From a virus: a stretch of 64,000 bases of DNA. The translations under genes were made by a program, and so were the position numbers. The stretch lies in the IMG/VR virus record IMGVR_UViG_3300042539_000280, positions 100,393 through 164,392 of that record, one strand, 5' to 3'. Within the stretch, counting starts at the first letter, position 1. Each line of letters starts with the position of its first letter. This document shows, piece by piece, positions 1-64,000 of this stretch. Under the pieces are notes generated by a model, which was given only the letters and a program-made list of their open reading frames with translations, did not search any database and was not told the DNA's origin.

Positions 1-100
1 AAATGTGGATTATTCTTCTCGTATTCATCACGTTCTGCAATGGTCATGGTATTGGTGTGTTCTTCACCTGTCTCTTTATTCATCCATGTATAATTAGGCA

Positions 101-295
101 TTATGCATTATCCTTTGGGTCATATGCTTTGTTATTCTTGATCCCACCATTCATATTAGCACCTAGAAAATGTGGTGCTGATAGTAGTTTCTCAAGTTCT
201 GGATGATTCTCTAAAAATTCATCCAGTTCGGAGATGGACATGAATACATCGAATGTCTCTCCGGTTTGTTTATCACGAAACGAATATGTTGGCAT
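101..295 (-). CDS. FmdB-like small protein (T4-like phage conserved)
   Basis: N-terminus MPTYSFRDKQTGETFDVFMS typical of the FmdB-like family; CTAAATA late-promoter-like motif upstream (305-311). Confidence 0.6.
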   Translation of the reverse strand: MPTYSFRDKQTGETFDVFMSISELDEFLENHPELEKLLSAPHFLGANMNGGIKNNKAYDPKDNA

Positions 296-307
296 TATAA
301 ATCCTAT

Positions 308-859
308 TTAGTTGAATTGTGCTACAAAACAATATCTATATGGATAAGATGATAAAGAAATTGGTGCTGGCTTATGCATTAGACTATTATCAAATACCAC
401 TATTCGATTAGGTCTAAACTCTACGGCCATTTCGACTTCACCTTTAGAATTACAGAATAATGTTTCTCCGCCCCAATCTTTATCCCATTTATTGTTCACA
501 TAATATAATAGGGTCTTTCTACTCTTACCATCATACTTCATATCATCAGAATGAAAATGATATTGCGACATATGAGTTGATAGAACAACCCATGAGTTTT
601 TCAATGTGGTGAAATGTTTTTGGAGAGGTAAGATATTGGTGCTATTGAATAGGCCAAAGTTATCCAAATCTTCATTTGAGAATTGACACCTTAGAAAACT
701 GTCTCTTTCCATCTGCAAGACGGTGAAAGAGACTGACCCTACTTTATAGTATGAGGTTTCTACGAAACTCTGGAATTTGAAAATCTCATAATCTTCAAAA
801 ACGTTATCATAGATGAATATATTTTCACCCGTTGATAACGTTCTTATTGTTTCTATCAT
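308..859 (-). CDS. 2OG-Fe(II) oxygenase (prolyl-4-hydroxylase-like)
   Basis: HSD...WGGETLF...IVVFD..LMH...R motifs; start taken at the ATGA overlap (ORF track start 871). Confidence 0.8.
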   Translation of the reverse strand: MIETIRTLSTGENIFIYDNVFEDYEIFKFQSFVETSYYKVGSVSFTVLQMERDSFLRCQFSNEDLDNFGLFNSTNILPLQKHFTTLKNSWVVLSTHMSQYHFHSDDMKYDGKSRKTLLYYVNNKWDKDWGGETLFCNSKGEVEMAVEFRPNRIVVFDNSLMHKPAPISLSSYPYRYCFVAQFN

Positions 860-1422
860 CCTGTAATCCACTCAGGAGGCTTACGGTTCTTCCACTTGTG
901 AAGATGTGCCTTGCCATACTTATAATAGTTTCGATAGTTCTCCATCGGAAACTGTGATATGATATATTTAGGATCCATGGCACTTGGAGGTGGAGTCATA
1001 TAGTCAGTATGTATAATTTTTCCTGGAAGAACCTCTAGCATATCAAGCAGGCCAGATGACTCAACTTTATGGATTTTACCATAGCGGTGGGTATATTCGT
1101 CACAATGTTCTTTGAGATACTGCCAGGTCCAGGCATAGTTATGACTATTATCACGGCACCAGATAGCACAAGGATGATTGATATGTGTAGCCTTATACAG
1201 CATAGTGTTACGCATATCATTCACAGATGGAAATTCATATCTGGTATGGTTACGCACCTTACCAGACGCAAGAGTCCGCTCCTCGATGATTGGTGTACCA
1301 TCGAGGATACGGTGTGCGGTAGATAGCAACTGCGCCGCTTCGAGGATCATCTTGACACAATGCGAGTCAACGGACCACTCGGCACACTTTTGAGGATCAG
1401 GGTCAATATAAAACAGGTTCAT
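856..1422 (-). CDS. pyrimidine-dimer DNA glycosylase / endonuclease V-like protein
   Basis: MNLFYID..P..CA...D.HCVKMILEAAQLLSTAH, THINHPC, YRNYY family motifs. Confidence 0.7.
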   Translation of the reverse strand: MNLFYIDPDPQKCAEWSVDSHCVKMILEAAQLLSTAHRILDGTPIIEERTLASGKVRNHTRYEFPSVNDMRNTMLYKATHINHPCAIWCRDNSHNYAWTWQYLKEHCDEYTHRYGKIHKVESSGLLDMLEVLPGKIIHTDYMTPPPSAMDPKYIISQFPMENYRNYYKYGKAHLHKWKNRKPPEWITG

Positions 1423-2543
1423 AGGTCTCTATCACCTTTCCAAAATGCCACGACAACAGGGAAACGGAGTTTACCGTCATCAGTCTTATTCTGATACCGT
1501 ATCGTTACGCTTGTATATCCATAATCATTATACAACAGGTCATGCAACGTGTCAAACGAGCCTCGCACTCCCGCAAACTGTGTGGTTCCGTCTTTCAAAC
1601 GGATTTCAATCCGCTTTACAGCATCGGCCCAGTTACCTTTACCTTCTTCCATAGAGACGATTTCAAATTCATCGTCCTCAAATTCCTTATGCTTGATAAG
1701 GTTCTTAGAACGCTTACCTTCATAAGATGAGTCGATAACACGAAGCATTTGACCTTCATATCCACTTTCAAGATATTCGCCGAGCATCATTTCAATGTCA
1801 TGTTCATCCTGAATATTGGAGGTCTTTACAGCCTGAACAATCGGATAATAACGATTACCAAAAGAGTTGCCTCGGCTAATATGACTATTGATAAAGGAAA
1901 GCCGATCAATGAACGGACCATCCATAATCACATCATACACATGATACTGAACCAACTTTGAGGCTTCGATATAGTCTTTTGTTTCAGGCTTAGTCTTACG
2001 AACAAGCGAGATAATCTTTTCGAAGTTGTCTCTTAGTTCATGGTTATACAGTTCACCATCTAACACGGCATCAGGAAATGCCTGAAAGAGCGGATCAAGT
2101 GCCTCAAGAATATGAGGACAAGAAACAATCGGCTTGCCATTGCGTGACTGCATACCATCTTTAGAGATAAGGCAGCGAACACCATCAAGTTTCGGCTGTG
2201 AGAAATACGGGAACTTGTTATGCTTCTTCGGATCATACTTGTCGGCCAACATGCACTCAAAGAATTTAGCACCAAAGTAAATAGACTCACCAACAGAGGT
2301 GTGATATTTACCCTGGTTCTGTTTCTTTGTATATTCAGCATCAACCTCGGCCTTCACCTGCTCGGCAACAGTCGTCGCATTAGAACGACCAACGTTCTTG
2401 GCCTCAGGATACTGCCAACCAGAAACTACAATCTTGCCACCTTCGATGCCAGAATGTGTGCGATACTTTTCGTTATCGTATTCCATCCACCAGACACGAG
2501 TTTTGCCCGTGGTGTCGATCTTGTAGAGTTTGTCGGCGTTCAT
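1419..2543 (-). CDS. lig: ATP-dependent DNA ligase
   Basis: QPKLDGVRC (motif I), LDGELY, GYEGQMLR, KRSKNLIKHK, C-terminal OB fold LRFPV. Confidence 0.92.
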   Translation of the reverse strand: MNADKLYKIDTTGKTRVWWMEYDNEKYRTHSGIEGGKIVVSGWQYPEAKNVGRSNATTVAEQVKAEVDAEYTKKQNQGKYHTSVGESIYFGAKFFECMLADKYDPKKHNKFPYFSQPKLDGVRCLISKDGMQSRNGKPIVSCPHILEALDPLFQAFPDAVLDGELYNHELRDNFEKIISLVRKTKPETKDYIEASKLVQYHVYDVIMDGPFIDRLSFINSHISRGNSFGNRYYPIVQAVKTSNIQDEHDIEMMLGEYLESGYEGQMLRVIDSSYEGKRSKNLIKHKEFEDDEFEIVSMEEGKGNWADAVKRIEIRLKDGTTQFAGVRGSFDTLHDLLYNDYGYTSVTIRYQNKTDDGKLRFPVVVAFWKGDRDL

Positions 2544-2546
2544 TGC

Positions 2547-2921
2547 TTAACATCCTTCGTCGGATATGATTTCTAAACCAACATCGGGACCGAAGTTGAT
2601 TTCTCTGCTAATTTGTTCTTCCCGATGTTTAACACTATCGAAGATAAAACGCAACTTGTTTTCTGTTGGCCAGAAACTTAGATAAGCGTTTTCACGATCA
2701 AATAGTTCCAGATATTCTTTCTCCGTGATAACACGATGGGAAAAGATATCTTCCGCAATATGATTCTGTGATACTTCTTCTAGTTTGTCTTGATAAGTTC
2801 CGGCTGTAATAGCGTCGGTCACATCATCAAGAGCATAATCATTTGGCTCACTATCAGGTAGTCGCACAACATATGTGTGGCGGAATGTGGAAACAGTTTC
2901 GACTAGGACAAGTTTGGACAT
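2547..2921 (-). CDS. hypothetical protein
   Basis: ORF packed in co-directional operon. Confidence 0.6.
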   Translation of the reverse strand: MSKLVLVETVSTFRHTYVVRLPDSEPNDYALDDVTDAITAGTYQDKLEEVSQNHIAEDIFSHRVITEKEYLELFDRENAYLSFWPTENKLRFIFDSVKHREEQISREINFGPDVGLEIISDEGC

Positions 2922-2925
2922 TATA

Positions 2926-3132
2926 TCAACTCCGTTCGATTAAGTCAAGTAGATTAGATAGGAAGCGTTCCTCAGAACCACATTGGCCTACGATACCTTC
3001 CCAAATTGGATCAATGCGAGACCGTGCCGCAAAGTCATGTTTGATACGGCGAATTTCAGCCAGTCGTTCATATAGTTTTTCTTTGATTTCGATTAGTGCC
3101 ACATCGGCGCTTTTAGTTAGAAACTCTGTCAT
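2926..3132 (-). CDS. hypothetical protein
   Basis: ORF with ATGA overlap. Confidence 0.55.
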   Translation of the reverse strand: MTEFLTKSADVALIEIKEKLYERLAEIRRIKHDFAARSRIDPIWEGIVGQCGSEERFLSNLLDLIERS

Positions 3133-3545
3133 TCTGCCACCTCTAGTTTATCTTTATTGACTTTCAATGTTACTTTCTTAGCAGCATTGATATCACCAAC
3201 CAGTTTGGTATAGTCACGACCACCATCAATAGCAACTGGGCCGCACTCCCGATAATGATGACGATAATGAGAATAATACACATTATCACCAATCTGAATA
3301 CCCTCGAAAGGTTCAGTAGCGGTGATGCCATTCGTTATCATAAACTGTTCGCCATTGTGATACAAGGCGAAGTAATTAGAACCCTGCGGGTGTGCTTCTT
3401 CTGTATAAAAGATAGCGGCAGGAAAGTTGGCCCAACCGTGCTTGCCTTTGATACAAGACTCCATAACGAATGTAGCCTTATACATATTCTCCATCTTAGC
3501 GATGCCATCGGGTTTCAGGAAGGTACATTCATTATGGATTTTCAT
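3129..3545 (-). CDS. conserved phage hypothetical protein
   Basis: start MKIHNEC after AAGGAG; C-terminal YSHYRHHY...IDGGRDY motif. Confidence 0.6.
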   Translation of the reverse strand: MKIHNECTFLKPDGIAKMENMYKATFVMESCIKGKHGWANFPAAIFYTEEAHPQGSNYFALYHNGEQFMITNGITATEPFEGIQIGDNVYYSHYRHHYRECGPVAIDGGRDYTKLVGDINAAKKVTLKVNKDKLEVAE

Positions 3546-3555
3546 ATCTATCTCC

Positions 3556-4020
3556 TTACCACGATGCACGATAATAGACGGAGCGATTTTCGGCCCACTT
3601 AAAGTCCGGGTCACCCCACTTACCAACAGCAGGTGCCGCATTGCGGACCCATTCAAGTGCCTTAGTAAAGATGGAGATATCCTGGGCCTTCTGTTTCTCA
3701 TAAGAGAAATATTCATCACTCTCGCCAGGAAAGTAAGAGCGACCAAAGAAGAAACCTTCAACACGTTCCTCGAACATGCCATCGGCTTCTAGTGTATCGA
3801 TAATCTTTTGTAGGTTTTCCTGAGTAAGCCAGATACTCTGGCAATTATCTTCACCATCTGCAAATTCATTTACAATGAACCCATGCAGATTGGCATGTTT
3901 ACGCCAATAGCCAATATCAAGAGTTTTATTGGTTACGATAAAGCCATCTTCCATGACCGGGTTGGCATCGGTCTCCGAAGAAACGGTCTTTTCGCCATAG
4001 AGATACATATCAAGACCCAT
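3556..4020 (-). CDS. conserved phage hypothetical protein (MGLDMY...YWRK family)
   Basis: MGLDMYL, GYWRKHANLHG, terminal YRASW. Confidence 0.7.
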   Translation of the reverse strand: MGLDMYLYGEKTVSSETDANPVMEDGFIVTNKTLDIGYWRKHANLHGFIVNEFADGEDNCQSIWLTQENLQKIIDTLEADGMFEERVEGFFFGRSYFPGESDEYFSYEKQKAQDISIFTKALEWVRNAAPAVGKWGDPDFKWAENRSVYYRASW

Positions 4021-4360
4021 GTTTCACTCCATCTATATGAGAACAACGATTGCGCCATTTGTAGGCGGTGCAGGTACACGAATAACGTTTAAACGGACCT
4101 TTTGTCACGACATACTTATCATCAACCACTCTAACATTGTCAGGTAGGCCCGAACGGTCGACCCAGGCCGCCACGATATCACGTTTATCAAGTATGCGAA
4201 CCGGTGCGTCATATTCACCTGTAGTTAGAGCAAATTCATTTTCGGACAGCCATGAAAAGTGTAAGACATGGCCAATGTAAGTATGTTCTTTAGGTTCATA
4301 CTTAGCATGAAAACCCGGCCGATAGGCCGAGTTTTTATATTTGAGTTTTAAGAGGGCCAT
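4010..4360 (-). CDS. SWIM zinc-finger protein
   Basis: C-terminal CTC-x8-CSH; AGGAG RBS. Confidence 0.7.
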   Translation of the reverse strand: MALLKLKYKNSAYRPGFHAKYEPKEHTYIGHVLHFSWLSENEFALTTGEYDAPVRILDKRDIVAAWVDRSGLPDNVRVVDDKYVVTKGPFKRYSCTCTAYKWRNRCSHIDGVKHGS

Positions 4361-4374
4361 AAGCACTCCTGAAA

Positions 4375-4917
4375 TTAGAGCAATTTCGAAAGGTCGAGAC
4401 CGTCAATGGAGTCCCAGTCACGGTCAACGTTGAAGGACGTGCCGACTTCGCCGGAAGTACCGAACGTTTCCGTCACATCATCAAACTCCCGAACCTTCTT
4501 CTTCGGTGCAGCCTTACGCTTTGCAGCAACGGCCTTTAGCGTCTCAAGGTTCTTTGCCTTGATTGCTGCCTTATCGACAACCTTAGCAGGCGCCTTGACC
4601 TTAGCAACTGCCTTCGGTGCAGCAATTTTAGCCTTAGCAGCAGGCTTAGCAATCTTGCTTTTCGGCGTAGCACCACGAAGATCAGCAGCATTTGCCGGCT
4701 CGGCGATCATTGTATAAGAAACGACCTTGCGGCCATCTTTGTTAGCCTGAATAGTAAAACCATAACGGGTATTCAGGAACGAAACATACTTAGCCGCATA
4801 ATCACCAGTGCCGACATGGGCATTGATAACGTCGGGCGTTACAGTAGCGCCGAGCGGGAACACGGCAAGGGCACGGATTTCAGGACGGACACCATTAGAA
4901 GCAGCAACACGGGGCAT
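4375..4917 (-). CDS. putative DNA-binding protein (winged-helix-like N-terminus plus Ala/Lys-rich histone H1-like linker)
   Basis: AKPAAKAKIAAPKAVAKVKAPAK low-complexity basic tract; own sigma70-like promoter and AAGGAG RBS. Confidence 0.55.
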   Translation of the reverse strand: MPRVAASNGVRPEIRALAVFPLGATVTPDVINAHVGTGDYAAKYVSFLNTRYGFTIQANKDGRKVVSYTMIAEPANAADLRGATPKSKIAKPAAKAKIAAPKAVAKVKAPAKVVDKAAIKAKNLETLKAVAAKRKAAPKKKVREFDDVTETFGTSGEVGTSFNVDRDWDSIDGLDLSKLL

Positions 4918-4948
4918 ATTTAACTCCTTTTCTCATTTCAATACGGAT

Positions 4949-5040
4949 ATTATAGCACATAGGACGGATTAGTCAAGCGAAAAGGTATGTCAACGCCTGC
5001 GACATATTGTCGCACCCTGAATGTAGACGGTTGACATACC
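4949..5040 (-). promoter_or_regulatory. promoter/operator cassette copy 1 (TTGACT-16-TATAAT, extended -10; palindrome TGCGACAtatTGTCGCA)
   Basis: -10 at 4949-4954, -35 at 4971-4976, palindrome 4998-5014, inverted repeat GGTATGTCAAC 4984-4994 / GTTGACATACC 5030-5040. Confidence 0.8.
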
Positions 5041-5046
5041 CTGTTG

Positions 5047-5271
5047 TCATTCACCACCCTCTAGTCTGTTTACATACATCATACGGGACGCACCGCCCGC
5101 ATAATCAAAATCCAAGGACTCGATTATGCCGTTGACCATGTCACGGTCAACCTTGAGACGGGAACGCTCATTAACATATTCTACCACATCGCCAACATAG
5201 TAGGCACCTGCCTCTATAGCATCACCTACCAATTCAACAATATCGGTATAGGCATCAGACATACGGGACAT
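5047..5271 (-). CDS. hypothetical protein
   Basis: ORF with GGAGG RBS. Confidence 0.55.
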   Translation of the reverse strand: MSRMSDAYTDIVELVGDAIEAGAYYVGDVVEYVNERSRLKVDRDMVNGIIESLDFDYAGGASRMMYVNRLEGGE

Positions 5272-5272
5272 A

Positions 5273-5989
5273 TTAGAACCTCCAGAAAGAGTTGATCATA
5301 TTGGTAACATAAACGTCGAGAATTTCCCAAACGTTTTTATTCGACTCAAGGTCCTCTTTCATCTTGCGAACCTTGGCCATCATGCTCATACCATGGGCAG
5401 GATAAGCAACGACCTTGACAGTCTTATCCCAGCAGGCACGGCAGTCGCCGCATTTACCATCACGCTCATATGCACCACACATAAACGCATCCGTCGGTTC
5501 ATCGGCAAACGAAACAACGGTCGAACCATGTTCCTCTGTAAATTCACCGACAATAGACGGAGACGAATAACGCACCGCAGCATTGGGCAGAGTTTTCATA
5601 CGGTCAAGAACCGCACGGATCTTCGGGATAGTATAAGACTTGGTCGGCAGCCAATGCTGCACATGCGGAGTCTTTTGCATCACCAGAAAGATTTTAAAAG
5701 CAAGAGCGGGATGATAAACGTCTCCCGAGTCGAACCAACGGAAAAACTTTTGCTTTGCAAGAGCCAGCACCATATCATCGACCCATTCGGCACGTTTCCA
5801 ATCTTCACGATTTTCTTCACGGACACGTTTTGAGTTTTTGAAACTGTAAGTGCCACCTTTAGCATAGCATCCGGCACAAACGGGCAACGGCTGCTTAGTA
5901 AACGGGTCAATCGATCCAGGGCAGGTCGAACCGGCCTGGAGAGACCACGATTTAGCGGGCATTTTCGACGCCTTGGAGAGATTAATCAT
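5273..5989 (-). CDS. Gp88-like Cys-rich protein
   Basis: SKMP...TCPG...CAGCYA, FRWFDSGD, WLPTK, CGDCRACW. Confidence 0.7.
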   Translation of the reverse strand: MINLSKASKMPAKSWSLQAGSTCPGSIDPFTKQPLPVCAGCYAKGGTYSFKNSKRVREENREDWKRAEWVDDMVLALAKQKFFRWFDSGDVYHPALAFKIFLVMQKTPHVQHWLPTKSYTIPKIRAVLDRMKTLPNAAVRYSSPSIVGEFTEEHGSTVVSFADEPTDAFMCGAYERDGKCGDCRACWDKTVKVVAYPAHGMSMMAKVRKMKEDLESNKNVWEILDVYVTNMINSFWRF

Positions 5990-6022
5990 TTTTGTTCCTT
6001 TTTCAATTTTCATCATACGGTA

Positions 6023-6167
6023 ATAATAGCACAAAGGAACGGTAAAGGCAACAGAAAAGGTATGTAAACAGGTGCGACATGATGACGCACCCTTAGTCTA
6101 TAGTTTTGGTAGTCTTTTGCGATTGTAGACAGATTTCTTGTCTACATACACCTTCGGTCTACATACA
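6023..6167 (-). promoter_or_regulatory. promoter/operator cassette copy 2
   Basis: TTGCCT-17-TATTAT; GGTGCGACATGATGACGCACC at 6071-6091; 33 bp identical to copy 3; GTCTACATACA twice at 6140-6167. Confidence 0.75.
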
Positions 6168-6371
6168 GGAGTCCGGAGTGCCTTGGCCACCGGATTTATG
6201 GTTTTGCGTTTCAATTTAGATAAACCTCCTCTATTTCAAAGTCATCAGAAGAAATTCCTTCATCGATTTCAAATTCTTCTAACATCATATCAATACAGGC
6301 CTGTGCCTGTTCTATTGTCTTAAAGACTCCACACATATCTGGTTCGAGAGAAAAATAAAGATTATAAACTT

Positions 6372-6551
6372 TCATTCTACATAATCCTCCACAATACTAA
6401 AGTCCTCAGGTGAATACATTGCTTCACCTTCAAATTCTTCGGCCAGCATTTCATTGAGATATGCTTCTGCCTTTTCATAGTTTGAATAGATGCCACGAAT
6501 AACTTTACCATCAATCAGGTCATCATACCAAAGAATAAAGATGTTATTCAT
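6372..6551 (-). CDS. small early protein, G[IV][YF]S..E.A family paralog 1
   Basis: 59-aa ORF MNNIFILWYDDLIDGKVIRGIYSNYEKAEAY..., GGAGG RBS; below the ORF-track cutoff. Confidence 0.6.
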   Translation of the reverse strand: MNNIFILWYDDLIDGKVIRGIYSNYEKAEAYLNEMLAEEFEGEAMYSPEDFSIVEDYVE

Positions 6552-6823
6552 TATCTTGCCTCCACAGTATTACCTTGATAAAAGGCATCATTCTTATAGT
6601 GTTCGATATAACGTTTTACTGCTACACGAGAGATACCACGAAAGGTAAGAAAGGTGCCCGCACTAAAGTAAACGGTCAGATTGAACGTATTAACATTAGC
6701 CATTATATTTACTCCTTAGAGAAAGGTAAACACCAAGAACGCCGATTGTATATACGATAACCATCCACTCCGGCACGAAAGCATAAAGCGGATAGCCGTC
6801 AAAGCGGATGGATATTGTCATTA

Positions 6824-7006
6824 TTACGGTCCTTGCCATTCAGCGGCCGGAGCATCTAACTCACGAGCCTCGATACGATAAAACGGTACATCAACAGAAC
6901 GATCCCAGTCCTCAAATGCAGCACGAGCCGCATCCTCAGAACCATACACACCAATCAACCAGTCAGAGTCCGAGAACGGCTCGGCTACCAAAGCATATAC
7001 TCGCAT
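6824..7006 (-). CDS. small early protein, G[IV][YF]S..E.A family paralog 2
   Basis: MRVYALV...LIGVYGSEDAA. Confidence 0.6.
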   Translation of the reverse strand: MRVYALVAEPFSDSDWLIGVYGSEDAARAAFEDWDRSVDVPFYRIEARELDAPAAEWQGP

Positions 7007-7422
7007 TTAGTTCGTCCTATCAATAACAATCCACAGCAAAGTGCCGATAAAGGAAAACGTAGCAACCATACCGAGTGCCACATATTGCATGATTTTATTT
7101 TCGTCCATCATCTAACAATCTCCTTCTCCATAATGTATAACCAGTTACCATCATCGGTTTGTTTACCAAACCGCATGATTGAATATCCGATATTAGATAA
7201 TTCGACCAGTCGTTTGGCGACGAAACGAAAAGAACCAGACAGGATTATTTGGTGTGTCATATGAAAATATCCTCCAATTCGTCCATGTCGTTTATAGTAC
7301 CAGGAACAATCCAATATGAGATATCAGCATCAAGTAACAGATTGCCAAGGTACTGTGTGAAACAATACTCACGAGTGCCACGTTCATCGTAGATAGAATA
7401 AAACACCGTCATATTAGTTCTC

Positions 7423-7695
7423 CTATTCAGCCATCACGGCCTTGAGCAAATCTTCATTCATAACAGTAGCAGCAATAAGGCGCAAGGTCTTTAACTTGCG
7501 GGTTGCTATTGTTACAAGTTCGGGATCACTCAGGCAATCCCGCTTCATTCCCATTTCAGATAATGTGACGGCGAGTTCTTCCATGGGCAATTCCATGTTC
7601 TCACGATATTCTTGAGTATCAAGATTGACAATCGTAGTCATATCAATTCTCCATGCTAGTAAGAGCAATAAGAGCAAACGCAACCGGCGGAACAA
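7423..7695 (-). CDS. hypothetical protein
   Basis: ORF; likely start at the internal MTTIV after GGAGA. Confidence 0.45.
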   Translation of the reverse strand: MFRRLRLLLLLLLAWRIDMTTIVNLDTQEYRENMELPMEELAVTLSEMGMKRDCLSDPELVTIATRKLKTLRLIAATVMNEDLLKAVMAE

Positions 7696-7729
7696 ACACT
7701 ACCATAAAGAGAACGATATCAGTCATTAA

Positions 7730-7945
7730 TTACTCCCAAGGTTTGGCTTCACCAAGATAACAACGTGCCTGTCTAGTACCTTCAGGATTAACTAGATTAA
7801 GAAACGTGTTACCCCATTCACCGATACGGGTTGACTCGGTGATATGAATAATAGTCCAAATTTGACGGCCGGTGCCAATTTTAATCTTGTCACCGATTAC
7901 AGGATCCCATCGTTTTTCATCTTTAAAGCGATTTGACCTTTTCAT
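7730..7945 (-). CDS. hypothetical protein
   Basis: ORF with GGAGG RBS. Confidence 0.55.
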   Translation of the reverse strand: MKRSNRFKDEKRWDPVIGDKIKIGTGRQIWTIIHITESTRIGEWGNTFLNLVNPEGTRQARCYLGEAKPWE

Positions 7946-8105
7946 TATTAATCCTCCAGATTAAGAGTGCCGGGAACGATCCAATAGGACTCGGACGGAT
8001 ATTTGCCGCTATTGTGATTAGCACAATAGTAAGCAACCATCCAATCGTTATCAAAACCATCGGGTTCGAATACCGAAAGAGCATAGATATGACGCATAAA
8101 ATACA

Positions 8106-8285
8106 TTATATTTCCTCTCCACATTGGCCGAATTGATATATTTCGTCCAGTTCAACCTTACGGATATAAACGTCACTGTCTTTCAGAGACAATACATAAT
8201 CACGAGCCTTCACATAACTGGAGAATATGCCCATTAATTGCTCGCCCTCATAAGCGATTGACCATATTACAGCGAAAACTTCCAT
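8106..8285 (-). CDS. small early protein, G[IV][YF]S..[EK].A family paralog 3
   Basis: 59-aa ORF MEVFAVIWSIAYEGEQLMGIFSSYVKARDY... Confidence 0.6.
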   Translation of the reverse strand: MEVFAVIWSIAYEGEQLMGIFSSYVKARDYVLSLKDSDVYIRKVELDEIYQFGQCGEEI

Positions 8286-8486
8286 GATATTAACCTTTCG
8301 TTAGTTTAACCTTAGAAACAGTATAACCCTTCTTCGGGCGTTTCACAGGTTTGGCCACTTTAATTGTACCGCCATTCTCAAAATAGTTAGTGAGGGCGTT
8401 AAGAGTGCCAAGGTCCAGGTTAAAGGACTTTTTAACGAAACGGGCGTTAGACATGATATTTTCCTTTCAATCTCGATTGTTGACGT

Positions 8487-8585
8487 ATCCTAGCACAACG
8501 GAACGGCATTGTCAATGTAAACTGGCACGGAACTGGTGCGACATGATGACGCACCCTTAGTCTATAGAGTCGGTAGAGTGTTGTC
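8487..8585 (-). promoter_or_regulatory. promoter/operator cassette copy 3
   Basis: TTGACA-17-TAGGAT; GGTGCGACATGATGACGCACCCTTAGTCTATAG at 8535-8567. Confidence 0.75.
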
Positions 8586-8587
8586 AT

Positions 8588-8908
8588 TCACCGAACGTCT
8601 GTATTGAGGGCGGGAGAGAGGTCACGGATCAATTCCCGCTCACGGAGGTGAGCCTCGGCCTTGCCTCGAACCACCTCATAATAGCAGACCTCGAACGCCT
8701 CCGGACCGTATTTCCGTATCGCCTTGCATAAGGCCCAGTCCCTGCCTTCGGTAAGGGCTCGGCGGACATGCTTTTGCCAGCGACGGATAACAGACTTGGA
8801 CACGGCTGATTTGTCTACATACGTCACACCGATATACTCTAAACCATTGACGGATAAAGAATATATGACATGCTTACGGTCGGAACGTGATTTGCGCTTT
8901 TTGATCAT
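8588..8908 (-). CDS. stand-alone GIY-YIG nuclease domain protein
   Basis: VIY-x8-YIGVT, R-W-x-x-H, conserved E and N (ERELI...LN). Confidence 0.75.
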   Translation of the reverse strand: MIKKRKSRSDRKHVIYSLSVNGLEYIGVTYVDKSAVSKSVIRRWQKHVRRALTEGRDWALCKAIRKYGPEAFEVCYYEVVRGKAEAHLRERELIRDLSPALNTDVR

Positions 8909-8913
8909 GCTGC

Positions 8914-9037
8914 ATTATAGCACAAGGAACGGAATAGGCAATAAAAAAGGTATGTAAACGACTGCGACAGGATGTCGCACCCTGACCTTGGCCGTTTACA
9001 TACCTATAAATCTACCGGAATAGTAGAGTGTTTACAA
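8914..9037 (-). promoter_or_regulatory. promoter/operator cassette copy 4
   Basis: TTGCCT-16-TATAAT; TGCGACAggaTGTCGCA 8963-8979; 13-bp inverted repeat AGGTATGTAAACG 8948-8960 / CGTTTACATACCT 8993-9005. Confidence 0.8.
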
Positions 9038-9240
9038 TAGATTAATGCTCGTAAAAATCGTCCACTTCGTCAAAATCCTCGGTGTGTTCCATCCACGCCT
9101 TCTTGAGGTTCTTGAGAGGACGCTTTTTAGAAACCTCAGATTGAGGTCTTTCTAGGCGTTTGCCGCCATACTTGCGATCCTCTTCCTGGAGTTCGGCGTA
9201 GATAGAGTCGATAGGATTATGCGATTTCATCTTAGTCATG

Positions 9241-9654
9241 TCATGCAGCCTTGTAAAGTTTAAGTCCTTTAAGTTTGAAATTGTCCCGCCAGGCATCAAA
9301 CGATGGTCCGTGTCCGACAGGTTCATCATAAATGTATTGGAAATGGTGTATCATTTCATGGGCCAATACCTCAACAAACATTTTCTCATTTTCAAAACTT
9401 TTGCACATGCTTATCTTGGAGGGTTTACCACGTTTCTTACAGTTGTAATAGTATAGTGCATAAACGTCTCCATACTTCTTATGTTTAGATATAAAGATTT
9501 TCTTTACAGGTTCAAGTAGACCACCAAATATTTGTTCATTTAGAATGTGGAACCATTCCCAACAAGCATCAACGGTGGGTTTATATTTCACGTTATCATA
9601 TTGTAGCGACTTGAGTTTTCTCCTATTTTGGTAGTAGTCCGTCAAATGCTTCAT
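9241..9654 (-). CDS. SprT-like zinc metalloprotease
   Basis: VLAHEMIH (HExxH) plus GHG.SF. Confidence 0.8.
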   Translation of the reverse strand: MKHLTDYYQNRRKLKSLQYDNVKYKPTVDACWEWFHILNEQIFGGLLEPVKKIFISKHKKYGDVYALYYYNCKKRGKPSKISMCKSFENEKMFVEVLAHEMIHHFQYIYDEPVGHGPSFDAWRDNFKLKGLKLYKAA

Positions 9655-10054
9655 TCACAAGTGCCTCGGTTAGATATGGTGTTTTTAGATCCTTCTTTAG
9701 CATGTTAGCAAACACTTCGGCCTCTTTTGGTTCAAGTGACTCCAAAATCTGGATAAGGAGTTCTTCTTTACGTTTATCAGTCAATGCCGGAGGCGTTCTA
9801 GGATTACCTTCTTGAAAGAGATATGCCCGCTGCAATGCAGAGGTCATATGATCATATGACATACCTGGTGGTACATGCTCCTTCTTATACTCAGGAACCT
9901 TTACATTGAATTTTACATTAGGATGAAAGACCGCCTGTAGGACATTTCTCAATGCCCAGTTATCATTCTTCCGTAGAACTCCAATACGGTCCTGTTTTGT
10001 CTTGGCGGTTCTAAATTCATCAAGAACCTCATAAATGTTTCTAATAGCCATCAA
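9623..10054 (-). CDS. T4-like conserved hypothetical protein
   Basis: K.E.L.IQ.LE.L.P.EA motif of a T4-like family usually found next to rnh. Confidence 0.65.
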   Translation of the reverse strand: MMAIRNIYEVLDEFRTAKTKQDRIGVLRKNDNWALRNVLQAVFHPNVKFNVKVPEYKKEHVPPGMSYDHMTSALQRAYLFQEGNPRTPPALTDKRKEELLIQILESLEPKEAEVFANMLKKDLKTPYLTEALVNEAFDGLLPK

Positions 10055-10911
10055 AAGTCTCCGATGGACTCAATCATTGCTTTGAGTCCTTTCTGTATAA
10101 AATAGTCAAACATTACCTGTTTAGTGGCAGGTTTGGCATCTTCAAATGCCGTGACAATGCTGGTCTGAACCTCGTTTGGTATATAGTCAAAATCGACTAG
10201 AGTTTGGTTACGCTTGAAACCACGAAGCATAGTATCGGTGGTGCAGAATGCCTCGACATCCTGTCCGATCCACTCCTGTAATTTCTTGCTGCTAATGACC
10301 TTCTGGCGTTCACCAGCGGCGAAGCAATTGTCGGGCGACAGAAAGTTAGGAATCCCATCACCACGATCACCTTTGATAATATGCTCACGCACGAAGGTCT
10401 TGGGATCGTCAATCTTGATGAACCGCTTTAGAATAGGCGAATACTGTGTAACATTAGGATACTTCTGCAACTGGCCAAAGTCCTTGTCAGATGACAGAAT
10501 AAGGACTTCACCATGAGGCGCCAGACGGGCAGCAAGGACGGCAATAACATCGTCCGCTTCCGCACCATGAACGTCAATAACCTTGTAAGGGAAAAATTCT
10601 TTGAGTTCGTCTCTAATCTTGTTTAGGACATCAAAGATCATACCCCAATCATAACCAGAGGACTCACGGTCATGCTTACGCTGGGACTTATAGAAAGGGA
10701 AATAGTCCTTGCGCCAGTAATGTCGATTGTCACAACAAAGCACCACATTAGGATACTTTGACTTGAATTGACGCACATTGGCACGAATAGTATTGATACA
10801 CATATGACGGATTAAGTCCTCATTCAATTCATTGGACTTAGCCACATGCTTTAGGTGTTGCATTAGATTGGAGATTAGTACCTGATTTAGGTCAATCAAC
10901 ATATATGACAT
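10051..10911 (-). CDS. rnh: T4-type RNase H (5'-3' exonuclease)
   Basis: LIDLNQ, WRKDYFPFYK.QR, EADDVI, SSDKDFGQL, GDRGDGIPN. Confidence 0.92.
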   Translation of the reverse strand: MSYMLIDLNQVLISNLMQHLKHVAKSNELNEDLIRHMCINTIRANVRQFKSKYPNVVLCCDNRHYWRKDYFPFYKSQRKHDRESSGYDWGMIFDVLNKIRDELKEFFPYKVIDVHGAEADDVIAVLAARLAPHGEVLILSSDKDFGQLQKYPNVTQYSPILKRFIKIDDPKTFVREHIIKGDRGDGIPNFLSPDNCFAAGERQKVISSKKLQEWIGQDVEAFCTTDTMLRGFKRNQTLVDFDYIPNEVQTSIVTAFEDAKPATKQVMFDYFIQKGLKAMIESIGDF

Positions 10912-10945
10912 TTTATATTCCTTGTTTGATACACTTATGGTATCA

Positions 10946-11338
10946 TCATTCTTCTTCGCTGTCAACCTTTTCCTTGGCGATTTCTTCAATCATTTTGGCA
11001 ATCTGATCCGCAATCTGTTCCTGGGTAAGGCCTTCAATATTTCCTTCCAATAGTTTCACATTGTCGTCAATAAACATATGGAGGTGATGATCAAGACCCA
11101 ATGAACGATAAATGGTGGCACGGAGAGAATCCACGACGAGGACAAAATCTTTGGCAAAGGCCTTATTTTCCACCTCAATGTCATAGTTATCCAGTTCTGT
11201 GAGAAGAAACCCGGCCAGTTCATCAACAACAGAGTCAGCAAACTTTTTGTCCGCTTTCTTGGCCCTCGCCTGATGGATTTCCTCCGGTAGTTCTCGGACT
11301 ACCTTGCTTTTGGGAAACTCGATTACTTTGTCAGTCAT
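10946..11338 (-). CDS. hypothetical protein
   Basis: MTDKVIEFP start typical of T4-like phage ORFs; RBS. Confidence 0.6.
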   Translation of the reverse strand: MTDKVIEFPKSKVVRELPEEIHQARAKKADKKFADSVVDELAGFLLTELDNYDIEVENKAFAKDFVLVVDSLRATIYRSLGLDHHLHMFIDDNVKLLEGNIEGLTQEQIADQIAKMIEEIAKEKVDSEEE

Positions 11339-11453
11339 TTCTTATCCTTGTTCTTTAGATCGTAGAATGTGGCAGCAACTACTATGATCCATGTCATAAT
11401 ACCTACTACCATGCCAAGATATATGCATGTCCATCCAAATGCTTCTGTAGGTG

Positions 11454-12587
11454 TCATTTCAGCACTCTCAAAAGGATTGTATCGACGTTGATACGACCGG
11501 TTGCCTTACTCTCTTTTGTAGTTAGGCATTTCATAATGTTACGCAAGTCTACCTTACCAGCCTTCAAGACCTGTTGGACTTGTTCTTCGGGTTTACGGAG
11601 TTTCTTTGTAATCGAAACTGCCTCGTCAAATCCGATAATCGTAGACCCTCTGACCGAAAGGCCATCACGATCCACGGCATGGTACACAGTAAGATTGCGA
11701 GTTTTAGTATTGAATACCCAAAGTTGCGAAGCACCGATTATTCCTTTCGGGTCGATAGAGGTTAGAGTATCGGCAGAGGCACAGTAGTTCATCTTTGCCA
11801 CCAATACATGAGGCGGCTTGACTTTCTTCTTACGAGGTTTGCGGATTGCCTTGCCGGCTTCCTCAACCTCGTCCATGTGGTCTACAATCTTCTTGATGAA
11901 TAGACCTAGAATTTTAAGAACCGGCTTACGCCATCCACGATACGCTTCCACAAGGTCGGGGTCTTTACCAGCCTGGGCCTCGGTGATTTCTTCGTATTGA
12001 GGACGGAAGTGTTCTGCAATCCTCGACGCAATTTGCGGTTTAATTCCCTTCTCAATGGACCACTTCTTAACATCGAATTGAATAACTCCTTCTTGGAAGA
12101 AAACGTCTGTCTGTTCTTCAAGTTCACCGATTAGTTCGGACGCTTTCGCATTGATGCGATCTTGGATAGAAACAACTTTTTGAACCGGCTGTTCCGCTTC
12201 ATCTTCGGTCGTTTCCACAACATTCGCCGTGAGTTCTCTAATCTTTGTTTCAACCTTTTTCCATACATCATCGGGTAGGTTGGAACCGGTAGCCAGTAAT
12301 CGGCAGTTCCATCCGACGTTATGGAGGTCGATGGCCTTGACCGAAGCCAGTTTTCTAGTAATGTCTTTATCATACTTGATAGACTTTAGGTAGGATATTG
12401 TGAAGTTCTTGGCATCTTCACTGGAATAAAAGTAGTTAAACCAGCTATAAGCAAGTGCCATTTCTGACTGTGTGGAGTCCTCGGTCACAGTGGGTTCCGG
12501 ACCGAGGTACTTTTCGTCTGCAAACTTTGGTCGTCTGACCACTGCCGACTTTCTCACTTTTTTCTCCTTATCCGAAGATTTTTCCAT
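11454..12587 (-). CDS. T4-like conserved hypothetical protein
   Basis: long ORF with SIQDRI, IIGASQLWVFNTK.R, K.LRKP, GRIN motifs. Confidence 0.7.
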   Translation of the reverse strand: MEKSSDKEKKVRKSAVVRRPKFADEKYLGPEPTVTEDSTQSEMALAYSWFNYFYSSEDAKNFTISYLKSIKYDKDITRKLASVKAIDLHNVGWNCRLLATGSNLPDDVWKKVETKIRELTANVVETTEDEAEQPVQKVVSIQDRINAKASELIGELEEQTDVFFQEGVIQFDVKKWSIEKGIKPQIASRIAEHFRPQYEEITEAQAGKDPDLVEAYRGWRKPVLKILGLFIKKIVDHMDEVEEAGKAIRKPRKKKVKPPHVLVAKMNYCASADTLTSIDPKGIIGASQLWVFNTKTRNLTVYHAVDRDGLSVRGSTIIGFDEAVSITKKLRKPEEQVQQVLKAGKVDLRNIMKCLTTKESKATGRINVDTILLRVLK

Positions 12588-12861
12588 AATCCTTAAACTC
12601 GTTGATGACACAAATACCATCCTCTAGGTAATGGTATTCCTGTTCCATTTCTTCGGCATGATCTAATGCCTCATTCAGGGTATGATAGACCTCTGCATCC
12701 TGGAAGATATCACGCATTGCTTCCAGATTGCCTTCCCATTTGAAAGTTTCTTCATTGAACTTTCCATAAATGGAGTCGATGGCCTGGGCATATGCTACAC
12801 GATATTCAGGACCCTTTTCACTCTCCGTTAGGAGAACATAGATGCCATTATCAGCAGACAT
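12568..12861 (-). CDS. hypothetical protein
   Basis: MSADNGIY-start ORF in operon. Confidence 0.6.
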   Translation of the reverse strand: MSADNGIYVLLTESEKGPEYRVAYAQAIDSIYGKFNEETFKWEGNLEAMRDIFQDAEVYHTLNEALDHAEEMEQEYHYLEDGICVINEFKDYGKIFG

Positions 12862-12959
12862 TACTTACCCTTCTTTCCCTTGAGACGGCGTGCCTTACGC
12901 TTGGTCGATCCAATCTTGCGACGACCCTTGCGTGGTCGGTTCTTATGTGGGTGCGGCAT
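12861..12959 (-). CDS. 32-aa highly basic peptide (bS22/mS38-like?)
   Basis: MPHPHKNRPRKGRRKIGSTKRKARRLKGKKGK; GAAGGAG RBS; TAATG coupling to next gene. Confidence 0.6.
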   Translation of the reverse strand: MPHPHKNRPRKGRRKIGSTKRKARRLKGKKGK

Positions 12960-12962
12960 ATT

Positions 12963-13241
12963 CTACTCCTTCAAAAGTTGTTTCACTGAATCATATCGGA
13001 ATGAACGCCATCCACCAGCATCGATATCCCATACCGCTTGGACGTTATCATTCAACTGCCGAGCATTTTGAGGAACTTGTCCGTCATACTCGGAAAGCAT
13101 AGCAGGTTCCACCTGCGGAACATATAGATCGGAAAGAGTGGCCCGCATAGTGCGTTCCGTACCGTCGGCTTTCTCAAAGACTACGGTAACAACCCCATTC
13201 TTTAGATCCTCACGCAAAGCATATTTATCAATCATGGTCAT
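12963..13241 (-). CDS. SH3/WYL-like fold protein (DUF2693-like)
   Basis: VVFEKADGTER.M.ATL ... VWD....WRSFR. Confidence 0.7.
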   Translation of the reverse strand: MTMIDKYALREDLKNGVVTVVFEKADGTERTMRATLSDLYVPQVEPAMLSEYDGQVPQNARQLNDNVQAVWDIDAGGWRSFRYDSVKQLLKE

Positions 13242-13465
13242 TTTCCTTCGTTGAGCAATTTTTCAAGTTCATTATAACCGCCGATGAACACTTTGTCAAC
13301 TGTTATTATAGGAAAAGTTCTGGCGTCTGGGAACATTTCCAAGATGGTGTCACGGTCAAAGTCCTTACCTAACTTATGGACAACGTGTTCTTTTGCCTTG
13401 AGTTTTAGTAGTGTAATTGCCTTGTCGCAAAAGACACATTGGTCTTTAGAATATACTGTAATCAT
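13238..13465 (-). CDS. nrdC: glutaredoxin
   Basis: CVFC active site, TFP, IGGY. Confidence 0.9.
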   Translation of the reverse strand: MITVYSKDQCVFCDKAITLLKLKAKEHVVHKLGKDFDRDTILEMFPDARTFPIITVDKVFIGGYNELEKLLNEGK

Positions 13466-14049
13466 CTAAACGGTGCTCCTGTAATCCAACCGACTAAACT
13501 ATGTCGGGTTCCTTTTGTTGTGGGTGTAACGCTATGAAGAATGTATGAGGGAAAGGCAATCACTGTGCCCTGTTTTCGTGATGCTTTGGTGGGTTCTCCA
13601 CCTAAAAAGAATTGTAGTTCTCCGCCTTCATATTCACTTTCATCAGTCAACTGTATAACGATGGTTAGTTTTCTGACCAGGCCTTTTAGTAACTTGTCGG
13701 TATGTTCACTATAATGTCCTGATGGAGCATTGTATTCTGTAAACTGTAGACCTTCTTGGAAACCCCAAATATCAAAATTGAAACACTTATTGTTGATAGG
13801 TATCACATATGCAGTTATCTTATCAAATAACCAATCAAATTCTTTATTGTCATAGTCAATGAAACAAATCTTGCTATCCCGGATATTCTGATTATATACC
13901 GAATCCTTTTGTTGCTGGATTTCAGCCGTTTCAAGGTATAACTTTTTAGACTGTTCTATGATCCTTTGACATTCTTCGGGACTAAAAACATTATGTGAAA
14001 AGACATAATTTTCCACGCTATCATTCTTACAATAATCAGGTAACATCAC
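13462..14049 (-). CDS. PKHD-type 2OG-Fe(II) oxygenase
   Basis: HTD, RKLT, YEGGEL, FPSYILHSVTP, RHSLVGW. Confidence 0.9.
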   Translation of the reverse strand: MMLPDYCKNDSVENYVFSHNVFSPEECQRIIEQSKKLYLETAEIQQQKDSVYNQNIRDSKICFIDYDNKEFDWLFDKITAYVIPINNKCFNFDIWGFQEGLQFTEYNAPSGHYSEHTDKLLKGLVRKLTIVIQLTDESEYEGGELQFFLGGEPTKASRKQGTVIAFPSYILHSVTPTTKGTRHSLVGWITGAPFR

Positions 14050-14444
14050 TTTCCTTTCACATGAGACTTTCTAACTCTAACCATAATCCATTCGTTATAG
14101 TATTGTTCGGAGATTAGTGCGTCCCTGTCAAACTGTTCTTTAGCTTCATAATACGACGCTTCGCCTTTGCTCTTACATAGACGGATGATTTCTCGTGAAA
14201 ATTTTTCCTTACCGAAGATTTCAACATGCTGGAGAAGTTCTTTATTGCTGCCATAGTAATCTAACCAATCTGAATCCACCTGTTTCTTGACACGTTTCCC
14301 CTTCTTCTTGGCGGTGCGAGTGAATTTGAATAGTTTTTTCCCAACGTATTTACGTCCTGTCGGAAGGCAGGTGATAACGTAAACGAAGGCCTGATAACCT
14401 TCGGGGATTTCGGTGAGGGGTTCGTTGTTATAGGTCCATGTCAT
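14046..14444 (-). CDS. GIY-YIG-like (Seg-type) nuclease domain protein
   Basis: FVYVIT...KYVGKK, DYYGS, YYN. Confidence 0.7.
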   Translation of the reverse strand: MTWTYNNEPLTEIPEGYQAFVYVITCLPTGRKYVGKKLFKFTRTAKKKGKRVKKQVDSDWLDYYGSNKELLQHVEIFGKEKFSREIIRLCKSKGEASYYEAKEQFDRDALISEQYYNEWIMVRVRKSHVKGK

Positions 14445-15016
14445 AGACCTATATAGGTCATTCCTCGTATTCTATTTCAGGTGGATACTTTTCGTTCCAA
14501 ACTTCATCAAATGCTGAGTCTATGTCGAGACATTCTTCCAGGTTCTTGGCATCAAAGTCCTCAAATACTTCTAGTAGAACCTCATATACTTCTTTCCTAT
14601 CATCATATGAAACATCACCTTCTGATAGTCTTTCCAATATCTGTCCTAGAACCTGTGTACCTTGGGCTTTCATTCTTGCTTACCTTTCTTGTTGTAAAAG
14701 TAAGACATATAGGCTTGGAACGAATCAACCATCATTTTGTATCCGATATTGGACGCCATCATAAAATTTCTGTACCACTCATATGAGGTACTCCTGGCCA
14801 GTATGTCTGGGTTTTCTTGTTTCTTTCGTTTGTGTTTCTTTTGTAATAATGTCTTGTCATCAATCATAGTCTCTAAGAATTGTATTCTCTTTTCATTCGC
14901 TTCTTGACAAGAAAGCAAGTAAGGATCAGGACCCATCACCTTTCTTGCTTTTCTCATCTTCTTTGCTATGTGTCTTGCGACATGTAGTTGATCAAGTAAA
15001 ATTTCATCCAGTTCAT

Positions 15017-15382
15017 TCATAAAATTTCCATAGTGAACAATGCACGAGTATAAGTCTCTGGATCATAAGGAATCTTCTGTCTAGCAAAGACAACAAACCC
15101 CATGTCACCAGGCTTCATAACCTCACGCATAGACTTACCAGTTGTCCATACATCATCGACCACAAGACGAATTGGATTCTTTGGATTGCAATACTTTTGC
15201 AAAGCATTAGCTAGTTTGGTACCACCTCTTGGAATGCCATAGACGGAACCAAACTCCGTCTTTTCGCTAATCATCTTAGCAAGACAATCCCAATCTTCGT
15301 CAGTGAGTGCGTCACATTCAATCTTCCATTCTAGTTCATTACCAGCATGGGAGATAAAGTTACCGAGTTGAAATAGGTTCAT
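15017..15382 (-). CDS. type I phosphoribosyltransferase-like protein
   Basis: VYGIPRGG and PRPP-binding LVVDDVWTTGKS. Confidence 0.75.
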   Translation of the reverse strand: MNLFQLGNFISHAGNELEWKIECDALTDEDWDCLAKMISEKTEFGSVYGIPRGGTKLANALQKYCNPKNPIRLVVDDVWTTGKSMREVMKPGDMGFVVFARQKIPYDPETYTRALFTMEIL

Positions 15383-15596
15383 TGTGCTTCTTCCAGTTTC
15401 TTCTTCGCATCAAGAAATTCAATGACATTCTCATACTTGAGTTTTTCAGCATCCTCTTTAGGAAGAAGATCATATATGGGTGATTCCACAATCTGCTTTA
15501 CAAGTTCTTCTCTTGACATATTGATAATGTCACCGAAGAAACGGTTAGCAACGTCTTTGCTAACATAGTTGAGGTCCATTCCTTTCCAAGTCTTTA

Positions 15597-15995
15597 TCAT
15601 GGTACAATCCTAATAGTTGTGTTGGGGTCATGCTTTACAATCTGGTATAGAGTCGCAGCATTAGCAGGATGCAACCGAACACAGCCGTGAGAGGCAGGCC
15701 GACCCAGGTTCCCAATATGTGGAGTAGCATGAATAGCATAACCACCGCTAAAGAAAATAGAATGAGGCATAGGGGCATTGTCGTATTTCTTTGAATAGTG
15801 CATTAGTTGAAGGGAATAAGGATGGAATGTACCAGTGGGAGTATAATATCCTTTACGGGCGGTTGAGACTCGCCACTGGTACGAGCCATAGTCACTATCA
15901 ACCTGCATCATCTGGTGCGACTTGCTAATAGTGATATTGGTTTCTGCGGCAGCGGGTGTAGCGAATAGCATTGCTGCAATAAGTAGTTTCTTCAT
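15597..15995 (-). CDS. exported L,D-transpeptidase (YkuD family)
   Basis: signal peptide MKKLLIAAMLFATPAAA; AIHAT...ASHGCVRL catalytic motif. Confidence 0.9.
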   Translation of the reverse strand: MKKLLIAAMLFATPAAAETNITISKSHQMMQVDSDYGSYQWRVSTARKGYYTPTGTFHPYSLQLMHYSKKYDNAPMPHSIFFSGGYAIHATPHIGNLGRPASHGCVRLHPANAATLYQIVKHDPNTTIRIVP

Positions 15996-16471
15996 TTCAC
16001 TTTCTCCATATATGTAGCACATGACGCTGGTAGTTTATTATCATACTTACAATATGCGGCGATCCAATCTGTAGCGATTGCTTTCTGTGCTTCCTCTAAT
16101 GAGATTTTACCGTCACATACCATTCTATTCAGGTGATGTTCTAATCCGTCTTTGACTCTGGCATTCCATGTTTCAGTATAGAACGATTGAGGCCATAGAT
16201 TCCGCATAGAGTTTGATCCACCAAGTTCTAAACTGATTAGATGATCAACCTCATATTGTCCGGGAACTCTTGTTATACCATATAACTCATAGATATGATC
16301 CTTTTTTGATTGCGAAACATGCCTAACTGTCTTAGTATAACCTACTGTGCAAACTTTGTCAAGACCCACTGGTAAGGTATCACCAGGAGTCATAGCAGGA
16401 TTAGGAAGGATGGGATCTGCTCCCCATGCCAGTGAAGGCACGAGGAGCATTGCTAGGATTAGATTTCGCAT
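15992..16471 (-). CDS. exported HNH-like protein
   Basis: signal peptide; EVDHLISLELGGSN..NLWPQ. Confidence 0.7.
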   Translation of the reverse strand: MRNLILAMLLVPSLAWGADPILPNPAMTPGDTLPVGLDKVCTVGYTKTVRHVSQSKKDHIYELYGITRVPGQYEVDHLISLELGGSNSMRNLWPQSFYTETWNARVKDGLEHHLNRMVCDGKISLEEAQKAIATDWIAAYCKYDNKLPASCATYMEKVK

Positions 16472-18354
16472 CCGCCGGCCGTGCAGGCAAGAGTTTGGAC
16501 ACCTTCAACATTGTCATCCATTTCAACCAATGTATCCCAATCAAGTGATTTAGGAATTGAAGGTAGCATTGCTTCATACAAGTCTTGTGTGATTTCTTCA
16601 TAAGGTGCTTGACGATACGAACCACCGTCATGTGGAAGGAATGATACACCAGACATTTCATCAAAGTGATCATATACCCATGCACCAACTTTCATCCATT
16701 CATCTTCTTTGACGTTGATTGTAACGGATGGCTTATGCTCACACCATGCTTCCTGATAGATAGCCCATAGTTCAAGATGCTTGATTGCGTCGATATCGTC
16801 TCTTACAACTGCACCCTTTGGTGCTTTCATTGGGAAAGAGAACACCGTTGTGGAGTCAGGCTTCATAACGTCTGGCTCCCATGGCACACCCTTGTCCTTC
16901 ATGAATTGGGTGAGAGGATCTTTATTATCAGCACGGACACGGCGGATATAATAATTGGCATGGCGAGGATGAATGCCAGAAGCGGAGTCACAGAGTTGTG
17001 AGACTGTTCCTGATGGTTTGACACAGGTGATGGCTGCTGCTGGGTTGATGCCGAGTGTGTTGGCGAGGTTAGCATTGGTGTTGATCGCATGATCACGGAG
17101 TTCATTTAGTCTCTCCTTTATATTCTTATCATCTGGATTGTTGAATAGTTTGGAGTCATAGATGCCTGTGAGAGAAACACCAAGTAGTCTTTCTTCTTCG
17201 GCGTTCTTAACCCAAATCTTTCTTAGATACGGGAAATCAGTGAGAGTAGACTGGAAAGTACCGAGAATAGTAGCAACCTCAATCTTTTCCTTAATCTGTT
17301 CAATGGTGTCTGTGGCTCTGATAACCACTTCGGTAAGGTTACAAAATCCGTATGGTCTAAGGATAATTTCACTACACGGATTGGTGCCGAATAACTGATC
17401 AGCATTTCTTCTTCCGTTTCTTTTGGCGATTTTCTGACATGCTTCACGACTGAATAAACCTCTCTCTCCTGATTTCGACTCATATAGTGATACCCATTCG
17501 GACATGAATGAACCAATTTCTGGTTTCTCGTTATATACGGCCGAGTTGTTTGATAATGCTCTCTGAGGGTTGGCCTCCCACCATGCACCTGCCTTGGCGT
17601 GGCGCATACGGTCATCTGATAGATTAGATAGACTGATCATAGCAGAACGGCGAACACCACCGACCACCACAACCTCACCGATCTTACACATAATGTCATG
17701 ACATTCAAGTGAGGTAAGACGGCGACCATGTGCGTTACGAAACATCTTTACAACAAACTTAAACAGTTCCGAAAGTGGGCCTGGTCCAGATGAACGGCCA
17801 CCAAATGTCTTTAGAGGAGCACCTGCTGGTCGAACCTTGGTCAGGTCCCACTTTGGAACTTCGCCCGTATAGAGAAGTGCAATAAGCATACGGAGAGCCT
17901 TTGCCCATCCTTCCTTACTGTCTCTAACGACGATTACGGTTTCAGAGTCAAATAGTTTCTCTGGAATTTCTGGTAGTTGATTGATAAACTGGCGTTCAAC
18001 GGAGAATCCTACACCTGTGCCACATAAGAGGATAAACATGGCTTCATCAAAGGCCTTGGGATCATCAATAGGTAGAAACGAACAGTTATAACCACAAGTG
18101 TGGTCACGCATAAGTGCCTTGCCAGATGTCATCAGGGCTCGCATAGAAGGCATGACCTTCATGTCATGAATGTGATCGAATATGCGTTTACGAAGGTCTG
18201 GTGTTATATCGTAACTATGATTTGTATGTAAGTGCATATACATAAAGTCAAGGTAACGATTGATTGTTTCTTCCCAGTTCTCACGGCGATTTTGTTCTGG
18301 TAGATAGCGTGAGTATCTGCTCTTGTAAATAAACTCTTGATATAAACTGTCCAT
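16459..18354 (-). CDS. nrdJ: class II adenosylcobalamin-dependent ribonucleotide reductase
   Basis: YNCS, GGVRRSA, TNPCSEI, CNLTE, VKPSGTVS, C-terminal CTAGGCEI; no beta subunit seen. Confidence 0.92.
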   Translation of the reverse strand: MDSLYQEFIYKSRYSRYLPEQNRRENWEETINRYLDFMYMHLHTNHSYDITPDLRKRIFDHIHDMKVMPSMRALMTSGKALMRDHTCGYNCSFLPIDDPKAFDEAMFILLCGTGVGFSVERQFINQLPEIPEKLFDSETVIVVRDSKEGWAKALRMLIALLYTGEVPKWDLTKVRPAGAPLKTFGGRSSGPGPLSELFKFVVKMFRNAHGRRLTSLECHDIMCKIGEVVVVGGVRRSAMISLSNLSDDRMRHAKAGAWWEANPQRALSNNSAVYNEKPEIGSFMSEWVSLYESKSGERGLFSREACQKIAKRNGRRNADQLFGTNPCSEIILRPYGFCNLTEVVIRATDTIEQIKEKIEVATILGTFQSTLTDFPYLRKIWVKNAEEERLLGVSLTGIYDSKLFNNPDDKNIKERLNELRDHAINTNANLANTLGINPAAAITCVKPSGTVSQLCDSASGIHPRHANYYIRRVRADNKDPLTQFMKDKGVPWEPDVMKPDSTTVFSFPMKAPKGAVVRDDIDAIKHLELWAIYQEAWCEHKPSVTINVKEDEWMKVGAWVYDHFDEMSGVSFLPHDGGSYRQAPYEEITQDLYEAMLPSIPKSLDWDTLVEMDDNVEGVQTLACTAGGCEI

Positions 18355-18528
18355 TCTTACTTCCTCTTTAAAAATCTTCTATGATTTCAAACTCAACGTC
18401 TTTGTATTTGTTCTTAAAGTATTCTGTATATCTAACGACGGCCACCCTTGATAGTTTGTTTCGTCTGATTTGTTTGTTTTCACCTTGTTCATCAACATAT
18501 TTGATAAGCATATGGTAGGTGTTTATTT

Positions 18529-19287
18529 TCATGACCAGAACTTCCAATGCCATGACTTATGAAAAGCCTTATCAATCGCTTCTTGAGCATCAAATTCAGG
18601 TTCTGGGAACCAATACTCACGCAATGACGGGAAGTGTTTTAGTATCTCTTCCTGTGCAGCAAGAGCAACCTGACGGTGTTCTTTCTGTGTGCCTTCTTCG
18701 GATCTAACGTCAATGTAATGAATCCAAGAACGAAGCGTCCCTGACATATATAGACGGGTTGTGGTTAGACCTTCTGGAAGAATTGCTCTGGCTTGTTCTT
18801 TGGCAATGCCCCATTTGATAGCATCCTCATAAAAGATTTTAGCAACCTTTGTAACACTATCTTGATTGTTTTTCCATCGCCATTCCAAATCTTCATCATC
18901 AGTCTCAATACTATTCTGACGGTTCTTAGCATCCTGTAGTCTTGCCTCTCTCGTTACAAACTGCATGTCCTTAGTTGGGTCAGCATAACGCTGGCTAAAC
19001 TCCTGAAAAGAGAATGAACGATGGCGAATGATCTGGTGAGAGATATCACGAGTTGTATTGATTTCCATTGTGATAGAAACCATCTCAAAAGGGCTCCAGT
19101 GGCGATGTTCAATCAGATACTTGAGGAGTTTAGGTGCGGTTAGATTGTTATTCTGATTGCCTGGATTCGATACTCTGGCGGTATATGCGATAAATTCTTC
19201 TGGAGTCTTATAGATAATGTTTTCTGCCATATCTATATGATCCATAATAAGCGGCTGTGTTACTGCAATAATCTTAGCATCGTTCAT
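18529..19287 (-). CDS. thyX: FAD-dependent thymidylate synthase
   Basis: HWSPFE, RHRSFSFQEFSQRY, EQARAILP. Confidence 0.95.
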   Translation of the reverse strand: MNDAKIIAVTQPLIMDHIDMAENIIYKTPEEFIAYTARVSNPGNQNNNLTAPKLLKYLIEHRHWSPFEMVSITMEINTTRDISHQIIRHRSFSFQEFSQRYADPTKDMQFVTREARLQDAKNRQNSIETDDEDLEWRWKNNQDSVTKVAKIFYEDAIKWGIAKEQARAILPEGLTTTRLYMSGTLRSWIHYIDVRSEEGTQKEHRQVALAAQEEILKHFPSLREYWFPEPEFDAQEAIDKAFHKSWHWKFWS

Positions 19288-19486
19288 TGTGCTTCCTCAA
19301 TCATTTTGATAACTTCTTTTACACTTTCTTCCACATGCCATGTATTACCTGCACCAAAAATTATTGTTCTTAGTGAACCACCATCCGTTGGTCTCTCATA
19401 AACAGAAACGATATGATCTCTATTGATATAAATTGGCATGTCTAAAGTTTCATGTGAGGATATATTAGTAAATCTCAACATCTTTG

Positions 19487-20515
19487 TCATAATTTACTCC
19501 ACTGGTTCATTCTCATAGTCGCTAATAATCCTTTGTATGTATTATTATCTATAATGTGTTGGATGGCAGCAGGTGAGGTACCCGCCAGGACCATTTCGTT
19601 GATATCTTTTTCTTTTATGGTATCAGGCCAAATGCAGACCTTGTATCCCATTTCGATTGTTTTCCGCATATTAGAAACAATCTGTTTGTTCCTAGGTTCA
19701 TTATCATATACAAAAACGTAGTTCTTGTCAAGACCTAAGATGCGAGGAGCACCGTATAATGCTGCATCCATAGTAGCCACGCAATTAGTAAGGAAAAGAG
19801 AATCGATGGGTCCCTCAACCACATACACAGTTTGCAATGCATCCAATCTATCCCAGCCAAAAATCTTAGGGTTAGTTTCATCGCCTTTGATTGTGATATA
19901 TTTGATCTTCGCATGTCTGTCAAGTGATCGCCCCTGGATGCCTAGAAGGTTACCGTCCTTGTCTTTGAACGGTATGATTATGCGTGGTTCCTTATATAGT
20001 GTTTTCTCATAGTGTGGGTAAAGGTTCTTGACAAACTCCGCAAAGTCTGCCGCAAACCACATATCTATAAGAGATACCTTACGATCCTCAAGATACTTTC
20101 TTGCATAGAACTCTGGTGGTAACGCCTTGATACGACCCGCACCAGCAGCAAACAAAGCATCAGAACTTGGTACATGAAATAAAGGTTTGAATACCGGTTT
20201 GGTTACAAAGTCCTGAACGTTTACACTATTTCTGGTATTGGATTGCACAAAGGCCTCCAATACATAGTCACGGTATAGCATTGGATCTTCATCTTTTAGG
20301 AACTTTTGGAACGTGGTAGACGAATGACAGTTGTGGCACATAAAGAAGAAGTTTTCTTTCTTCTTATAGATATAACCACGGGCCTTTGTCTTATCCTTGG
20401 AGGAATCTCCACAAACAGGACATCTAAAGTTCCATAAAAACTCTCCCCGCTGCTTGAACTGTTTTAGTCTAGGAGCGAGGAGAGAGATATACTTCTTATC
20501 GATATAAACGGACAT
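19487..20515 (-). CDS. gp61: DNA primase (T4 gp61-like)
   Basis: CPVCGDS...CHNC zinc finger, RIIIPF, VVEGPIDS, YDNEPRN TOPRIM. Confidence 0.93.
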   Translation of the reverse strand: MSVYIDKKYISLLAPRLKQFKQRGEFLWNFRCPVCGDSSKDKTKARGYIYKKKENFFFMCHNCHSSTTFQKFLKDEDPMLYRDYVLEAFVQSNTRNSVNVQDFVTKPVFKPLFHVPSSDALFAAGAGRIKALPPEFYARKYLEDRKVSLIDMWFAADFAEFVKNLYPHYEKTLYKEPRIIIPFKDKDGNLLGIQGRSLDRHAKIKYITIKGDETNPKIFGWDRLDALQTVYVVEGPIDSLFLTNCVATMDAALYGAPRILGLDKNYVFVYDNEPRNKQIVSNMRKTIEMGYKVCIWPDTIKEKDINEMVLAGTSPAAIQHIIDNNTYKGLLATMRMNQWSKL

Positions 20516-20573
20516 ATTCCACCTGACACATAATAAACAACACTATATCATTCACCTGACACTATGTCAAGTG

Positions 20574-20921
20574 TTATTTGTTCTTGAGTAGTGGTTTCAT
20601 CTGTTGGATAACTTCCTTGAGACTGTCAATTTCTTTTCTTAGATCCTGACGGTCGGTATCAACCACAGGAATACGAGTCTCAAGTTTGTTCTTGATGGTA
20701 TCCATAGTTTCTTCTATATGGTCTACCTTCTGTTCAAGGTAAATGACCCTCTGCTGGATTTCCATATCCTTTACTTTGAACTCACCAATGGTCATGAAGT
20801 AAGCAGCCACCAGACCGCCTACCGCCAGAATAGCAGTAATGACAGGTGGTAGTCTCGTTACGGCTTCACCAACTCCATGTTCAAAGTCGTTGGTGTTATT
20901 ATCGGACATTGATAGTTCCAT
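20574..20921 (-). CDS. single-TM coiled-coil protein, possible holin/lysis accessory
   Basis: one hydrophobic helix then coiled coil; directly downstream of the endolysin. Confidence 0.45.
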   Translation of the reverse strand: MELSMSDNNTNDFEHGVGEAVTRLPPVITAILAVGGLVAAYFMTIGEFKVKDMEIQQRVIYLEQKVDHIEETMDTIKNKLETRIPVVDTDRQDLRKEIDSLKEVIQQMKPLLKNK

Positions 20922-20935
20922 TCCTTTCTACCCCT

Positions 20936-21535
20936 TTAAGCAAAGTCTTTGGGGATAAACTGTGGACCTACTTGATCGAGGTCTACAGAAGCAACGCTGA
21001 CCGCTTTGATTGCTCTCTTTGCGTTCTCCAGCATTGCTATTCTCGAATTGAGACCATTGTAACCACCATTGATACGCTTGGTGATACCCCTAATATTATC
21101 CTTGTCGGCAAGCGCATTTAGTCCATTGTCTGTCCAATATTGCACGGCAATCTTTACACCAACCTCTGGGGTCTCTGCCAGTTCTGGTTTCTTTACTAGA
21201 TCGATACCTAGTTTCTTGCCATACTTTTCATAGTTGTAACGGCCTGTAATCTGAATAGGACCACGGCCTCTAAATCTTTTACCATCACCTGCTTTTACAT
21301 TACCAAGGTCACGGCGTCCTTCATATGCTGCACCAGAAGCATATTCTCGCATTGTTCTGAAATGATCGCTTTCGTGTGCTAATTGTGCGAGAAAGTGAGC
21401 AATTCTTAGTTTCGTTGTAATACCTGCCTTTTCCATTTCTTTAGGCAAGAACTTTGCTAGGCCTTCTGTAACCTCTTTGTTGACTGGAGCACCAGCAACT
21501 TTTCTTAGCAATTCTGGTGTTATGATTATGCTCAT
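20936..21535 (-). CDS. glycoside hydrolase family 19 endolysin
   Basis: FLAQLAHES, FRGRGPIQITGRYNY, TKRINGGYNG. Confidence 0.9.
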   Translation of the reverse strand: MSIIITPELLRKVAGAPVNKEVTEGLAKFLPKEMEKAGITTKLRIAHFLAQLAHESDHFRTMREYASGAAYEGRRDLGNVKAGDGKRFRGRGPIQITGRYNYEKYGKKLGIDLVKKPELAETPEVGVKIAVQYWTDNGLNALADKDNIRGITKRINGGYNGLNSRIAMLENAKRAIKAVSVASVDLDQVGPQFIPKDFA

Positions 21536-21537
21536 TA

Positions 21538-21945
21538 TTATCTCCTTTTGCCATATCTGGCATATGTCATTTCGCCTGTGTTCTTATTCTTTAGTATGAT
21601 TGGGCGACCTGGATTCTTGTTAGCATATTCTCTAATCTCTGCTAGACAATCATCCTCTTCCAGATACTTGCGCCATGTCTTGTGCTTACGCTTTTCCATC
21701 TTGGCAGTATGGAAAACAGATGGTGAAACCTCGAATACCATAGCACCAGCAAATGTATCTTCCGCTAGAACAGGTGCCTTACGACGGAAGTAACCCATAA
21801 TAACAGAGGTCGGTGGAGTTTTTTGTCTTTTCTGTATCTTTCTTTGGGTCTTTACAGATACACCAGACTCTCCATGACTGCCAACTCCAATGCCAGCAAT
21901 ACCACCTCCGCCTGCACTATTTGTCGGAGCATCTTCGTCAATCAT
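21538..21945 (-). CDS. T4-like conserved virion-associated protein (EDAPTNS family)
   Basis: MIDEDAPTNSAGGGGIAG N-terminus. Confidence 0.6.
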   Translation of the reverse strand: MIDEDAPTNSAGGGGIAGIGVGSHGESGVSVKTQRKIQKRQKTPPTSVIMGYFRRKAPVLAEDTFAGAMVFEVSPSVFHTAKMEKRKHKTWRKYLEEDDCLAEIREYANKNPGRPIILKNKNTGEMTYARYGKRR

Positions 21946-22337
21946 TGTAGGTTCCTTAGTCTATTGGCGATATCCAAATCAACCAGTATTTCTTCTTGTC
22001 TTATACTGTATTTATCAAACGAGACAGTCAATCTCTTAGGCATATAGTTCAAAAATATAAGAATTGTTTTGAGGAGGGGATAATCTTCTGGATCAACTTT
22101 GAAAAATAACATATTCACGGTTGCTTCTACACCAAAGACATTGGAGAGGATGATGACATGATTGAGCACCAACCTCTCCTTGAAGTCTCCAGTTTGTCTA
22201 TACTTACGCAATAACCTTTTCACATACTTTATACGCTTCAAGTCTTCCTCAAACTCTGACTGTATAATGTGCGGTTTGTCATAGGCCTTGGCGGCGTATA
22301 TCAAAAAGTTATCATCATTTAGATCACTAAACATCAC
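21942..22337 (-). CDS. T4-like conserved hypothetical protein
   Basis: NFLIYAAKAY, EFEEDLKRIKY.KRL, LNH.I.L.NVFG. Confidence 0.75.
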   Translation of the reverse strand: MMFSDLNDDNFLIYAAKAYDKPHIIQSEFEEDLKRIKYVKRLLRKYRQTGDFKERLVLNHVIILSNVFGVEATVNMLFFKVDPEDYPLLKTILIFLNYMPKRLTVSFDKYSIRQEEILVDLDIANRLRNLQ

Positions 22338-22344
22338 ACAAGTA

Positions 22345-24060
22345 TTAGACTTTCACATACTTTGAGGGATCAAACTTATCTTTGGAAATACGACGAACTT
22401 TACGTTCTGGATCGTTTTTACCTGTTACTTGAATGGTCTTAGAAGGACCTTCAACACCAAGACCGGCCTTCACCTGGGTAGAAACCTTACGTTTCATGAT
22501 ACGAAAAGCAGATGCCTTCTTGACAGAACCCATGGCTTCGTCCATTTGTTCTTTCTTCTTGGCCTTCCATGCGGTTGCAAAAGCAATAGACTTTTCCTTG
22601 GCGGTTAGACCGTCCTTGGAATAACCCTTCTTGATGTGTTTGACCATACGTTCAAACTTGGCACCTGGAGGTGCTTTTTCTTCTAGTCTATTCATAGCCA
22701 TTTGTATACCAGCGGCTCTTTTGTTAGCAGTCTTTCTTTCTTTTGGAGAAAGATCAGAAAGATATGGATCCTTTGCCTTACCAACTAATGTATCTAGTTG
22801 CTTACCAGCCTTCTTTTCATATCTTGCTACAGTTGATCGCTTTAGTTCATCAATCTGTTCATCTTCCATAAGACCCTTTGTATGAAAGTGTCTTTTCATA
22901 GCACGACGGATTTCACCTTTATGAACATCTCCACCCATATGCTTGGAGATAGCAGCGTCACGTTCACGAGTTGACTGACCGCCTACCTGTCCTGGCGCAG
23001 TCTTAAATGCTTTGATAATATCATCATAGCGTTTTTCTTTACTCTGCTTGATTTCATCAATCTGTTCTTTCTTTTCAAAAGATCCATGCTTTGAATACTC
23101 ATTGCTGTCCTTGCCATAACCATGACGACGAGCCATAGACTTTAGTTGTTCCTCTGATTTACCAGCGAACTTCTTAGCCTTTTCTTCTGGTGTCATGTTG
23201 GCAATACGCTGCTTATGCTTGATAACAGAAGCAGGCATACGACCTTCTTCAACAGTTTCTTCCATATAAGGATGCTTAGGAGCAGAGGCACCAACCTTTG
23301 CTTTACCTGTCATCTTCTTATGTGCTAGAGAGATACCCTTTTCACGGGTCTTTTCTCTACGGCCGGCGGCCTTGGCATCGTCAGAAGTGGCCGCAGGATA
23401 TTGACCTGGGTTCTTCTTGAAATGCTTGATATCACCTAGTTCCTGTTCAGCACCTTTACGATAACGAACAAGTTTACCTAATGATACCTCGTTTAGACCC
23501 TTTTCGGAATCCGCTACTGCTTCTTTGTTACCCTTCTTCTTTTCATCAGAGGTAACATCGTGCATTGGTTCCTTTTCAGCACTACGTTGGCTCATGGTTG
23601 CCTTGTCATCGGCACATTCTTTCATGGTGATTTCGGCCATGTCTAGCATCTTGTCTAGTTCGGCCTTATCAACAACCTTAGCCATGCATGAGAACATACC
23701 AAGCATACCTCTATAATCAAAGAATAGGTAATACTTTTCTGGTACTTCACGAATGAACTCACCGGAGTCATTCATGCCCATCTTCTCACCAAACTGTACC
23801 ATTTCATATACCTCAATACCCTTATGACCTTCAAGGAAGGTTTTCTTGGGTAGAATGATACTGAAATATGCCAACGCCTTTGACACCTTACGGAGAGTAA
23901 TGTAAGGGGTCACATGAGAGCGTGAACAAATGCCGGAGAGAATGGCATTGATCTGATCACGAACTGCCTCGTTACGAAGATCAAAATTGCCATCCTGAAC
24001 CATTGCGGTTGGAAGAACTTCCTCACTTATAAATTTTTGGAATGATTTCATGTTCATCAC
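22345..24060 (-). CDS. putative internal head polyprotein with capsid-targeting sequence
   Basis: N-terminal MKSFQKFISEE (T4 CTS-like); repeated EQIDE/EQMDE/GLNE/TVEE sites separating basic modules. Confidence 0.7.
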   Translation of the reverse strand: MMNMKSFQKFISEEVLPTAMVQDGNFDLRNEAVRDQINAILSGICSRSHVTPYITLRKVSKALAYFSIILPKKTFLEGHKGIEVYEMVQFGEKMGMNDSGEFIREVPEKYYLFFDYRGMLGMFSCMAKVVDKAELDKMLDMAEITMKECADDKATMSQRSAEKEPMHDVTSDEKKKGNKEAVADSEKGLNEVSLGKLVRYRKGAEQELGDIKHFKKNPGQYPAATSDDAKAAGRREKTREKGISLAHKKMTGKAKVGASAPKHPYMEETVEEGRMPASVIKHKQRIANMTPEEKAKKFAGKSEEQLKSMARRHGYGKDSNEYSKHGSFEKKEQIDEIKQSKEKRYDDIIKAFKTAPGQVGGQSTRERDAAISKHMGGDVHKGEIRRAMKRHFHTKGLMEDEQIDELKRSTVARYEKKAGKQLDTLVGKAKDPYLSDLSPKERKTANKRAAGIQMAMNRLEEKAPPGAKFERMVKHIKKGYSKDGLTAKEKSIAFATAWKAKKKEQMDEAMGSVKKASAFRIMKRKVSTQVKAGLGVEGPSKTIQVTGKNDPERKVRRISKDKFDPSKYVKV

Positions 24061-24066
24061 TCCTTA

Positions 24067-24687
24067 TTATACAACGTAAAGAATTGTTGCTGAACCGGAT
24101 GTTACGCTGTTTGCACCAGTTGCGGTTACTAGGGCACGGAATACGTTGCCGTTTGCGGTCTGGTTGTTTGCAGTAAATGTTGGTGATGTATTGTTGAAAT
24201 ACTGACCACCTGTGTTTGCAACATTGGCCCATGAAGAACCATTGTATTTCTGCCAGTAATACTTGATAGAAGCACCTGATGGTGTTGATGTAGCAGCAAC
24301 GGTGAAGGTTAGGTTACCAATTGTCGATTTTGTATTACTTGTTGGCTGTGTGGTAACTGTTAGACGATAATCTGGGAACTGTGTATCGTCTGTACCGTCA
24401 GTGGCGATTGAACCTGTAGCAACAAGAACTTCGTAGGTAATACGACCAGCACGGAGACCGGTGCCTTCCTTACGAAGAACCCAACCAGAGTGTGGAATGT
24501 CTTTGTTGACCTGTGCTTCATTTGTATCAACGGCGAACTGGCCAACGATTTCATTTGTGATGAAAGCATTAGCAGTTACGTTCTTATAAAGAGCAGACTG
24601 GTTAGCAGAGGTTGATGCTCTGTTATACTGGATTACGGCTGCAATGTCTGAATTGGCAGCATTGTCTTTATTACCCCATAGTGGCAT
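24067..24687 (-). CDS. virion structural protein with Ig-like C-terminal domain
   Basis: MPLWG start, H.GWV...GR...EVLVA; TQP...YYWQK...FRALVT Ig-like pattern. Confidence 0.7.
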   Translation of the reverse strand: MPLWGNKDNAANSDIAAVIQYNRASTSANQSALYKNVTANAFITNEIVGQFAVDTNEAQVNKDIPHSGWVLRKEGTGLRAGRITYEVLVATGSIATDGTDDTQFPDYRLTVTTQPTSNTKSTIGNLTFTVAATSTPSGASIKYYWQKYNGSSWANVANTGGQYFNNTSPTFTANNQTANGNVFRALVTATGANSVTSGSATILYVV

Positions 24688-24700
24688 TGTTCTTTTCCTT

Positions 24701-24874
24701 TTAGTTGTAAGTTTGACCTACTACGCCTGGGACCTCGGGATTCTGAACTACAGGATCCGCAGGTTGACCAGTCTGGGTCTTTCCTGGGTTTATTAGTTTT
24801 TTATCGGCGGCCTTTTGCAAGGCCACCTTTGTATCTTCCTTGGCAATCTTCTTGCTGTCGGGTTTCTTTTTCAT
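24701..24874 (-). CDS. small late protein (57 aa)
   Basis: MKKKPDSKKIAKED...GKTQTGQPADPVVQNP; TAATG coupling. Confidence 0.55.
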   Translation of the reverse strand: MKKKPDSKKIAKEDTKVALQKAADKKLINPGKTQTGQPADPVVQNPEVPGVVGQTYN

Positions 24875-26382
24875 TATACGATCCTATATTTATTATCACC
24901 CACTGAAACATAACTTTCAGCAACCATCTTCTTTTCTTCTTGCTGAGTACCACCAAACTTACCTCTGTTGGCCCATGCCTTGCCGGCAGGACTATCAGCA
25001 GAATAAGATGGTTCAGGTGCCGCAGTAACAGAAGCCTTCACCTCTGGTGCCGGAGCAGGTGCGGTTTCAGGTGGTTTATTCTGTGAAATAAACCCACCAG
25101 TGTCACTTGTGGCATTTTTAGGTTTAGCTGCTGATCCTGCAATATCCGGAACACCTGTTGGCACTCTTGTAGTGGTAGTAGGTGTTCTTTCTGGATTAAG
25201 TCTAACACTACTAAATGTGTCAGGTTTTTCCGCTGCCTTCATGCCAGTATCTTGTTGTTTGATAGGTGTTGGTGAAAGAGATCCAGAAGAAGTGCCAGCT
25301 GTAGTGAGGCCGGCGACTCTTGTTAGACCTTGTCTACCAGGACCATATGATGCTCGATCAGTCGAAACATTTTTTGGTGCTGTGTCTGCCTTAGTTGCAG
25401 AAGAAGCAGTAGCAGGTGTTGATGACTTACCAACACTTGTCACCTTTTGCTGTGACATAGGCACAAACTTTTCTTCTGGTGCCTTTGCAGTTCCTTTGCC
25501 TCGAATGTTTGACTGATATGTACCAGTTTCACCAGTTTTTGGATTTGTCCATTTGAATTGGCCAGTTGACTTAGCACCCATTGATCCTGCTTCCTTACGG
25601 GCCTGTGAGAAGGCCTGCTTGAAAGAAGATGGTTCTGTCTTTGGTGCTGCCGCTGGTTTAGCAACAGGAGCAGACATTGTACCAGGTTCTTTTGTCTGGA
25701 CAGGAGCAATCTTAGAAGGTAGTTCCTGATTCTTGACAGAAGGTGCTAGTTCTCCACGTCTTGACATAGAACCAACCATACCAGTTTGTGTGTTCTTGAC
25801 AGATGCACTTGGTGTAGTTGATGAACGATAACCTGCAACTTGTGTCTTGCCTGTATCTGTTTTACGGAATACAGGATTACCTGGTTCGGTCTTAGTGGAA
25901 TCTGGAACTGCAAGACCAGCAACACCAAGGGCACGACCTGCCACCTTTGCTGCTATACCTTTTGCAACAGAACTGGCGGCCGCCACAGTAGCCTTAGGTG
26001 TGGCCATAGCGGCACGGCCGGCGCCACTCATTTTGGTCACCATTTGACTTGGTGATGACTTTGCCATCTTCTGTGCTACTTGACTACCACCCTGTGAGAA
26101 TGATGTAGAACCACCAACTGAGGATGGTTTCATTGATCCAGTAGCTTGCTGACTAAAACTTGGGTTGAATCGGTTAGAGATATTTCTCTTTACGTCAGTT
26201 GTGGTTGGTTTCATTGTACCGAAACTGGAACCCATTCTAGCACCACCTGATTTTACAGTTGTGCCTTGTGACGCAAAACTCTGACCTGCACGATAAGTAT
26301 TACCCTGTAGTCTTTGCTGCGATGCGCTTGCCTGACGACGAACACCTGGAACAGGCATTTCGACGTTAGGTGGCATCGACAT
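24874..26382 (-). CDS. low-complexity Ser/Thr/Ala/Lys-rich protein; probable -1 frameshift extension of the upstream gene
   Basis: no RBS before ATG 26382; reading frame open back to the slippery site at 26430. Confidence 0.65.
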   Translation of the reverse strand: MSMPPNVEMPVPGVRRQASASQQRLQGNTYRAGQSFASQGTTVKSGGARMGSSFGTMKPTTTDVKRNISNRFNPSFSQQATGSMKPSSVGGSTSFSQGGSQVAQKMAKSSPSQMVTKMSGAGRAAMATPKATVAAASSVAKGIAAKVAGRALGVAGLAVPDSTKTEPGNPVFRKTDTGKTQVAGYRSSTTPSASVKNTQTGMVGSMSRRGELAPSVKNQELPSKIAPVQTKEPGTMSAPVAKPAAAPKTEPSSFKQAFSQARKEAGSMGAKSTGQFKWTNPKTGETGTYQSNIRGKGTAKAPEEKFVPMSQQKVTSVGKSSTPATASSATKADTAPKNVSTDRASYGPGRQGLTRVAGLTTAGTSSGSLSPTPIKQQDTGMKAAEKPDTFSSVRLNPERTPTTTTRVPTGVPDIAGSAAKPKNATSDTGGFISQNKPPETAPAPAPEVKASVTAAPEPSYSADSPAGKAWANRGKFGGTQQEEKKMVAESYVSVGDNKYRIV

Positions 26383-26420
26383 TGCTAGTTCGTTTACCGA
26401 CTTACCCGTTCCCGGTGCGC

Positions 26421-27569
26421 CTAGAAACCCTGGTCTTCCTTCATGTGCTTGGCACGGATCTTGGCAAGGATAGCACCTGCTACCTTCTTACCACGTTCCT
26501 CTGAACCATAACGTTCGCCGGCCTTCTTAGCAATCATCTTGAATGATTTGCCTGGCTTACCAATGTCTTTACCAGCACGGGCAGCCTTGGCAGAATATGC
26601 GGCTTCATTTACTGTTTCTTCTGGTAGATGACCTGGCTTGGTGTGTGAACCAAGACGACGCTTGATATTGCCTTTTAGTGTGGCAGTATCTTGCTTATGA
26701 ACCTTACCAGATTTTGTCATTCTGTCTGTTGGATGGCGACGATCACGGGCAATGGAATCTTCTTTACCACGATCTTCACCACGGCGAACTAGACCTACAG
26801 ATGATTGAGCGCCAGCACGTTCGGCATTATGTGCAGTCTTTTTACCAAACTTTCTCTTGATTAGACCATGTAGTTTGCTGGTGTCTCTTTCTTGTGCTTC
26901 TTTTTCTCTATAAGCAGAGATAGCAGCCTTCTTTGAAACTTCATCAATCTGTTCATCTTCCTTGACCACATTCTGCATACGTTGTGTGGTTGGATTGCCT
27001 GGTGTTAGTGAAGATGCTGCACCTGGATAGGACTTAGGTGTTGATGGATCTTCCTTAGGAGCAGACTTAGTAACGTCGCCTGAACCTTGAACTGATGGAT
27101 CTCTTTTTACAACGTCAAGGCCTTCGCCCATCTTTTTCTTGCCACCCATCTGGTCTTTACCGAGACGACCAGCAACAACGTCACCACGGGTAACTTTGTC
27201 ATATGGAGGATAGTTGTTAGCAAGATTACCATCATTGCCTTCTTTTGTTAGTTCACGAGCAGTTCTCTTTGGTGACTGACCTGGGAATCCGCCCATCTTT
27301 TTGATGTGTTCCATGCCAGTCTTTTCTTCATGCTCTTTCTTCTTTTCTTTATTCTCTTTATTACCTTCTTTCATGCACTTATAGGCTTCTTCTAGTCTGG
27401 CATCATATGCTGCTAGTTGCTCTCTAACAACTGCCTTGCGAGAATATACACCAAACTCCTCGTTGACAAGGGCCTCGGCTTCACGGCGCATGTCGCCATC
27501 TTTTCTTGCTTCCATGACCGCTTGAACTAGAGGGTCCTTCTTGGTTAGAAATGGGTTGTTTCCAAACAT
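26421..27569 (-). CDS. putative internal head polyprotein
   Basis: EQIDEV, ETVNEA, LTKEG sites; basic modules; CTAAATA late promoter at 27612-27618. Confidence 0.7.
   Translation of the reverse strand: MFGNNPFLTKKDPLVQAVMEARKDGDMRREAEALVNEEFGVYSRKAVVREQLAAYDARLEEAYKCMKEGNKENKEKKKEHEEKTGMEHIKKMGGFPGQSPKRTARELTKEGNDGNLANNYPPYDKVTRGDVVAGRLGKDQMGGKKKMGEGLDVVKRDPSVQGSGDVTKSAPKEDPSTPKSYPGAASSLTPGNPTTQRMQNVVKEDEQIDEVSKKAAISAYREKEAQERDTSKLHGLIKRKFGKKTAHNAERAGAQSSVGLVRRGEDRGKEDSIARDRRHPTDRMTKSGKVHKQDTATLKGNIKRRLGSHTKPGHLPEETVNEAAYSAKAARAGKDIGKPGKSFKMIAKKAGERYGSEERGKKVAGAILAKIRAKHMKEDQGF
26424..26430 (-). other. -1 ribosomal frameshift heptamer G GGT TTC directly before TAG
   Basis: X XXY YYZ in the correct phase; the -1 frame reads 16 sense codons into the ORF at 26382. 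Confidence 0.75.
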
Positions 27570-27610
27570 TTTAGTTTTCCTTGTAAGTTGAATTGGATAA
27601 TGTAATCCTA

Positions 27611-29632
27611 TTATTTAGTATATTTCTTTTTTCTTCTGGATCCAAATAATGATTTCTTTTCAAATTCTGCTGCTGTAGCATTTTGTCGAACATCATCATT
27701 TCCAGTGGTTGCAGGTACCGATGACATAGTTCCTGAGTATGGATCGTCTAAACTCTCCATTCTCACCAACTTTTCGGCAGTCTCTTTCATCTTTTGTTCT
27801 GAAAGAGAACCATAACGTGCCTTGAAACGCTTTTTGGTTTCTTCACTCTGCATCCAACGATCTAGTCTTTGTCTGCTAATCTGTCTATCAAGACCGGTTA
27901 AATCAATTGCTTGATTATCACCGAATCCAGGTCCTTTTGGAAGGCCTGCTTCATCGCCTATTCTGTCAGCACCAATAGGTGCCGCAGATGGGCTTCTTAC
28001 TGTTTTCTGTTTCAAATCTAATACTCTCATAGGTTTGGGTGGACCAGGTTCTTGACCTGGGGTGTCTTGTGCATATCTATCTGTTAGTTTCTGGGTTCCC
28101 CAGTTACCTGCACCACCAACCAAAACCTTTCTATTGTTTGGAGAGAAGTCAGTATATCCCTCCAACATAGCCTGGAATTTACGATCATTATCAGTTGTAA
28201 CAAATTCATCAATCTCGGATGTTACCGAGTCAATTAGTTTTTGGTATGTTTCCTGAATAACTTTTTCGGATTGGTTTAGGTCTAAGTCATTCTTGACTTC
28301 AATGACCTTTTCAAATAACTGGTCGTATTTGTTTAGTGCGTCTTGTGCAGACTTCCACTTACCAAAGCGGACATTCTCTGCAATGACACGGCCTTTTCCA
28401 GCACGAGCCTCGTTTCTTAGTTTTGATACCTCGTTGCTGGTATTGACAAATACCATAATAGTTTCATAACCTCTGGCATCAAGTGACTCCTTGATACCTC
28501 TTGCTTTATCATAATCGAATGAACCATTGATGACTACATTACCTTCTAATGTAATCTTATGAAATTCGTCAGCATTTACCTCTGTAAATCCACATGGTAG
28601 AATTGCCTCTTTTAGAATCTTATCTTTACCAGAACCTGGTGTTCCAGCAAGAATGATGGCCTTTTCGGTCACATACTGCATATCGAAATAACTTGGATTC
28701 AAACTACCAAAATAACGCATTACCTTACCGGCATCTGCGTTGGCCTCGTTTTCAATCTTAGAACCGGTGGCACCTTCTTTCTTGATATCTTTACCAAGAC
28801 GACCATCAAGGTTCTGCTTATGATGAACCAACTCATGTGCTACTGAACGGAAGATATCCATCGGATGACGGTTCTTAGTTGCAACTCTAACCAATTTTTC
28901 ACCAGGTGAATAAGAAGCAAATGATGGTTGATTTACTGGATTCTTATCTCCACTTTCATCTGATCCCATGTATTGAAATTTTGGTCTTTCATCGATACCA
29001 AGATGGGCACAAGTAAAGTCAACGAATGACATCAACTTGTCATGAAATTCTTTTCTTGTCATACCACTGGTATCTTCTTTTAGAAAGGCACGAGTGGCGG
29101 TGAATATCTTTCGTGCTAGGGTCTTATCTTTGGCGGCAGATGCCTTGGCAAATGTGGCAAAGTCACCCTTGCGAACGGCTGCACGAAGATCGGTACCAGA
29201 AATTCCCTTCTTACGGGCACCTGATGACACGACCTCAAAATGTTTGAATGGATAATGAATCTTTGGATTGAAATCTTTGGCGGTTCTTGGTTTTACATAC
29301 TTAGTAAGTGATGTTCTAAACTCTTGAACACGGTCGTCACCGACAACAAATGTAACATCTTCATAACCTTCATCTGCTAGTTTCTTAGCAATAGCAAATG
29401 CGGTTTTCATCTTTGGATCATCCACAAAATTTACACCAGGGAATATCTGACGAAGAAACGTCATTTTCTCTCGTGGTGAAAGTGGATTTTTGGACGGATC
29501 ATGTGATTGGGAGGTATAGATACGGTGTTCGGCACCTTTTCTCTGTGCTAACTTTACCGCATATGTAATTAGTTCTGCATGGCCTGTGGTTGGCGGATTA
29601 TAACGGCCAAATGTGAATACAATCTTTTTCAT
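27611..29632 (-). CDS. multidomain protein: cytidylyltransferase-like (HIGH) + HExxH metallopeptidase-like + P-loop kinase
   Basis: FTFGRYNPPTTGH, VVGDDR, ISGT.LR; AHELVHHKQ...E.EANA.AG; ILAGTPGSGK. Confidence 0.8.
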   Translation of the reverse strand: MKKIVFTFGRYNPPTTGHAELITYAVKLAQRKGAEHRIYTSQSHDPSKNPLSPREKMTFLRQIFPGVNFVDDPKMKTAFAIAKKLADEGYEDVTFVVGDDRVQEFRTSLTKYVKPRTAKDFNPKIHYPFKHFEVVSSGARKKGISGTDLRAAVRKGDFATFAKASAAKDKTLARKIFTATRAFLKEDTSGMTRKEFHDKLMSFVDFTCAHLGIDERPKFQYMGSDESGDKNPVNQPSFASYSPGEKLVRVATKNRHPMDIFRSVAHELVHHKQNLDGRLGKDIKKEGATGSKIENEANADAGKVMRYFGSLNPSYFDMQYVTEKAIILAGTPGSGKDKILKEAILPCGFTEVNADEFHKITLEGNVVINGSFDYDKARGIKESLDARGYETIMVFVNTSNEVSKLRNEARAGKGRVIAENVRFGKWKSAQDALNKYDQLFEKVIEVKNDLDLNQSEKVIQETYQKLIDSVTSEIDEFVTTDNDRKFQAMLEGYTDFSPNNRKVLVGGAGNWGTQKLTDRYAQDTPGQEPGPPKPMRVLDLKQKTVRSPSAAPIGADRIGDEAGLPKGPGFGDNQAIDLTGLDRQISRQRLDRWMQSEETKKRFKARYGSLSEQKMKETAEKLVRMESLDDPYSGTMSSVPATTGNDDVRQNATAAEFEKKSLFGSRRKKKYTK

Positions 29633-29806
29633 TCTTCTCCCTCTGCGGGTTTATATTAGTTATTTAGTTTTTGTTTTTTCCTTGACTGCTTTACAATCTT
29701 CTTGATTGTTGCAACAACAGGAACGGGTTTAGTCTCTGGATGTCCTGTTTCGCATCCACAGTGTTCTTTTATTTTCTTCATTACTCTTCCTAATATTAGA
29801 CTATTT

Positions 29807-30547
29807 TTATATTTTTATATTTGTGTTATAAACGTTCCTGTCATTTCCAAAGTCAGTCAACCAATTTACTCCGGTGAGTCCAGTTTCTCTAATATCTTTA
29901 CCTTTTTGTATGACGCCGATCAGATCACCAAAATTCGATACTAATGCATATCTTCTTTTTTGTCTATCTGGTGTAATATTTATAATATCAGCAAACAAAT
30001 ACATATTTTCTTCTTTTTCTTTTAGTATGACTTCACTATATAATTTTCCCAATAAAAACATTCCAGATATACAGGTCACATCGTGACCATAGTATTCTAC
30101 ACGACAATTATGAACAATGTTCTGAATTAATCTTTCTAAGATTACGGCACCAGGTTTTGCAATCATAAAATTATTTTGAACTACTAACCCTTGTGATTGC
30201 CAATCAAAATGGGCCCTAGGAGCACAGAAGTTGTATTTTTCAAAAAACTCCATATCAATGTCTGACATCATTTGGATATGTAAATCAACATATACACCTC
30301 CATACAAATATAAAAGACATGCTCGGGCTAAGTCACATTTGAAGGCATACGGATTCAATTTTTTATAGGAAAGATAAACTTCTTCTGAGAAATTATTAAG
30401 TAGTATATCTTCTATCTCTTTTCCGGAATATAAATGATAATCTCCTGGAATACATTCTCTAACACTGTCACAACATCTTTCAGTAATTTTAGGTAAAATT
30501 TTAGGAATATTATTATCATCATTTATCAAAATTTGGTGTATTTTCAT
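29807..30547 (-). CDS. glycosyltransferase GT32 (DxD sugar-binding)
   Basis: KIHQI, DLAR.CLLYLYGGVYVDL; AT-rich insert. Confidence 0.8.
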   Translation of the reverse strand: MKIHQILINDDNNIPKILPKITERCCDSVRECIPGDYHLYSGKEIEDILLNNFSEEVYLSYKKLNPYAFKCDLARACLLYLYGGVYVDLHIQMMSDIDMEFFEKYNFCAPRAHFDWQSQGLVVQNNFMIAKPGAVILERLIQNIVHNCRVEYYGHDVTCISGMFLLGKLYSEVILKEKEENMYLFADIINITPDRQKRRYALVSNFGDLIGVIQKGKDIRETGLTGVNWLTDFGNDRNVYNTNIKI

Positions 30548-31785
30548 TATTTACCCCAGTTTTTCACCGCCAAAAAGTTTGCACGACTAAATTCCATTCT
30601 GTCAACCAATTTGACTGCATCGCCACCTGTGGACCATGCTGCCACATATCCTTCTGGTGTGGTTACTTTATAACCACCGTCGGCAGTATGTAAGAATGTG
30701 CCAAGATCATTCACCTGATTGAACTTGTGAATGAGTAGCATCTTGGCCTCTACCAATATTCTCTGTAAATCAAAAATCATTTTGAGGTGAGAAGCATGTT
30801 GACGATACCAGCGGAGAATCATATCTCTTTCTTGGATTCGCTTTTGTTTGGTAGCAGGCATCTTAGCAGTTTCTATGTGCTTGGTATATTTATCACCAAC
30901 CCACTTTATAAGTTCTGCGGTATATCCTTTACCATATGACTGACCAGCACGGACTTTCTGGTTATTGAAAGTCATAATGTCAATACGGTATGTGGAATTG
31001 GAAGCAATCTCATTGAACATGCTGGCAGGGATGGACCTGAATAGTGAACCTGCTTGTGATAGTAATGAGGTAAGTTTAGCGTTTTCGGTCTTGGTTAGTG
31101 TAGCACGACCAGTAACATCGGAGAATTTGTTTGATCTAAACCAAACGTTTCTATTCTTTCTTAGACCACTGATATCAACATCAAAGTGTGTCTGTAATGT
31201 GTCCATAGTTTTACCATAATATGATGTATGAAACACAATACCCATCTGTGCAGCCATTACCTCTTTGGCCATAGCGGAGTCTACAGGTACGGCATATGTA
31301 ATGGTGTTTGGTCTGAAAGTAATATATCTCTTACCATCAATGGTCTCTGTCTTGAGGTCAGACTTAGAGAACATAAAGTCACCGTGAATGATGCCTTTGA
31401 TACCTAGTGCAGGGAGATATTTTAGTGCCTGCGATAGTTTATCAGCAAGACCGCCAGTATGATTGGCACGAATGTCGGCCTCGGTGTAATTCAGTTTGGA
31501 ATTTTTAGCAAATATAGATTTAGAACCAACAAAGAACTTACCATTTTCAGGATTGATACCAGCATATAGTGCCGGCGCACCATCGAACTTGGTTCTAAGG
31601 ATAAGTGCCTCGGATAACAGGTCATTCTCGTCCTTGATGGCAAACATATCTTTCAATGAGATTAGAAAGTTGATTGCGTTACGGGTGCCCGCTACACCAC
31701 CTTCCAATACGGCATCTTCAATGTGAGTAAGATGACGGTCTTTTTCGGCTGCTGCTTCTTTGAGATATTGGTTGAGTCGGATCAT
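30547..31785 (-). CDS. conserved T4-like protein with ligase-superfamily nucleotidyltransferase motifs (DUF6267-like)
   Basis: CTS-like MIRLNQYLKE; KFDGAP (motif I), HGDF, PEGYV (motif IV), VKLVDR (motif V). Confidence 0.65.
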   Translation of the reverse strand: MIRLNQYLKEAAAEKDRHLTHIEDAVLEGGVAGTRNAINFLISLKDMFAIKDENDLLSEALILRTKFDGAPALYAGINPENGKFFVGSKSIFAKNSKLNYTEADIRANHTGGLADKLSQALKYLPALGIKGIIHGDFMFSKSDLKTETIDGKRYITFRPNTITYAVPVDSAMAKEVMAAQMGIVFHTSYYGKTMDTLQTHFDVDISGLRKNRNVWFRSNKFSDVTGRATLTKTENAKLTSLLSQAGSLFRSIPASMFNEIASNSTYRIDIMTFNNQKVRAGQSYGKGYTAELIKWVGDKYTKHIETAKMPATKQKRIQERDMILRWYRQHASHLKMIFDLQRILVEAKMLLIHKFNQVNDLGTFLHTADGGYKVTTPEGYVAAWSTGGDAVKLVDRMEFSRANFLAVKNWGK

Positions 31786-31786
31786 T

Positions 31787-33217
31787 TTAGACTTTCAGGT
31801 TACATTCTTTTGACAACAGTTCCTTGAACTCGTGGTCGATTGTAGCAAAAAATTGTGGTTGAGGAGAGAACTTGCCTTTATATCTAAGTTCCAAATTTAG
31901 AATATTTAGATTACCTCTTCTTAGTTTGAAGAAAACCTTGGCAGCACCTGACTCCTCGTCCTCGGCACCTTTTCTTTTGTTGGCTTCTAATGATGCCTTT
32001 CTTCTGTTAGCATCAATCTCAACAACATAATTGGACTTTTTATATTTGTTTTCAATTCTGCTTAGACCACATAGAACGGTCTTTAGTGAAATAACATTGG
32101 CAGGTGAAAATGATACGGCAGTCTTTGATACTTTACCGATACCTGTAACAAGAAAGAAAGCAAATTCATTTTCATCAATATCTTTCTTGGTAAGTTCATC
32201 ATACATTTTGGTCTTTAGAACAAGATTGATTAGAGACTCACCAAACAATGCGGCATTTCCGTCTCTATTCATAATTTCGACATATTTACCCCAAAGGGCA
32301 TTGCCTTCTTTACCAAGATCATTATTGACGAATGAACGCATAGAATTTGGATCTCTAAGTCCTGCACGGTCAACGTCATAAGGAGTTTTATCTTCCCAGA
32401 CTGCTCTTGGTGCCTTGGCCCAACCTTTGGTATTGATATATGTATCGGGGAATTTTTTAGTATCACGACCCTTTGCTTCATAGAGAAGTTCAATTTTTTT
32501 ATCTCTATCTCTCAAAGCAGCAGGCGAATAACCTTTGATATCTTTTTTATCCAAGATACCTTTAGAAATGGCCTGTTCAACCAGATTGGCAAAGTATTCT
32601 TTCTTTGCTGTATCAATTTCAGCACGAATGAGGGCAAATGAATCCTGATTTTCTTTGACGGCACCTTTGGCGTTCTTTGCTGTTCCTCTTTTCATTGTTT
32701 TAGAAACAGTCTGTGGGTTACCGGCATTTAGAACGGAGTCGAAAACTTTATTGATGATTGTTGGGTCCTGTGCCTGTGCGGCATTCTTTTTCTTTAGCGA
32801 AACGCCATAGTATTTCTTACCATACTTTAGCATAATATCGGAAGAATTATATGAGGAGAATCCGTAGGCGCTGATCTGGAATTTTTGCACCTCTTTTGGC
32901 CAAACATCACCTGTCATATAGACACCGGCAGGTGCGGCATTCTTTTGTGATGCAGGTAATACACCTTTGAAACCAATAGCACCAGATATACCTCTAGCAA
33001 GATCATCTAGTGATCCTGGAGTTGTATCTATTGTTTTGATAAAACTTGTCTTGATGGAAGGACTTCCATACTGGACACTAGAGTTTGCTATCTTTTTTAC
33101 TTGCGTTATGAACTTGGTGAGACTGTTGATATCTTTGACAGCAGCCTTCAATTCAGTAATGCTAAAGAACATTGCTGCCGCAAACATAATTTCCGATCTT
33201 TCAACTGATGCTGCCAT
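31787..33217 (-). CDS. putative PD-(D/E)xK-like endonuclease
   Basis: SSDIMLKYGKKYYGVSLKK; CTAAATA late promoter at 33247-33253. Confidence 0.45.
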   Translation of the reverse strand: MAASVERSEIMFAAAMFFSITELKAAVKDINSLTKFITQVKKIANSSVQYGSPSIKTSFIKTIDTTPGSLDDLARGISGAIGFKGVLPASQKNAAPAGVYMTGDVWPKEVQKFQISAYGFSSYNSSDIMLKYGKKYYGVSLKKKNAAQAQDPTIINKVFDSVLNAGNPQTVSKTMKRGTAKNAKGAVKENQDSFALIRAEIDTAKKEYFANLVEQAISKGILDKKDIKGYSPAALRDRDKKIELLYEAKGRDTKKFPDTYINTKGWAKAPRAVWEDKTPYDVDRAGLRDPNSMRSFVNNDLGKEGNALWGKYVEIMNRDGNAALFGESLINLVLKTKMYDELTKKDIDENEFAFFLVTGIGKVSKTAVSFSPANVISLKTVLCGLSRIENKYKKSNYVVEIDANRRKASLEANKRKGAEDEESGAAKVFFKLRRGNLNILNLELRYKGKFSPQPQFFATIDHEFKELLSKECNLKV

Positions 33218-33249
33218 AGGACCTCAATAAGAGTTTATTTCTCTTATAT

Positions 33250-34080
33250 TTAGTCGTAATTGGTAAGCAACAGTTCCAGACGTTTTGGTTGGTTCTTACG
33301 ATAGTTGGCCGAGTTTGACCGCATGGTATAGGTCAATGGAAAGTCATGCTGATTCCATTCTGGGAAACGATCTTTCACTGACTGGTCGGCATTATAAGAG
33401 ATTGCTATGTTAGCAAGTGTGGGCTTGCGACAATCAAGAGCAAATATCTCGTGACTGAATCCCTTGTGCATGTTACCCTTCTTACCATATAGATTTGAAC
33501 CAATCTCATATGGTGGATCAAGATAGATGAATGTATCGTCATCAGCACCTGACAATAGTTCCTCGTATGATACATTGGTGATCTTCCAATCTTTGATAAT
33601 CTTACCATACTCTTTTAGATCCTCGATGCCTTTCAGAGTAAAGTTACCATTAGAGGCCATCTTGGAGAATGACGAGGACTCGGTAAGACCGGAGAAAGAA
33701 CATTTATTGACAATCCAAAAGGCCTTTGCCTTTGCGAAAGGTGTTTCATCTGGATCATTTAGTATTTCTTTATTGACCTCAAATAGTATTCTGGCCTTAT
33801 CTTCGGTACTATTCTCCAGTTTGGCCTCTCTCAATTCATCCGACAACAGGGTGGGTACCTTTTGCAAATGATGCCAAAAGTTATAGAGAGGCCAGTATAG
33901 GTCATTGACCCATACGGTTTCTGGGTTATAGTTTTGAGTCATCCATAAGGCAACAGAACCGCCCCCGAGGAACGGTTCTCTATAATGCTTTACACTATCC
34001 GTTGGTGGAAAGTAAGGTGCCATTTTATTCATGGCCTTACTCTTACCACCAGGATATCTCAAAGGAGTCTTTAGTCTCAT
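33250..34080 (-). CDS. dam: Dam-like (D12 class) N6-adenine DNA methyltransferase
   Basis: LRYPGGKS, EPFLGGGS, YLDPPY. Confidence 0.9.
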   Translation of the reverse strand: MRLKTPLRYPGGKSKAMNKMAPYFPPTDSVKHYREPFLGGGSVALWMTQNYNPETVWVNDLYWPLYNFWHHLQKVPTLLSDELREAKLENSTEDKARILFEVNKEILNDPDETPFAKAKAFWIVNKCSFSGLTESSSFSKMASNGNFTLKGIEDLKEYGKIIKDWKITNVSYEELLSGADDDTFIYLDPPYEIGSNLYGKKGNMHKGFSHEIFALDCRKPTLANIAISYNADQSVKDRFPEWNQHDFPLTYTMRSNSANYRKNQPKRLELLLTNYD

Positions 34081-34751
34081 TATGCTTCCTCAATAAACTT
34101 GATTAGGTCTTCCGGCTTAACCATGATGAATTTCTCACCATTATACTTCTTTCTGATCTTCTCGGCAACTCTTTTGCTGGCCTCTTTCTCGCTTACCTGT
34201 TTCAATAAGACGGCCGAACTTTTAGTGTTGGCAACCTCTCTTTTCAAATCCTCAATCTCTTTCTCATACTTTGCCGTATTGGCAGGCCGGAAGTGTTCTT
34301 GAAATCCCAACCAAAACTCACGAGCGGCTACGTCACGGCCAATGCCCGGTGGAATAGTAATATCACCTGTTTCAATATTGACACCAACTCTACCGACTTT
34401 AGTTTCAATGGAGATAACACTTGTAGTAGATGGCTGTGCGACTGAGATTGATTGAGTTGCACTACCATATGTAAGATTGCCTGGGTTGATAGCATTGATA
34501 CTGGCAGCAGACACACTACCACTGACTGGTACCCAACCTTGTTGCGTATAGACTTTTATAAGTCCGTCATTACTATCAGACCACAAATCTCCGAAAGAAG
34601 GATTTATTGGTGCAAGGGCTCCGTTGGTATGAACAGCATAACCACCATTATTCACGGCGCCGGTTGCGCCCGTAGCACTGACAGAGGCCTGCCCGATTTG
34701 GCCGAGACCGGCACCCAAGGCACCTTTCATATTTGGAATATTGATGGCCAT
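34080..34751 (-). CDS. hypothetical protein with shared C-terminal IRKKY.G.K.IM.KPE.L.K.IE tag
   Basis: C-terminus similar to that of 35047..35634. Confidence 0.6.
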   Translation of the reverse strand: MAINIPNMKGALGAGLGQIGQASVSATGATGAVNNGGYAVHTNGALAPINPSFGDLWSDSNDGLIKVYTQQGWVPVSGSVSAASINAINPGNLTYGSATQSISVAQPSTTSVISIETKVGRVGVNIETGDITIPPGIGRDVAAREFWLGFQEHFRPANTAKYEKEIEDLKREVANTKSSAVLLKQVSEKEASKRVAEKIRKKYNGEKFIMVKPEDLIKFIEEA

Positions 34752-35050
34752 CAGTCATGTACCTCAAAAACGTGATAGAGGCGGGGACCATTCACCATCC
34801 CGATATACTCAAATGTTTTCTTTTCATAATCTTCCATTGGAACTTCTTCACAATAGATAGCGAGCCATCGTTCTTTTAATTTATGTTCTGGGTTTACAAT
34901 AGCATGAATCTGTATCTTACCACCGTCATGCGGCCATGTATGTGATACACCGATAATCTTGGCACCTTTTGGTAGGTCTACCCTGACAAAGTTGGCGGCA
35001 CCAAGGTCATCAAAAGTATCCACTTTATATCTACGAATTTCTTTTGTCAT
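34751..35050 (-). CDS. hypothetical protein (paralog of 36041..36418)
   Basis: LPKGAKIIGV ... YIG.V ... YHVFE. Confidence 0.6.
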   Translation of the reverse strand: MTKEIRRYKVDTFDDLGAANFVRVDLPKGAKIIGVSHTWPHDGGKIQIHAIVNPEHKLKERWLAIYCEEVPMEDYEKKTFEYIGMVNGPRLYHVFEVHD

Positions 35051-35634
35051 TTCATGTCCTCAATCAGTTTGGCCAGAGACTCTGGCTTTTCCATAATCAA
35101 CTTCTGACCCTTATACTTCTTACGAATAAGAGTGGCAGCATCTTTCTTTACTTCGGTTCTCACCTGTGCGGTAATAGCGTTCTCAAACTCTTTCTGTTTA
35201 TCCTGTAGTTCTTTTTCTACCTGTGATACTTCACCACTTAGGTATTTTTCTTTCAGGTCTTTCAGTGAAAAGTGACCGGGTTTATCGGGCAGCATATAAC
35301 AATCAAGAGACTCATATACTTTGGCATTGGCCTTTTTGAGGTCAGAGAACATCTTTTTCAGGACTTCTTTGTCCTTCTTTTTCTTCTCATAAATGTCATA
35401 GTATTGAACCTCTTTACTACGCTTCGGTTCAAAATGTTTACCTTCAACACCACAAATATGATCATACTTTCTGGAAATATCACAGAAAGATGTTTCATAT
35501 ATTAGATGACCTGACACGGTGCTGGTTGTGTAGTTACCGGGTCTATGACATGTGGCAAACTCATAGTGATTGAATATAGATGGGAACCAACTGGGCTTAC
35601 AATACTTACAATCTTTACATGGTAGATTGGTCAT
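35047..35634 (-). CDS. Cys-rich hypothetical protein with shared C-terminal tag
   Basis: CKDCKYC...C...C...CG.EGKHFE; C-terminal IRKKYKGQKLIMEKPESL. Confidence 0.6.
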   Translation of the reverse strand: MTNLPCKDCKYCKPSWFPSIFNHYEFATCHRPGNYTTSTVSGHLIYETSFCDISRKYDHICGVEGKHFEPKRSKEVQYYDIYEKKKKDKEVLKKMFSDLKKANAKVYESLDCYMLPDKPGHFSLKDLKEKYLSGEVSQVEKELQDKQKEFENAITAQVRTEVKKDAATLIRKKYKGQKLIMEKPESLAKLIEDMK

Positions 35635-36044
35635 CGCTTATCCCACTTTGCTGCTTTGATGCCGGCATATACCTCTACGCTATCCATAGCATAGTTTTTC
35701 ATTTCTTCAAAATAGATCATATCATTTTTTACAAGTTCATGCATTAGTTTATTCACAAGATCGGCCTTTACATTATGCATTAGTGCGGTCTTATGTGTTA
35801 CCATATTCAAATCATGATGATCTACTGTTTCCCGTGCGGTAAAGGTATATGTTTCTTCTCTACCAAAGTTTTGTAGGTCTTGTAAAGAATAGTTTGGCGT
35901 TACCGGTTTCGGCGGATTAATATCAATACCCTGGTCAATAAGATACTTCTTACAGAAGGCAACACGGGTATTCTTATCAAAACACTTTTCAGCACCACGC
36001 TCAAATAGAGACTGTGCCAGTTTTTCTTCCATTGTCTCGTTCAT
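35631..36044 (-). CDS. hypothetical protein
   Basis: ORF with ATGA coupling. Confidence 0.55.
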   Translation of the reverse strand: MNETMEEKLAQSLFERGAEKCFDKNTRVAFCKKYLIDQGIDINPPKPVTPNYSLQDLQNFGREETYTFTARETVDHHDLNMVTHKTALMHNVKADLVNKLMHELVKNDMIYFEEMKNYAMDSVEVYAGIKAAKWDKR

Positions 36045-36418
36045 TGTAACACCTCAAAGATATAGTAGTTAGAAGGAAAGAATGGACCATGTGCTGGAGT
36101 CCACCAACTCGGTTGTGTTGTTTCTACTCTTGTGATAAACCTAAAAGGTTTTTGTTGTATAGAATCCATATTTTGATATGCTGCGGTTGCTATGAAGGTA
36201 CGAACAACCGATATATCACCTTCTTCTAACATGGTCATATAGAGGTTACCACCTTCTCGACAATATACATCCAATATCTCGGAGTTCTTTTTGGTCGTTA
36301 TACCAATGGTGTATCCGTTATTGAGATTGCTTGTATGGGCCATAGGTTTTTCTATGATTTGCATTACCATGTGACCTCCATCGTTGTCTTTTTCGGACAA
36401 TATCCGAGGTTGACCCAT
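36041..36418 (-). CDS. hypothetical protein
   Basis: ends YYIFEVLQ, like 34751..35050. Confidence 0.5.
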   Translation of the reverse strand: MGQPRILSEKDNDGGHMVMQIIEKPMAHTSNLNNGYTIGITTKKNSEILDVYCREGGNLYMTMLEEGDISVVRTFIATAAYQNMDSIQQKPFRFITRVETTQPSWWTPAHGPFFPSNYYIFEVLQ

Positions 36419-36572
36419 CGTGTTATCTTACGATCCCATTCTATATCATCAGGACGAATATTCATAAAAAGAGCCCATGCTTCTGTTGCCGTCCTGGCAA
36501 AAGTATGTTCACGAGGGTACCACGGATGGTCCCCAAATTTGATAGGGCAGCAGATTACATATCCTTCGATCT

Positions 36573-36986
36573 TCATTTCACCACCTCATAATCACCATCA
36601 TCGCAAGTGTATATCGTTCTCTTTAGGCCAAACTCTGCGATTGCTCTGGCACAACCAGGACACGGCTTAGACAAACCCCATACAAACTTTTTGGTAAACG
36701 GTTTCTCTTTCTTTACTCGTGCGATATACAGGTCACACTTAGAAAGATCATCGACATCCATTTCACGCAAGGCATTCTTGATAGCAGCCACTTCCGCATG
36801 TAGGAAGATGGCATGTTCATTCTTGGAATACTTGGCTTGCATGGGATGGGATTTCATACTATTGATGCCAATAGACACGATACGGTTACGGCAAACGACA
36901 GCGGCCGCAAACTTTTCCCTTAGACCGGGATTAGCAGCAGCCACTTTCGCTAGTGTATGGAGAATACCTACGTTCACATTTTTCAT
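36573..36986 (-). CDS. cytidine/dCMP deaminase-family zinc protein
   Basis: HAE...PCPGC; upstream TTGACT-17-TATAAT promoter. Confidence 0.85.
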   Translation of the reverse strand: MKNVNVGILHTLAKVAAANPGLREKFAAAVVCRNRIVSIGINSMKSHPMQAKYSKNEHAIFLHAEVAAIKNALREMDVDDLSKCDLYIARVKKEKPFTKKFVWGLSKPCPGCARAIAEFGLKRTIYTCDDGDYEVVK

Positions 36987-37009
36987 AATATCATTATATA
37001 CGAGGGAGT

Positions 37010-37645
37010 TTAGGAAGTCAACTGAGGATACTTGTTGACTATCTTTCCTTTGACTGTAGAAACCGTGGCAGGAATGGTTCCGCCAATATCTTTACCGTCA
37101 TATCGCCACTGGATCTGGATAATTCCTACGGCACGGGCGTGCCATGCTCTCCAACCTGCGGCCTTACCGCCGTTGAATGACTGGTCATATTCAATCTCGA
37201 CCACGTCGGTATGACCTAGTAGATAGTTATATTGATTAGCAAACTTTACTCTTTGATTACCTTTAGCAGGTGCTTCAAACTTGGTAGAAGCAATAGAATC
37301 GATTTCAATTGGTGCATTGAACTCATCGCCAATATTTTGAACACCACCCCAAAAGATTTCTTTACCTTTGGTAAATGCTGTGGTTCTATACTGTGTCCAG
37401 AATTGATATGCACGGCGAGGATAGATATCGGCAGTTTCAGTTACACCTTTTTCACCGAGATAATCCATGACCCATGTGGAAGTCCACTTATTATCATGGT
37501 AATCTTCTTGATAGAAATGGCGATTGTCTCCGGAATTCCAGACCATGAATGAATATGGTTTTCCATCAGCACCATTACCAAAGTTATGAATTGATAGATA
37601 ACCTGGCGCCGGTTGTGGCCAGTAATTGCGGAATAGAAACGCCAT
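37010..37645 (-). CDS. hypothetical protein (Trp/aromatic rich)
   Basis: ORF with TAATG coupling. Confidence 0.6.
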   Translation of the reverse strand: MAFLFRNYWPQPAPGYLSIHNFGNGADGKPYSFMVWNSGDNRHFYQEDYHDNKWTSTWVMDYLGEKGVTETADIYPRRAYQFWTQYRTTAFTKGKEIFWGGVQNIGDEFNAPIEIDSIASTKFEAPAKGNQRVKFANQYNYLLGHTDVVEIEYDQSFNGGKAAGWRAWHARAVGIIQIQWRYDGKDIGGTIPATVSTVKGKIVNKYPQLTS

Positions 37646-38085
37646 TATTTTTCTCCCATAGTTGCCTTTAGCATCCAACGGTGTTTACGATGGGCCGTGA
37701 TTAGGTCTTGGACATAATTCTGCCAACCCCAGGCCTTTTGTTCACCTGCTAGTCTGTAACATTCATCAAGGCAGGCCAAGACCGTTTCATTGGCATCATA
37801 TAGATTTTTGAACATCTTTTCTGGCTTGACAATCTGTGTATCTTCTTTTATCTCTGATAACTCAATCATACGGGCCAGGGATGCTGGAGCAAAATTATCC
37901 ATTTGTCGGATATGCTCGGCAATCACATCAATCTCGTCGTGGGCACTCTCGTATAAGTCACCAAAGAACTCGTGATACTGTGGAAAGTTATCGCCGATAT
38001 AGTTCCAGTGATATGCATGTGCCTTCATATAGAACACAAACATATTACCTAATAGGACTTTTGCTCTTTCTACTACTTCATCCAT
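37645..38085 (-). CDS. dps: Dps/ferritin-like protein
   Basis: KAHAYHWN..G..F...H.FF.DLY...D.IAE.IR ferroxidase motif. Confidence 0.9.
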   Translation of the reverse strand: MDEVVERAKVLLGNMFVFYMKAHAYHWNYIGDNFPQYHEFFGDLYESAHDEIDVIAEHIRQMDNFAPASLARMIELSEIKEDTQIVKPEKMFKNLYDANETVLACLDECYRLAGEQKAWGWQNYVQDLITAHRKHRWMLKATMGEK

Positions 38086-38284
38086 CTTTTTTCTCTATGT
38101 GTTTATCCCATTTATCTATGGGACATTTGGAACTCATGAACATAGTTTTACCACTTAGAAAGCAACCACATTTACCACACTGGTTTGTAGTCTTTATATG
38201 GTGTTCGCAACTTTCACAAATCTTCATTCTTTCTAAGGAGACCCTTCTTCGACGGGCCCACACATTGTTCATTTCAATAGTCAT
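38078..38284 (-). CDS. small Cys-rich metal-binding protein
   Basis: C..C...C..CGC...KT...CP..KW. Confidence 0.65.
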   Translation of the reverse strand: MTIEMNNVWARRRRVSLERMKICESCEHHIKTTNQCGKCGCFLSGKTMFMSSKCPIDKWDKHIEKKDG

Positions 38285-38288
38285 AGAC

Positions 38289-39200
38289 CTATTTATGTTT
38301 TGCCATGTCTACGATGTTTACACCATTACCATGATCCGGTATGTCGTCGTAAGGATAATTACCATTCCATTTACTACATCTTGGTTGTGAAATACATTCT
38401 CGACAAACAGGAATATTAACTGGTTCACCATTCTTTCTGACTACCTGTCCATCATAAGAATAACCATTTTTATCCCAAGGCATGTCATTCAACCCACCTT
38501 GTTCAAAAGGTAGTCCAGCAATTTCTGTTGTTGTTATCGATTCTATCTTTTGTTTATCAATTTCGGGATATACATTTTTATGCCAAAACTCTTTGATTGA
38601 TGGTATTCTTGGGTGATTGTTAAGACCAATAAAGTTGTCACATTTAGGTGAATCTATCCACCATGCAAAAGGATTTTTATCACTATTATGAATAGCGCCT
38701 ACTGGACATGCTTTCGCACAATCATCACAACCGATACATCTATTCCATATTTTATAATTTATTCTTTTGTTTTCTGGTAAGTCTACAATATTATCCGAAA
38801 ATCTTATGACAGCAATATGACAATCAAAACCAAATTTATAACTGTAAATCAAAGAGTTTTTTGCTCTTACACCTAGTCCTGATAATATGGCAGCTTCTTT
38901 AAAATTTGTGTATACCATACAATTTGGATGTTTTTCCAAAACACCATTTGACTCCAGTATATCTAAGGCCTCATCATAGTGTGTATAATCCCATGTGTGA
39001 CCGTGTCTGATAACAACTAAAGCATTTGTTTCATATCTAAAATGAATATGGTTGCTATAATCTTCGACAAAGATATTATGTAATTTTATTTTTACAGGAT
39101 GTAAATTTGTTCTATGAAAATTCTCTGGTGTTAGAACTCCAATATCCCAATTCTGTTCATCAAATAGACTTTTGAGGTAGTTGAATGATATATCAGACAT
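38289..39200 (-). CDS. epoxyqueuosine reductase (QueG)-like 4Fe-4S protein
   Basis: AAILSGLG..AKNSL; CIGCDDCAKACPVGAI; second C...CRECI..RC cluster. Confidence 0.7.
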   Translation of the reverse strand: MSDISFNYLKSLFDEQNWDIGVLTPENFHRTNLHPVKIKLHNIFVEDYSNHIHFRYETNALVVIRHGHTWDYTHYDEALDILESNGVLEKHPNCMVYTNFKEAAILSGLGVRAKNSLIYSYKFGFDCHIAVIRFSDNIVDLPENKRINYKIWNRCIGCDDCAKACPVGAIHNSDKNPFAWWIDSPKCDNFIGLNNHPRIPSIKEFWHKNVYPEIDKQKIESITTTEIAGLPFEQGGLNDMPWDKNGYSYDGQVVRKNGEPVNIPVCRECISQPRCSKWNGNYPYDDIPDHGNGVNIVDMAKHK

Positions 39201-39214
39201 TCATAATCCATTAC

Positions 39215-39245
39215 AAAAAAGAGCGGAGATTTCTCTCCGCCCTCT
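39215..39245 (-). terminator. rho-independent terminator
   Basis: AGAGGGCGGAGA-GAAA-TCTCCGCTC followed by TTTTTT on the minus strand. Confidence 0.8.
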
Positions 39246-39250
39246 ATTTA

Positions 39251-39748
39251 TTATCGCTGGACGTGCATGTGATTAAAGTGTCCGGCTACTCGCCACAACA
39301 CCGTATAACCTTCTGCTCTTAGTTCATTGGCAAGATGATCAAATCTACCTGCATATCCAGAACGTGCTTCAACCACGCCACGACCCACATTGATGTCGAT
39401 GGCACGGCCTGCGTAGTGTGCCCAACCATGATGAACATGATGGACTCCCCCAAATCTTGGGTGTTCCGATACACGGAACCCTCTACGCTGCAAGTCATAG
39501 CCGAGGGCGACTAAGGAGTTTGAAGCATGACCGAAACCCCAGTGATCTTCTTGCTCCTGCTTATACGCCATGGCTTGTCTCTTATTCTTGAAACGTGGCT
39601 GGGGCGAGACACTCCAATCCTCACCACCAAGAATGGTGGAGATAGGATCGGTTTCCTCAGCAACGGATGGCGCTGAATAGCGGCTTCTTGCTTCTACGGT
39701 CCCCGTCAAAGCAAGGACTGTAATGAAAGCAAATAAAACCTTCTTCAT
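39251..39748 (-). CDS. exported peptidase M15/LAS-fold protein
   Basis: signal peptide; HYAGRAID (H-x6-D) and HFNHMHV (HxH). Confidence 0.7.
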   Translation of the reverse strand: MKKVLFAFITVLALTGTVEARSRYSAPSVAEETDPISTILGGEDWSVSPQPRFKNKRQAMAYKQEQEDHWGFGHASNSLVALGYDLQRRGFRVSEHPRFGGVHHVHHGWAHYAGRAIDINVGRGVVEARSGYAGRFDHLANELRAEGYTVLWRVAGHFNHMHVQR

Positions 39749-39749
39749 T

Positions 39750-39929
39750 TTAGTACCTTTCTGTTATGCCTCCACGCACAATACTCCACAGTAAACGAAA
39801 GATTAATGAAATGTGGGATTGATTTAGACCGAAGTCTGACGAGGAGGAGTGGGTGCCGCTGCCATTACATCCGTGGTCAGCGGCGATTAACCACAAGGCA
39901 ATATGACTGCCTTGTGGAATAGTATTTAG
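39750..39929 (-). ncRNA. structured late leader or sRNA with three hairpins and a CUCCUCC tract
   Basis: CTAAATA, then CCACAAGGCA/TGCCTTGTGG, GCCGCTG/CAGCGGC and AGAC-TTCG-GTCT hairpins. Confidence 0.5.
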
Positions 39930-39938
39930 GCGCCGGCG

Positions 39939-40400
39939 TTATAAACTTGGAAATTTATCTGCCGCAATGGATGCCGCCCATGCAGATGGTTTTACCTTAG
40001 GCGTAACACCAGTCATGCCTTTGATATATCCCATCGCTTCATTGATTACACACGATGAACCATGCTTGAAGTCTGGATTGATATCAATATGAACTTCATA
40101 CTTTCTATCACCAATAGACTCGGCCAAGTCCAAATACATCTGTGCTGCCTTCATTACCTCATTCATAAGTCTCATACGAGGCTTATCACGAGACTGATCA
40201 TAGTCCCTTTCAGTAACAATCTCACCGAAAATCTTAGCACCACGGTTACCATCATAATGGACAACAACTACGGTTGCGTAGTCTGCCCACCATATACCGT
40301 GCCGCTTGTGTCTCTCCGAGTCAGCACCAATGTAAATGTGGGTGGACTCGGAGGTATTTTCGATAAAGTCTCTAACTTCATCCAAGTCCAACCTCTTCAT
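39939..40400 (-). CDS. RNase H-like YkuK/DUF458 protein
   Basis: IYIGADS, R...EV, EVHIDIN, AAS.AAD. Confidence 0.8.
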   Translation of the reverse strand: MKRLDLDEVRDFIENTSESTHIYIGADSERHKRHGIWWADYATVVVVHYDGNRGAKIFGEIVTERDYDQSRDKPRMRLMNEVMKAAQMYLDLAESIGDRKYEVHIDINPDFKHGSSCVINEAMGYIKGMTGVTPKVKPSAWAASIAADKFPSL

Positions 40401-40403
40401 CGT

Positions 40404-40751
40404 TTACTCTCTTTCTAAGTACCTGTCTGTGATCCTCTTAGGAGCAAAGAACTGTTTTACTGTTTCAATTACCACGGCATTCTCATATGGTTTACATGAG
40501 AATACATCGAGGTAAAAGTTGCCAGTGTCGTCACAAAAATGTGCTACGATATTTGATGTTTCGATCAACTGAACCAATGTATAACCCAGTTTATCGTCCT
40601 CTCCAAAATGAACGACCTGGGGTTCACCATAGGCCTTCATGTTGATGCGCTTCACTAGCGCCTTAGCAAATGCAGCAATGTTGGTGCTGCTAGTAATTAG
40701 TTCCTTGTCTGCGTCATAGCAGTCAAGGACTAGATGATATCCCCAAGCCAT
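40404..40751 (-). CDS. speD: S-adenosylmethionine decarboxylase proenzyme-like
   Basis: GYHLVLD, GYT.VQLIETSNI..H, DVFSCK. Confidence 0.75.
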   Translation of the reverse strand: MAWGYHLVLDCYDADKELITSSTNIAAFAKALVKRINMKAYGEPQVVHFGEDDKLGYTLVQLIETSNIVAHFCDDTGNFYLDVFSCKPYENAVVIETVKQFFAPKRITDRYLERE

Positions 40752-40765
40752 TTATTCTTCCTCTG

Positions 40766-41134
40766 TTAAATGTCTCTTTGCTTAGTCTGCTTCTTATATG
40801 TTTCCCAGACTTCTTCGATAGCCTTAGGATTATAGGTCACACTAGACATTGTAGCAAGTAAGCAACTTTTCTGTTCATTGGGAACAGCGGCAGTAATAGC
40901 AATAGATTGACCAGCGGTCCAAATCGATTCGACAACACCTTCACTGTTTGTCATATTTAGCAGTATGTCATACCCCTTTTCGGTCATGGTCTTATCAAGG
41001 TCTGCATTAGTAAGGCATATCATGTCCTCTTTCTTATCTTCTTTCTTCTTGAATTCCTCACCTAGAACATATTGTGTAAGTCCGAAAGAAACAGTAAAGA
41101 CGGCCGCAAAGATCATAATATGTCGCATTTTCAT
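40766..41134 (-). CDS. exported hypothetical protein
   Basis: N-terminal hydrophobic segment; two Cys. Confidence 0.55.
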   Translation of the reverse strand: MKMRHIMIFAAVFTVSFGLTQYVLGEEFKKKEDKKEDMICLTNADLDKTMTEKGYDILLNMTNSEGVVESIWTAGQSIAITAAVPNEQKSCLLATMSSVTYNPKAIEEVWETYKKQTKQRDI

Positions 41135-41138
41135 TCTC

Positions 41139-41783
41139 CTAGATTGGTACCCAATGGTTTATCATTTCATTTTCAGGAAAGTGATGTTCAATTCCTTCTG
41201 TGTGTAAGATTTCAAATGCTATGGAAATTCTTGGTTCATCTTGATTCCAAGGCCATGTTCTATGTTCACTGTGAACAAATTTTCCACCCATTTTACTAAA
41301 GACCAGATGGTCATTTATATTATCTATGTCATATGTTTTATCGTCATTATATCTTACAGTTGTATGAGAAGGTTCGCCATATACACAATAATATCCACTC
41401 ATAAACTGCCTATCTTCTGTATTAGAATGAGAATGCCAGTCTATGAATTGTCCTCGGGTATAGAAATTCATCCAAGATTGAATATAATATTTTCCATTAT
41501 ATTCTTTTGGTTTAACCTCATAAAAAGTCTCTCTGATTGACTTGTATAGTTGGTGTAAACCATCGTATGGATAGAAAAAGGTATTATATTTCTTCCATAG
41601 TCTTGCCGAATTTGAAACCGACAACATCATATCTTCACTAAATCGGGCACCACCATAATCCATATTTTTTGGATCGAATCGTTGTAATACACCATTCAAT
41701 CTATAACAATCCGATTTTATTTGGGCGGTATTCAGATTTAGTTTTTTGATCAGAAGATCATCATGTATAATTTCTCTTATCAT
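41139..41783 (-). CDS. 2OG-Fe(II) oxygenase-like (TIGR02466-like) protein
   Basis: SWMN...WHSH...SGYY...HRT...RISIAF. Confidence 0.7.
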   Translation of the reverse strand: MIREIIHDDLLIKKLNLNTAQIKSDCYRLNGVLQRFDPKNMDYGGARFSEDMMLSVSNSARLWKKYNTFFYPYDGLHQLYKSIRETFYEVKPKEYNGKYYIQSWMNFYTRGQFIDWHSHSNTEDRQFMSGYYCVYGEPSHTTVRYNDDKTYDIDNINDHLVFSKMGGKFVHSEHRTWPWNQDEPRISIAFEILHTEGIEHHFPENEMINHWVPI

Positions 41784-42062
41784 TATTCATACTTGGTATG
41801 GACTGAATTGCAGTAACTAACTAATGATACATCGGAGTTACCGCTTTTATGTTTTGTGATTAGTTTTTTGATAGGTGCGGTTACTAGATCCGCAAACCCG
41901 TCTGATATGTGGATGCCTTCCTGTATATCAAAACTTGGTAGATTGAATGTTTTGATATACTCACGTTTAGCATATTCTTCATTATCAGCATCAATGATCA
42001 TGAGGGCCAATGTATGGCCCTCTTTGTTTTGGATATCGGAGGTGATAGTGAAGTAACACATA

Positions 42063-42428
42063 TTACCAACCACCAAAGATATCATCTTCTTCATAGACAC
42101 GGGCGCCCGGACTATTGCGAATGATGATTTGCTTTTTGACGGCAGGTGCCCGATAGGCAGGAACCGCTACAGGTGCATAACCGTATCCAGCACCATAAGC
42201 ACCATAAACAGGTGCACCATAAGCATACGGATAACTATAGGTCTGTGCCATCATAGCACCAGCAAGTAGACCACCAACTGCCATACCAGCAATTGCGGCA
42301 CCACTGCCGTAACCCCAACCACCATATCCCCAACCGCCGTATCCGCCCCAAAACTGGGCCTTAGCAGGCGTGGCAGCGGCAAAAGCAATGCCGATTGCGG
42401 CGACTAATGCAATAATACTCTTCCTCAT
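42063..42428 (-). CDS. exported Gly/Tyr-rich protein (rhizobial BA14K-like architecture)
   Basis: signal peptide, GYGGWG repeats, GAAIAGMAVGGLLAGA. Confidence 0.6.
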   Translation of the reverse strand: MRKSIIALVAAIGIAFAAATPAKAQFWGGYGGWGYGGWGYGSGAAIAGMAVGGLLAGAMMAQTYSYPYAYGAPVYGAYGAGYGYAPVAVPAYRAPAVKKQIIIRNSPGARVYEEDDIFGGW

Positions 42429-42441
42429 TTCAGTGATCCTT

Positions 42442-42711
42442 TTAGAGAACGATAGAACCAGCATAATTCTCAAAGAAGCCTTTAAGGTTTTCTTCGAAAG
42501 ACGGGCTACGACTTATATAGTCACGATACAATTCATAGATTTCATCATAGACACGAGGTGCAACAAACTCGGTGTTATTCTTGTCAACAACTTCCCATTT
42601 GTTACCACCATCACGATACTCGATTTCCTCAATCAATTCGTCCGTGTCATAATCACAAAGGTCGACATCAACATCAACGGCGACTTCTCGATAAACAGTC
42701 TTGCTAACCAT
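42442..42711 (-). CDS. hypothetical protein
   Basis: own promoter and AGGAG RBS. Confidence 0.6.
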   Translation of the reverse strand: MVSKTVYREVAVDVDVDLCDYDTDELIEEIEYRDGGNKWEVVDKNNTEFVAPRVYDEIYELYRDYISRSPSFEENLKGFFENYAGSIVL

Positions 42712-42774
42712 TCCGTTTCTCCTCTCACATTATGAATAAGGATAGCACAGAAGAAACGGAATGTCAAGTCTATT

Positions 42775-43002
42775 TTACTTTTCCTTAGGCTGGGTAGCAA
42801 TGAATCCAGGATAATAGGAGTTTTCCTTATGATGATTAGCAGCAACGTGAGAACCACGGAGACCACCCTTCAATTCAGTGCTAGGGATAGTAGAAGCACC
42901 AGCAGCATAACCATACTTCTCAAATGTATCGGTCTTATATTCAGTTGCAAATGCTGGTGTTGCTAGTGTGAGGATAGTTAGTAGAGAAATAACTTTATTC
43001 AT
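42775..43002 (-). CDS. small exported protein
   Basis: signal peptide ending ATPAFA. Confidence 0.55.
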   Translation of the reverse strand: MNKVISLLTILTLATPAFATEYKTDTFEKYGYAAGASTIPSTELKGGLRGSHVAANHHKENSYYPGFIATQPKEK

Positions 43003-43100
43003 TTCTTTTCCTTTATGTTATGCTTCCCATTAGGCGAAGCAGTTTTATTGTGCAGCGCACAATACAATAATATATAGGCACCTTGTCGATTTGTCAAGAA

Positions 43101-43583
43101 CTAATTTAGTCTCTGAACCGTTATCGATGAGGTTGATCCCATCCCGATAGCACGAGCAGCACCATAAGACAAATCGAGAGAACGGCCACGAACGAAAGGA
43201 CCTCGGTCATTGACGACAACAGTAGTGCATCCATGGTGACATACTCTTAGGTGAGTTCCAAATGGAAGTGAACGATGGGCTGCTGTGTGGGCGTTAGGGT
43301 TGAAAACTGCGCCTGACGCCGTATGTCGGGAGAGACGTTCGCCGTGCCCGTAAAACGAAGCAACCATGCGGCTGCCACCAGAACCGCCCCCAGCATAATC
43401 GCCATCACTATTGTTATCATAACGTGGAGAAACGCTCTTACCATGTCTACCTTTTCCTTTGACTGTCTGTTGTGGTTGAGACTGACCGCCAAAGATACCA
43501 CCGAAAAAATCAGATAACGGATCGGCAGCGGCCGAGGTTGTTAGTGTAGCAAATAACGCCAGGGTTGTCAAGATATTTTTCAT
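43101..43583 (-). CDS. rlpA: RlpA-like lytic transglycosylase (DPBB)
   Basis: signal peptide; ASFYG, TASG, TAAHRSLPFGT, VNDRGPF, DLS..AA..IG. Confidence 0.9.
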   Translation of the reverse strand: MKNILTTLALFATLTTSAAADPLSDFFGGIFGGQSQPQQTVKGKGRHGKSVSPRYDNNSDGDYAGGGSGGSRMVASFYGHGERLSRHTASGAVFNPNAHTAAHRSLPFGTHLRVCHHGCTTVVVNDRGPFVRGRSLDLSYGAARAIGMGSTSSITVQRLN

Positions 43584-43593
43584 AATATACTCC

Positions 43594-44304
43594 TTATTCC
43601 ATAAGATTGTTTTTTATTTCCTTCAAAATAAATTTCTTTTGTCTCGACTCATTGAAAATATTATACCAATAATTCAAACTAACGATTTTAGTCTTATACA
43701 TTTTAGACTTTACGTTTTGTCTTACAATTTTTTTGAGTTTATCGGTAAAGAAAAACCTTTTCAAGGTTATATTTTCATTGGTGTCAAATTTTATATAAGA
43801 CCAATCATCACCTCTTTTCATACTAATAAAATTAGTATCATCATTTAGAAGAAACTGACAATCTGTAGGCCTGAACCATTTTCCTATGTTGAATCTTCCT
43901 GGAATGAATCTAGTATTTTTTACAAAATCATTCTCAGAAAAATGAGCACCTGTTCCACTTGCTTCTATTTCTTCCTCACAAAAGAAGATATAGTTTACAG
44001 AGAAAGATAATAAACCCTGCTCAACTGATTTAGCATGAACATAATGATTTATAAAATCTTGATCATACATATCACTATTGTATGTGCCTGCTTGTCTATT
44101 TATTTTTAGACTATAATCATATGGGAACTTTAGAGCAAAAGTATTAAGCAATTCTTGTCTGACTGCCGGACAAAGTCTAAAATCATTATGTTTTTCGAAA
44201 GCATAATTAGTTTTTACCTCTCTTTTATATAAATTTTCTGGTTCAAAATAATTTATTTCTGAAAAATAATCATCTATATTATATACAGACCAGTAGATAT
44301 TCAT
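43594..44304 (-). CDS. AT-rich hypothetical protein
   Basis: CPA, PG.FNIGKWFRP motif; promoter-less insert after tRNA-Gln. Confidence 0.6.
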   Translation of the reverse strand: MNIYWSVYNIDDYFSEINYFEPENLYKREVKTNYAFEKHNDFRLCPAVRQELLNTFALKFPYDYSLKINRQAGTYNSDMYDQDFINHYVHAKSVEQGLLSFSVNYIFFCEEEIEASGTGAHFSENDFVKNTRFIPGRFNIGKWFRPTDCQFLLNDDTNFISMKRGDDWSYIKFDTNENITLKRFFFTDKLKKIVRQNVKSKMYKTKIVSLNYWYNIFNESRQKKFILKEIKNNLME

Positions 44305-44320
44305 ATAAATTTCCTTCAAT

Positions 44321-44395
44321 TGGTTCAGGATCATGGATTCGAACCACGAATACCGGAGTCAGAGTCCGGGGTTTTACCAGTTAAACTAATCCTGA
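44321..44395 (-). tRNA. tRNA-Gln(CTG)
   Basis: cloverleaf, CCGGA-CT-CTG-AC-TCCGG, CCA. Confidence 0.9.
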
Positions 44396-44398
44396 ATA

Positions 44399-45862
44399 TT
44401 ATAGACTTAGTTTTTTGTGTTTATAATCTTGTAATCGGTCATAGAAAATTGAGTCATCCATATGTGTTTGAAACCCAACTTTTGATTTCAAACAATCTAA
44501 GATTGATAGATTTCTTTGATAAAGAAAATGTAAATTAAATCCAGTCGCTCCATATTCGCCACTATTGTATAGGTGAAAGTTCATATCATTGCATATATCT
44601 TGTGCCGTAAAAATGTCCATGTTATCATTTTCCCACATCATTTTTTTAGCAACTTGTTCGATACCAATTCTTTCTACCTTTGAATTTGTTATATGTCGAT
44701 ATCCCCATTTGCTATAATCTAAACTAAGGGTAGATAACCTGTCCATTGTCGGATCTAGTGGAATTTCCAAAGGATTGATACTATAAAATTCACCTTTCCA
44801 ATTTTCCTCAAGCCAATTGAAAGTTCTATTCAACGTTTCTACTGTTTCGTGTGGGAGACCGGCAATAAGTGATATATGACCACGATAATATCCATCACCA
44901 TGAGTTTTGAAATATTGTTTGGCATCCAGAATACCACTCAATATTTTTTCCATATTACTACTTTTTCCAATAGTCTTAGCACTCGCAGGATTCAGACTTT
45001 CTAATCCATAGAAATGAGCAACCATCCCTAGGCGAACCATAGGTTCCCAATCTTGAGGTCTAATTGCTAATAAGTCACCTCTCAAAAATGCGCTAAAGAA
45101 GGGTCTAAAAGATAATCTATCCGCCGCATCAGCATACTTTACAACCTTTTCAGTATAATCATTGAATGTTTCATCTGCTACAAAATAATTTGAAACACCC
45201 CAATTATCATAGTTGGTTGACATTTCCTCATAAAAATCTTCGGCACTCCGAGTATAATCACCTTTTACTCCCAAAATGGGGTAGTTACAATACAAACATT
45301 TGAAGATGCAACCACGGGAAAATTCCATGGTCAACCATTCTCGTTGGTCGATAAAGTCTCGGTTTTGATAAACGATTTTTACTTCTTTTTGAGGAAAAGC
45401 AGGATAGTCTTTAATTGCATTGATAACTTTTTTATCTTCATAAATAGGATCAAACTTAATACCTTCAATTGGTGTATTGCCTATTAGGCTTTTTGTCAAT
45501 TCGGTTATAGCCTTTTCACCATATCCATGAACATAATAATGAATATAATTCGTTTTCATTCTTGGTGAACTTTGACCACCTAGAATGATCGTTACATCAG
45601 GATAATTTTCTGTAACCCATTGACAGAATAATTCTAAGTTTGGATCCCAATAACTCATAAAAGCACTAAATCCAACAAATACAGTTTTGTTGGATATTCG
45701 TGATCTACATATTTCTTTTAGTTCATCCAATTCAAAGAAGTTGGCCCAGTCAATGACCTCAACATCCCATCCTTCTTGTCTCAGATGGGTGGCAATTCTA
45801 TGTCCGCCTGGTAATCTTTTGTTGAAGTTTTCACAAATACTAAAGATCAAAGCATGGTGCAT
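44399..45862 (-). CDS. B12-binding radical SAM protein
   Basis: N-terminal cobalamin-binding-like domain (IILGG, GYGE); SRGCIFKCLYC; DETFN; GLES; GLPHET. Confidence 0.85.
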   Translation of the reverse strand: MHHALIFSICENFNKRLPGGHRIATHLRQEGWDVEVIDWANFFELDELKEICRSRISNKTVFVGFSAFMSYWDPNLELFCQWVTENYPDVTIILGGQSSPRMKTNYIHYYVHGYGEKAITELTKSLIGNTPIEGIKFDPIYEDKKVINAIKDYPAFPQKEVKIVYQNRDFIDQREWLTMEFSRGCIFKCLYCNYPILGVKGDYTRSAEDFYEEMSTNYDNWGVSNYFVADETFNDYTEKVVKYADAADRLSFRPFFSAFLRGDLLAIRPQDWEPMVRLGMVAHFYGLESLNPASAKTIGKSSNMEKILSGILDAKQYFKTHGDGYYRGHISLIAGLPHETVETLNRTFNWLEENWKGEFYSINPLEIPLDPTMDRLSTLSLDYSKWGYRHITNSKVERIGIEQVAKKMMWENDNMDIFTAQDICNDMNFHLYNSGEYGATGFNLHFLYQRNLSILDCLKSKVGFQTHMDDSIFYDRLQDYKHKKLSL

Positions 45863-45900
45863 AAATATCTCTTACTATGGATTCACTCCATTATATAGAT

Positions 45901-45975
45901 TGGATCGGGGACAAGGACTCGAACCCTGATAGACAGAACCAAAATCTGCCGTTCTACCAATTAAACTATCCCCGA
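45901..45975 (-). tRNA. tRNA-Gln(TTG)
   Basis: cloverleaf, anticodon TTG, CCA. Confidence 0.9.
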
Positions 45976-45982
45976 ACAAAGA

Positions 45983-46066
45983 TGGTGCCGAGAGTAGGGT
46001 TCGAACCTACCGTGCTATAAGCGTCCGATTTACAGTCGGGTGCCCGTCCACTCAGGCGGTCTCGGC
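45983..46066 (-). tRNA. tRNA-Tyr(GTA)
   Basis: anticodon GTA, long variable arm, CCA. Confidence 0.9.
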
Positions 46067-46070
46067 ATAT

Positions 46071-46144
46071 TGGTTGTCCCTGATGGTATCGATCCATCGT
46101 CTATCGCTTATCAAGCGATTGCTCTACCTTTGAGCTAAGGGACA
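46071..46144 (-). tRNA. tRNA-Ile(GAT)
   Basis: ATCGC-TT-GAT-AA-GCGAT; T-loop ATCGATA. Confidence 0.88.
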
Positions 46145-46327
46145 GCAACTTTTAAACCTGTCAGTGGAATCTCATAGGACTCCACCGACACAATCTTTGA
46201 AACTCCTCTACAAGTAGCAATGAAACTTTCTGTATCTTTCCAGTTTCTAAAAGAAGTCTGGTATGTATTGCTACCATCTTTGATAAACACTATAAACTGT
46301 TTACCTTCTTTTGTCAAGTCAATCATT

Positions 46328-46792
46328 TCAAAACTCCTTACGAGACTGGTTACACTCGAAAGTATACCAGCCTTCGGCACGACAGGCATCGATGATACGG
46401 TGACGATCATCAAACATTGCACCAACAGTATAACCAGGGTTAGCAGCAAGCCAATTCTTGATAATCGCAACCTTCAAAAGGTCATCATTACCACGAAAGC
46501 CGAAAGGACGCATATACATATCATCGTGGGACATCCACGGGATATGCTTATTGACCCATTCTAAAGTATCCTCACGAAAACGCTCATCACGGGCAGTAAC
46601 GATAATCACCTTATCACCCGGACGATCATTAGCCAAAGCGTGTAACACATCGATTACAGGCTGATAAGGCTCATCCAAATGCTGCTTTGAAAAGAACGCA
46701 TCCCATTCCTTTTTACCATTATCAAGATGGTGCATACGATGTTCGTTATCAGCAAGAGTGCCGTCAATATCAAAAATCCAAACCTTATTCAT
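46328..46792 (-). CDS. HAD polynucleotide 3'-phosphatase (PseT C-terminal domain only)
   Basis: FDIDGTLA, VTAR, MRP, K, FDDR. Confidence 0.85.
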   Translation of the reverse strand: MNKVWIFDIDGTLADNEHRMHHLDNGKKEWDAFFSKQHLDEPYQPVIDVLHALANDRPGDKVIIVTARDERFREDTLEWVNKHIPWMSHDDMYMRPFGFRGNDDLLKVAIIKNWLAANPGYTVGAMFDDRHRIIDACRAEGWYTFECNQSRKEF

Positions 46793-46850
46793 TCCTTTTC
46801 CTTTCACATTATGTCTAATCCTATCACATTCGAAAAGGAATGTCAAGTAA

Positions 46851-46924
46851 TGGTGCCGGTTAACGGAATCGAACCGCTATCAGAGGACTACGAAACCACT
46901 GTAATGCCATTATACTAAACCGGC
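46851..46924 (-). tRNA. tRNA-Thr(CGT), weak anticodon stem
   Basis: acceptor and T arms canonical; two U-U mismatches in anticodon stem. Confidence 0.7.
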
Positions 46925-46929
46925 GTAAC

Positions 46930-47004
46930 TGGTGCCGCAAGTAGGAATTGAACCTACGACCTTTCCCTTACCATGGGAATGCACTACCTCTGTGCTATTG
47001 CGGC
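46930..47004 (-). tRNA. tRNA-Thr(GGT)
   Basis: TTCCC-AT-GGT-AA-GGGAA. Confidence 0.9.
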
Positions 47005-47007
47005 GAA

Positions 47008-47081
47008 TGGTACTGGGACTAGGTATCGATCCTAGGCTCCGAGTTCCACAAACTCGGGTGCTTCCATTACACTACCCCAGC
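47008..47081 (-). tRNA. tRNA-His(GTG), alphaproteobacterial type
   Basis: anticodon GTG; G1:U72, A73, no encoded G-1. Confidence 0.9.
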
Positions 47082-47085
47082 AAAT

Positions 47086-47163
47086 TGGTAGGCGCACTCG
47101 GATTCGAACCGAGAAAACTTACGGGTTTGAGCCGACTGACTTTACCTATTTGTCCATGCGCCC
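47086..47163 (-). tRNA. tRNA-Leu(CAA), short variable loop
   Basis: anticodon CAA, A73, CCA. Confidence 0.75.
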
Positions 47164-47164
47164 A

Positions 47165-47240
47165 TGGTGCGTCCCCTTAGAATCAAACTAAGTCCTTCGG
47201 TACTTCAAGCCGACGTGCGGATCACCTACACCAGGGACAC
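47165..47240 (-). tRNA. tRNA-Phe(GAA), atypical
   Basis: anticodon GAA with G37; T-loop TTTGATT. Confidence 0.7.
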
Positions 47241-47245
47241 ATAAA

Positions 47246-47320
47246 TGGTGCTTCATAGGAGTATCGATCTCCTCTTTCCCGCTTGAGAGGCGAGTGTCCT
47301 AGCCAATAGACGAATGAAGC
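47246..47320 (-). tRNA. tRNA-Glu(CTC)
   Basis: CTCGC-CT-CTC-AA-GCGGG. Confidence 0.88.
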
Positions 47321-47327
47321 ATAATAA

Positions 47328-47494
47328 GTGAGGATGAGGTGCCCAACCCCTCGCCTGCTGCTCCTCGACAGCGCCCTCTCTCCTGCAAATCCTAAACAGT
47401 CACGAATAGGACCGAGAGGCATGACTTGCGCCGAGCCGATGGCGACTAACCCACCCAGGCATTATTTCGGCTACAGAGGTCACGGCGACCTATT
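47328..47494 (-). ncRNA. unknown GC-rich structured RNA in tRNA array
   Basis: stems GGTC/GACC, AGCCGA/TCGGCT, TCCTA/TAGGA, GCTG/CAGC, GAGG/CCTC; not a cloverleaf. Confidence 0.45.
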
Positions 47495-47496
47495 AA

Positions 47497-47588
47497 GAAG
47501 AAACGCTCCACCTATAGAGGATACTTAATGCTTAGTGTGCGATCACTAAGAATGTTCTCCCGGTTTCGCATCCCGGTACCGTTTCTTC
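47497..47588 (-). ncRNA. unknown multi-stem RNA in tRNA array
   Basis: 9-bp closing stem GAAGAAACG/CGTTTCTTC enclosing CCGG/CCGG, CTTAGTG/CACTAAG and CCT/AGG hairpins. Confidence 0.55.
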
Positions 47589-47592
47589 AATA

Positions 47593-47668
47593 TGGTGGAC
47601 GTGAGAGGACTTGAACCCCCAACCTTCTCCGTGCAAAGGAGTTGCGCTCCCAGTTGCGCCACACGCCC
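47593..47668 (-). tRNA. tRNA-Ala(TGC)
   Basis: anticodon TGC, G3:U70. Confidence 0.9.
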
Positions 47669-47673
47669 ATAAC

Positions 47674-47748
47674 TGGCGACCCGTAGGGGTATCGATCCCC
47701 TCTCCCTAGCGTGACAGGCTAGAGTCCACACCTGCTGACTCACGGGCC
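47674..47748 (-). tRNA. tRNA-Asp(GTC)
   Basis: CTAGC-CT-GTC-AC-GCTAG, G73. Confidence 0.88.
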
Positions 47749-47811
47749 ATTAATTGGCTGGGACTTCACAGAGGTATAGGCTCTCCGTCCCGTAACTTTC
47801 CTATACTGCAT

Positions 47812-47888
47812 TGGTGCGCCTGGCAGGACTCGAACCTGCAAAATCTGGTTTCTAAGACCAGCGCCTTTACCAATTTGACCACAAGCGC
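47812..47888 (-). tRNA. tRNA-Leu(TAG), short variable loop
   Basis: CTGGT-CT-TAG-AA-ACCAG. Confidence 0.85.
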
Positions 47889-47893
47889 ATATA

Positions 47894-47968
47894 TGGTGCG
47901 GAATGATGGAATCGAACCACCGACACCCTGCGTGTAAAACAGGTGTTCTGCCATTGAACTAATCCCGC
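47894..47968 (-). tRNA. tRNA-Val(TAC)
   Basis: anticodon TAC. Confidence 0.9.
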
Positions 47969-47973
47969 ATAAC

Positions 47974-48059
47974 TGGCGGATAAGTGAGGTCTCGATCCCC
48001 AAGCCTCTCGGCTCCTTTCGTTTTCGAAACGAAGGCCAGTCCCACTGACTTACTTATCC
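47974..48059 (-). tRNA. tRNA-Ser(CGA)
   Basis: anticodon CGA, long variable arm, G73. Confidence 0.85.
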
Positions 48060-48065
48060 ATAAAC

Positions 48066-48154
48066 TGGCGGAGTAGTAGGTATCCGACACCTATTCCCTT
48101 TCGGGAACCATCCGCTTTCCAAGCGGTGCAGACTCCTTGCCTGTTACTTACTCC
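48066..48154 (-). tRNA. tRNA-Ser(GGA)
   Basis: anticodon GGA, long variable arm, G73. Confidence 0.8.
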
Positions 48155-48155
48155 G

Positions 48156-48243
48156 TGGCGGAGGGCGACGGTCTCGATCCGCATACCCCTAAGGATACCC
48201 TTGGTTTAGCAAACCAGGACAAGTCCCACCTGCTTCACCCTCC
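48156..48243 (-). tRNA. tRNA-Ser(GCT)
   Basis: anticodon GCT, long variable arm, G73. Confidence 0.85.
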
Positions 48244-48244
48244 G

Positions 48245-48385
48245 TTACATTCCAAACTGTGCCTTTACGGCAGTAACAATTTCATCAATGACGGTGTTGA
48301 TTTCATCGTCCGTCTGTGTAATTCCAAAACGATCTCTTAGAATAGATACAATAGCACTTCTTGTTTCATCTGTCAAGTTAAACAT
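48245..48385 (-). CDS. 46-aa hypothetical protein
   Basis: MFNLTDETRSAIVSILRDRFG...; GAGGAG RBS; contains an embedded TTGACA promoter. Confidence 0.45.
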   Translation of the reverse strand: MFNLTDETRSAIVSILRDRFGITQTDDEINTVIDEIVTAVKAQFGM

Positions 48386-48388
48386 TAT

Positions 48389-49000
48389 TTATCTCCTCAA
48401 AATCTCGGCTCTACTGCCGATAGTTTCATCATAGAATATATTAAACGCTACTGATGTTCTGTTAATGGTAGATTTGTTCTCCGTTACCGAGTGATACAAT
48501 TTACTAGGAAACAGATACAAATCATACTTCTTAGGATTATATATCATGTGTGACCAATTGAATTGGGTACCATTGGTCATACCATCCCTAAAGGTTTCTT
48601 CCATGTATTGTGGTCGGTAGATTAGAAAATCACCACTGTCATCGTCCACATTCATGTAAAGACAACCACTGACTTTACTATTAGGGTGATAGTGTTTATG
48701 ATGACTATCCCCAGGTCTATTCAGGTTCAACCACGAACCTGTTATGCCTAACTTAGGCGACTCGCCTAAAATTTGGGTGCTGTAATGATCAATATATTCC
48801 TGTATGACAGGTTTTAGTTTTAGACCGTTCAACACAGTATAATCTTTACTTATAACATTGATAACATTACCTTCGGTATGACTTGGATCGTTAGCCTTGT
48901 TATCAAGGAACTCAATCTCATTAGTCATTTCTTCATTCAATACTGAACCGAGATTGACTATCATCACCGGTAATGGAAAGATACTATCAACCTTTATCAT
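48389..49000 (-). CDS. 2OG-Fe(II) oxygenase (TIGR02466-like)
   Basis: SWLN...HHKHYHPNS.VSGCLY...LFPSKLYHSV..N...R.SVAFN. Confidence 0.85.
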   Translation of the reverse strand: MIKVDSIFPLPVMIVNLGSVLNEEMTNEIEFLDNKANDPSHTEGNVINVISKDYTVLNGLKLKPVIQEYIDHYSTQILGESPKLGITGSWLNLNRPGDSHHKHYHPNSKVSGCLYMNVDDDSGDFLIYRPQYMEETFRDGMTNGTQFNWSHMIYNPKKYDLYLFPSKLYHSVTENKSTINRTSVAFNIFYDETIGSRAEILRR

Positions 49001-49133
49001 TACTGACTTAGTAGAATGTTAATATCGCTTACAATAAATCCTACTGTAATAGCGATAGCAAAGAAAATGACCAGGCGAAAGATGGCCTGATATTTTAGTT
49101 GTTCTCTATCCATATATATTACCTCTCACGAAA

Positions 49134-49211
49134 TGGTCTAGGTGGAGGGATTCGAACCCCCGTTATTCTTCGTCCCAAACGAAGTGCCATACCAGGCTAG
49201 GCGACACCTAG
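49134..49211 (-). tRNA. tRNA-Pro(TGG)
   Basis: CTTCG-TT-TGG-GA-CGAAG. Confidence 0.9.
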
Positions 49212-49218
49212 ATAAAAC

Positions 49219-49292
49219 TGGCGAAGGTACCAAGAGTCGAACTTGGGCTTGCGGTTTTGGAGACCGCCGTGCTACCGTAACACTTTACCAAC
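49219..49292 (-). tRNA. tRNA-Trp(CCA)
   Basis: anticodon CCA; two mismatches in acceptor stem. Confidence 0.75.
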
Positions 49293-49294
49293 AT

Positions 49295-49369
49295 TGGGTG
49301 CGGACCCATGAGTCGAACATGGCTCTCTTGCTTATGAGACAAGAATGGTCACCGGACCACCTGACCGCA
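49295..49369 (-). tRNA. tRNA-CAT (Met/Ile2), atypical
   Basis: CTTGT-CT-CAT-AA-GCAAG; C discriminator. Confidence 0.65.
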
Positions 49370-49376
49370 ATAACTC

Positions 49377-49451
49377 TGGTGCTGGAAGTTGGAATCAAAC
49401 CAACCTTTAAGGCCTTATGAGGACCCTTCGACATCTTGCCGACCTACCAGC
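49377..49451 (-). tRNA. tRNA-CAT (Met/Ile2), atypical
   Basis: GGGTC-CT-CAT-AA-GGCCT; T-loop TTTGATT. Confidence 0.65.
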
Positions 49452-49511
49452 ATATTGATGGGCGGGTGTGGCTGACACCCTTTAAATGCACCCGCTAGAT
49501 GCTACCCATAT

Positions 49512-49588
49512 TGGCGTTCCCGGAAGGACTCAAACCCTCAACCTCTGGTTTCGTAGACCAGCGTTCTATTCAGTTGAACTACGGAAAC
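49512..49588 (-). tRNA. tRNA-Arg(ACG)
   Basis: CTGGT-CT-ACG-AA-ACCAG. Confidence 0.88.
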
Positions 49589-49597
49589 ATACTAAAC

Positions 49598-49671
49598 TGG
49601 AGCGGGTAGGTGGTACTGACCCACCTTCTACACGTTGGCAACGTGTCATAATACCTTTATACTATACCCGC
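49598..49671 (-). tRNA. tRNA-Gly(GCC)
   Basis: anticodon GCC, U73; atypical T-loop GTCAGTA. Confidence 0.8.
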
Positions 49672-49675
49672 ATAT

Positions 49676-49751
49676 TGGAGGATCCGGTCGGGCTCGAACC
49701 GACAACCGTAGGATTAAAAGTCCTCTGCACCACCTATTGTGCTACGGATCC
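49676..49751 (-). tRNA. tRNA-Lys(TTT)
   Basis: anticodon TTT. Confidence 0.88.
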
Positions 49752-49756
49752 ATAAT

Positions 49757-49832
49757 TGGTGAACCTGGAAGGAATCGAACCTTCAACACACGGATTAAGA
49801 GTCCGCTACTCTACCAATTGAGTTACAGGTCC
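49757..49832 (-). tRNA. tRNA-Lys(CTT)
   Basis: anticodon CTT. Confidence 0.9.
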
Positions 49833-49837
49833 ATAAT

Positions 49838-49912
49838 TGGTGACCCCTAGCGGAATCGAACCGCTCTACCAAGATTGAAAGTCTTGTGTCCTAACCGATA
49901 GACGAAGGGGCC
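49838..49912 (-). tRNA. tRNA-Glu(TTC)
   Basis: CAAGA-CT-TTC-AA-TCTTG. Confidence 0.9.
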
Positions 49913-49916
49913 GTAT

Positions 49917-49991
49917 TGGCTGGAATGGCAGGATTCGAACCTGCGACCAAGTGATTAACAGTCACCTGCGCTACCGCTGCGCCACATTCCA
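49917..49991 (-). tRNA. tRNA-Asn(GTT)
   Basis: anticodon GTT, U1:A72, G73. Confidence 0.9.
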
Positions 49992-50012
49992 ATATAAATG
50001 TATTAATAGTAA

Positions 50013-50087
50013 TGGAGGGCCGTCCCGGAATTGAACCGAGTTCTCAAGGATTTGCAGTCCCGTGCCTTACCGTCCGACTCACGGCCC
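50013..50087 (-). tRNA. tRNA-Cys(GCA)
   Basis: anticodon GCA, U73. Confidence 0.88.
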
Positions 50088-50124
50088 TTACTATAACCAT
50101 ATTCAATTGTCAAACAGCATACAA

Positions 50125-50322
50125 CTAGGCAATCTTATACTCTTTATACTTGCGCTGAATGGACACAGTGCCATGCGCTTTCAATCGAGCATAATCTCGG
50201 AATGCCGAGCCGTCTTTATCGTGGTACTCTTTGCGATAGTTTGGACGACCGTTACGGTCACAAGCCTCAACTATCCAAAAGTAATCTCGTTTTATGTTTT
50301 CATCCTTCATGTCGTCTCTCAC
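50125..50322 (-). CDS. hypothetical protein
   Basis: short ORF under its own promoter cassette. Confidence 0.5.
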   Translation of the reverse strand: MRDDMKDENIKRDYFWIVEACDRNGRPNYRKEYHDKDGSAFRDYARLKAHGTVSIQRKYKEYKIA

Positions 50323-50335
50323 TCAACAGTTGCAT

Positions 50336-50436
50336 ACTATATAGGCGCCAGATGGCAAAGTCAAGAACTTTTTTCACTTTTTTCTGCGACATTTTGACGC
50401 ACCCTTAGTCTATTGATTAGATAGACTGTTTACATT
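50336..50436 (-). promoter_or_regulatory. promoter/operator cassette copy 5
   Basis: TTGACT-17-TATAGT; TGCGACAtttTGACGCACCCTTAGTCTAT at 50385-50413. Confidence 0.75.
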
Positions 50437-50438
50437 CG

Positions 50439-50514
50439 TGGTAGAGGTGGAGGGATTCGAACCCCCGGTAGAACCGTTATGAGCGGCTGGCCTTAACCAC
50501 TTGGCTACACCTCT
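50439..50514 (-). tRNA. tRNA-CAT (Met/Ile2)
   Basis: AGCCG-CT-CAT-AA-CGGTT, canonical cloverleaf. Confidence 0.88.
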
Positions 50515-50520
50515 ATGTAA

Positions 50521-50597
50521 TGGCGGTCCCAATAGGATTCGAACCTATAACCTGCCGCTTAGAAGGCGGCTGCACTATCCTGTTGTGCTATGGAACC
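50521..50597 (-). tRNA. tRNA-Arg(TCT)
   Basis: GCCGC-CT-TCT-AA-GCGGC; TTGACA-17-TATACT promoter just upstream. Confidence 0.9.
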
Positions 50598-50663
50598 AAT
50601 CTTTCCTGATTGTCTGATTAGTATATAGGCACCGGATCATAATGTCAAGCATTATTTTAGGAA

Positions 50664-50912
50664 TTATTCCGAAAACTCCATAGCGAATGCCTGGTTTATA
50701 TCAGGTTTTGGGGCCCTTGTCAACATAAAAGATGGTGTGAATCCGTCAAATCCGCCACCTCTTTCAAGTCGGTTTGTTTCCAATACGGCATCTTCCTCGA
50801 AAAGGAATGTGGCGATAACTTGTTCTGTGGCAGTTTCATAGACATGCCACTCCAAACAATCGTATTCATCAAACTCTGGATAATATGTATATTTCATTTT
50901 AGACCCTATCAA
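50664..50912 (-). CDS. T4-like conserved hypothetical protein
   Basis: VYE..T.QVI..F...GGGFDGFTP.F. Confidence 0.65.
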   Translation of the reverse strand: MIGSKMKYTYYPEFDEYDCLEWHVYETATEQVIATFLFEEDAVLETNRLERGGGFDGFTPSFMLTRAPKPDINQAFAMEFSE

Positions 50913-51402
50913 AGAATATTTGAATTGATGTTCTAACGGGGCTATGACTAGACAAAGCCGATACCGAATGTTCTACATTACCTTCATGGTAAATTGCTAA
51001 ATTTTTTCTAGGAACTAAACCTTTTATTGTGTTGTTATCATTATAAAGATACAGACCTCCATGATTTTTATTCCATCCATCTAATAGATAGATCGTCATG
51101 GCACCTCTATACTTTGTATCATCATGCCAAGGTATGTGAGATCCTGGAGTGAAATAATAAAAAGACATTAATGATATTTCATTATATCTTACATGTTTCT
51201 GTAAAGTATCTTCAATTCTTTTTCTTAGATCATTCTTGTCTATATCATGTATCAATATGAGACTGCTATCCTGAATAATATATTCCGGCCAAAATTGATT
51301 TGTAGAAAATTTCACATATTGACTACCCCATAATTGATAAGAATATTCTGCACAGTCATAAAACAAATCTTCATCTAAAAAGTTTTCATATTGAGTAATC
51401 AT
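50899..51402 (-). CDS. 2OG-Fe(II) oxygenase
   Basis: WHDD, TIYL..W...GG, HSVS, R.SIQIF. Confidence 0.8.
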   Translation of the reverse strand: MITQYENFLDEDLFYDCAEYSYQLWGSQYVKFSTNQFWPEYIIQDSSLILIHDIDKNDLRKRIEDTLQKHVRYNEISLMSFYYFTPGSHIPWHDDTKYRGAMTIYLLDGWNKNHGGLYLYNDNNTIKGLVPRKNLAIYHEGNVEHSVSALSSHSPVRTSIQIFFDRV

Positions 51403-52775
51403 ACTTTGAGTCCTTTGAACTTGCTTTTACCACCATCAAACTTTCTCGGAATCGGTTCTGGTTCAGGTTGTCCTGAATCCGCCAAGTCTTGTGCAGATTG
51501 TTCAACATCATACAACTTCATTTTAGACCTGTCAACCCCGATAACAAATCTTTTATAAAGACCTGGGTCACCATAGCGGTTTTTCAACTGTTTCACCTGG
51601 ATCTGTTTCAACTGCTCCATGGTTTCATTCGTGATAAGTGCCACGAAGAAGTCGGCAGTGGCCGGTAGACCAAACGACTCGGAGGTATCAGTCATATCAG
51701 GATCAGATGAACCATAACCACCTCTGGTCAACTGTGTAGCAGACCAGACAGGCACATTGAACTCAACCGCAAGACCTCTAAGTTCCTCGGCGATTGCCTT
51801 GATATATGTATAACTATTGGCCACACCTGCCTTCACACGGGAGGAGGAACAGATGTTTAGATAGTCGATCATAATGGCATCAGGAACAAAGTTCTTCTTG
51901 AGGTTCAATTCATTCAACAATGCTCTAAAGTGGTTCGTGGATGCTGTGGAGGTGGCATACTCTTTCACAATCAACTTACCATGTGTTTTCTCTTTCAACT
52001 TATCAATCTTGTTCTTATACACGTCCTTAGGAAGGAGCATAAGGTCATCAAGTGTAATGTTTAGGAGATTGGCGTCGATACGTTCTGCCACTCGTTCCTC
52101 AGACAACTCTAAAGTAATGTAAAGAACGTTTTTACCTTGATTAAGGTAAGAAGAAGCAAGATGGCAAAGAGTAAGTGATTTACCAACACCGACGCCAGCC
52201 ATAACGATATTGAGAGTCTTTTTCGGGACTCCATTCTTGGTAATCTTGTTAAAGAACTCCAGATCAAACGGTAGTCTTTCTTCAACTCTGTGATAATACT
52301 CATATCTATCCTCTGCTTGTTCTAAATAATCGTGACCAACATTCGGGTCAAAAGATATAGCCAGAGCGTCAGACAACAAAGTAGGTATAGCGCCCTTAGT
52401 GAGTCTCCCCTTCCCATTCATAATCTCCAATGATTCGGTAATAGCATTATAGATTGCACGTTCCTGACAAAACTTCTCGGTGTTCTCCACCAACCAATCT
52501 TCATTGGTCTCGGTCGTGTCAGCAGTAAGTTCTTTGATTGTTTCTTTGATATTCTTGATAGTATCGTCGGTAGATCCACGAATGTTATCTACCTCAATCT
52601 CCAAGGCATCGATAGTTGGTTGCTGATTATATTTCAGAACAAAACCAGCCACTTCTTGGAAAAGCAGCCGGTCTTCCTGGTTCGGAAAGTAATCAGGTTT
52701 TAGAAACGGTAGGACCTTACGAGTGAACTTCTCGTTCTTGATCAGGTTCTTTAGTATCGTTTGTTCTAGTCTCAT
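51399..52775 (-). CDS. gp41: replicative DNA helicase (T4 gp41-like)
   Basis: AGVGVGKS, ITLEL, IDYLNIC, IAEELRGLA, SESFGLPATAD, QLKNRY. Confidence 0.93.
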   Translation of the reverse strand: MRLEQTILKNLIKNEKFTRKVLPFLKPDYFPNQEDRLLFQEVAGFVLKYNQQPTIDALEIEVDNIRGSTDDTIKNIKETIKELTADTTETNEDWLVENTEKFCQERAIYNAITESLEIMNGKGRLTKGAIPTLLSDALAISFDPNVGHDYLEQAEDRYEYYHRVEERLPFDLEFFNKITKNGVPKKTLNIVMAGVGVGKSLTLCHLASSYLNQGKNVLYITLELSEERVAERIDANLLNITLDDLMLLPKDVYKNKIDKLKEKTHGKLIVKEYATSTASTNHFRALLNELNLKKNFVPDAIMIDYLNICSSSRVKAGVANSYTYIKAIAEELRGLAVEFNVPVWSATQLTRGGYGSSDPDMTDTSESFGLPATADFFVALITNETMEQLKQIQVKQLKNRYGDPGLYKRFVIGVDRSKMKLYDVEQSAQDLADSGQPEPEPIPRKFDGGKSKFKGLKV

Positions 52776-52788
52776 GTAAGTCCTTGTT

Positions 52789-53415
52789 TCACGGCCGGTC
52801 AGCATCCAAAAATATATTACCTGATATGCTTATCCTTTCTTCATCCGTTGAGCAGAAAGGATAAACACAATGTAGCAATTTGGATGGAAAGAGTATTATA
52901 ACACCTTCATATTCTTTTGTCAAATCAAATCTTTGAGACCATAAACTTCCTAGAGTAGTTGGGTAAGTAAATTCAAATTGACCAGAATAAGTCGTTGCCA
53001 TTTCACCCATTCTTCCATATTCCTTTTCAAGGCCGTAAGGTATCTTGACCCAAATGGTATATGAATAGACACCTTGATGCACATGGTTAGGAATGAATTG
53101 GCCTTTTTTCTGTATATTGAACCATGGATCCCCCGCTGTAAACGGGAGATTCTTTGATAGAATATCGACATATCTTATATAATCGAAACTTTCATTATAT
53201 TCTTTGACCAGAGATAACACATAATCTTGTAATGCTTTTTTATCCTTGATCCAGAAATGTTTAGTTACACCCATAGATGATAGACCAGTGGTCATAACAT
53301 CTTCGGACTCTCTCCATTCTAAACATTCTTTTTTTAGATTATTGAAAAGTTCATCAGGCACATTCTTCTTTAAATAACCAATGTTGGGTAATGCAACTGC
53401 ACCCTCATTTTTCAT
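52789..53415 (-). CDS. 2OG-Fe(II) oxygenase-like protein
   Basis: WFN.Q...PNHVH.G.YS...LFPSKL.HCVYPF...RISISGN. Confidence 0.8.
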   Translation of the reverse strand: MKNEGAVALPNIGYLKKNVPDELFNNLKKECLEWRESEDVMTTGLSSMGVTKHFWIKDKKALQDYVLSLVKEYNESFDYIRYVDILSKNLPFTAGDPWFNIQKKGQFIPNHVHQGVYSYTIWVKIPYGLEKEYGRMGEMATTYSGQFEFTYPTTLGSLWSQRFDLTKEYEGVIILFPSKLLHCVYPFCSTDEERISISGNIFLDADRP

Positions 53416-53722
53416 CACCACTCTCCGAGTTAGCCTCGGCTTCTGACGCATCCAATAGTAGGGCATTTAGAATCAGTCCAAGAACCTCGTTGAATCTCTG
53501 GTTTTTCCGTAGTGTCACCATAGATAAATCATTTGTCTTATCTATTTCATAATCATATAACATTCTTGGGATGTTGTCCTCACCCATCTTGAATGTCACT
53601 TGGGTATAATGATACACCACTCCGGCGAACGGGTCAAGATTCAATTCTATTGGAACTGTAGTTCCATCTTTCTTAGAATCGAACAAGTCATCCCGAAATA
53701 CATAATCAATTCCTAGTTCCAT
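53405..53722 (-). CDS. gp40-like head assembly chaperone
   Basis: position between uvsX and 41; F.GV.Y.Y..V motif. Confidence 0.5.
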   Translation of the reverse strand: MELGIDYVFRDDLFDSKKDGTTVPIELNLDPFAGVVYHYTQVTFKMGEDNIPRMLYDYEIDKTNDLSMVTLRKNQRFNEVLGLILNALLLDASEAEANSESGDEK

Positions 53723-54365
53723 TAATATCCTCCATTCTTCTTCTTACTACTATTACATCATTTGCATGGTTAGCATTTAAACCATTTAGATCGACAAAGT
53801 GTAGGAAAACTTGTGCTTGCCAAAGTCCTTCTTCATATTTTTTTCGACCATGAGCAACTTCCATACCTTTGTATAGAATGGCATCTCCTATTCCTATTTC
53901 GATTTTTTGTAAATGTGAAGGATCATAATCTTCTATTTTCTCCCCGAAATATTCTATCCCATCTACAAAAGAAATATGAGGTTTGGTGTGTTCTACATCC
54001 ATAAAACAAAAAGGCCATATGGATTCTCCACCATACCCCAACGTAATTGATACTGATACTTCACAAGAAGTTCTATCTGTGTGGATTTCAAGTTCATCGC
54101 CATGTTTATAAATTCTGGCATAAGAATATGTTTGAGATAGTTTTTTGTCTAAAATTTTTTCTAAAGTAGGTCTTATTTTTTCACATAGGTAGTTCAATTC
54201 GCCTTTCGAAAATGAAATTTCATATCCCATACCATCAGTTACATGTTGTCCATTTTCTTTGGAAATGAAAAGTTTTAGTAATGCCTGTTCACTTTCTTCT
54301 TTTGACAATAAGTTTCCAATATACAAACAACCTACTTTGTCAAAAATTTCAGAGTATTCATTCAA
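53706..54365 (-). CDS. 2OG-Fe(II) oxygenase-like protein
   Basis: [27 protein letters not shown]...H.R, QVFLH. Confidence 0.8.
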
Positions 54366-55398
54366 CTTCCTCCTCCGTCACATTCATTGATCCATATAGG
54401 AACTCGGCCTTACAAAAATCGTCAATCACATCCAAGGTGGCCTGGTCGAAATACTTTTCAGGATTGGCCTCAATCTGTGATTCAAATGCCTTAGAACCAT
54501 CTGGCAATTCAATACGGGTAGATACCTTTTTGAATACACCAAACTTGATGGCAAGGTCTAGCAGGCCATAATACTTATCCAGTCCGTGGGCATAGTTAAG
54601 TCGGGTCTCTACCTTCTTGTTCTCAATGGTCATACGAGACTTCTTGAGCAATGCGGTGATGATAGCACCAGAGATAGAACCATCTTTATCTTTGTCCTTC
54701 TTCTTGGACAGGAAGATGATTGTAGAAGCAGCATATTCAAGACCTGAACCACCACCCATCTTCTTCATTGGTACATATGATCCAACGACATCATAGACAT
54801 GGTTAGTGACGATCAATGGAACTTTGGCCTTACCAAGTTTCAGAGTCAATACACGGAACGCACCACGCACCAACTGGGCACGGGTCATGTCTCGGGTATC
54901 TTTACCGTCGGCAATATCTTGCATTTCTTTGTCGGTTGATAGATTGCCTAGTGAGTCGAGAACAAACACCATTGGAGGCTTCTCCTTACCCTCTAGGTAC
55001 TTGTCTAGGATCTTTACTGCCTGTGTGCGAAACTCTTGGACAGTAGCCACAGGAACAATGCCAACACGCTTTGCGTCAATGCCACGATCAGCAACGAATT
55101 GTTTGGAGATAGCGGACTCTGACTCAAAGTAAAATACAAATCCATCTGGGTTATCCTCTAGGAACTGTTTGACCACATTGAGGGCATAGAAAGTCTTACC
55201 AACGGAAGGTTCACCAGCAAATGCTGTAACCTTGTTCTGTGGTAGACCACCATAGATTGACCCTGATAGTAGGGCATTCATGGCATAGTTACCAGTACCA
55301 ATGTAACCGGTAACGTCACCTGCTGCTACACCGTCATCGACGATGCCTGCATATTCATTATCTGTTTCTGCTAATAGTTGATTGAAAATATCTGACAT
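54358..55398 (-). CDS. uvsX: RecA-like recombinase UvsX
   Basis: [33 protein letters not shown]. Confidence 0.93.
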
Positions 55399-55425
55399 AA
55401 GATTCTCCTTTCGTCAGTTTAGTTT

Positions 55426-56178
55426 TTATTCACCTTTTTGAAAGTCGAAAGAATCTAAATCTATATTTTTTAGTTCTCGGAAATCTTCTTTCAAAAATTC
55501 TTTAAAAGATTCAAATTTTGTGTCCATATTCTCTTTGAGATATGATATATTATCTTTACCCCATATTCCTGTATGATAATGCTTTGTGTATAAATTATCA
55601 GAATATGTCTCAAATGGAGGGTTATAAAGATCAAGAGGCAATGCCTTATATCTTCTTCTTGTCACTTGTGATACGAAACTTAGTTTCAATGGTCCACATA
55701 TGTCCATGCAGTAGGCATTTTGATCCATACCTTCTTCAAATTCATAGAACTCTCTTTCGATATGCACCATGTATTCGAACCAAAACGGCGAACCTTTTTT
55801 GGATGCCATCAAACAATTTTGATATACTTCATTCAAAATCGGTGATTCAACCAGGCACAGATCGTCGTCTTTAATTTCATCATAAAAGTTTTTGTAACAG
55901 TATAGATCCAGATCGGCATATATTCCACCATAATAATGTAGAATACAACATCTGGCAAAGTCCAATCGATTTATATGAAATTTAAAAGACTTATACAGGT
56001 TAGAAAAGTCATTATAATGTTTTTCAACTAACTTGTCAATACTATTATCATCCCAAAGCATATGTTTATACTCTGGTTCTGGAAAGTTTTTTAACCAGGT
56101 TTCTCTACACTTGTCCCATAAAGGATGCCAATCGTCCTTATTCTTAGGAGCCTGATGATGAATTATTTTAGGTATCAT
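55426..56178 (-). CDS. glycosyltransferase GT32
   Basis: MIPKIIH, DFAR..ILHYYGGIYADLD. Confidence 0.85.
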   Translation of the reverse strand: MIPKIIHHQAPKNKDDWHPLWDKCRETWLKNFPEPEYKHMLWDDNSIDKLVEKHYNDFSNLYKSFKFHINRLDFARCCILHYYGGIYADLDLYCYKNFYDEIKDDDLCLVESPILNEVYQNCLMASKKGSPFWFEYMVHIEREFYEFEEGMDQNAYCMDICGPLKLSFVSQVTRRRYKALPLDLYNPPFETYSDNLYTKHYHTGIWGKDNISYLKENMDTKFESFKEFLKEDFRELKNIDLDSFDFQKGE

Positions 56179-56362
56179 GCAACTTCCTTAAAGTGTTTCT
56201 GTAGTTCCGGTGATAGTTTCTTTAGAAGATCACCACCGACCCCAACTCGAACCAGTGTGGCTAGTTCGACTACGTTGTTGGGTGTAATTGTTCCTTCGTC
56301 TGGCACAAACTCATAAAGACGGGCGGGTGAATGTTTTAGATGCTTATCTTCTGTCTTTTTAC

Positions 56363-58912
56363 TCATGCGAAGAAGTCCTCCAGACTTGCAGTTTTCTCGG
56401 TCTTCCAACCAATGGAATCCAAGATGATTTTGAGAGGGTCAAGGAATGCTTTAGTGAACTGTGTATTATAGTCTATATATTTAGACAAGGCAAATTCTTC
56501 CGGTATACCGCCCTGAGGGAATGATATCACGTTAGATTGCACATGGTTTGGTTCTTTGAGGAATACATACTTTAGTTTCTCACCGTTTTGAATCAATGGA
56601 TACTTAGAAGTAAGGCCATTACTATGTAGAAAATGGTTATATATGAGAGCACCACGAACATGAATAGGGGTGCCGGATGCATATATAGTTTCTCTGTGCG
56701 AGTATTTAACCAAGCCGTTAATTCCTCGTGGGAAGGAAATCTCTGAGAGCGGCAGAGTTTCAAACTCTCGCTTGTAATCCTCAATAAAGCGGTACATTGC
56801 ATCTTCATTCTGGTTAAGAATAACATCAATACTTTCTTTCAGTTTGTCACGACATGATGATGGGGTTGAGGACTTGATCATTTCAAGCCCCTTTACTTTC
56901 ACCTTAGGTTGAGCATACTGCACACCTTCGGAGTTATGGACGTTTAGAATATAACGCTTCTTACCTGTCCAGATGGCCTTGTCACACAAGACCTCACGCT
57001 TCATTACTAACTTCTGTTGGAATACATTAATGTATGCACCAAGGTCTGCAAAAGCTTGATCAATAACAGGTTGTATCTTAGCTTCACATATTTTATCAAG
57101 ATATGCGATTTTTCTGTCCGTGCTTGTTTCAGTTTGACCAATCGTAGCACCCACGATCTTATCAAGATTAAGGTAAACTGAGTCCGTATCGATTGCAATA
57201 ACGTAGTCATCGTCTGCCTTTAGTACCTTGTTGAGATATTGGTTAATCCTTTTTTCGACCCAGCGTATGGAAAGTTGGCCAGTCGTCGTGACAGCAACCG
57301 CCTGACGTAGATCGAAGAACCGGAAGTATTTGGAACCCATAGCTCCGTAAAGAGAGTTGAGGGAGACCTTTTTAGAGAGTTGGAGGTTGTTGAACCTAGC
57401 AATCTTGTTTTTAAGTTCTTTCTTCTTCTTTGGGTCCGTTTCATTTTCGTAGGCCGCTTCGGCATCTAGCATTTCCTTCTTATAGAGTTTACGCTCGGCA
57501 AACATCTTCTCAACCATCTCTGGCATGAATCCTTGCTTGTCACGGCGGAAGAACTGACCATTGGCAGTTAGGGTAACGTTATCACTGTGTAGACCGGAGG
57601 TGTCAATAACACCTGATAAGAGGCGGTCAATATCCACAGACTGATTAAGAACATTCCGCATACTGTCAGTATAGGACTCAGGTTCAACAATAGTCTCAGG
57701 ACTAATGTTAGAACCCATGATAACAGAAGGATACTCAGAATTAACGTCATAAGATGCCACCCAGTTATAAAGACCGGGAACAGGGGGTTTAACATAAGCA
57801 CCTTCGTATTTCTCCTTCTTCTCGTTTCTAACGATTGGTGGAACTACAATGTTCTTTGACTTGAGGTGGTGGAAACAGATAACGTCCCACATGCGGACTT
57901 GTGCGAACACGTCCTCAAAGTTACACTTGTTGTCATAGGACAAGGTAAGGGCCAACTCGATTAGTTTATTCTTGGCATCGATCTTATCAACGAGGTCAAC
58001 GTCTTTGATGTTATAGTCGATGAACTTTTGATAGTCTTGCTTATACAGACCGATAAGATTGCCATATTCCTCATACGACAACTTACGCTCACCAAGTTCC
58101 TCGTGGGCGATGTTATCCAACTTATAGGATTCTTGTGACTTACCATCTGGTGCATATCGCTGGTATAGATCAAGCATATCCAGGGTAGCAATACCCTTGA
58201 ATGAATAGGAATTGATCACACGATTTTGTCCAAGGTCAACCTGCTTGGGAGTAATGATACCCCAAGGTGAAAGTTTCTTGGCCTCTGGTTCACCAGCAAT
58301 CTTGGCAATACGATTAACAAGATAAGGAATATCGAAGTTCTGGACGTTCCAACCTGTAATGATATCAGGATATTCGGACTGCCACCAACCAATAAACTTC
58401 TTGATTAGGTCATACTCATTAGAGCATTGGATATAGGTAACCGTATTGCGGGTGTTGTTATAATCACCGCAACCAAAGGTTGTGAAATGGCCATCCATCT
58501 TGACCGTGATAGCAGTCAATGGGCCATTAGCATCGTCAGGTTCAGGGAACCCACCATTCGGTGGTTCACCAACCTCGATATCGATATTGGCCACTTTGAT
58601 CTGTGAGATATCCCAATCGACAACACCTTTAAACTCGTCCGCAATAAAGCAATACTGATAACGTTGATTACCATATACGGTAAAGTTCTCAACACCTTCA
58701 TACTGCTTTACAAAGTCACGGGCGTCACGGATCGTTCCCGGTTTCACAGGCCCGACATACTCGCCATGTATCGTGGTATACTTGGTAGGTGTCTGGGAAC
58801 GAACAAAGAGTGTCGGGTGGTAGTCCACCTTATACGACACTCTCCGTCCATCCTCAACGCCTCTATACAGGATTTTACCTGACCATAGTTCAACGTTGGT
58901 ATAAAATTTCAT
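56363..58912 (-). CDS. gp43: family B DNA polymerase (T4 gp43-like)
   Basis: exonuclease DIEV/FDIPY; YDVNSEYPS, KVSLNSLYG, IDTDS, KKRY, KGLE. Confidence 0.95.
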   Translation of the reverse strand: MKFYTNVELWSGKILYRGVEDGRRVSYKVDYHPTLFVRSQTPTKYTTIHGEYVGPVKPGTIRDARDFVKQYEGVENFTVYGNQRYQYCFIADEFKGVVDWDISQIKVANIDIEVGEPPNGGFPEPDDANGPLTAITVKMDGHFTTFGCGDYNNTRNTVTYIQCSNEYDLIKKFIGWWQSEYPDIITGWNVQNFDIPYLVNRIAKIAGEPEAKKLSPWGIITPKQVDLGQNRVINSYSFKGIATLDMLDLYQRYAPDGKSQESYKLDNIAHEELGERKLSYEEYGNLIGLYKQDYQKFIDYNIKDVDLVDKIDAKNKLIELALTLSYDNKCNFEDVFAQVRMWDVICFHHLKSKNIVVPPIVRNEKKEKYEGAYVKPPVPGLYNWVASYDVNSEYPSVIMGSNISPETIVEPESYTDSMRNVLNQSVDIDRLLSGVIDTSGLHSDNVTLTANGQFFRRDKQGFMPEMVEKMFAERKLYKKEMLDAEAAYENETDPKKKKELKNKIARFNNLQLSKKVSLNSLYGAMGSKYFRFFDLRQAVAVTTTGQLSIRWVEKRINQYLNKVLKADDDYVIAIDTDSVYLNLDKIVGATIGQTETSTDRKIAYLDKICEAKIQPVIDQAFADLGAYINVFQQKLVMKREVLCDKAIWTGKKRYILNVHNSEGVQYAQPKVKVKGLEMIKSSTPSSCRDKLKESIDVILNQNEDAMYRFIEDYKREFETLPLSEISFPRGINGLVKYSHRETIYASGTPIHVRGALIYNHFLHSNGLTSKYPLIQNGEKLKYVFLKEPNHVQSNVISFPQGGIPEEFALSKYIDYNTQFTKAFLDPLKIILDSIGWKTEKTASLEDFFA

Positions 58913-59226
58913 TAGTTTCCTGGTAGGATTAGTTTGTTGTCGGCCATAACAATGCCGCCAAAGATAGAGTTATACTGGTTGATAAAGTCTGTAATTGGTT
59001 CCATATGACACATGATCACATGGTTATAGATCACAAACTCCTTGTCCTTCGACCAATTGGTAAAAGGTGCAAGTGCCACGCCTGGCTCCTTAGGGTTCTC
59101 CTTCGATGGAATTACCACGATACGGACAGGGTTACGGATCTTTGTGGTCTTTTCAGTGACCTCAAGAACCTCACCAATAATGTCCTCGCCCGTGAAAAAG
59201 CGAACAATCTTCAAATCTTTTGCCAT
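58912..59226 (-). CDS. T4-like conserved hypothetical protein
   Basis: K.VR..TGEDII motif; usual neighbour upstream of gp43. Confidence 0.65.
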   Translation of the reverse strand: MAKDLKIVRFFTGEDIIGEVLEVTEKTTKIRNPVRIVVIPSKENPKEPGVALAPFTNWSKDKEFVIYNHVIMCHMEPITDFINQYNSIFGGIVMADNKLILPGN

Positions 59227-59442
59227 TAGTCTACAATCTCCATTAGATAGTCATAAACGCCGACTGTAACCCACTTCTCAGGAATATGGGTCATTCGGCT
59301 ACCATTCTCACCCACGAATGAGTAAGAGTTATCAAGATCCATGATCTTTACGATCCGTTCCCACTTGCCATCAAAGGCACGCTGCTTGAACTCCTCAGCA
59401 AGGATATCCACTTTCTTACCATTGAAAATCATACTAATCTCC

Positions 59443-60057
59443 TTAGTCCCATAGTCCTTGATAATACTTCCCGAATAGTCGGAAGCCGTTTTGAATACGA
59501 TCATTATACAACTTCATGCCATCAAAGTCAACCCAATAATCAGGATTGATCTGATTTACTTGATACATAGCGTTTTCATCATCTTCTTCGCCTGAAACAA
59601 GATCCCATTTATACTCAGCCTCACCATGATGAAATTGATCTTCCCATGAGTCATCAAGTTTGCTCTCAAAGGCAAAGATCATTTCATTGAGAACCCATTC
59701 CCATCTGTAATGGACCCAGTTATCATGGCCATCAGGATTACCATATCGCATATACGAAGGAAGATCCTCGTCATCAACCAATTGAGAACCGTGCTTGGTT
59801 TCTTGTAGTTGCATGAGCATAGGAAGAACGATGTGGGCTAGAGTATGATCCATTGACCAAGTATCATACTTATCAATACGCACCTTGATATCACGTTCGC
59901 CACGGATTTTATATACCCAATCACAAACTTTAGCAACCCAAGTATCGGCAAGCCATGTACCAATCTTGTGTGAAGTATCTTCGCTAACAAATGGAATCCA
60001 ATCAGCAATCTGATATGGTCCGATCCAATTACGGTAAGGTCCGATGTAGACTTTCAT
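59443..60057 (-). CDS. conserved phage hypothetical protein
   Basis: DTWSMDHTLA.I.LP.L, G.RLFGKYY.GLWD. Confidence 0.7.
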   Translation of the reverse strand: MKVYIGPYRNWIGPYQIADWIPFVSEDTSHKIGTWLADTWVAKVCDWVYKIRGERDIKVRIDKYDTWSMDHTLAHIVLPMLMQLQETKHGSQLVDDEDLPSYMRYGNPDGHDNWVHYRWEWVLNEMIFAFESKLDDSWEDQFHHGEAEYKWDLVSGEEDDENAMYQVNQINPDYWVDFDGMKLYNDRIQNGFRLFGKYYQGLWD

Positions 60058-60223
60058 AATGTTTCCTTATTTCAATTTTGATGTTATGGGCACAGGTAGC
60101 ACATTCAACGGAACACCCGTGTTTGTTCATGATTTCCTGGACAGAAGGAACAGGCCCGGAATGATTGTCCAGAATTTGTTTGACAGTATTGGAAGATAGT
60201 GCGTTACAGGAACATAAGATCAT
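60029..60223 (-). CDS. bfd: Bfd-like [2Fe-2S] ferredoxin
   Basis: MILCSCN...CATC; TTGACA-16-TATAAT promoter and RBS. Confidence 0.7.
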   Translation of the reverse strand: MILCSCNALSSNTVKQILDNHSGPVPSVQEIMNKHGCSVECATCAHNIKIEIRKHYESLHRTLP

Positions 60224-60275
60224 TGCTTCCTCTCCTAATACTATATATTATAGCAGAATGTTTGGAGATGTCAAG

Positions 60276-60614
60276 ATGCCTATCAATAGTTGGACAATAA
60301 ATCTTATAGCAGCAATCGTTCTTTCCGTTATACTCGGCGGCGGATACTATGTATGGAAAAGAAACGTAGAAGAAGCAGCCGTTGCCGAATTGAGAATACA
60401 ACAGTTAGAAACCGAGTTGAAGGCACAAGAGAAACTTGTGGAAGACCTGACTGCTATCAACAAAGAGAGTAATGAGATTATTGCCGACCTCAAACAAAAA
60501 GAGATTGATCTAAACCAGAAACTAAGAGACTTGGATTCATATCTAAGCACCCATAAAGACGATAAAGAGTCATCAGAGGTTCTCAAAAGAACATTCAAGG
60601 AGTTATCCCAATGA
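60276..60614 (+). CDS. putative i-spanin (Rz-like)
   Basis: N-terminal TM helix then coiled coil; GGAGA RBS; overlaps the lipoprotein gene. Confidence 0.7.
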   Translation: MPINSWTINLIAAIVLSVILGGGYYVWKRNVEEAAVAELRIQQLETELKAQEKLVEDLTAINKESNEIIADLKQKEIDLNQKLRDLDSYLSTHKDDKESSEVLKRTFKELSQ

Positions 60615-60874
60615 AGAAATTTATCATAATTGCGGCACTCCTGTTGACAGGATGTCAGTCTACGGCGCCTACTACAAAACTCCGTGTGGTAACCCCACCT
60701 GATCAAATGTATGATTGTCCTATCAAAAAACAATGGCCAAAATGGCAGACACTAAATGACACCGAGGTGGCCAAAACGGTCGTTGAACTTTATAAGAACA
60801 ATTCTCGTTGTAAGGCCTCCGTCGATGCCATTCGTAAGTTTCTAGCGGATGCTAAGACCCGCATAGAACGTTAG
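60611..60874 (+). CDS. putative o-spanin (Rz1-like lipoprotein)
   Basis: lipobox LLTGC, Pro-rich linker, two further Cys. Confidence 0.75.
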   Translation: MKKFIIIAALLLTGCQSTAPTTKLRVVTPPDQMYDCPIKKQWPKWQTLNDTEVAKTVVELYKNNSRCKASVDAIRKFLADAKTRIER

Positions 60875-61107
60875 AGTGTGGTTGGTGGGGATGGAGTCTG
60901 TGCATTGGTAACATTGTTATCCTTTGCAGCAACACCAATACCAACGATTGATAGTAGGAATGGCCATACTTCATCCAATGGTGGAAGAGGCATTGACTCT
61001 GGCCACACACCAGCATACTTTAGAGCATAGGCAACTAATGGGATTAGTGCCATTGCTGTGGTACGCCAGTTAGCAGTAAGATTTGAGAGGTTCATAAGAA
61101 GCTCCAT
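60871..61107 (-). CDS. putative holin
   Basis: NWRTT, two TM helices, AKD.NVT; CTAAATA late promoter 61133-61139. Confidence 0.6.
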   Translation of the reverse strand: MELLMNLSNLTANWRTTAMALIPLVAYALKYAGVWPESMPLPPLDEVWPFLLSIVGIGVAAKDNNVTNAQTPSPPTTL

Positions 61108-61151
61108 AATAATACCCGGAATTGGGTACCACTATTTAGTTTCCTATAGAT

Positions 61152-61226
61152 TGGAGCGGGTGACTGGGATCGAACCAGCGACGAACAGCTTGGAAGGCTG
61201 ACACTCTACCACTGAGTTACACCCGC
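61152..61226 (-). tRNA. tRNA-Gly(TCC)
   Basis: canonical cloverleaf, anticodon TCC, CCA. Confidence 0.92.
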
Positions 61227-61233
61227 AATTCTT

Positions 61234-61479
61234 TTACTGTATCTGGTATATAGCCGTGCCACAAGATGGCTTAATCACAGGTGATATTTCCCATGAACGA
61301 AGCCAACCCTGATGCCAAGTCCCACCAACACAATACATACCACGATGAACGGGACCTGACCAGTCACCAGCAAATGGTGGATCCTGGATAGGATTGTAAT
61401 ATGTTCCGTAAGGAACATGATTGTGAGCGAAGGCCGAGGTGCTAAAAAGCACCGCAGCAAGGATTAGAACCCGTCTCAT
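61234..61479 (-). CDS. small exported protein
   Basis: signal peptide ending SAFA. Confidence 0.55.
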   Translation of the reverse strand: MRRVLILAAVLFSTSAFAHNHVPYGTYYNPIQDPPFAGDWSGPVHRGMYCVGGTWHQGWLRSWEISPVIKPSCGTAIYQIQ

Positions 61480-61763
61480 AGACCAAGAACACCTAGACCT
61501 AGAAGGCCCTGCTTACCCTTTGGGGTAATATCAATAGAGATATCGGAACCATCATTGTCAACGTCAACGTCAGCACCTGGAGGGGCAGTAACAACTAGAC
61601 CGTGTGGGGTATACTGTGCTGCTGGAGCATAGACGCCTGCACTCTTGGTAGCACCAGGAACTGCAACAGTCTTACCGTTGTGGGTTTCATCTAGGGTTGT
61701 TAGTGCGGAAGCGGAAACTGTTAGACCTAGAATTAGGGCTGCTGCTAGAAATACCTTATTCAT
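61476..61763 (-). CDS. small exported protein
   Basis: signal peptide; C-terminal GLLGLGVLGL. Confidence 0.55.
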   Translation of the reverse strand: MNKVFLAAALILGLTVSASALTTLDETHNGKTVAVPGATKSAGVYAPAAQYTPHGLVVTAPPGADVDVDNDGSDISIDITPKGKQGLLGLGVLGL

Positions 61764-61798
61764 TATTATTCACCTTTCTTGTTATAGGGATTGTCCCA

Positions 61799-62401
61799 TT
61801 AGTAATAATCTGGAGTTGTAAATGTGAAATTGATAACACACCTTGTATGTGATTTCACAGGAGCAAAACTAGAATGATATGTAGCACCATCGAATAAGAC
61901 GATCTTATTTTCTTGAGGTGTTATGGTTCTTTCAATCTCAAAACCACCATTTTTGTTTATATAATCAATATCTTCCATCCATCCTCGGCCTGCACAAGGA
62001 TCAAATTGTTGTTTGTAGAAAATTGTATCACCATCACTATCATTCATATATAGAACGGCCGCCACATGTCGTCTTTCATCATCGATATGCGGAGTGTGTT
62101 CATAATATACAGGCTTAATAGTTTCAAGATTTGTTCTTGATCTATACAATTCCCTCATTTCAATATTAGCCTTATCGAGGATAGAAAAGATACAACTGTC
62201 CATAATAGGTTTCAATGTAGGATTGAGAACACCTAAACTATCTTCATAGAAGCGATGATAAAAACTGTAAACGTAAGTATCATCACCTTTATCGGCAGGA
62301 CCAGTGGTCTTGATATAATACCACGGAAATTGCTCATTGAAAATGTGTTCTTTCAGGTATCGAAAGAGATTATTTGGTAGAGCATTTTCCATAATTATCA
62401 T
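61799..62401 (-). CDS. 2OG-Fe(II) oxygenase
   Basis: FPWYY, PHID, LYMNDSDGDT.F, FDG..YHSS, R.VINF. Confidence 0.85.
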   Translation of the reverse strand: MIIMENALPNNLFRYLKEHIFNEQFPWYYIKTTGPADKGDDTYVYSFYHRFYEDSLGVLNPTLKPIMDSCIFSILDKANIEMRELYRSRTNLETIKPVYYEHTPHIDDERRHVAAVLYMNDSDGDTIFYKQQFDPCAGRGWMEDIDYINKNGGFEIERTITPQENKIVLFDGATYHSSFAPVKSHTRCVINFTFTTPDYY

Positions 62402-63232
62402 AATAAAACCTTTTCTTTATGCGAGTCCTGTACCATCATGATCGGCAAGGACAGGATTTTTCAATGAACCGTCGAGATTTCGTTCTCTTGGTGTGCGATC
62501 TACACCGATGAAATTCTCTGGATGTTTGAGGATTTCCGCAACAAACTTGACAAACTCCAATAGTTGTTCTTTGTCATAGTTGGTGCCTAGTTTACCTTCT
62601 TCACGAATGTAAGCAGAAATCATGCAATATGCTTCTGTTACGGCGGAATGACTTACTTTATCTCCTACGAGCATTTATCTCTCCTTTATAACCTTTAGTA
62701 TATAGGTCATTTTGTATTGTGTCAAGTCTTTTGTCCAGGTCTCTGACACTTTACCCGGTATTCTAATGGTTTATTAGGATGATCTTTCTGCCAGTCATCA
62801 ATATACTGTGCAGCACGAATGTATCCTTCAAGTAAGCACTTGGTAGGAGTCTCGACCGCATCCAATGTTTCAGAATAAATCTTGGTTGTACCGTCACACT
62901 TGCTAGTTTCACCAGCAACAACGGCACAATACATTACAATAGGGACAATATAGTTTAGCACTTGAACCTCACTGTGGCGTCTTTCCATTCACCCATCACG
63001 GGCACCTGGGCCTGTGCGGTTTTCAATTGACACACCTTCGGTTCAATCTTGACCTGGTGCGTTTCACATTCACCAGAATGTAGGCAAATGCTGATAACAG
63101 CAAATACTAACTCTTTCATACTATGCTCCATGTATTGTTAGTGCCGCAAAGTAGATCGTCAAAAACATGACGATTGTTCCTAGCAATGCCCCAACAATCG
63201 TGGGCCATTCCTTCTTATAATATTCTACTAAC

Positions 63233-63457
63233 TTATTCCCCTTGCGATTGGGAGACTGCTCTGTGGTAGTATCTGTCGAATATTGACAGACGATCTTCTT
63301 CTGAGTAGCAGTCGGGAATTGGATAACCTTTGACTTTTTCCCAGACATGATGTGCCATCTCCAATGTGTGTTCACGATCCGCTTCGGTAATGCGGAGGTG
63401 TTTTATCACCTCCACTCTTTTATCAAAGGACTGTGTAGAGGCCAATTGCGACACCAA
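63233..63457 (-). CDS. hypothetical protein
   Basis: ORF in co-directional run. Confidence 0.45.
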   Translation of the reverse strand: MVSQLASTQSFDKRVEVIKHLRITEADREHTLEMAHHVWEKVKGYPIPDCYSEEDRLSIFDRYYHRAVSQSQGE

Positions 63458-63650
63458 TTGTTAGCGGAATTAGGTTATTCAACATAACAACACCGAGTGT
63501 GGTAAAGAACAGGGAGGAGGATTCATCACCTTCTTCCATCTGATCTAGTTCTGGCTCGATGATGTATTCATATACCCACTTCTTGATGGTCGTATTGACC
63601 AACATGCTGAAAATCAGGGCGGCAGGTACGATAAGGAAGTTAATCATTGT

Positions 63651-63911
63651 TTAGTCCTTTGCTTCATTGATACGGTTGTTATAATACACCAAAAGTTCGC
63701 ACAAGTCAATAGTCTTTTTCAAGTCCTTTTCCGTTATCTGGTTTTCTGCCAAAATCTGTAATTGCTCTCTCCTGTTCTCGCAGGTACTCATTTGACGGAG
63801 TATTTCGATGCAATCCTCCAGATCCTCGTTCAGTAGTTCGAACATGATTTGTTTCCTTATTGTGGATCCAATCGTTACATGCTCTAATTTGCTGATCCGT
63901 GATTTCCCCAT
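63651..63911 (-). CDS. hypothetical protein
   Basis: ORF in co-directional run. Confidence 0.5.
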   Translation of the reverse strand: MGKSRISKLEHVTIGSTIRKQIMFELLNEDLEDCIEILRQMSTCENRREQLQILAENQITEKDLKKTIDLCELLVYYNNRINEAKD

Positions 63912-64000
63912 TACAAACTGGCTTCATCTTCGGATACATAAAAATTTGATCTAGTATAGGTATAGTCATATAAAGAAAAATGAAGACCGCACCAAAGGTA

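Follow-up and report, generated by a model that had tools for sequence, protein, structure and literature searches.

Results and Discussion

Five promoter cassettes with a conserved palindrome

We analyzed a window of 64,000 nucleotides from an uncultured T4-like lake phage (positions 100,393 to 164,392 of the IMG/VR virus record IMGVR_UViG_3300042539_000280), in which five sigma70 promoters are each preceded by a 17-bp palindrome. The minus strand is the functional strand of all five copies, which read GGG-TGCG(A/T)CA-N3-TGTCGCA, followed by a linker and the -35. Copies 1-4 lie among small ORFs within a 4-kb hyperplastic region (4949-9037), and copy 5 lies inside a tRNA array. The boxes, promoters and genes are as follows.

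4998..5014, minus strand: RegA-type box 1, perfect palindrome, minus-strand spacer ATA, GGG before the box
4976..4949, minus strand: promoter 1, TTGACT-16-TGcTATAAT, 21 bp downstream of box 1, drives gene 4375-4917
6073..6089, minus strand: RegA-type box 2, TGCGTCA-TCA-TGTCGCA, TAGACTAAGGG before the box
6051..6023, minus strand: promoter 2, TTGCCT-17-TGcTATTAT, 21 bp downstream of box 2, drives 5273-5989 and 5047-5271
8537..8553, minus strand: RegA-type box 3, TGCGTCA-TCA-TGTCGCA, TAGACTAAGGG before the box
8515..8487, minus strand: promoter 3, TTGACA-17-TGcTAGGAT, 21 bp downstream of box 3, drives 8290-8454 and small ORFs to 6211
8963..8979, minus strand: RegA-type box 4, perfect palindrome, minus-strand spacer TCC, GGG before the box
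8941..8914, minus strand: promoter 4, TTGCCT-16-TGcTATAAT, 21 bp downstream of box 4
50385..50401, minus strand: RegA-type box 5, TGCGTCA-AAA-TGTCGCA, TAGACTAAGGG and an AGTCTAT/ATAGACT hairpin before the box
50364..50336, minus strand: promoter 5, TTGACT-17-TATAGT, with a 20-bp A-tract (UP-element-like) linker, element 50336..50384
4375..4917, minus strand: product of 180 aa (P0001) with a winged-helix-like N-domain, a basic middle rich in Lys/Ala and an acidic tail, no Pfam family
5047-5271, minus strand: 74-aa ORF behind promoter 2
5273-5989, minus strand: Gp88-family gene behind promoter 2
8588..8908, minus strand: 106-aa GIY-YIG-domain ORF between cassettes 3 and 4

The sequence-only reading had proposed five copies of TGCGACA-N3-TG(T/A)CGCA, and all of them were found at the positions it gave. 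A whole-genome scan of the 164,392-bp genome returned exactly these five copies and none of a reversed control pattern, and the observed count was reached in 0 of 100 shuffles. The upstream word TAGACTAAGGG (CCCTTAGTCTAT on the plus strand), described earlier as common to copies 2, 3 and 5, is indeed present only there. All five promoters were called by a promoter scan with 9-11 of 12 matches each, and a TG stands ahead of the -10 in four of the five; about 5 of the ~30 sigma70-type promoters in the phage carry the box. Because the cassette promoters are near consensus and have an extended -10, an activator may not be needed. The GIY-YIG ORF, which shows 62-72% identity in four relatives, has its ATG 5 nt past the -10, so its mRNA would be leaderless.

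Spacing and conservation of the palindrome in other phages

The palindrome had been claimed to lie 20-21 bp upstream of the -35 at every copy, and the linkers of copies 1-5 measure 21, 21, 21, 21 and 20 bp. Conservation of this spacing in related phages was a prediction of the same reading, and there it is conserved or helically quantised. Among the boxes of relatives with a nearby promoter, 66 of 91 have a distance to the -35 of 0, 10-11 or 20-21 bp, and their linkers are unrelated in sequence; a promoter-anchored scan gave the same peaks. The box centre is near -64 in the studied phage and near -54 or -44 in relatives. These distances represent helical phasing, which places the box on the same face of the DNA; a few boxes lie 25-26 bp from the -35 and are out of phase.

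The motif was found in at least 119 contigs of IMG/VR and the reversed control in 6; each complete relative has 4-7 boxes but 0-1 occurrences of the control pattern. Upstream of orthologs whose proteins share only 54-70% identity, the arms are invariant and the spacer varies. The cultured Pelagibacter phage HTVC008M contains three boxes with one mismatch, one of which abuts a -35 (control 0; ~0.05 expected by our own calculation), and a single box in phiCbK, also cultured, lies 11 bp from a TTGACA-17-TATGGT promoter; Cr30 and phiM12, T4-like phages of Alphaproteobacteria, have no box. Our literature search found no paper describing a RegA-type palindrome at phage early promoters.

Stem-loops and relationship to PeSL cassettes

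The palindrome forms a hairpin in all five cassettes. For copies 1, 2 and 4, RNA folding predicted a long hairpin with a U-run after it; copies 3 and 5 have neither a U-run nor an outer stem. The longer stems are as follows.

4984..5040, minus strand: outer inverted repeat GGTATGTCAAC/GTTGACATACC around box 1, then TTTT; long hairpin fold
6059..6166, minus strand: copy 2 stem, in which GTTTACATACC+TTTT (6059-6069) pairs via G-U with upstream GTATGTAGAC boxes (6140-6149, 6157-6166)
8949..9004, minus strand: outer inverted repeat GGTATGTAAAC/GTTTACATACC around box 4, then TTTTTT; long hairpin fold

The inverted repeats noted earlier around the palindrome in copies 1 and 4 are as described, with GTTGACATACC at 4984/5030 and GTTTACATACC at 8949/8994. 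The long hairpin predicted for copy 2 also contains a TGTAGACA/TGTCTACA hairpin. Copy 4, with an 11-bp outer stem and U6, folds at -32.3 kcal/mol (z = -7.4); copies 1 and 2 have U4, and the enclosed loop of 40-90 nt holds inner hairpins. The extra GT(T/C)(T/G)ACAT boxes reported near the cassettes are also concentrated there, with 11 of the 25 in the genome located at 4987-8994. The GTTKACA boxes are more than stem arms: in relatives some of them flank the palindrome as direct repeats.

The five elements fit portable early-promoter cassettes of the PeSL kind, in which a terminator-like stem-loop is combined with a sigma70 promoter. As in the PeSLs of RB49/phi1, PST/T4 and nt-1/KVP40 (Arbiol 2010, PMC2839356; Comeau 2014, PMC4122927), the stem-loop lies immediately upstream of a sigma70-type early promoter, many copies occur in hyperplastic small-ORF regions, and the elements adjoin indels and gene replacements between close relatives. 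The gene content between cassettes also varies, and the earlier assignment to PeSL-type cassettes therefore stands. In contrast, known PeSLs have stems of simple G/C or A/T runs, which vary from one phage group to another and have no protein site ascribed to them, whereas here the stem core is a fixed palindrome that equals a host regulator consensus, stands at helically phased distances and is common to many unrelated uncultured phages.

These features bear on whether the palindrome acts only as RNA, that is, as the apical hairpin of a PeSL terminator or stability element with no DNA-bound protein, its copies being kept identical by cassette duplication and gene conversion. PeSLs are by definition composite terminator/promoter elements (PMC2839356, PMC4122927), and the long hairpins with U-runs of copies 1, 2 and 4 are consistent with such a role, as are relatives with a 10-bp linker, in which the box reads GGGG...CCC and then T5, a textbook terminator shape. 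The outer arms also covary (C:G or A:T) in 10 of 10 ATACC-type cassettes. However, known PeSL stems vary, while here the arms are invariant and the loop varies; 15 variant boxes contained no two-sided compensatory change, and a recurring A-to-T change among them places a U.U mismatch within the stem. Copies 3 and 5 lack the U-run and outer stem, a terminator scan called none of the five cassettes, and a terminator needs no quantised spacing to the -35 across unrelated linkers. Together with the bacterial regBA promoters marked by the same palindrome (see below), these observations make a purely RNA-level role unlikely, though still worth weighing.

Match to RegA-family sites and distribution in bacteria

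The palindrome had been read as fitting the RegA/PrrA/RegR/ActR consensus, and it agrees with published sites of three regulators. The R. capsulatus RegA ChIP-seq 15-mers (Table 2, n=33; PMC5359404) read G C G (A12/T10/C9) C A N3 (T/C) G (T/A/G) C G C, with base counts made by hand, and the phage boxes have the commonest base at each defined position, both A and T occurring at position 4. In C. crescentus, the best site of SpdR, CTGCGAC-N5-GTCGCAG (PMC4830024), has a core identical to the phage boxes, and putative B. japonicum RegR boxes start with TGCGACA or TGCGTCA (PMC4064962). Phage and host boxes thus share the sequence GCG(A/T)CA-N3-TG(T/A)CGC (TGCGAC-N5-GTCGCA), and the HTH motifs of RegA and PrrA are 100% identical. 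The position is also similar, since RegR activates fixR-nifA P2 from about -67, and the phage box likewise occupies an upstream activator position. Unlike the host sites, which are mostly degenerate and rare, the phage boxes are perfect and about 1000 times denser (~30 per Mb, against ~0.03 per Mb in 301 alphaproteobacterial genomes, the latter our own estimate from listed genome sizes). Host boxes belong to a cellular regulon, whereas the putative phage sites lie in a lytic phage genome.

The full form of the palindrome, GGGTGCGACA-N3-TGTCGCACCC, was present in 42 bacterial contigs (chance expectation ~0.5 by our own estimate). Fourteen of the 42 loci adjoin a RegB-like kinase, a 185-aa Response_reg+HTH_8 regulator and/or PCuAC and SCO1/SenC genes, and all 14 are in Beta- or Gammaproteobacteria. 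RegA is not expected in Clostridia or Bacteroidales, whose contigs contain about 10 of the 42 matches; in them the palindrome either recurs as an intergenic hairpin or lies between A- and T-runs, and this flanking in Bacteroidales favors an RNA-level role. The 301 alphaproteobacterial genomes contained 27 perfect boxes against 14 for the control, only about a twofold excess, and none of 20 examined alphaproteobacterial box loci adjoins regBA. The phage tmRNA is of the alphaproteobacterial type (RF01849, 98 bits), which points to an alphaproteobacterium as the host.

Candidate regulators and the proposed role of the cassettes

The dimeric factor could also be encoded by the phage, with P0001 as one candidate, recognizing the palindrome and/or the GTT(G/T)ACAT boxes and setting the timing of the early units. 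P0001 is the first gene behind cassette 1, and its first 70 residues are predicted to form a helix-helix-helix-beta hairpin (pLDDT 70-80). Its top fold matches are MarR- and ArsR-type winged-helix regulators, at E 0.19 or worse and thus not significant, with weak HTH_36/HTH_39 leads in Atlas. The family, with 430 homologues in uncultured phages, adjoins the box in four relatives, and the GTTKACA boxes are concentrated in the cassette region in both orientations. Nothing, however, ties P0001 to the palindrome sequence, and the palindrome occurs in many unrelated phage contexts and at bacterial regBA promoters where P0001 is not encoded. P0001 has no homologue in cultured phages, yet HTVC008M and phiCbK have near-consensus boxes. 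The link of the palindrome to regBA loci points to a host factor, and we regard a phage-encoded one as improbable. No Fis-type HTH gene is present in the phage genome.

Alternatively, the repeats may chiefly be recombination or homing signals, serving cassette mobility or the neighboring GIY-YIG protein, with only a secondary effect on transcription. The GIY-YIG ORF is flanked by cassettes 3 and 4, and the gene content between cassettes varies among relatives and natural lake variants, many ORFs having no counterpart in four relatives. In lake-metagenome contigs, homology breaks at 6060, 8491 and 8527, each within or next to a cassette element, and gene shuffling mediated by cassettes has been proposed for PeSLs (PMC2839356, PMC4122927). 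However, any repeated sequence would suffice for homologous recombination, the natural indels 7107-7257 and 7726-8104 have no cassette at either end, and the -35 phasing and the match to RegA sites are left unexplained. We therefore consider this reading highly improbable as the main function.

A host RegA-family regulator is favored because the boxes are identical in sequence to known sites, stand at fixed or phased distances from the -35, are conserved and, in bacterial genomes, are associated with regBA. On balance, we think it fairly likely that such a regulator binds the five phage boxes, which we treat as putative sites, and we infer that the host encodes RegB/RegA. The stem-loop core would be an optimal site for a host RegA/PrrA/RegR/ActR/SpdR regulator, with a receiver domain and a Fis-type HTH. 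A dimer bound to TGCG(A/T)CA-N3-TGTCGCA, centered ~64 bp upstream of the start site, would touch RNA polymerase and increase transcription of a subset of the early units, comprising the winged-helix-like basic protein, the Gp88-family protein, small accessory ORFs, the small GIY-YIG protein and one tRNA block. Given a RegA-type palindrome at a fixed distance from five early promoters, the phage probably ties some early genes to the respiratory state of its host. RegB/RegA is a reporter of respiratory-chain redox state, and SpdR is active in stationary phase, so the phage would couple these genes to host energy state. In copies 1, 2 and 4, where the box caps a long hairpin with a U-run, the element could also terminate transcripts arriving from upstream, and the repeated cassettes may serve as recombination points that shuffle genes.

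Copy 5 invites a further comparison. At E. coli rRNA and tRNA promoters, a Fis-type HTH protein binds ~65-70 bp upstream, and an A/T-rich UP-like tract lies before the -35. Copy 5 has the same order of box, A/T-rich tract and -35 ahead of a tRNA block, but the regulator and the signal would differ, and alpha-CTD contact at the phage cassettes is hypothetical. The setting of copy 5 itself is corrected here: tRNA-Met/Arg (50439-50597) lies upstream of the cassette, which drives a 61-65-aa ORF (50125-50310/50322) and, downstream of it, the following tRNA block (49134-49991).

Five copies of a palindrome-promoter cassette

The record is a T4-like phage of 164,392 bp in IMG/VR, with 41% G+C and genes nearly all on the minus strand; the window is its final 64 kb, and DNA runs of lake-water metagenomes from several studies contain this stretch, with no RNA run listed among the sequencing runs that do. 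The sequence-only reading had described a cassette in which a palindrome stands upstream of a sigma70-type promoter in five copies, and this was borne out across the whole 164,392-bp genome. The pattern GGG-TGCG(A/T)CA-N3-TGTCGCA (the box) occurs exactly five times, always on the minus strand, with no occurrence in shuffled sequence and none of a reversed control pattern in the phage genome. The box lies upstream of its promoter by 21, 21, 21, 21 and 20 bp in copies 1 to 5, and all five promoters were also called independently by a promoter scan. Only 5 of the roughly 30 strong sigma70-like promoters of the genome carry a box.

Boxes in the window
4998-5014, minus strand: copy 1
6073-6089, minus strand: copy 2
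8537-8553, minus strand: copy 3
8963-8979, minus strand: copy 4
50385-50401, minus strand: copy 5, within the tRNA array

Transcription units behind the cassette promoters
4375-4917, minus strand: gene of a 180-aa protein (P0001), behind copy 1
5273-5989, minus strand: Gp88-family gene, with a 74-aa ORF
8290-8454, minus strand: ORF, then about a dozen small ORFs in a row
Minus strand: GIY-YIG gene (106 aa) with a leaderless mRNA
Minus strand: ORF of 61-65 aa, then the tRNA block

The GIY-YIG ORF starts with an ATG 5 nt past the -10 hexamer, without a Shine-Dalgarno sequence (8906-8919, minus strand), so its mRNA should be leaderless; relatives keep the layout of -10, 6 nt and ATG. A near-perfect promoter without a box, TTGACA-17-TATACT, is located upstream of tRNA-Arg/Met (50620-50648, minus strand), and the tRNA array is therefore divided between box-bearing and box-free promoters.

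Match of the palindrome to RegA-family sites

We counted by hand the columns of 33 R. capsulatus RegA sites from ChIP-seq (Table 2, PMC5359404), which read G C G (A/T/C) C A - N3 - (T/C) G (T/A/G) C G C. At each defined position, the base in the phage boxes is the one most frequent among these sites, and their A/T alternation is also present among real RegA sites. The best site of SpdR, the RegA homologue of C. crescentus, is CTGCGAC-N5-GTCGCAG (PMC4830024), putative RegR boxes start with TGCGACA or TGCGTCA (PMC4064962), and the HTH motifs of RegA and PrrA are 100% identical. The proposed fit to the RegA/PrrA/RegR consensus thus agrees with the ChIP-seq sites, the best SpdR site and the starts of the RegR boxes. 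A literature search with the two half-site words returned primers only. No paper describing RegA-type boxes in phages was found. Readings of the palindrome as a CRISPR repeat, a parS, LexA or NtrC site or an AhdI site fitted poorly and were dropped.

We also searched bacterial sequences for the full palindrome, GGGTGCGACA-N3-TGTCGCACCC, and found it in 42 contigs against an estimated ~0.5 expected by chance. In 14 of these contigs it is in a promoter region whose genes encode a RegB-like kinase with a 185-aa receiver+HTH_8 regulator, the copper chaperones PCuAC and SCO1/SenC, or both sets. This association with regBA-like genes is independent genomic support for a RegA-type identity of the palindrome. 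The layout of these loci resembles that of regB / senC-regA in Rhodobacter. In 301 alphaproteobacterial genomes perfect boxes are rare, at only about twice the control count, and these genomes therefore add no strong independent support; the rarity is in line with a published comment that SpdR sites are few. About ten of the bacterial matches are in contigs of Clostridia or Bacteroidales, where the palindrome recurs as an intergenic hairpin and where no RegA is expected.

Among the regBA-like and PCuAC-SenC loci, an extended palindrome is situated between the two gene sets in Gallionella, Competibacter-like, Steroidobacter, Bordetella and Rhodocyclaceae genomes, and at several of these promoters it ends in a class II-like position, with 22-23 bp between it and a -10-like hexamer.

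Extended palindromes of this set
2853-2875 of contig L170
5343-5365 of contig L152
Similar loci elsewhere in the set

The repeated hairpin of the other contigs often stands directly before a ribosome-binding site (L153, L167, L189 and L193 from Clostridia MAGs; L161 and L188 from Bacteroidales). In L153 it falls within 69-bp tandem repeats, and in the Bacteroidales contigs it is flanked by an A-run on one side and a T-run on the other.

DNA site or RNA stem

The inverted repeats with a compensatory change reported around copies 1 and 4 were recovered: the palindrome lies inside GGTATGT(C/A)AAC / GTT(G/T)ACATACC, followed by a T-run. In copy 2, GTTTACATACC pairs with upstream GTATGTAGAC boxes via G-U pairs. 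Long hairpins are predicted for copies 1, 2 and 4 as RNA, with copy 4 reaching -32.3 kcal/mol (z = -7.4); copies 3 and 5 are without an outer stem and without a U-run. The word said to be common to copies 2, 3 and 5 is indeed found there (TAGACTAAGGG). All ten cassettes with ATACC and a T-run among the relatives have complementary bases at the variable position of the outer arms. GTTKACA boxes also occur in relatives as direct repeats or single copies, so their role goes beyond that of stem arms.

Complete relatives (165-174 kb) contain 4-7 boxes each, against 0-1 for the control pattern, clustered in the orthologous region with one further box near the tRNAs. Where orthologous genes encode proteins with no more than 54-70% identity, the palindromes upstream of them have invariant arms and a free 3-bp spacer. 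None of the 15 variant boxes at phased positions is compensated on both sides, and the A-to-T variant, a common one, would place a U.U mismatch within the stem. Spacing to the -35 in related phages had been named beforehand as a refuting test, and it proved to be quantised: with a promoter within 60 bp, 66 of 91 boxes stand 0, 10-11 or 20-21 bp from the -35. A promoter-anchored scan gave the same distance peaks, a few boxes are out of phase at 25-26 bp, and the linkers at the 10-bp and at the 20/21-bp distance each fall into at least five unrelated classes. A protein in contact with RNA polymerase from a single DNA face requires steps of one helical turn; a terminator has no such need. Invariant arms, the lack of compensation, quantised spacing and the box counts in relatives favour a DNA site. 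The box centre is at about -64 in this phage, and RegR activates fixR-nifA P2 from about -67. Where the linker of relatives is 10 bp long, the box with its T-run resembles a textbook terminator; the roles as DNA site and as RNA stem are compatible. Within the reach of sequence analysis, the evidence supports the proposal of a regulator-type site in the cassettes.

Boxes of the form GT(T/C)(T/G)ACAT(AC) are concentrated in the cassette region (4985-8994), in both orientations, and each contains a -35-like TTGACA or TTTACA. A cyanobacterial HLR1/RpaB reading of the GTTTACAT boxes was dropped, as these are single or inverted and do not form direct repeats of 10 bp, and as the phage has an alpha-type tmRNA.

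Variable gene content around the cassettes

PeSLs (promoter-early stem-loops) are composite terminator/promoter elements of T4-type phages; they occur in hyperplastic regions and indicate where genes are shuffled (PMC4122927). Between 4.3 and 9.7 kb, the borders are syntenic with four relatives and the small ORFs between the cassettes differ. Contigs of four lake metagenomes skip or replace gene-sized pieces within the cassette region (7107-7257, 7726-8104, 5226-6060, 8288-8491 and 8527-8619), which makes it hyperplastic in natural populations. Three of the ends (6060, 8491 and 8527) are at or beside cassette elements, and the skips 7107-7257 and 7726-8104 have ends away from them. The elements are a variant form of PeSL, with a putative host response-regulator site at their core.

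Distribution among phages and candidate binders

At least 119 IMG/VR contigs contain the box motif, in many unrelated contexts; the reversed control pattern occurs in 6. Pelagibacter phage HTVC008M has three boxes with one mismatch (control 0; ~0.05 expected by calculation), one of which abuts a -35. A single near-consensus box in phiCbK (80486-80502 of NC_019405) lies 11 bp from the promoter TTGACA-17-TATGGT; no box was found in the cultured phages Cr30 and phiM12. In phiCbK, the stretch with the box and its promoter spans 80486-80835; the promoter reads into ~300 bases without annotation, up to an annotated terminator, which may encode a small RNA or ORF.

In the common view, lytic phages use constitutive host-type promoters for their early genes. 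If the conserved, phased site for a global redox and energy regulator is real, many lake and marine phages, as a large group, would sense host physiology at the first step of infection, and PeSL stem-loops would gain a second, protein-binding role. A broader proposal, which we consider rather unlikely, is that perfect-consensus RegA "super-sites" phased with early promoters in many unrelated environmental phages, beyond the T4-like lineage, amount to widespread sensing of host respiration and redox state, and that once replication has multiplied the genome such sites could also titrate host RegA, reprogramming respiration and carbon use during infection.

In a megablast search, the region had no match among cultured phages, and the nearest cultured DNA polymerases are those of cyanophages at 47% identity, so these relatives do not point to a host. 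The phage tmRNA is permuted and of the alphaproteobacterial type (RF01849, 98 bits), and no Fis-type HTH gene was found in the phage genome; a host regulator would therefore be the simplest putative binder of the boxes. P0001, whose N-domain is predicted to be winged-helix-like, is a candidate for binding the GTTKACA boxes or, less likely, the palindrome, although Foldseek gave no significant fold match, and sequence searches gave no solved relative and no homologue in cultured phages. Its family comprises 430 homologues in uncultured phages and belongs to no Pfam family; the Lys/Ala-rich middle of the protein is disordered, and its acidic C-terminus is conserved.

Follow-up and report, generated by a model that had tools for sequence, protein, structure and literature searches.

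Leader-tagged modular polyproteins of a marine T4-like phage: probable cleavable cargo of the capsid interior

Genes and features of the locus

The source genome, 164 kb long, is that of an uncultured T4-like marine myophage; a gp21-type protease, a scaffold and a capsid protein are all encoded in it. A cultured relative, Methylophilales phage Melnitz, has the syntenic block. We analysed a stretch of 64,000 nucleotides (the window), in which a first-pass annotation, made from the letters alone, had proposed a block of virion-packaged polyproteins cut into modules at (I/L/V/M)-x-E prohead-protease sites. The ORFs and motifs are located where that annotation had put them, all on the minus strand (Table 1). 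Three proteins have neither a leader nor the site pattern and were removed from the block: the 246-aa glycosyltransferase, the 206-aa homolog of a structural protein, and DUF7207.

Table 1. Positions in the window of the genes, modules and motifs discussed
Feature	Position	Strand	Remarks
135-aa basic protein gene	21538..21945	-	opens M-I-D-E, then APTN-Gly-rich
568-aa leader-bearing polyprotein gene	22345..24051	-	leader, then N-domain, then modules B to G
Basic module G (family F7), C-terminal	22348..22536	-	63 aa, pI 10.7
Basic module F (family F3)	22537..22689	-	N-terminal KAPPGAK, C-terminal EQMDE
Basic module E	22690..22845	-	~52 aa, pI ~10, C-terminal RLEE
Basic module D (family F19)	22846..23052	-	69 aa, pI 9.4, C-terminal EQIDE
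Basic module C (family F5)	23053..23244	-	64 aa, pI 9.7, C-terminal EQIDE
Basic module B (family F8)	23245..23487	-	81 aa, pI 9.8, C-terminal ETVEE
Conserved N-domain and acidic spacer	23488..24021	-	ends GLNE
Capsid-targeting-type leader MKSFQKFISE	24022..24051	-	codons 1-10 of the 568-aa gene; T4 comparison
502-aa ORF, predicted back half of frameshift product	24874..26382	-	Ser/Thr/Pro/Ala-rich
Small two-part stem-loop	26399..26421	-	directly after the slip site
Putative recoding site G GGT TTC TAG	26421..26430	-	-1 frame open, runs into the 502-aa ORF
382-aa ORF, predicted front half of modular basic protein	26421..27569	-	modules after EQIDE and ETVNE
673-aa enzyme chain gene	27611..29632	-	conserved [ILV]-x-E at domain borders
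CTAAATA, candidate late promoter	27612..27618	-	42 nt before the 382-aa gene
Basic tail of 673-aa chain	27614-28123	-	
Zeta-toxin-like P-loop kinase domain of 673-aa chain	28124-28663	-	Zeta_toxin match
HExxH domain of 673-aa chain	28664-29074	-	conserved HExxH
HIGH-type nucleotidyltransferase domain of 673-aa chain	29075-29632	-	CTP_transf_like match
CTAAATA, candidate late promoter	29661..29667	-	28 nt before the 673-aa gene
412-aa DUF6267 gene	30547..31785	-	leader MIRLNQYLKE, codons 31756-31785
CTAAATA, candidate late promoter	33247..33253	-	29 nt before the 476-aa gene

The longest frame of the main polyprotein ORF (571 aa) begins with GTG at 24060, the start it had originally been given. 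An SD sequence, AAGGAG, lies 8 nt upstream of the ATG at 24051, and the equivalent Met is the start in 111 of 120 homologs; the product is therefore 568 aa long and opens MKSFQKFISE, so that the T4-type leader claimed for this ORF is indeed present, at a corrected start. All the separators reported in it (GLNE/V, EETVEE/G, EQIDE/I, EQIDE/L, RLEE/K and EQMDE/A) were found, and the basic modules of the block are as strongly basic as had been described, with pI values of 9.4-10.7. The N-domain, always N-terminal within the 568-aa family, stands alone in Melnitz (131 aa); its predicted fold (pLDDT 68) gave no match below E 0.05 in the PDB, and no known fold was found. Several [ILVM]-x-E triplets lie inside the N-domain itself, and these cannot all be cut if the domain is a folded product. 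The gene is located two genes before a lysozyme-like gene.

The 382-aa ORF, previously read as a polyprotein in its own right, is by its sequence the first part of a protein of ~896 aa, with a conserved -1 frameshift site leading from it into the 502-aa ORF. The window shares T TTC TAG with L006, L013, L021 and L022. The linker encoded in the -1 frame ends in a V-N-E site at the 382/502 junction and is homologous to the one that L010 and L014, relatives with a single ORF, encode in frame. One pair of the stem-loop covaries (C-G, A-U, U-A) among four phages. The front half shares module F16 with the 571 family, and carries a conserved N-terminal leader of ~37 aa that ends VNE and is unlike the 571-type N-terminus. 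Two of the sites listed for it, EQIDE/V and ETVNE/A, are present; the third, LTKE/G, is non-canonical, with Thr at P3. The back half has a net charge of +37, only one [ILVM]-x-E and a conserved C-terminal YRIV.

The sites proposed for the 673-aa chain (FLKE/D, YVTE/K and MLE/G) are likewise present, and its three domain borders keep the motif in 13/13 close homologs. The chain is leaderless in this phage and its close relatives, a leader being found only in distant relatives and in Melnitz; one relative's chain has a HicA_toxin domain as an added module. The 135-aa protein opens with a sequence like that around the cut site of the same phage's capsid protein, new N-terminus included, and its relatives are extended N-terminally, with [ILV]-x-E closing the extension at the matching position.

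The start of the 412-aa DUF6267 gene abuts the stop of the 476-aa gene, and the two are translationally linked. We compared the 476-aa protein with the leader-bearing 361-aa protein that Melnitz has at the same position; the two are not homologous, and the 476-aa gene was therefore not counted as cargo. DUF6267 has a K-x-D-G motif (K66, D68 and G69 do not vary among 24 sequences) that corresponds to motif I of the ATP-dependent RNA/DNA ligase superfamily, with Lys at the adenylated position. Comparison with PDB sequences gave no match, Foldseek on the DUF6267 model (pLDDT 65) reached T4 Rnl1 and archaeal DNA ligases at E 0.35-0.5 only, Foldseek with VIA-align returned only chance-level or helical-bundle rows, hhalign of the profile against T4 Rnl2 was negative, and the protein atlas offered a weak RNA_ligase lead (0.76). 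As the fold searches are at chance level, the ligase reading stays a motif-level lead. The DxDxT proteins of relatives had no Pfam HAD match. Cyanophage S-PM2 carries DUF6267 and nucleotidyltransferase parts fused, without a leader and among replication genes, so these enzymes are not necessarily cargo of the virion.

A homolog of gp21 was found elsewhere in the genome, as the first-pass annotation had suggested checking (Peptidase_S77 PF03420, 125 bits, genome positions 39759-40244); the genes for an acidic scaffold and for the capsid protein are its neighbours. The L-N-E/A of the capsid protein aligns with the T4 gp23 cut site L-T-E/A. For CTAAATA, proposed as a late-promoter motif, the 11 copies in the window equal the chance count, but genome-wide the motif occurs 30 times on the coding strand versus 2 on the other, and for 13 of the 30 an ORF starts no more than 60 nt downstream (~7% expected). 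It precedes the protease, scaffold, 476-, 673- and 382-aa genes; there is none directly before the 568-aa gene.

The leader and the module borders

Residues F4, F7, I8 and E10 of MKSFQKFISE match the positions that serve targeting (4 and 7) and processing (8 and 10) in the T4 leader (PMC9026906); in the T4 record IPII and IPIII open MKTYQEFIAE, and IPI opens MKTFKEFTST. Among 40 aligned homologs M1 and E10 are invariant and F4 nearly so, with F, Y or H at position 7 and I or L at position 8. Across the 164-kb genome a relaxed leader pattern picked out two ORFs only, the 571- and 412-aa ones. In 80 related loci the leader opens 119 of 1270 ORFs versus 3 of 6311 internal Met positions and is found on at least 11 unrelated families; the MIRLNQYLKE leader noted earlier on the 412-aa DUF6267 protein was seen, and 76/80 homologs of this protein carry the pattern. 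These observations support the leader being a portable tag.

We set module borders by conserved module-start signatures, independently of the cut motif. HSP end-points, tried as a motif-free border finder, were too diffuse because the linkers resemble one another, and were replaced by the signatures. All 266 signature-recognised module starts in homologs directly follow [ILVM]-x-Glu, as do 30/30 module starts of a second set, whatever module stands upstream; the sites are thus conserved at the module boundaries of homologs. It is this position that carries the claim, and motif density alone cannot, since the enrichment of bare [ILVM]-x-E relative to shuffled sequences is mild (z of 1.5, 2.7 and 2.4 for the 571-, 382- and 673-aa ORFs, respectively). 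Depletion of [ILVM]-x-E within modules (240 observed versus 274 expected) is a weak effect against a biased null model, and so was not used as evidence.

Every junction has Glu at P1 and one of I, L, M and V at P3; P2 is variable, while P6 and P5 are mostly Glu. In T4, replacement of the P1 Glu by Asp blocks cutting. The motif is thus short and part of a wider acidic linker pattern, as would be expected of uncleaved multi-domain DNA-binding or structural proteins in which the acidic E-E-Q-I-D-E stretches separate basic helices as flexible linkers or as helix caps and something else accounts for the conserved N-terminus. We consider this alternative decidedly improbable: just P3 and P1 are fixed, whereas P2 and P4-P8 vary widely, with L-Y-E, V-K-E and L-Q-E following non-acidic stretches, and the leader, the capsid maturation site and the enzyme domain borders obey this rule too. 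Furthermore, a natural stand-alone protein of 56 aa, P0258, consists of the leader and module F3 only, directly joined, so that the leader cut site and the inter-module site coincide at one residue, an arrangement hard to account for as a linker. The 132 junctions comprise 112 different 18-mers, and their codons are diverse, which led us to reject a DNA-level linker as the sole recombination signal.

If the chains are cut, the HExxH domain of the 673-aa protein could in principle do the cutting in place of the prohead protease: HExxH and a downstream Glu are conserved in the 673 family, and such self-processing has been proposed for polyvalent proteins (Iyer et al. 2017, PMC5512222). The site rule, however, is the known gp21 rule and that of the phage's own capsid-protein site, the 571-family polyproteins are spread over many contigs, and the domain had no match in Pfam at E up to 1, to a peptidase family or otherwise; processing by this domain therefore seems extremely doubtful.

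Module shuffling and the probable fate of the proteins

More than 985 metagenomic homologs have the same leader and conserved N-domain, followed by basic modules; the N-domain is found in 381 clusters at 50% identity, nearly always N-terminally. To define module families, the clustering of pieces was redone after the linkers had been trimmed off; single-linkage clustering of the pieces with loose thresholds had merged everything. The modules are indeed shuffled among homologs, a point the first-pass annotation had marked for checking: 121 proteins display 114 different architectures, with module G (F7) last whenever present. Module F (F3) also occurs in gene 060 of cyanophage S-RSM4, and F3 in cyanophages was the sole match when the 571-aa protein was compared with 50,697 phage records by tblastn; the Melnitz relative of the N-domain was detected by direct comparison only, not by tblastn.

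The leaders, together with protease-type sites between modules, suggest that the phage probably loads its head with shuffled, cleavable, injected cargo. On this reading, which we regard as likely, the proteins are targeted to the capsid, cut at (I/L/V/M)-x-E by the prohead protease, remain with the packaged DNA and are injected. The 568-aa and 412-aa DUF6267 proteins would be made late and drawn into the prohead scaffold core by their T4-like ten-residue leaders. The gp21-type serine protease is predicted to cut after Glu in [ILVM]-x-E, which would take off the leader and release from the 568-aa chain its conserved N-domain as well as six basic peptides, each 50-80 residues long. By analogy with T4 internal proteins, the basic peptides would stay with the packaged DNA and enter the host. 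The 382/502 and 673-aa chains, which have the same site plan, probably share this fate though leaderless here. We infer packaging, cleavage, retention and injection, as well as a DNA-coating or counter-defence role, from these patterns. A literature search for virion proteomics of this clade or its relatives found none.

Targeting and cutting could also serve the prohead itself, the proteins being accessories of the core or scaffold, not injected effectors, whose fragments help to assemble the prohead or set its size and then leave it, as most fragments of T4 gp22, gp67 and gp68 do. Module-sharing proteins sit between the portal and protease genes, the position of T4 gp67/gp68, many cuts per chain are typical of T4 core proteins (PMC9026906), and single basic modules matched no Pfam family, enzymatic or other, at E up to 1. 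Yet the modules are strongly basic, a trait of the T4 internal proteins bound to DNA but not of the scaffold, which is acidic; the leader also stands on enzymes, and a relative has a HicA module, neither of which has a scaffold role; and such extreme shuffling suits conflict proteins better than assembly parts. We thus judge a core or scaffold function unlikely.

Beyond the injected-cargo reading, we tentatively entertain the possibility, for which the odds are somewhat unfavourable, of a combinatorial cargo system in marine T4-like phages, in which the cargo serves counter-defence in the first minute and the frameshift sets the ratio of short to long product. By virtue of a T4-type leader and prohead-protease sites, any small protein or enzyme may then be addable as a bead of the polyprotein, to be loaded into the head, freed by the maturation protease and injected. 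The phages concerned, which are abundant, may be the Melnitz and pelagiphage-like branch of Kyanoviridae together with uncultured relatives; the cargo pool may comprise more than 40 recurrent module families, the HicA toxin domain included; and the ligase-like protein, the DxDxT protein and the P-loop kinase may form a nucleic-acid repair set.

If cargo loading holds true, a large group of ocean phages uses the T4 targeting and cleavage machinery in polyprotein form, a cheap route by which numerous small proteins and enzymes can be shuffled and delivered. For hundreds of marine phage proteins now called 'hypothetical', both a location, the capsid interior, and the mature ends would be predicted. 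As a natural design for multiple cargoes, the system would also bear on T4-based protein delivery.

Comparison with known systems

The internal proteins of T4 are textbook examples of phage proteins injected with the DNA to act against host defences. The capsid targeting sequence of IPI, IPII and IPIII was reportedly described by Mullaney and Black in 1996, and to our knowledge T4-type internal proteins have been studied almost solely in coliphages. The proteins described here resemble IPI-III in the pattern of their ten-residue N-terminal leader, in the protease family and, as judged here from sequence, in the (L/I)-x-E cut rule, in their basic (predicted) mature products and in hypervariable gene content. 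The T4 genes (e-ipIII-ipII) lie near the endolysin gene, as the 568-aa gene lies near a lysozyme-like one. Unlike T4 internal proteins, with one leader and one product each, one leader here heads up to a dozen modules, the module order is reshuffled between phages, 400-aa enzymes are also leader-tagged, and the mature parts share no sequence similarity with their T4 counterparts. What is new is this polyprotein, combinatorial form of T4-type internal proteins. Both the T4 internal proteins and their targeting sequence have been reviewed (PMC9026906, PMC3012670).

Several L/I-x-E sites per chain are also cut by gp21 in T4 gp22, gp67, gp68 and Alt. These core proteins, however, are acidic or neutral assembly parts, neither modular nor shuffled, whose fragments mostly leave the head. 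Many head-internal proteins, the inner-body or ejection proteins of phiKZ, 201phi2-1 and SPN3US, are likewise processed after Glu by a gp21-related protease (PMC5694885, PMC7411985), and paralogs among them share conserved N-terminal propeptides, much as the leader is shared here. Cutting there follows S/A/G-x-E, the propeptides are more than 100 residues long, in contrast to the short leader, and each precursor yields one mature product, not a bead-on-a-string chain. Finally, polyvalent proteins join several effector domains in one polypeptide delivered with the DNA, a description that the 673-aa chain, with its nucleotidyltransferase, HExxH and Zeta-like kinase domains and HicA in relatives, would fit if it is carried by the virion; cyanophages and HicA are both absent from the paper on polyvalent proteins (Iyer et al. 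2017, PMC5512222). For polyvalent proteins, release by an embedded metallopeptidase and MuF-type anchoring have been proposed (PMC5512222), while in the phage studied here release would be by the prohead protease, acting at short sites, and entry by way of a T4-type leader.

Head machinery and the leader peptide

The window, 64 kb long, forms the end of a viral contig of 164 kb and carries nearly all of its genes on the minus strand. The source genome is T4-like, and the flagged genes find their closest cultured relatives in Methylophilales phage Melnitz, Pelagibacter phage HTVC008M and the cyanomyoviruses, all Kyanoviridae. The gp21-type prohead protease that the first-pass annotation invoked was located elsewhere in the genome (Peptidase_S77, 125 bits), flanked by the genes for an acidic scaffold protein, the capsid protein, the portal and the terminase. 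It aligns well with T4 gp21, for which the cut rule is L/I-x-E (PMC9026906), and the N-terminal region of the capsid protein ends in L-N-E/A, aligned with the T4 gp23 site L-T-E/A. The portal-protease interval (genome 40299-44230, G000:C1, outside the window), which in T4 is occupied by gp67 and gp68, here holds basic proteins of 614, 264 and 263 aa that have modules (a Cys-Trp...Asn-Cys-Val module and DUF6321) and ETQINE-type sites in common with the flagged block; one of the three begins MKTLKQIREE.

While the longest frame of the polyprotein gene (571 aa) opens at a GTG overlapping the Shine-Dalgarno sequence, the ATG at 24051 is located 8 nt past AAGGAG, and the equivalent start is used in 111 of 120 homologs. 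The resulting 568-aa protein begins MKSFQKFISE, as compared to MKTYQEFIAE in T4 IPII and IPIII and MKTFKEFTST in IPI (read from the T4 record). For packaging in T4 the first ten residues are sufficient; residues 4 and 7 are important for targeting and residues 8 and 10 for processing (PMC9026906). Among 40 aligned family members M1 and E10 never vary and F4 hardly does; position 7 takes F, Y or H, and position 8 I or L. Across the whole genome, a relaxed leader pattern is matched only by this ORF and that of the 412-aa DUF6267 protein (MIRLNQYLKE).

The 412-aa protein served as query to retrieve 80 related loci. A leader of the same type opens 76 of the 80 DUF6267 homologs, in some cases almost the same as in the 571 family; across these loci the pattern stands at the start of 119 of 1270 ORFs, compared with 3 of 6311 internal Met positions. 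At least 11 unrelated groups are represented among the tagged proteins, including DUF6267, the 571 family, nucleotidyltransferase-kinase chains, a DxDxT-motif family without a match in Pfam, and several orphans. The leader is a portable tag. In Melnitz, six consecutive proteins of the syntenic block each open with such a leader; one of them (131 aa) is a homolog of the N-domain alone, the conserved part behind the leader, and its gene immediately precedes that for DUF7207, as in the window. In many relatives the DUF6267 gene is followed by one whose product, of about 204 aa, combines a leader with an F-D-I-D-D-T motif (L021:1590-2204, L022:6073-6687 and others), the position held in the window by a glycosyltransferase (29807-30547).

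Modules and their borders

Metagenomes contain more than 985 homologs of the 571-aa protein, of very variable length and coverage. What they have in common is the leader, followed by an N-domain of some 180 residues, for which fold recognition returned no recognisable fold; in the string of pieces behind it, clustering distinguished over 40 recurrent families, each of fixed length, and many singletons. The shuffling of modules between phages for which the first-pass annotation had proposed a test is borne out, with 114 different architectures among 121 proteins. The six modules of the 568-aa protein are basic (pI 9.4-10.7).

Since finding borders by the cleavage motif would be circular, we identified modules from the conserved residues with which they begin (eleven signatures) and read the upstream residues afterwards. 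[ILVM]-x-E directly preceded the module start in 266 of 266 cases, irrespective of the upstream content and also in non-acidic contexts (L-Y-E, L-Q-E and V-K-E, for example), and did so again at 30 of 30 starts in a second, more divergent set from an exhaustive search; the sites are thus kept at module borders in homologs. Over 429 junctions, P1 is Glu without exception and P3 one of I, L, M or V, with P2 variable. As 132 junctions with DNA sequence comprise 112 different 18-mers, the constraint lies at the protein level. A natural 56-aa protein consists only of the leader and module F3, and F3 has the same first residue there as within the polyproteins; gene 060 of cyanophage S-RSM4, in the same gene neighbourhood as in the window, encodes a leader-like part, a spacer, I-K-E and then F3.

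Enzyme chain and predicted frameshift protein

The 673-aa protein comprises, in order, a HIGH-type nucleotidyltransferase, an HExxH domain, a Zeta-toxin-like kinase and a basic tail. Its proposed membership holds in part: [ILV]-x-E with variable P2 stands at each of the three domain borders in 13 of 13 close homologs, while the leader is absent here and in close relatives, being present on 673-type proteins of distant relatives and Melnitz. Two relatives carry an additional HicA_toxin domain in this chain, placed between two [ILV]-x-E sites.

In DUF6267, K-x-D-G is invariant; profile and fold comparisons gave no clear support for a ligase, and some were negative. The trio of DUF6267 protein, DxDxT protein and P-loop kinase recalls the Pnkp and ligase repair set of T4. 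Since cyanophage S-PM2 encodes DUF6267 and nucleotidyltransferase as a single 591-aa fusion (L084, 3998-5773), the two presumably work together. As this fusion has no leader and is placed among replication genes, after those for DNA polymerase, UvsX, gp41 and MazG, capsid targeting would characterise the non-cyanophage branch.

The 382- and 502-aa ORFs encode one protein of about 896 aa, joined by a predicted -1 frameshift. Both parts lie in a single frame in three related loci (L010, L014 and L016); in the window and four other contigs the stop is preceded by T TTC, with the -1 frame open (T TTC TAG in all five). The linker encoded in the -1 frame, homologous to the in-frame one of L010 and L014, ends in a V-x-E site, and a small stem-loop with one covarying pair lies downstream. 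The conserved N-terminus of the 382-aa ORF is unlike the IP-type leader, has V-N-E at its end in 20 of 21 homologs and may be a second kind of propeptide. Module F16 is common to the 382-aa ORF, the front half of the joined product, and the 571 family.

Coordinates of individual features
Feature	Position	Strand	Remark
135-aa protein	window 21538-21945	-	starts M-I-D-E, then APTN and a Gly-rich stretch
-1 recoding site and stem-loop	window 26399-26430	-	G GGT TTC TAG; joins 382- and 502-aa ORFs
Conserved 37-residue N-terminus of 382-aa ORF	window 27459-27569	-	first 37 codons
Capsid protein gene	genome 36725-38116		L-N-E then AAPTNAGGG at presumed cut site
HicA_toxin insertion	L020:4411-4608; same place in L019		PF07927, 35 bits

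Neighbouring genes and comparison with T4

The start of the 135-aa protein mimics the capsid protein around its cut site and new N-terminus, and relatives with longer N-terminal extensions retain [ILV]-x-E at the same junction. The flagged block was drawn too widely: the 246-aa glycosyltransferase, the 206-aa homolog of a cyanophage 'structural protein' and DUF7207 have neither leader nor sites and fall outside the system. CTAAATA occurs in the window at chance level; genome-wide there are 30 copies on the coding strand versus 2 on the opposite strand, and 13 of the 30 lie at most 60 nt upstream of an ORF start, including those of the protease, the scaffold and three block genes.

Synteny across Kyanoviridae (window 19487-24060, S-RSM4, Melnitz and HTVC008M) runs from a nucleotidyltransferase through small basic proteins, the 'structural protein' and a leader-bearing protein to DUF7207, and then toward the primase. 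This placement can be likened to that of T4 ipIII and ipII, which adjoin the lysozyme gene e.

The pattern flagged at first pass is real, being far above chance once site position is counted. The literature searched yielded no capsid targeting sequences tied to cyanophages or marine T4-like phages, and for polyvalent proteins self-processing by metallopeptidases, rather than by the prohead protease, has been proposed (PMC5512222). Targeting and cleavage are probable for the 568- and 412-aa proteins; we extend them with less confidence to the 673-aa and 382/502 proteins, and any role of the released parts is more tentative still. The sequences are best read as pointing to a polyprotein, combinatorial version of the T4 internal proteins.

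Follow-up and report, generated by a model that had tools for sequence, protein, structure and literature searches.

The window, the whole 64,000-nt stretch of viral DNA analysed here, carries two ORFs on the minus strand that meet at a candidate slip site. The upstream ORF (26421..27569, minus strand) lies in the 0 frame and encodes 382 aa, comprising a conserved N-terminal domain of ~70 aa, variable basic modules and a conserved module with a KHMKED end; its C-terminus, that of the short product, reads ...KEDQGF. The downstream ORF (24874..26382, minus strand) encodes 502 aa from ATG 26382. The 3' end of the upstream ORF is CAG GGT TTC TAG, where the slippery heptamer G_GGT_TTC (26424..26430, minus strand) stands in phase and the 0-frame stop TAG (26421..26423, minus strand) abuts the slip codon; a second 0-frame stop follows 8 codons past this TAG. 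The -1 frame is open from the slip codon into the 502-aa ORF, which it includes (24874..26427, minus strand; 517 codons including Phe; C-terminus ...VGDNKYRIV), and the bridge, F L G A P G T G K S V N E L A M, reaches ATG 26382. The first-pass annotation had proposed a programmed -1 frameshift here, and its description of the four codons, the phased heptamer at 26430-26424, the -1 bridge and both ORF coordinates is exact. The slip site contains no long homopolymer of the kind that promotes read errors.

We also examined the signals around the junction. As had been claimed, the 502-aa ORF has no ribosome binding site, the 22 nt before ATG 26382 holding no SD-like motif. This is weak evidence, since such a motif precedes ~60% of the window's other genes and ~35% of the window's genes have none. 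An AAGGA lies at 26441-26437, 6 nt upstream of the heptamer, and ACCGG (26416-26412) and TCGGT (26400-26396) are both present on the minus strand. Further upstream, a weak T4-type late-promoter-like motif, CTAAATA (27612..27618, minus strand), stands 43 nt before ATG 27569; we rejected a late promoter there, as the motif count in the window equals the chance expectation. By our own estimate, chance would bring together a -1 phase, an open gap of 13 codons and a heptamer in phase close to a stop about once per window (~80 gene pairs), so that the window alone is not beyond chance and the arrangement gains significance only through conservation in relatives.

Conservation of the split junction in relatives

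Metagenomic phage contigs supplied 19 distinct junctions homologous to that of the window; 11 were reached through protein seeds that leave the cassette unconstrained, three through protein-cluster sampling and five through DNA patterns. They come from many independent samples and assemblers, and all of them read N_NNT_TTY followed by TAA or TAG, with a small hairpin 5 nt past the heptamer; the ORF downstream always continues in the -1 frame. Both stop codons and five different preceding codon contexts are represented, and the downstream ORFs are intact. Of the 120 top cluster representatives with the upstream module in a large protein database, 34 have x-x-F as their exact C-terminus (QSF in 18, SSF in nine, QGF in six and ESF in one). 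Roughly one in two hits of the metagenome patterns arose by chance. Among these were true P-loop ATPases (L073), in which the Walker A codons look like the G-A-P-G-T-G-K-S bridge of the window; the resemblance of the bridge to Walker A is a coincidence, because most relatives do not have the first Gly.

Conservation of heptamer plus stop in homologs had been suggested as a check. The stop and U_UUY hold in all 19 junctions, while the canonical heptamer does not: G_GGT_TTY is found in the window and a minority of relatives, most having G_TCT_TTY or G_GAT_TTT. The conserved slip element is therefore U_UUY abutting the stop, preceded in the relatives by UCU, GGU or GAU. As the P-site codon of most relatives (UCU or GAU) is unable to re-pair canonically, the site is not a textbook heptamer, although the window itself has the canonical G_GGU_UUC.

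The -1 frame past the slip is conserved as protein. Relatives share the motif F-L-x-A-x-x-x-G-K-S-V-x-E, and the 13 bridge codons align with in-frame relatives, which bears out the claim that the gap is coding. The V-N-E noted earlier in the bridge (26389..26397, minus strand) is likewise present, and a hydrophobic-x-Glu motif is kept there in nearly all cassette-bearing relatives. Among the complete -1 ORFs (152-517 codons), all except that of L052 end in G-x-x-K-Y-R-I-V. Several relatives have no ATG, GTG or TTG for many codons after the slip (131 in L124, 36 in L103, 28 in L080, 27 in L167 and 24 in L166). The window and most relatives have an ATG 13-19 codons past the slip, at codon 15 in the window, and these members might therefore initiate the downstream protein independently, in addition to frameshifting or instead of it.

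At the nucleotide level, third codon positions show an identity of 0.91 over the cassette, compared with 0.52 over the best-conserved (N-terminal) protein domain of the same 11 sequences. An attempted dN/dS analysis on the close relatives L103, L070 and L079 found zero substitutions over the first 60 codons of their start-less bridge. Part of this conservation could stem from a cassette spread by recent recombination and not from purifying selection. In one case, a gene caller kept the split gene whole by reading TAG as Gln. Automated annotation otherwise breaks the gene into two 'hypothetical proteins'.

The hairpin downstream of the slip site

Covariation, RNAalifold and folding energies were used to look for structure past the slip site. 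They delineate a hairpin at 26404..26418 (minus strand), starting 5 nt past the heptamer and built of a G-U and a C-G pair, a bulged A, a 3-bp stem (C-C-G / C-G-G) and a GGAA (GNRA) tetraloop. Pairing is kept in 98.9% of cells of the alignment. One pair occurs as AU in nine, CG in six and UA in three sequences and the next as GC in 15, AU in two and UA in one; the covariation score was reached by none of 500 shuffles and collapses in slid controls, while the underlying events may be few (at least two at one pair, two at the other). Of the two bases in the covarying pair, one occupies a second codon position whose changes are non-synonymous (Q/P/L) and the other a synonymous third position of Thr, and selection on the protein thus cannot explain the covariation. 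The predicted energy is weak, -3 to -7 kcal/mol, no different from that of shuffles. Position, within the ~5-9 nt downstream expected of a stimulatory structure, and compensatory changes agree with a stimulatory role, which we infer despite the low stability. In-frame relatives retain the hairpin too, so it may serve another purpose.

The stimulators named in the first-pass annotation fared less well. Its ACCGG/TCGGT stem would have a central A-G pair in most relatives, and that base instead covaries with a different partner, the one in the 26404-26418 hairpin. The SD-like element varies as well, reading AAGGA in 10 and AAAGA in five of 15 junctions. The cassette has an invariant 3' tail, GGTAAGTCGG(T) (26396..26405, minus strand), which encodes G-K-S-V in the -1 frame. 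We found no conserved pseudoknot partner for this tail in a 74-nt region searched by eye, RNAalifold predicts none, and no Rfam family matches 26250-26600. Together, U_UUY, an abutting stop and a covarying hairpin of 3-5 bp, usually with a GNRA loop, make an unusually compact signal that would be a convenient model of a minimal bacterial frameshift stimulator.

Proposed frameshifting and rival readings

Comparison among relatives, at the level of sequence, shows conservation of the slip site, the stop, the hairpin pairing and a coding -1 bridge, together with start-less members. We consider it likely that 26421..27569 and 24874..26382 form one gene, expressed through a programmed -1 frameshift as products of 382 aa and ~898 aa; the earlier proposal of a 382-aa and a ~900-aa product thus receives strong comparative support. 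In the proposed mechanism, most ribosomes would terminate at the TAG past Phe382, freeing a basic, largely disordered 382-aa protein. A fraction would slip back one base on G_GGU_UUC, with tRNA-Phe re-pairing from UUC to UUU and, in the window, tRNA-Gly also from GGU to GGG. Slipped ribosomes would then decode CUA (Leu) and the rest of 516 more codons to give the ~898-aa protein, with EDQGFLGAPGTGK as the predicted trans-frame tryptic peptide. The slip is probably promoted by the abutting stop and the small GNRA-loop hairpin 5 nt past the heptamer. That the hairpin acts as a stimulator, which tRNA slips and in which ribosomal site, and how efficiently, are the inferred parts of this scheme.

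In some relatives, the gene is one uninterrupted in-frame ORF. From its first residue onward, the -1 reading of the window aligns with the interior of such ORFs in the L012 group (44% identity, E 2e-58), and L136, likewise a single ORF, aligns with the portion of L124 that has no start codon. In all 11 distinct in-frame relatives encoding S-F at the junction, TTT is followed by AAY, AAA or GAT, which places a TAA or TGA directly past Phe in the -1 frame. By sequence, a -1 slip in these 11 would meet a stop at once, as in dnaX, a class to which the window does not belong; this suggests that in-frame relatives may use the cassette in a reversed, dnaX-like manner. A third group carries a hydrophobic-x-Glu protease-type site at the same junction in place of the cassette.

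It is quite possible, if somewhat short of probable, that one cassette (U_UUY plus the mini-hairpin) works in two polarities, in which case both isoforms would be required. In split members, the window included, the 0 frame stops and a -1 slip would lengthen the protein. In in-frame members, the 0 frame runs on and a -1 slip would meet TAA or TGA, yielding the same short isoform, ending in ...S-F, as in dnaX gamma. Were frameshifting near 50%, the two layouts would be interchangeable and repeated switching between them would be explained. This would be a rare case, to our knowledge, of a recoding cassette flipped between 'extend' and 'truncate' during evolution.

Several other explanations of the split deserve weighing. 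The in-frame relatives invite the reading that a single-ORF gene has been broken, either by an indel introduced during sequencing or assembly or by a mutation that recently inactivated it, and the first-pass annotation had taken homologs with one in-frame ORF as a pointer to sequencing error. Such homologs do exist, yet they do not indicate an error, given a stop that persists across 19 distinct junctions and 34 protein clusters; the same stop position recurs across many samples and assemblers, as TAA and as TAG and in five codon contexts, with intact downstream ORFs and without a long homopolymer at the site. We regard an indel or inactivation as scarcely credible. Two separate genes, with the 502-aa protein made only by initiation at ATG 26382 (or 26376) and the heptamer incidental, would fit the ATG or GTG found 13-19 codons past the stop in the window and most relatives, and about one third of the window's genes have no SD-like motif anyway. 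This arrangement is nevertheless unlikely, as it sits poorly with relatives that are start-less for 24-131 codons yet keep intact homologous -1 ORFs, with the protein-level conservation of the 13 codons before the ATG and with the invariance of stop position and U_UUY over 19 junctions.

The 45-nt cassette might instead serve mainly as a recombination linker for module shuffling, an RNA processing or pausing element or a G-K-S-V-x-E protein motif, the frame change being tolerated rather than used. The persistence of hairpin and tail in in-frame relatives, the unrelated downstream modules beside identical cassettes (for instance L038 versus L124) and the weakness of the hairpin speak for such a role. 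Left unexplained would be why a stop always follows U_UUY, why the continuation is always in the -1 frame and why start-less ORFs stay open and conserved; the -1 stop right past TTT in 11 of 11 in-frame relatives also fits frameshifting there, and we judge a purpose other than frameshifting highly unlikely. Recoding could also be real and consist of a +2 shift, or of a short bypass that skips the stop, with a product one residue shorter (…QGF-GAPG…), since -1 and +2 frames are identical and the in-frame relatives do not discriminate a one-residue difference in a disordered linker. However, no matching tRNA-Phe landing codon lies downstream, U_UUY offers perfect or near-perfect -1 re-pairing, and the linker of in-frame relatives has the length of the -1 product (F + 5 residues + T-G-K), which leaves a +2 shift or bypass with a negligible share of our confidence. 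Stop-codon readthrough cannot join the ORFs, because the two are read in different frames and the 0 frame stops again 8 codons on; there is no suppressor tRNA among the 27 phage tRNAs. Transcriptional slippage was also rejected, T runs being only 3-5 long.

Gene family and known recoding systems

The gene is a member of a modular family in a distant T4-like myovirus lineage. It sits between gp41 and gp61 in the replication module, with a nucleotidyltransferase/Zeta-like kinase, DUF6267, a glycosyltransferase, gp41 and gp61 as neighbours. It is thus outside the usual tail-chaperone context, as the first-pass annotation had stated, and not located between a major tail protein and a tape measure. 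The accompanying label of head proteins finds no footing in this replication-module location or in homology to head families. Neither ORF has a match in Pfam (E up to 5) or PHROG (E up to 0.01), and an ESM Atlas search returned only unnamed viral clusters (model pLDDT 0.51). Searches of cultured phages yielded neither a homolog of the downstream ORF nor any match to the cassette DNA or to the neighbouring 206-aa ORF; P0001 gave short module matches only. Our literature searches on cyanophage frameshifting and slippage, including the PRFect paper, found no prior description. With this gene, a T4-like phage lineage gains a conserved and well-supported case of -1 frameshifting, and the family concerned is related neither to tail chaperones nor to capsid proteins or transposases.

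Hydrophobic-x-Glu motifs separate the basic modules of the family; for instance, one immediately precedes each copy of the conserved module and another lies 12 residues past the slip. In T4, internal proteins bear a capsid-targeting sequence (CTS) and are cut by the gp21 prohead protease (PMC9026906). The family's basic modules and the motifs between them resemble this arrangement, a likeness without sequence homology to T4 internal proteins; its N-terminus is not obviously CTS-like. A virion-delivered polyprotein cleaved at hydrophobic-x-Glu sites is possible. For membership in a capsid-targeted class, the motifs at module boundaries are suggestive, and late-promoter-like motifs occur at chance frequency. 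Virion proteomics, and any understanding of the modular and possibly injected proteins that these phages encode, depend on getting the gene models right.

Recoding of related kinds has been described in several systems. In E. coli dnaX, a -1 frameshift on A_AAA_AAG with a stem-loop 5-6 nt downstream produces two isoforms (tau/gamma). The window resembles it in a bacterial-type -1 slip on a heptamer, a stem-loop at a similar distance and two isoforms from one gene, and differs in slipping on U_UUY, in having no conserved upstream SD and a far smaller hairpin, and in extending rather than truncating the protein; only the in-frame relatives would meet a stop at once, as in gamma synthesis. T7 10A/10B uses a -1 frameshift at a G/U-rich site with tRNA-Phe to make a minor capsid form extended by ~50 residues. 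Both are phage -1 slips outside tail chaperones, at a tRNA-Phe site near the end of the short ORF, whereas here the extension is 516 residues on an uncharacterised modular protein and the stop abuts the slip codon. T4 gene 60 bypasses a 50-nt coding gap between matched take-off and landing codons, with a stop after the take-off codon and a small hairpin. It shares with our case the setting in a T4-like phage, a stop directly past the slip or take-off codon and a small hairpin nearby; a bypass of this type was rejected, as there is no downstream UUY landing codon and no 50-nt gap and the bridge is conserved as -1-frame protein. In tail chaperones of the lambda G/GT type, a conserved -1 slip occurs near the end of the upstream ORF and its conservation across phages is the main evidence (PMC10885494). 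Our gene lies in the gp41-gp61 island beside a nucleotidyltransferase/kinase gene, unlike G/GT between tail tube and tape measure, and shares with it both the conserved -1 slip near the upstream ORF's end and conservation as the main evidence.

Split and in-frame junctions

On the minus strand of the window, the upstream 382-aa ORF P0001 (26421..27569) ends CAG GGT TTC TAG, and its heptamer G_GGT_TTC (26430-26424, minus strand) is phased as a tandem -1 slip requires. From the heptamer on, the -1 frame stays open via the ATG at 26382 to the end of the downstream 502-aa ORF P0002 (24874..26382, minus strand), confirming the coordinates in the first-pass annotation. Since by our estimate about one such configuration per window is expected by chance alone, we examined relatives, found by protein-seeded IMG/VR scans and a search of a large protein collection. 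Their junction after K-E-D takes three forms: split as in the window, in-frame with the downstream cassette kept, or in-frame without it, in which case a hydrophobic-x-Glu motif comes after K-E-D. We recovered 19 distinct split junctions, 11 via protein seeds that left the junction unconstrained, 3 by protein-cluster sampling and 5 with DNA patterns. All 19 carry N_NNT_TTY with TAA or TAG immediately after it and go on in the -1 frame. Of the 120 top cluster representatives in the protein collection, 34 have their C-terminus exactly at x-x-F.

The split forms are very probably recoded. Past the slip, the relatives' contigs L124, L103, L080, L167 and L166 run for 131, 36, 28, 27 and 24 codons, respectively, without ATG, GTG or TTG, and L124 aligns over its start-less part with the single ORF of L136. 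The window's -1 reading likewise aligns, from its first residue on, inside 753-aa single-ORF relatives (44% identity, E 2e-58). Every complete -1 ORF (152-517 codons) except that of L052 ends with the family's C-terminal motif. Nearly all split forms have the bridge F-L-x-A-x-x-x-G-K-S-V-x-E, and the in-frame relatives have F-N-x-A-x-x-x-G-K-S-V-x-E; the two are equal in length, as would fit a shift of -1 better than one of +2. Readthrough of the stop is excluded, since the downstream ORF lies in a different frame and the 0 frame meets another stop 8 codons on, and transcriptional slippage would need longer T runs than the 3-5 present. The start-less open -1 ORFs and the 19 conserved split junctions support the programmed -1 frameshift first proposed from the window alone.

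Two split relatives deserve separate mention. L120:2372-2779 (IMG/VR contig 3300032284_001200) has an extra in-frame TAG in its upstream part, at a site that is Tyr in relatives (…N-Y-S-G-stop-K-G-G-G…), for which a nonsense mutation, an error in the reads and a second recoding event are all candidate explanations. For the ENA contig L162 (125-1345), the public gene call translates only with TAG as Gln: the automatic caller changed the genetic code across the frameshift-site stop, giving a spurious 23-residue 0-frame tail.

The RNA signal and the proposed slip

The ~45 nt around the junction, the cassette, are much better conserved than their flanks; in the 11 split forms obtained from protein seeds, third codon positions have a pairwise identity of 0.91 in the cassette versus 0.52 in the best-conserved protein domain. 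Starting 5 nt past the heptamer is a hairpin (26404-26418, minus strand) in which G-U and C-G pairs are followed by a bulged A and then by a 3-bp stem capped by a tetraloop, which is GNRA in most copies. Across 18 distinct sequences, 98.9% of hairpin cells are paired, as against 10-40% with slid partner columns. The middle stem pair is AU in 9, CG in 6 and UA in 3, the loop-closing pair GC in 15, AU in 2 and UA in 1, and 0 of 500 shuffles matched the observed covariation. The main covarying pair joins a second codon position (Gln/Pro/Leu) to the third position of a Thr codon, where changes are synonymous; selection on the protein therefore cannot yield this pattern. The hairpin is weak (-3 to -7 kcal/mol); its position suggests that it may stimulate the slip. 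No Rfam family matches the region (26250-26600).

Two elements were proposed in the first-pass annotation. The ACCGG/TCGGT repeat is present in the window, but relatives do not preserve its stem; the AAGGA Shine-Dalgarno-like element does lie 6 nt upstream, but 5 of 15 junctions have AAAGA instead. Of the heptamer and stop, U_UUY and the stop are conserved in homologues, while the preceding codon varies. An invariant tail 3' of the hairpin, GGTAAGTCGG, loosely resembles the Shine-Dalgarno consensus; UAAGUCGGU (26396-26404, minus strand) agrees at 7 of 9 positions, the two mismatches being central. As the tail lies anywhere from 7 to >390 nt ahead of the first ATG in relatives, a role as ribosome-binding site is doubtful.

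The sole invariant slip element is U_UUY adjoining the stop. Most forms have UCU ahead of it, whereas the window and several others ('QGF' clusters) have GGU and one has GAU. Because U_UUY alone is invariant, the event common to all forms would be re-pairing of tRNA-Phe from UUY to UUU, which could take place in the A site as the ribosome translocates or in the P site during the wait at the stop codon. The window's canonical heptamer would permit tRNA-Gly to re-pair too.

S-F is kept at the junction in 11 distinct in-frame relatives, and the hairpin is intact and covarying in 8 of them. All 11 have TTT followed by AAY, AAA or GAT, so that a -1 slip would meet TAA or TGA at once, with the same short ...S-F product predicted. 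The Phe codon is TTT in 11/11 in-frame versus 5/16 split junctions (hypergeometric ~3e-4, ignoring relatedness); in the three split junctions outside this tally it is TTT twice and TTC once. Given this TTT bias and the immediate -1 stop, we tentatively suggest that the cassette might act in two polarities, extending or truncating, the truncating slip of the in-frame relatives being dnaX-like. The site belongs to a known kind, the phage -1 programmed frameshift, with a twist that is possibly new. The literature searched holds no prior description of the site, and cultured-phage records no copy of the cassette.

Modular proteins of the family

Neither P0001 nor P0002 matches a Pfam or PHROG family, leaving the earlier label "head protein" unsupported; the Atlas model is mostly disordered (pLDDT 0.51). 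Relatives' proteins are modular, with a conserved N-terminal domain of ~70 aa, a middle of variable basic modules between acidic hydrophobic-x-Glu linkers, often a conserved module ending K-H-M-K-E-D, and a variable Ser/Thr/Pro/Ala-rich part before the terminal G-x-x-K-Y-R-I-V. Hydrophobic-x-Glu motifs stand at module boundaries; one directly precedes each copy of the conserved module, and one lies 12 residues past the slip. Some relatives have a LysM domain downstream of the slip, and a late-promoter-like motif lies 5' of the gene, although this motif is at chance frequency in the window. Judged from sequence, such features are compatible with virion-delivered polyproteins that would be cut by a T4-type prohead protease (T4 facts: PMC9026906).

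The ~60-aa pre-slip module (A-A-Y-S-A-K-A … K-H-M-K-E-D) is also found N-terminally in unrelated proteins, on a ferritin-like/DUF7230 protein and in a 735-kb uncultured 'megaphage' (carriers: P0066, P0142-type (L142:4923-6176) and LR756501.1); it behaves as a portable domain. A basic module of P0001 (…N-N-Y-P-P-Y-D-K-V-T-R-G-D…, residues ~99-135; 27132-27236, minus strand) shares 77-85% DNA identity over ~105 nt with Synechococcus phages S-M1, QB2, S-IOM18 and others, whereas the DNA polymerases are ~47% identical as protein. In those phages the matching stretch opens the neighbouring gene, which is of 'cytidyltransferase' type, at its 5' end; the pattern looks like transfer of a module both among distant T4-like phages and from one gene to another.

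Phage and gene neighbourhood

By gene content, the window represents a T4-like myovirus replication module, with gp43 polymerase (56363-58912), UvsX (54358-55398), gp41 helicase (51399-52805), gp61 primase (19487-20515), ribonucleotide reductase and ligase. The polymerase is only ~47% identical to those of the nearest cultured phages, Synechococcus myoviruses, hence a distant T4-like phage. The complete genome (164,392 bp, 41% GC) has 27 tRNA genes, all on the minus strand and mostly in one cluster (window 44321-61226; genome 144713-161618), none of them a suppressor. The slip-site codons are decodable by the phage's own Phe-GAA, Leu-UAG, Gly-GCC and Gly-UCC tRNAs, with tRNA-Leu(UAG) reading the first -1 codon, CUA.

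The gene pair lies in the gp41-gp61 island. Upstream is a 673-aa fusion (27611-29632, minus strand) of a cytidylyltransferase-like domain (residues 1-189) and a Zeta-toxin/P-loop kinase-like domain (~365-447), which precedes the frameshifted gene in all relatives with enough flank. Downstream follow a small basic ORF, a 206-aa PHROG-613 protein and a 571-aa modular protein, and this neighbour order is found again in relatives. The basic ORF (57 aa; 24701-24874, minus strand), under the ORF-list threshold, starts within the P0002 stop codon (TAATG); small ORFs of 42-94 aa fill its position in relatives.
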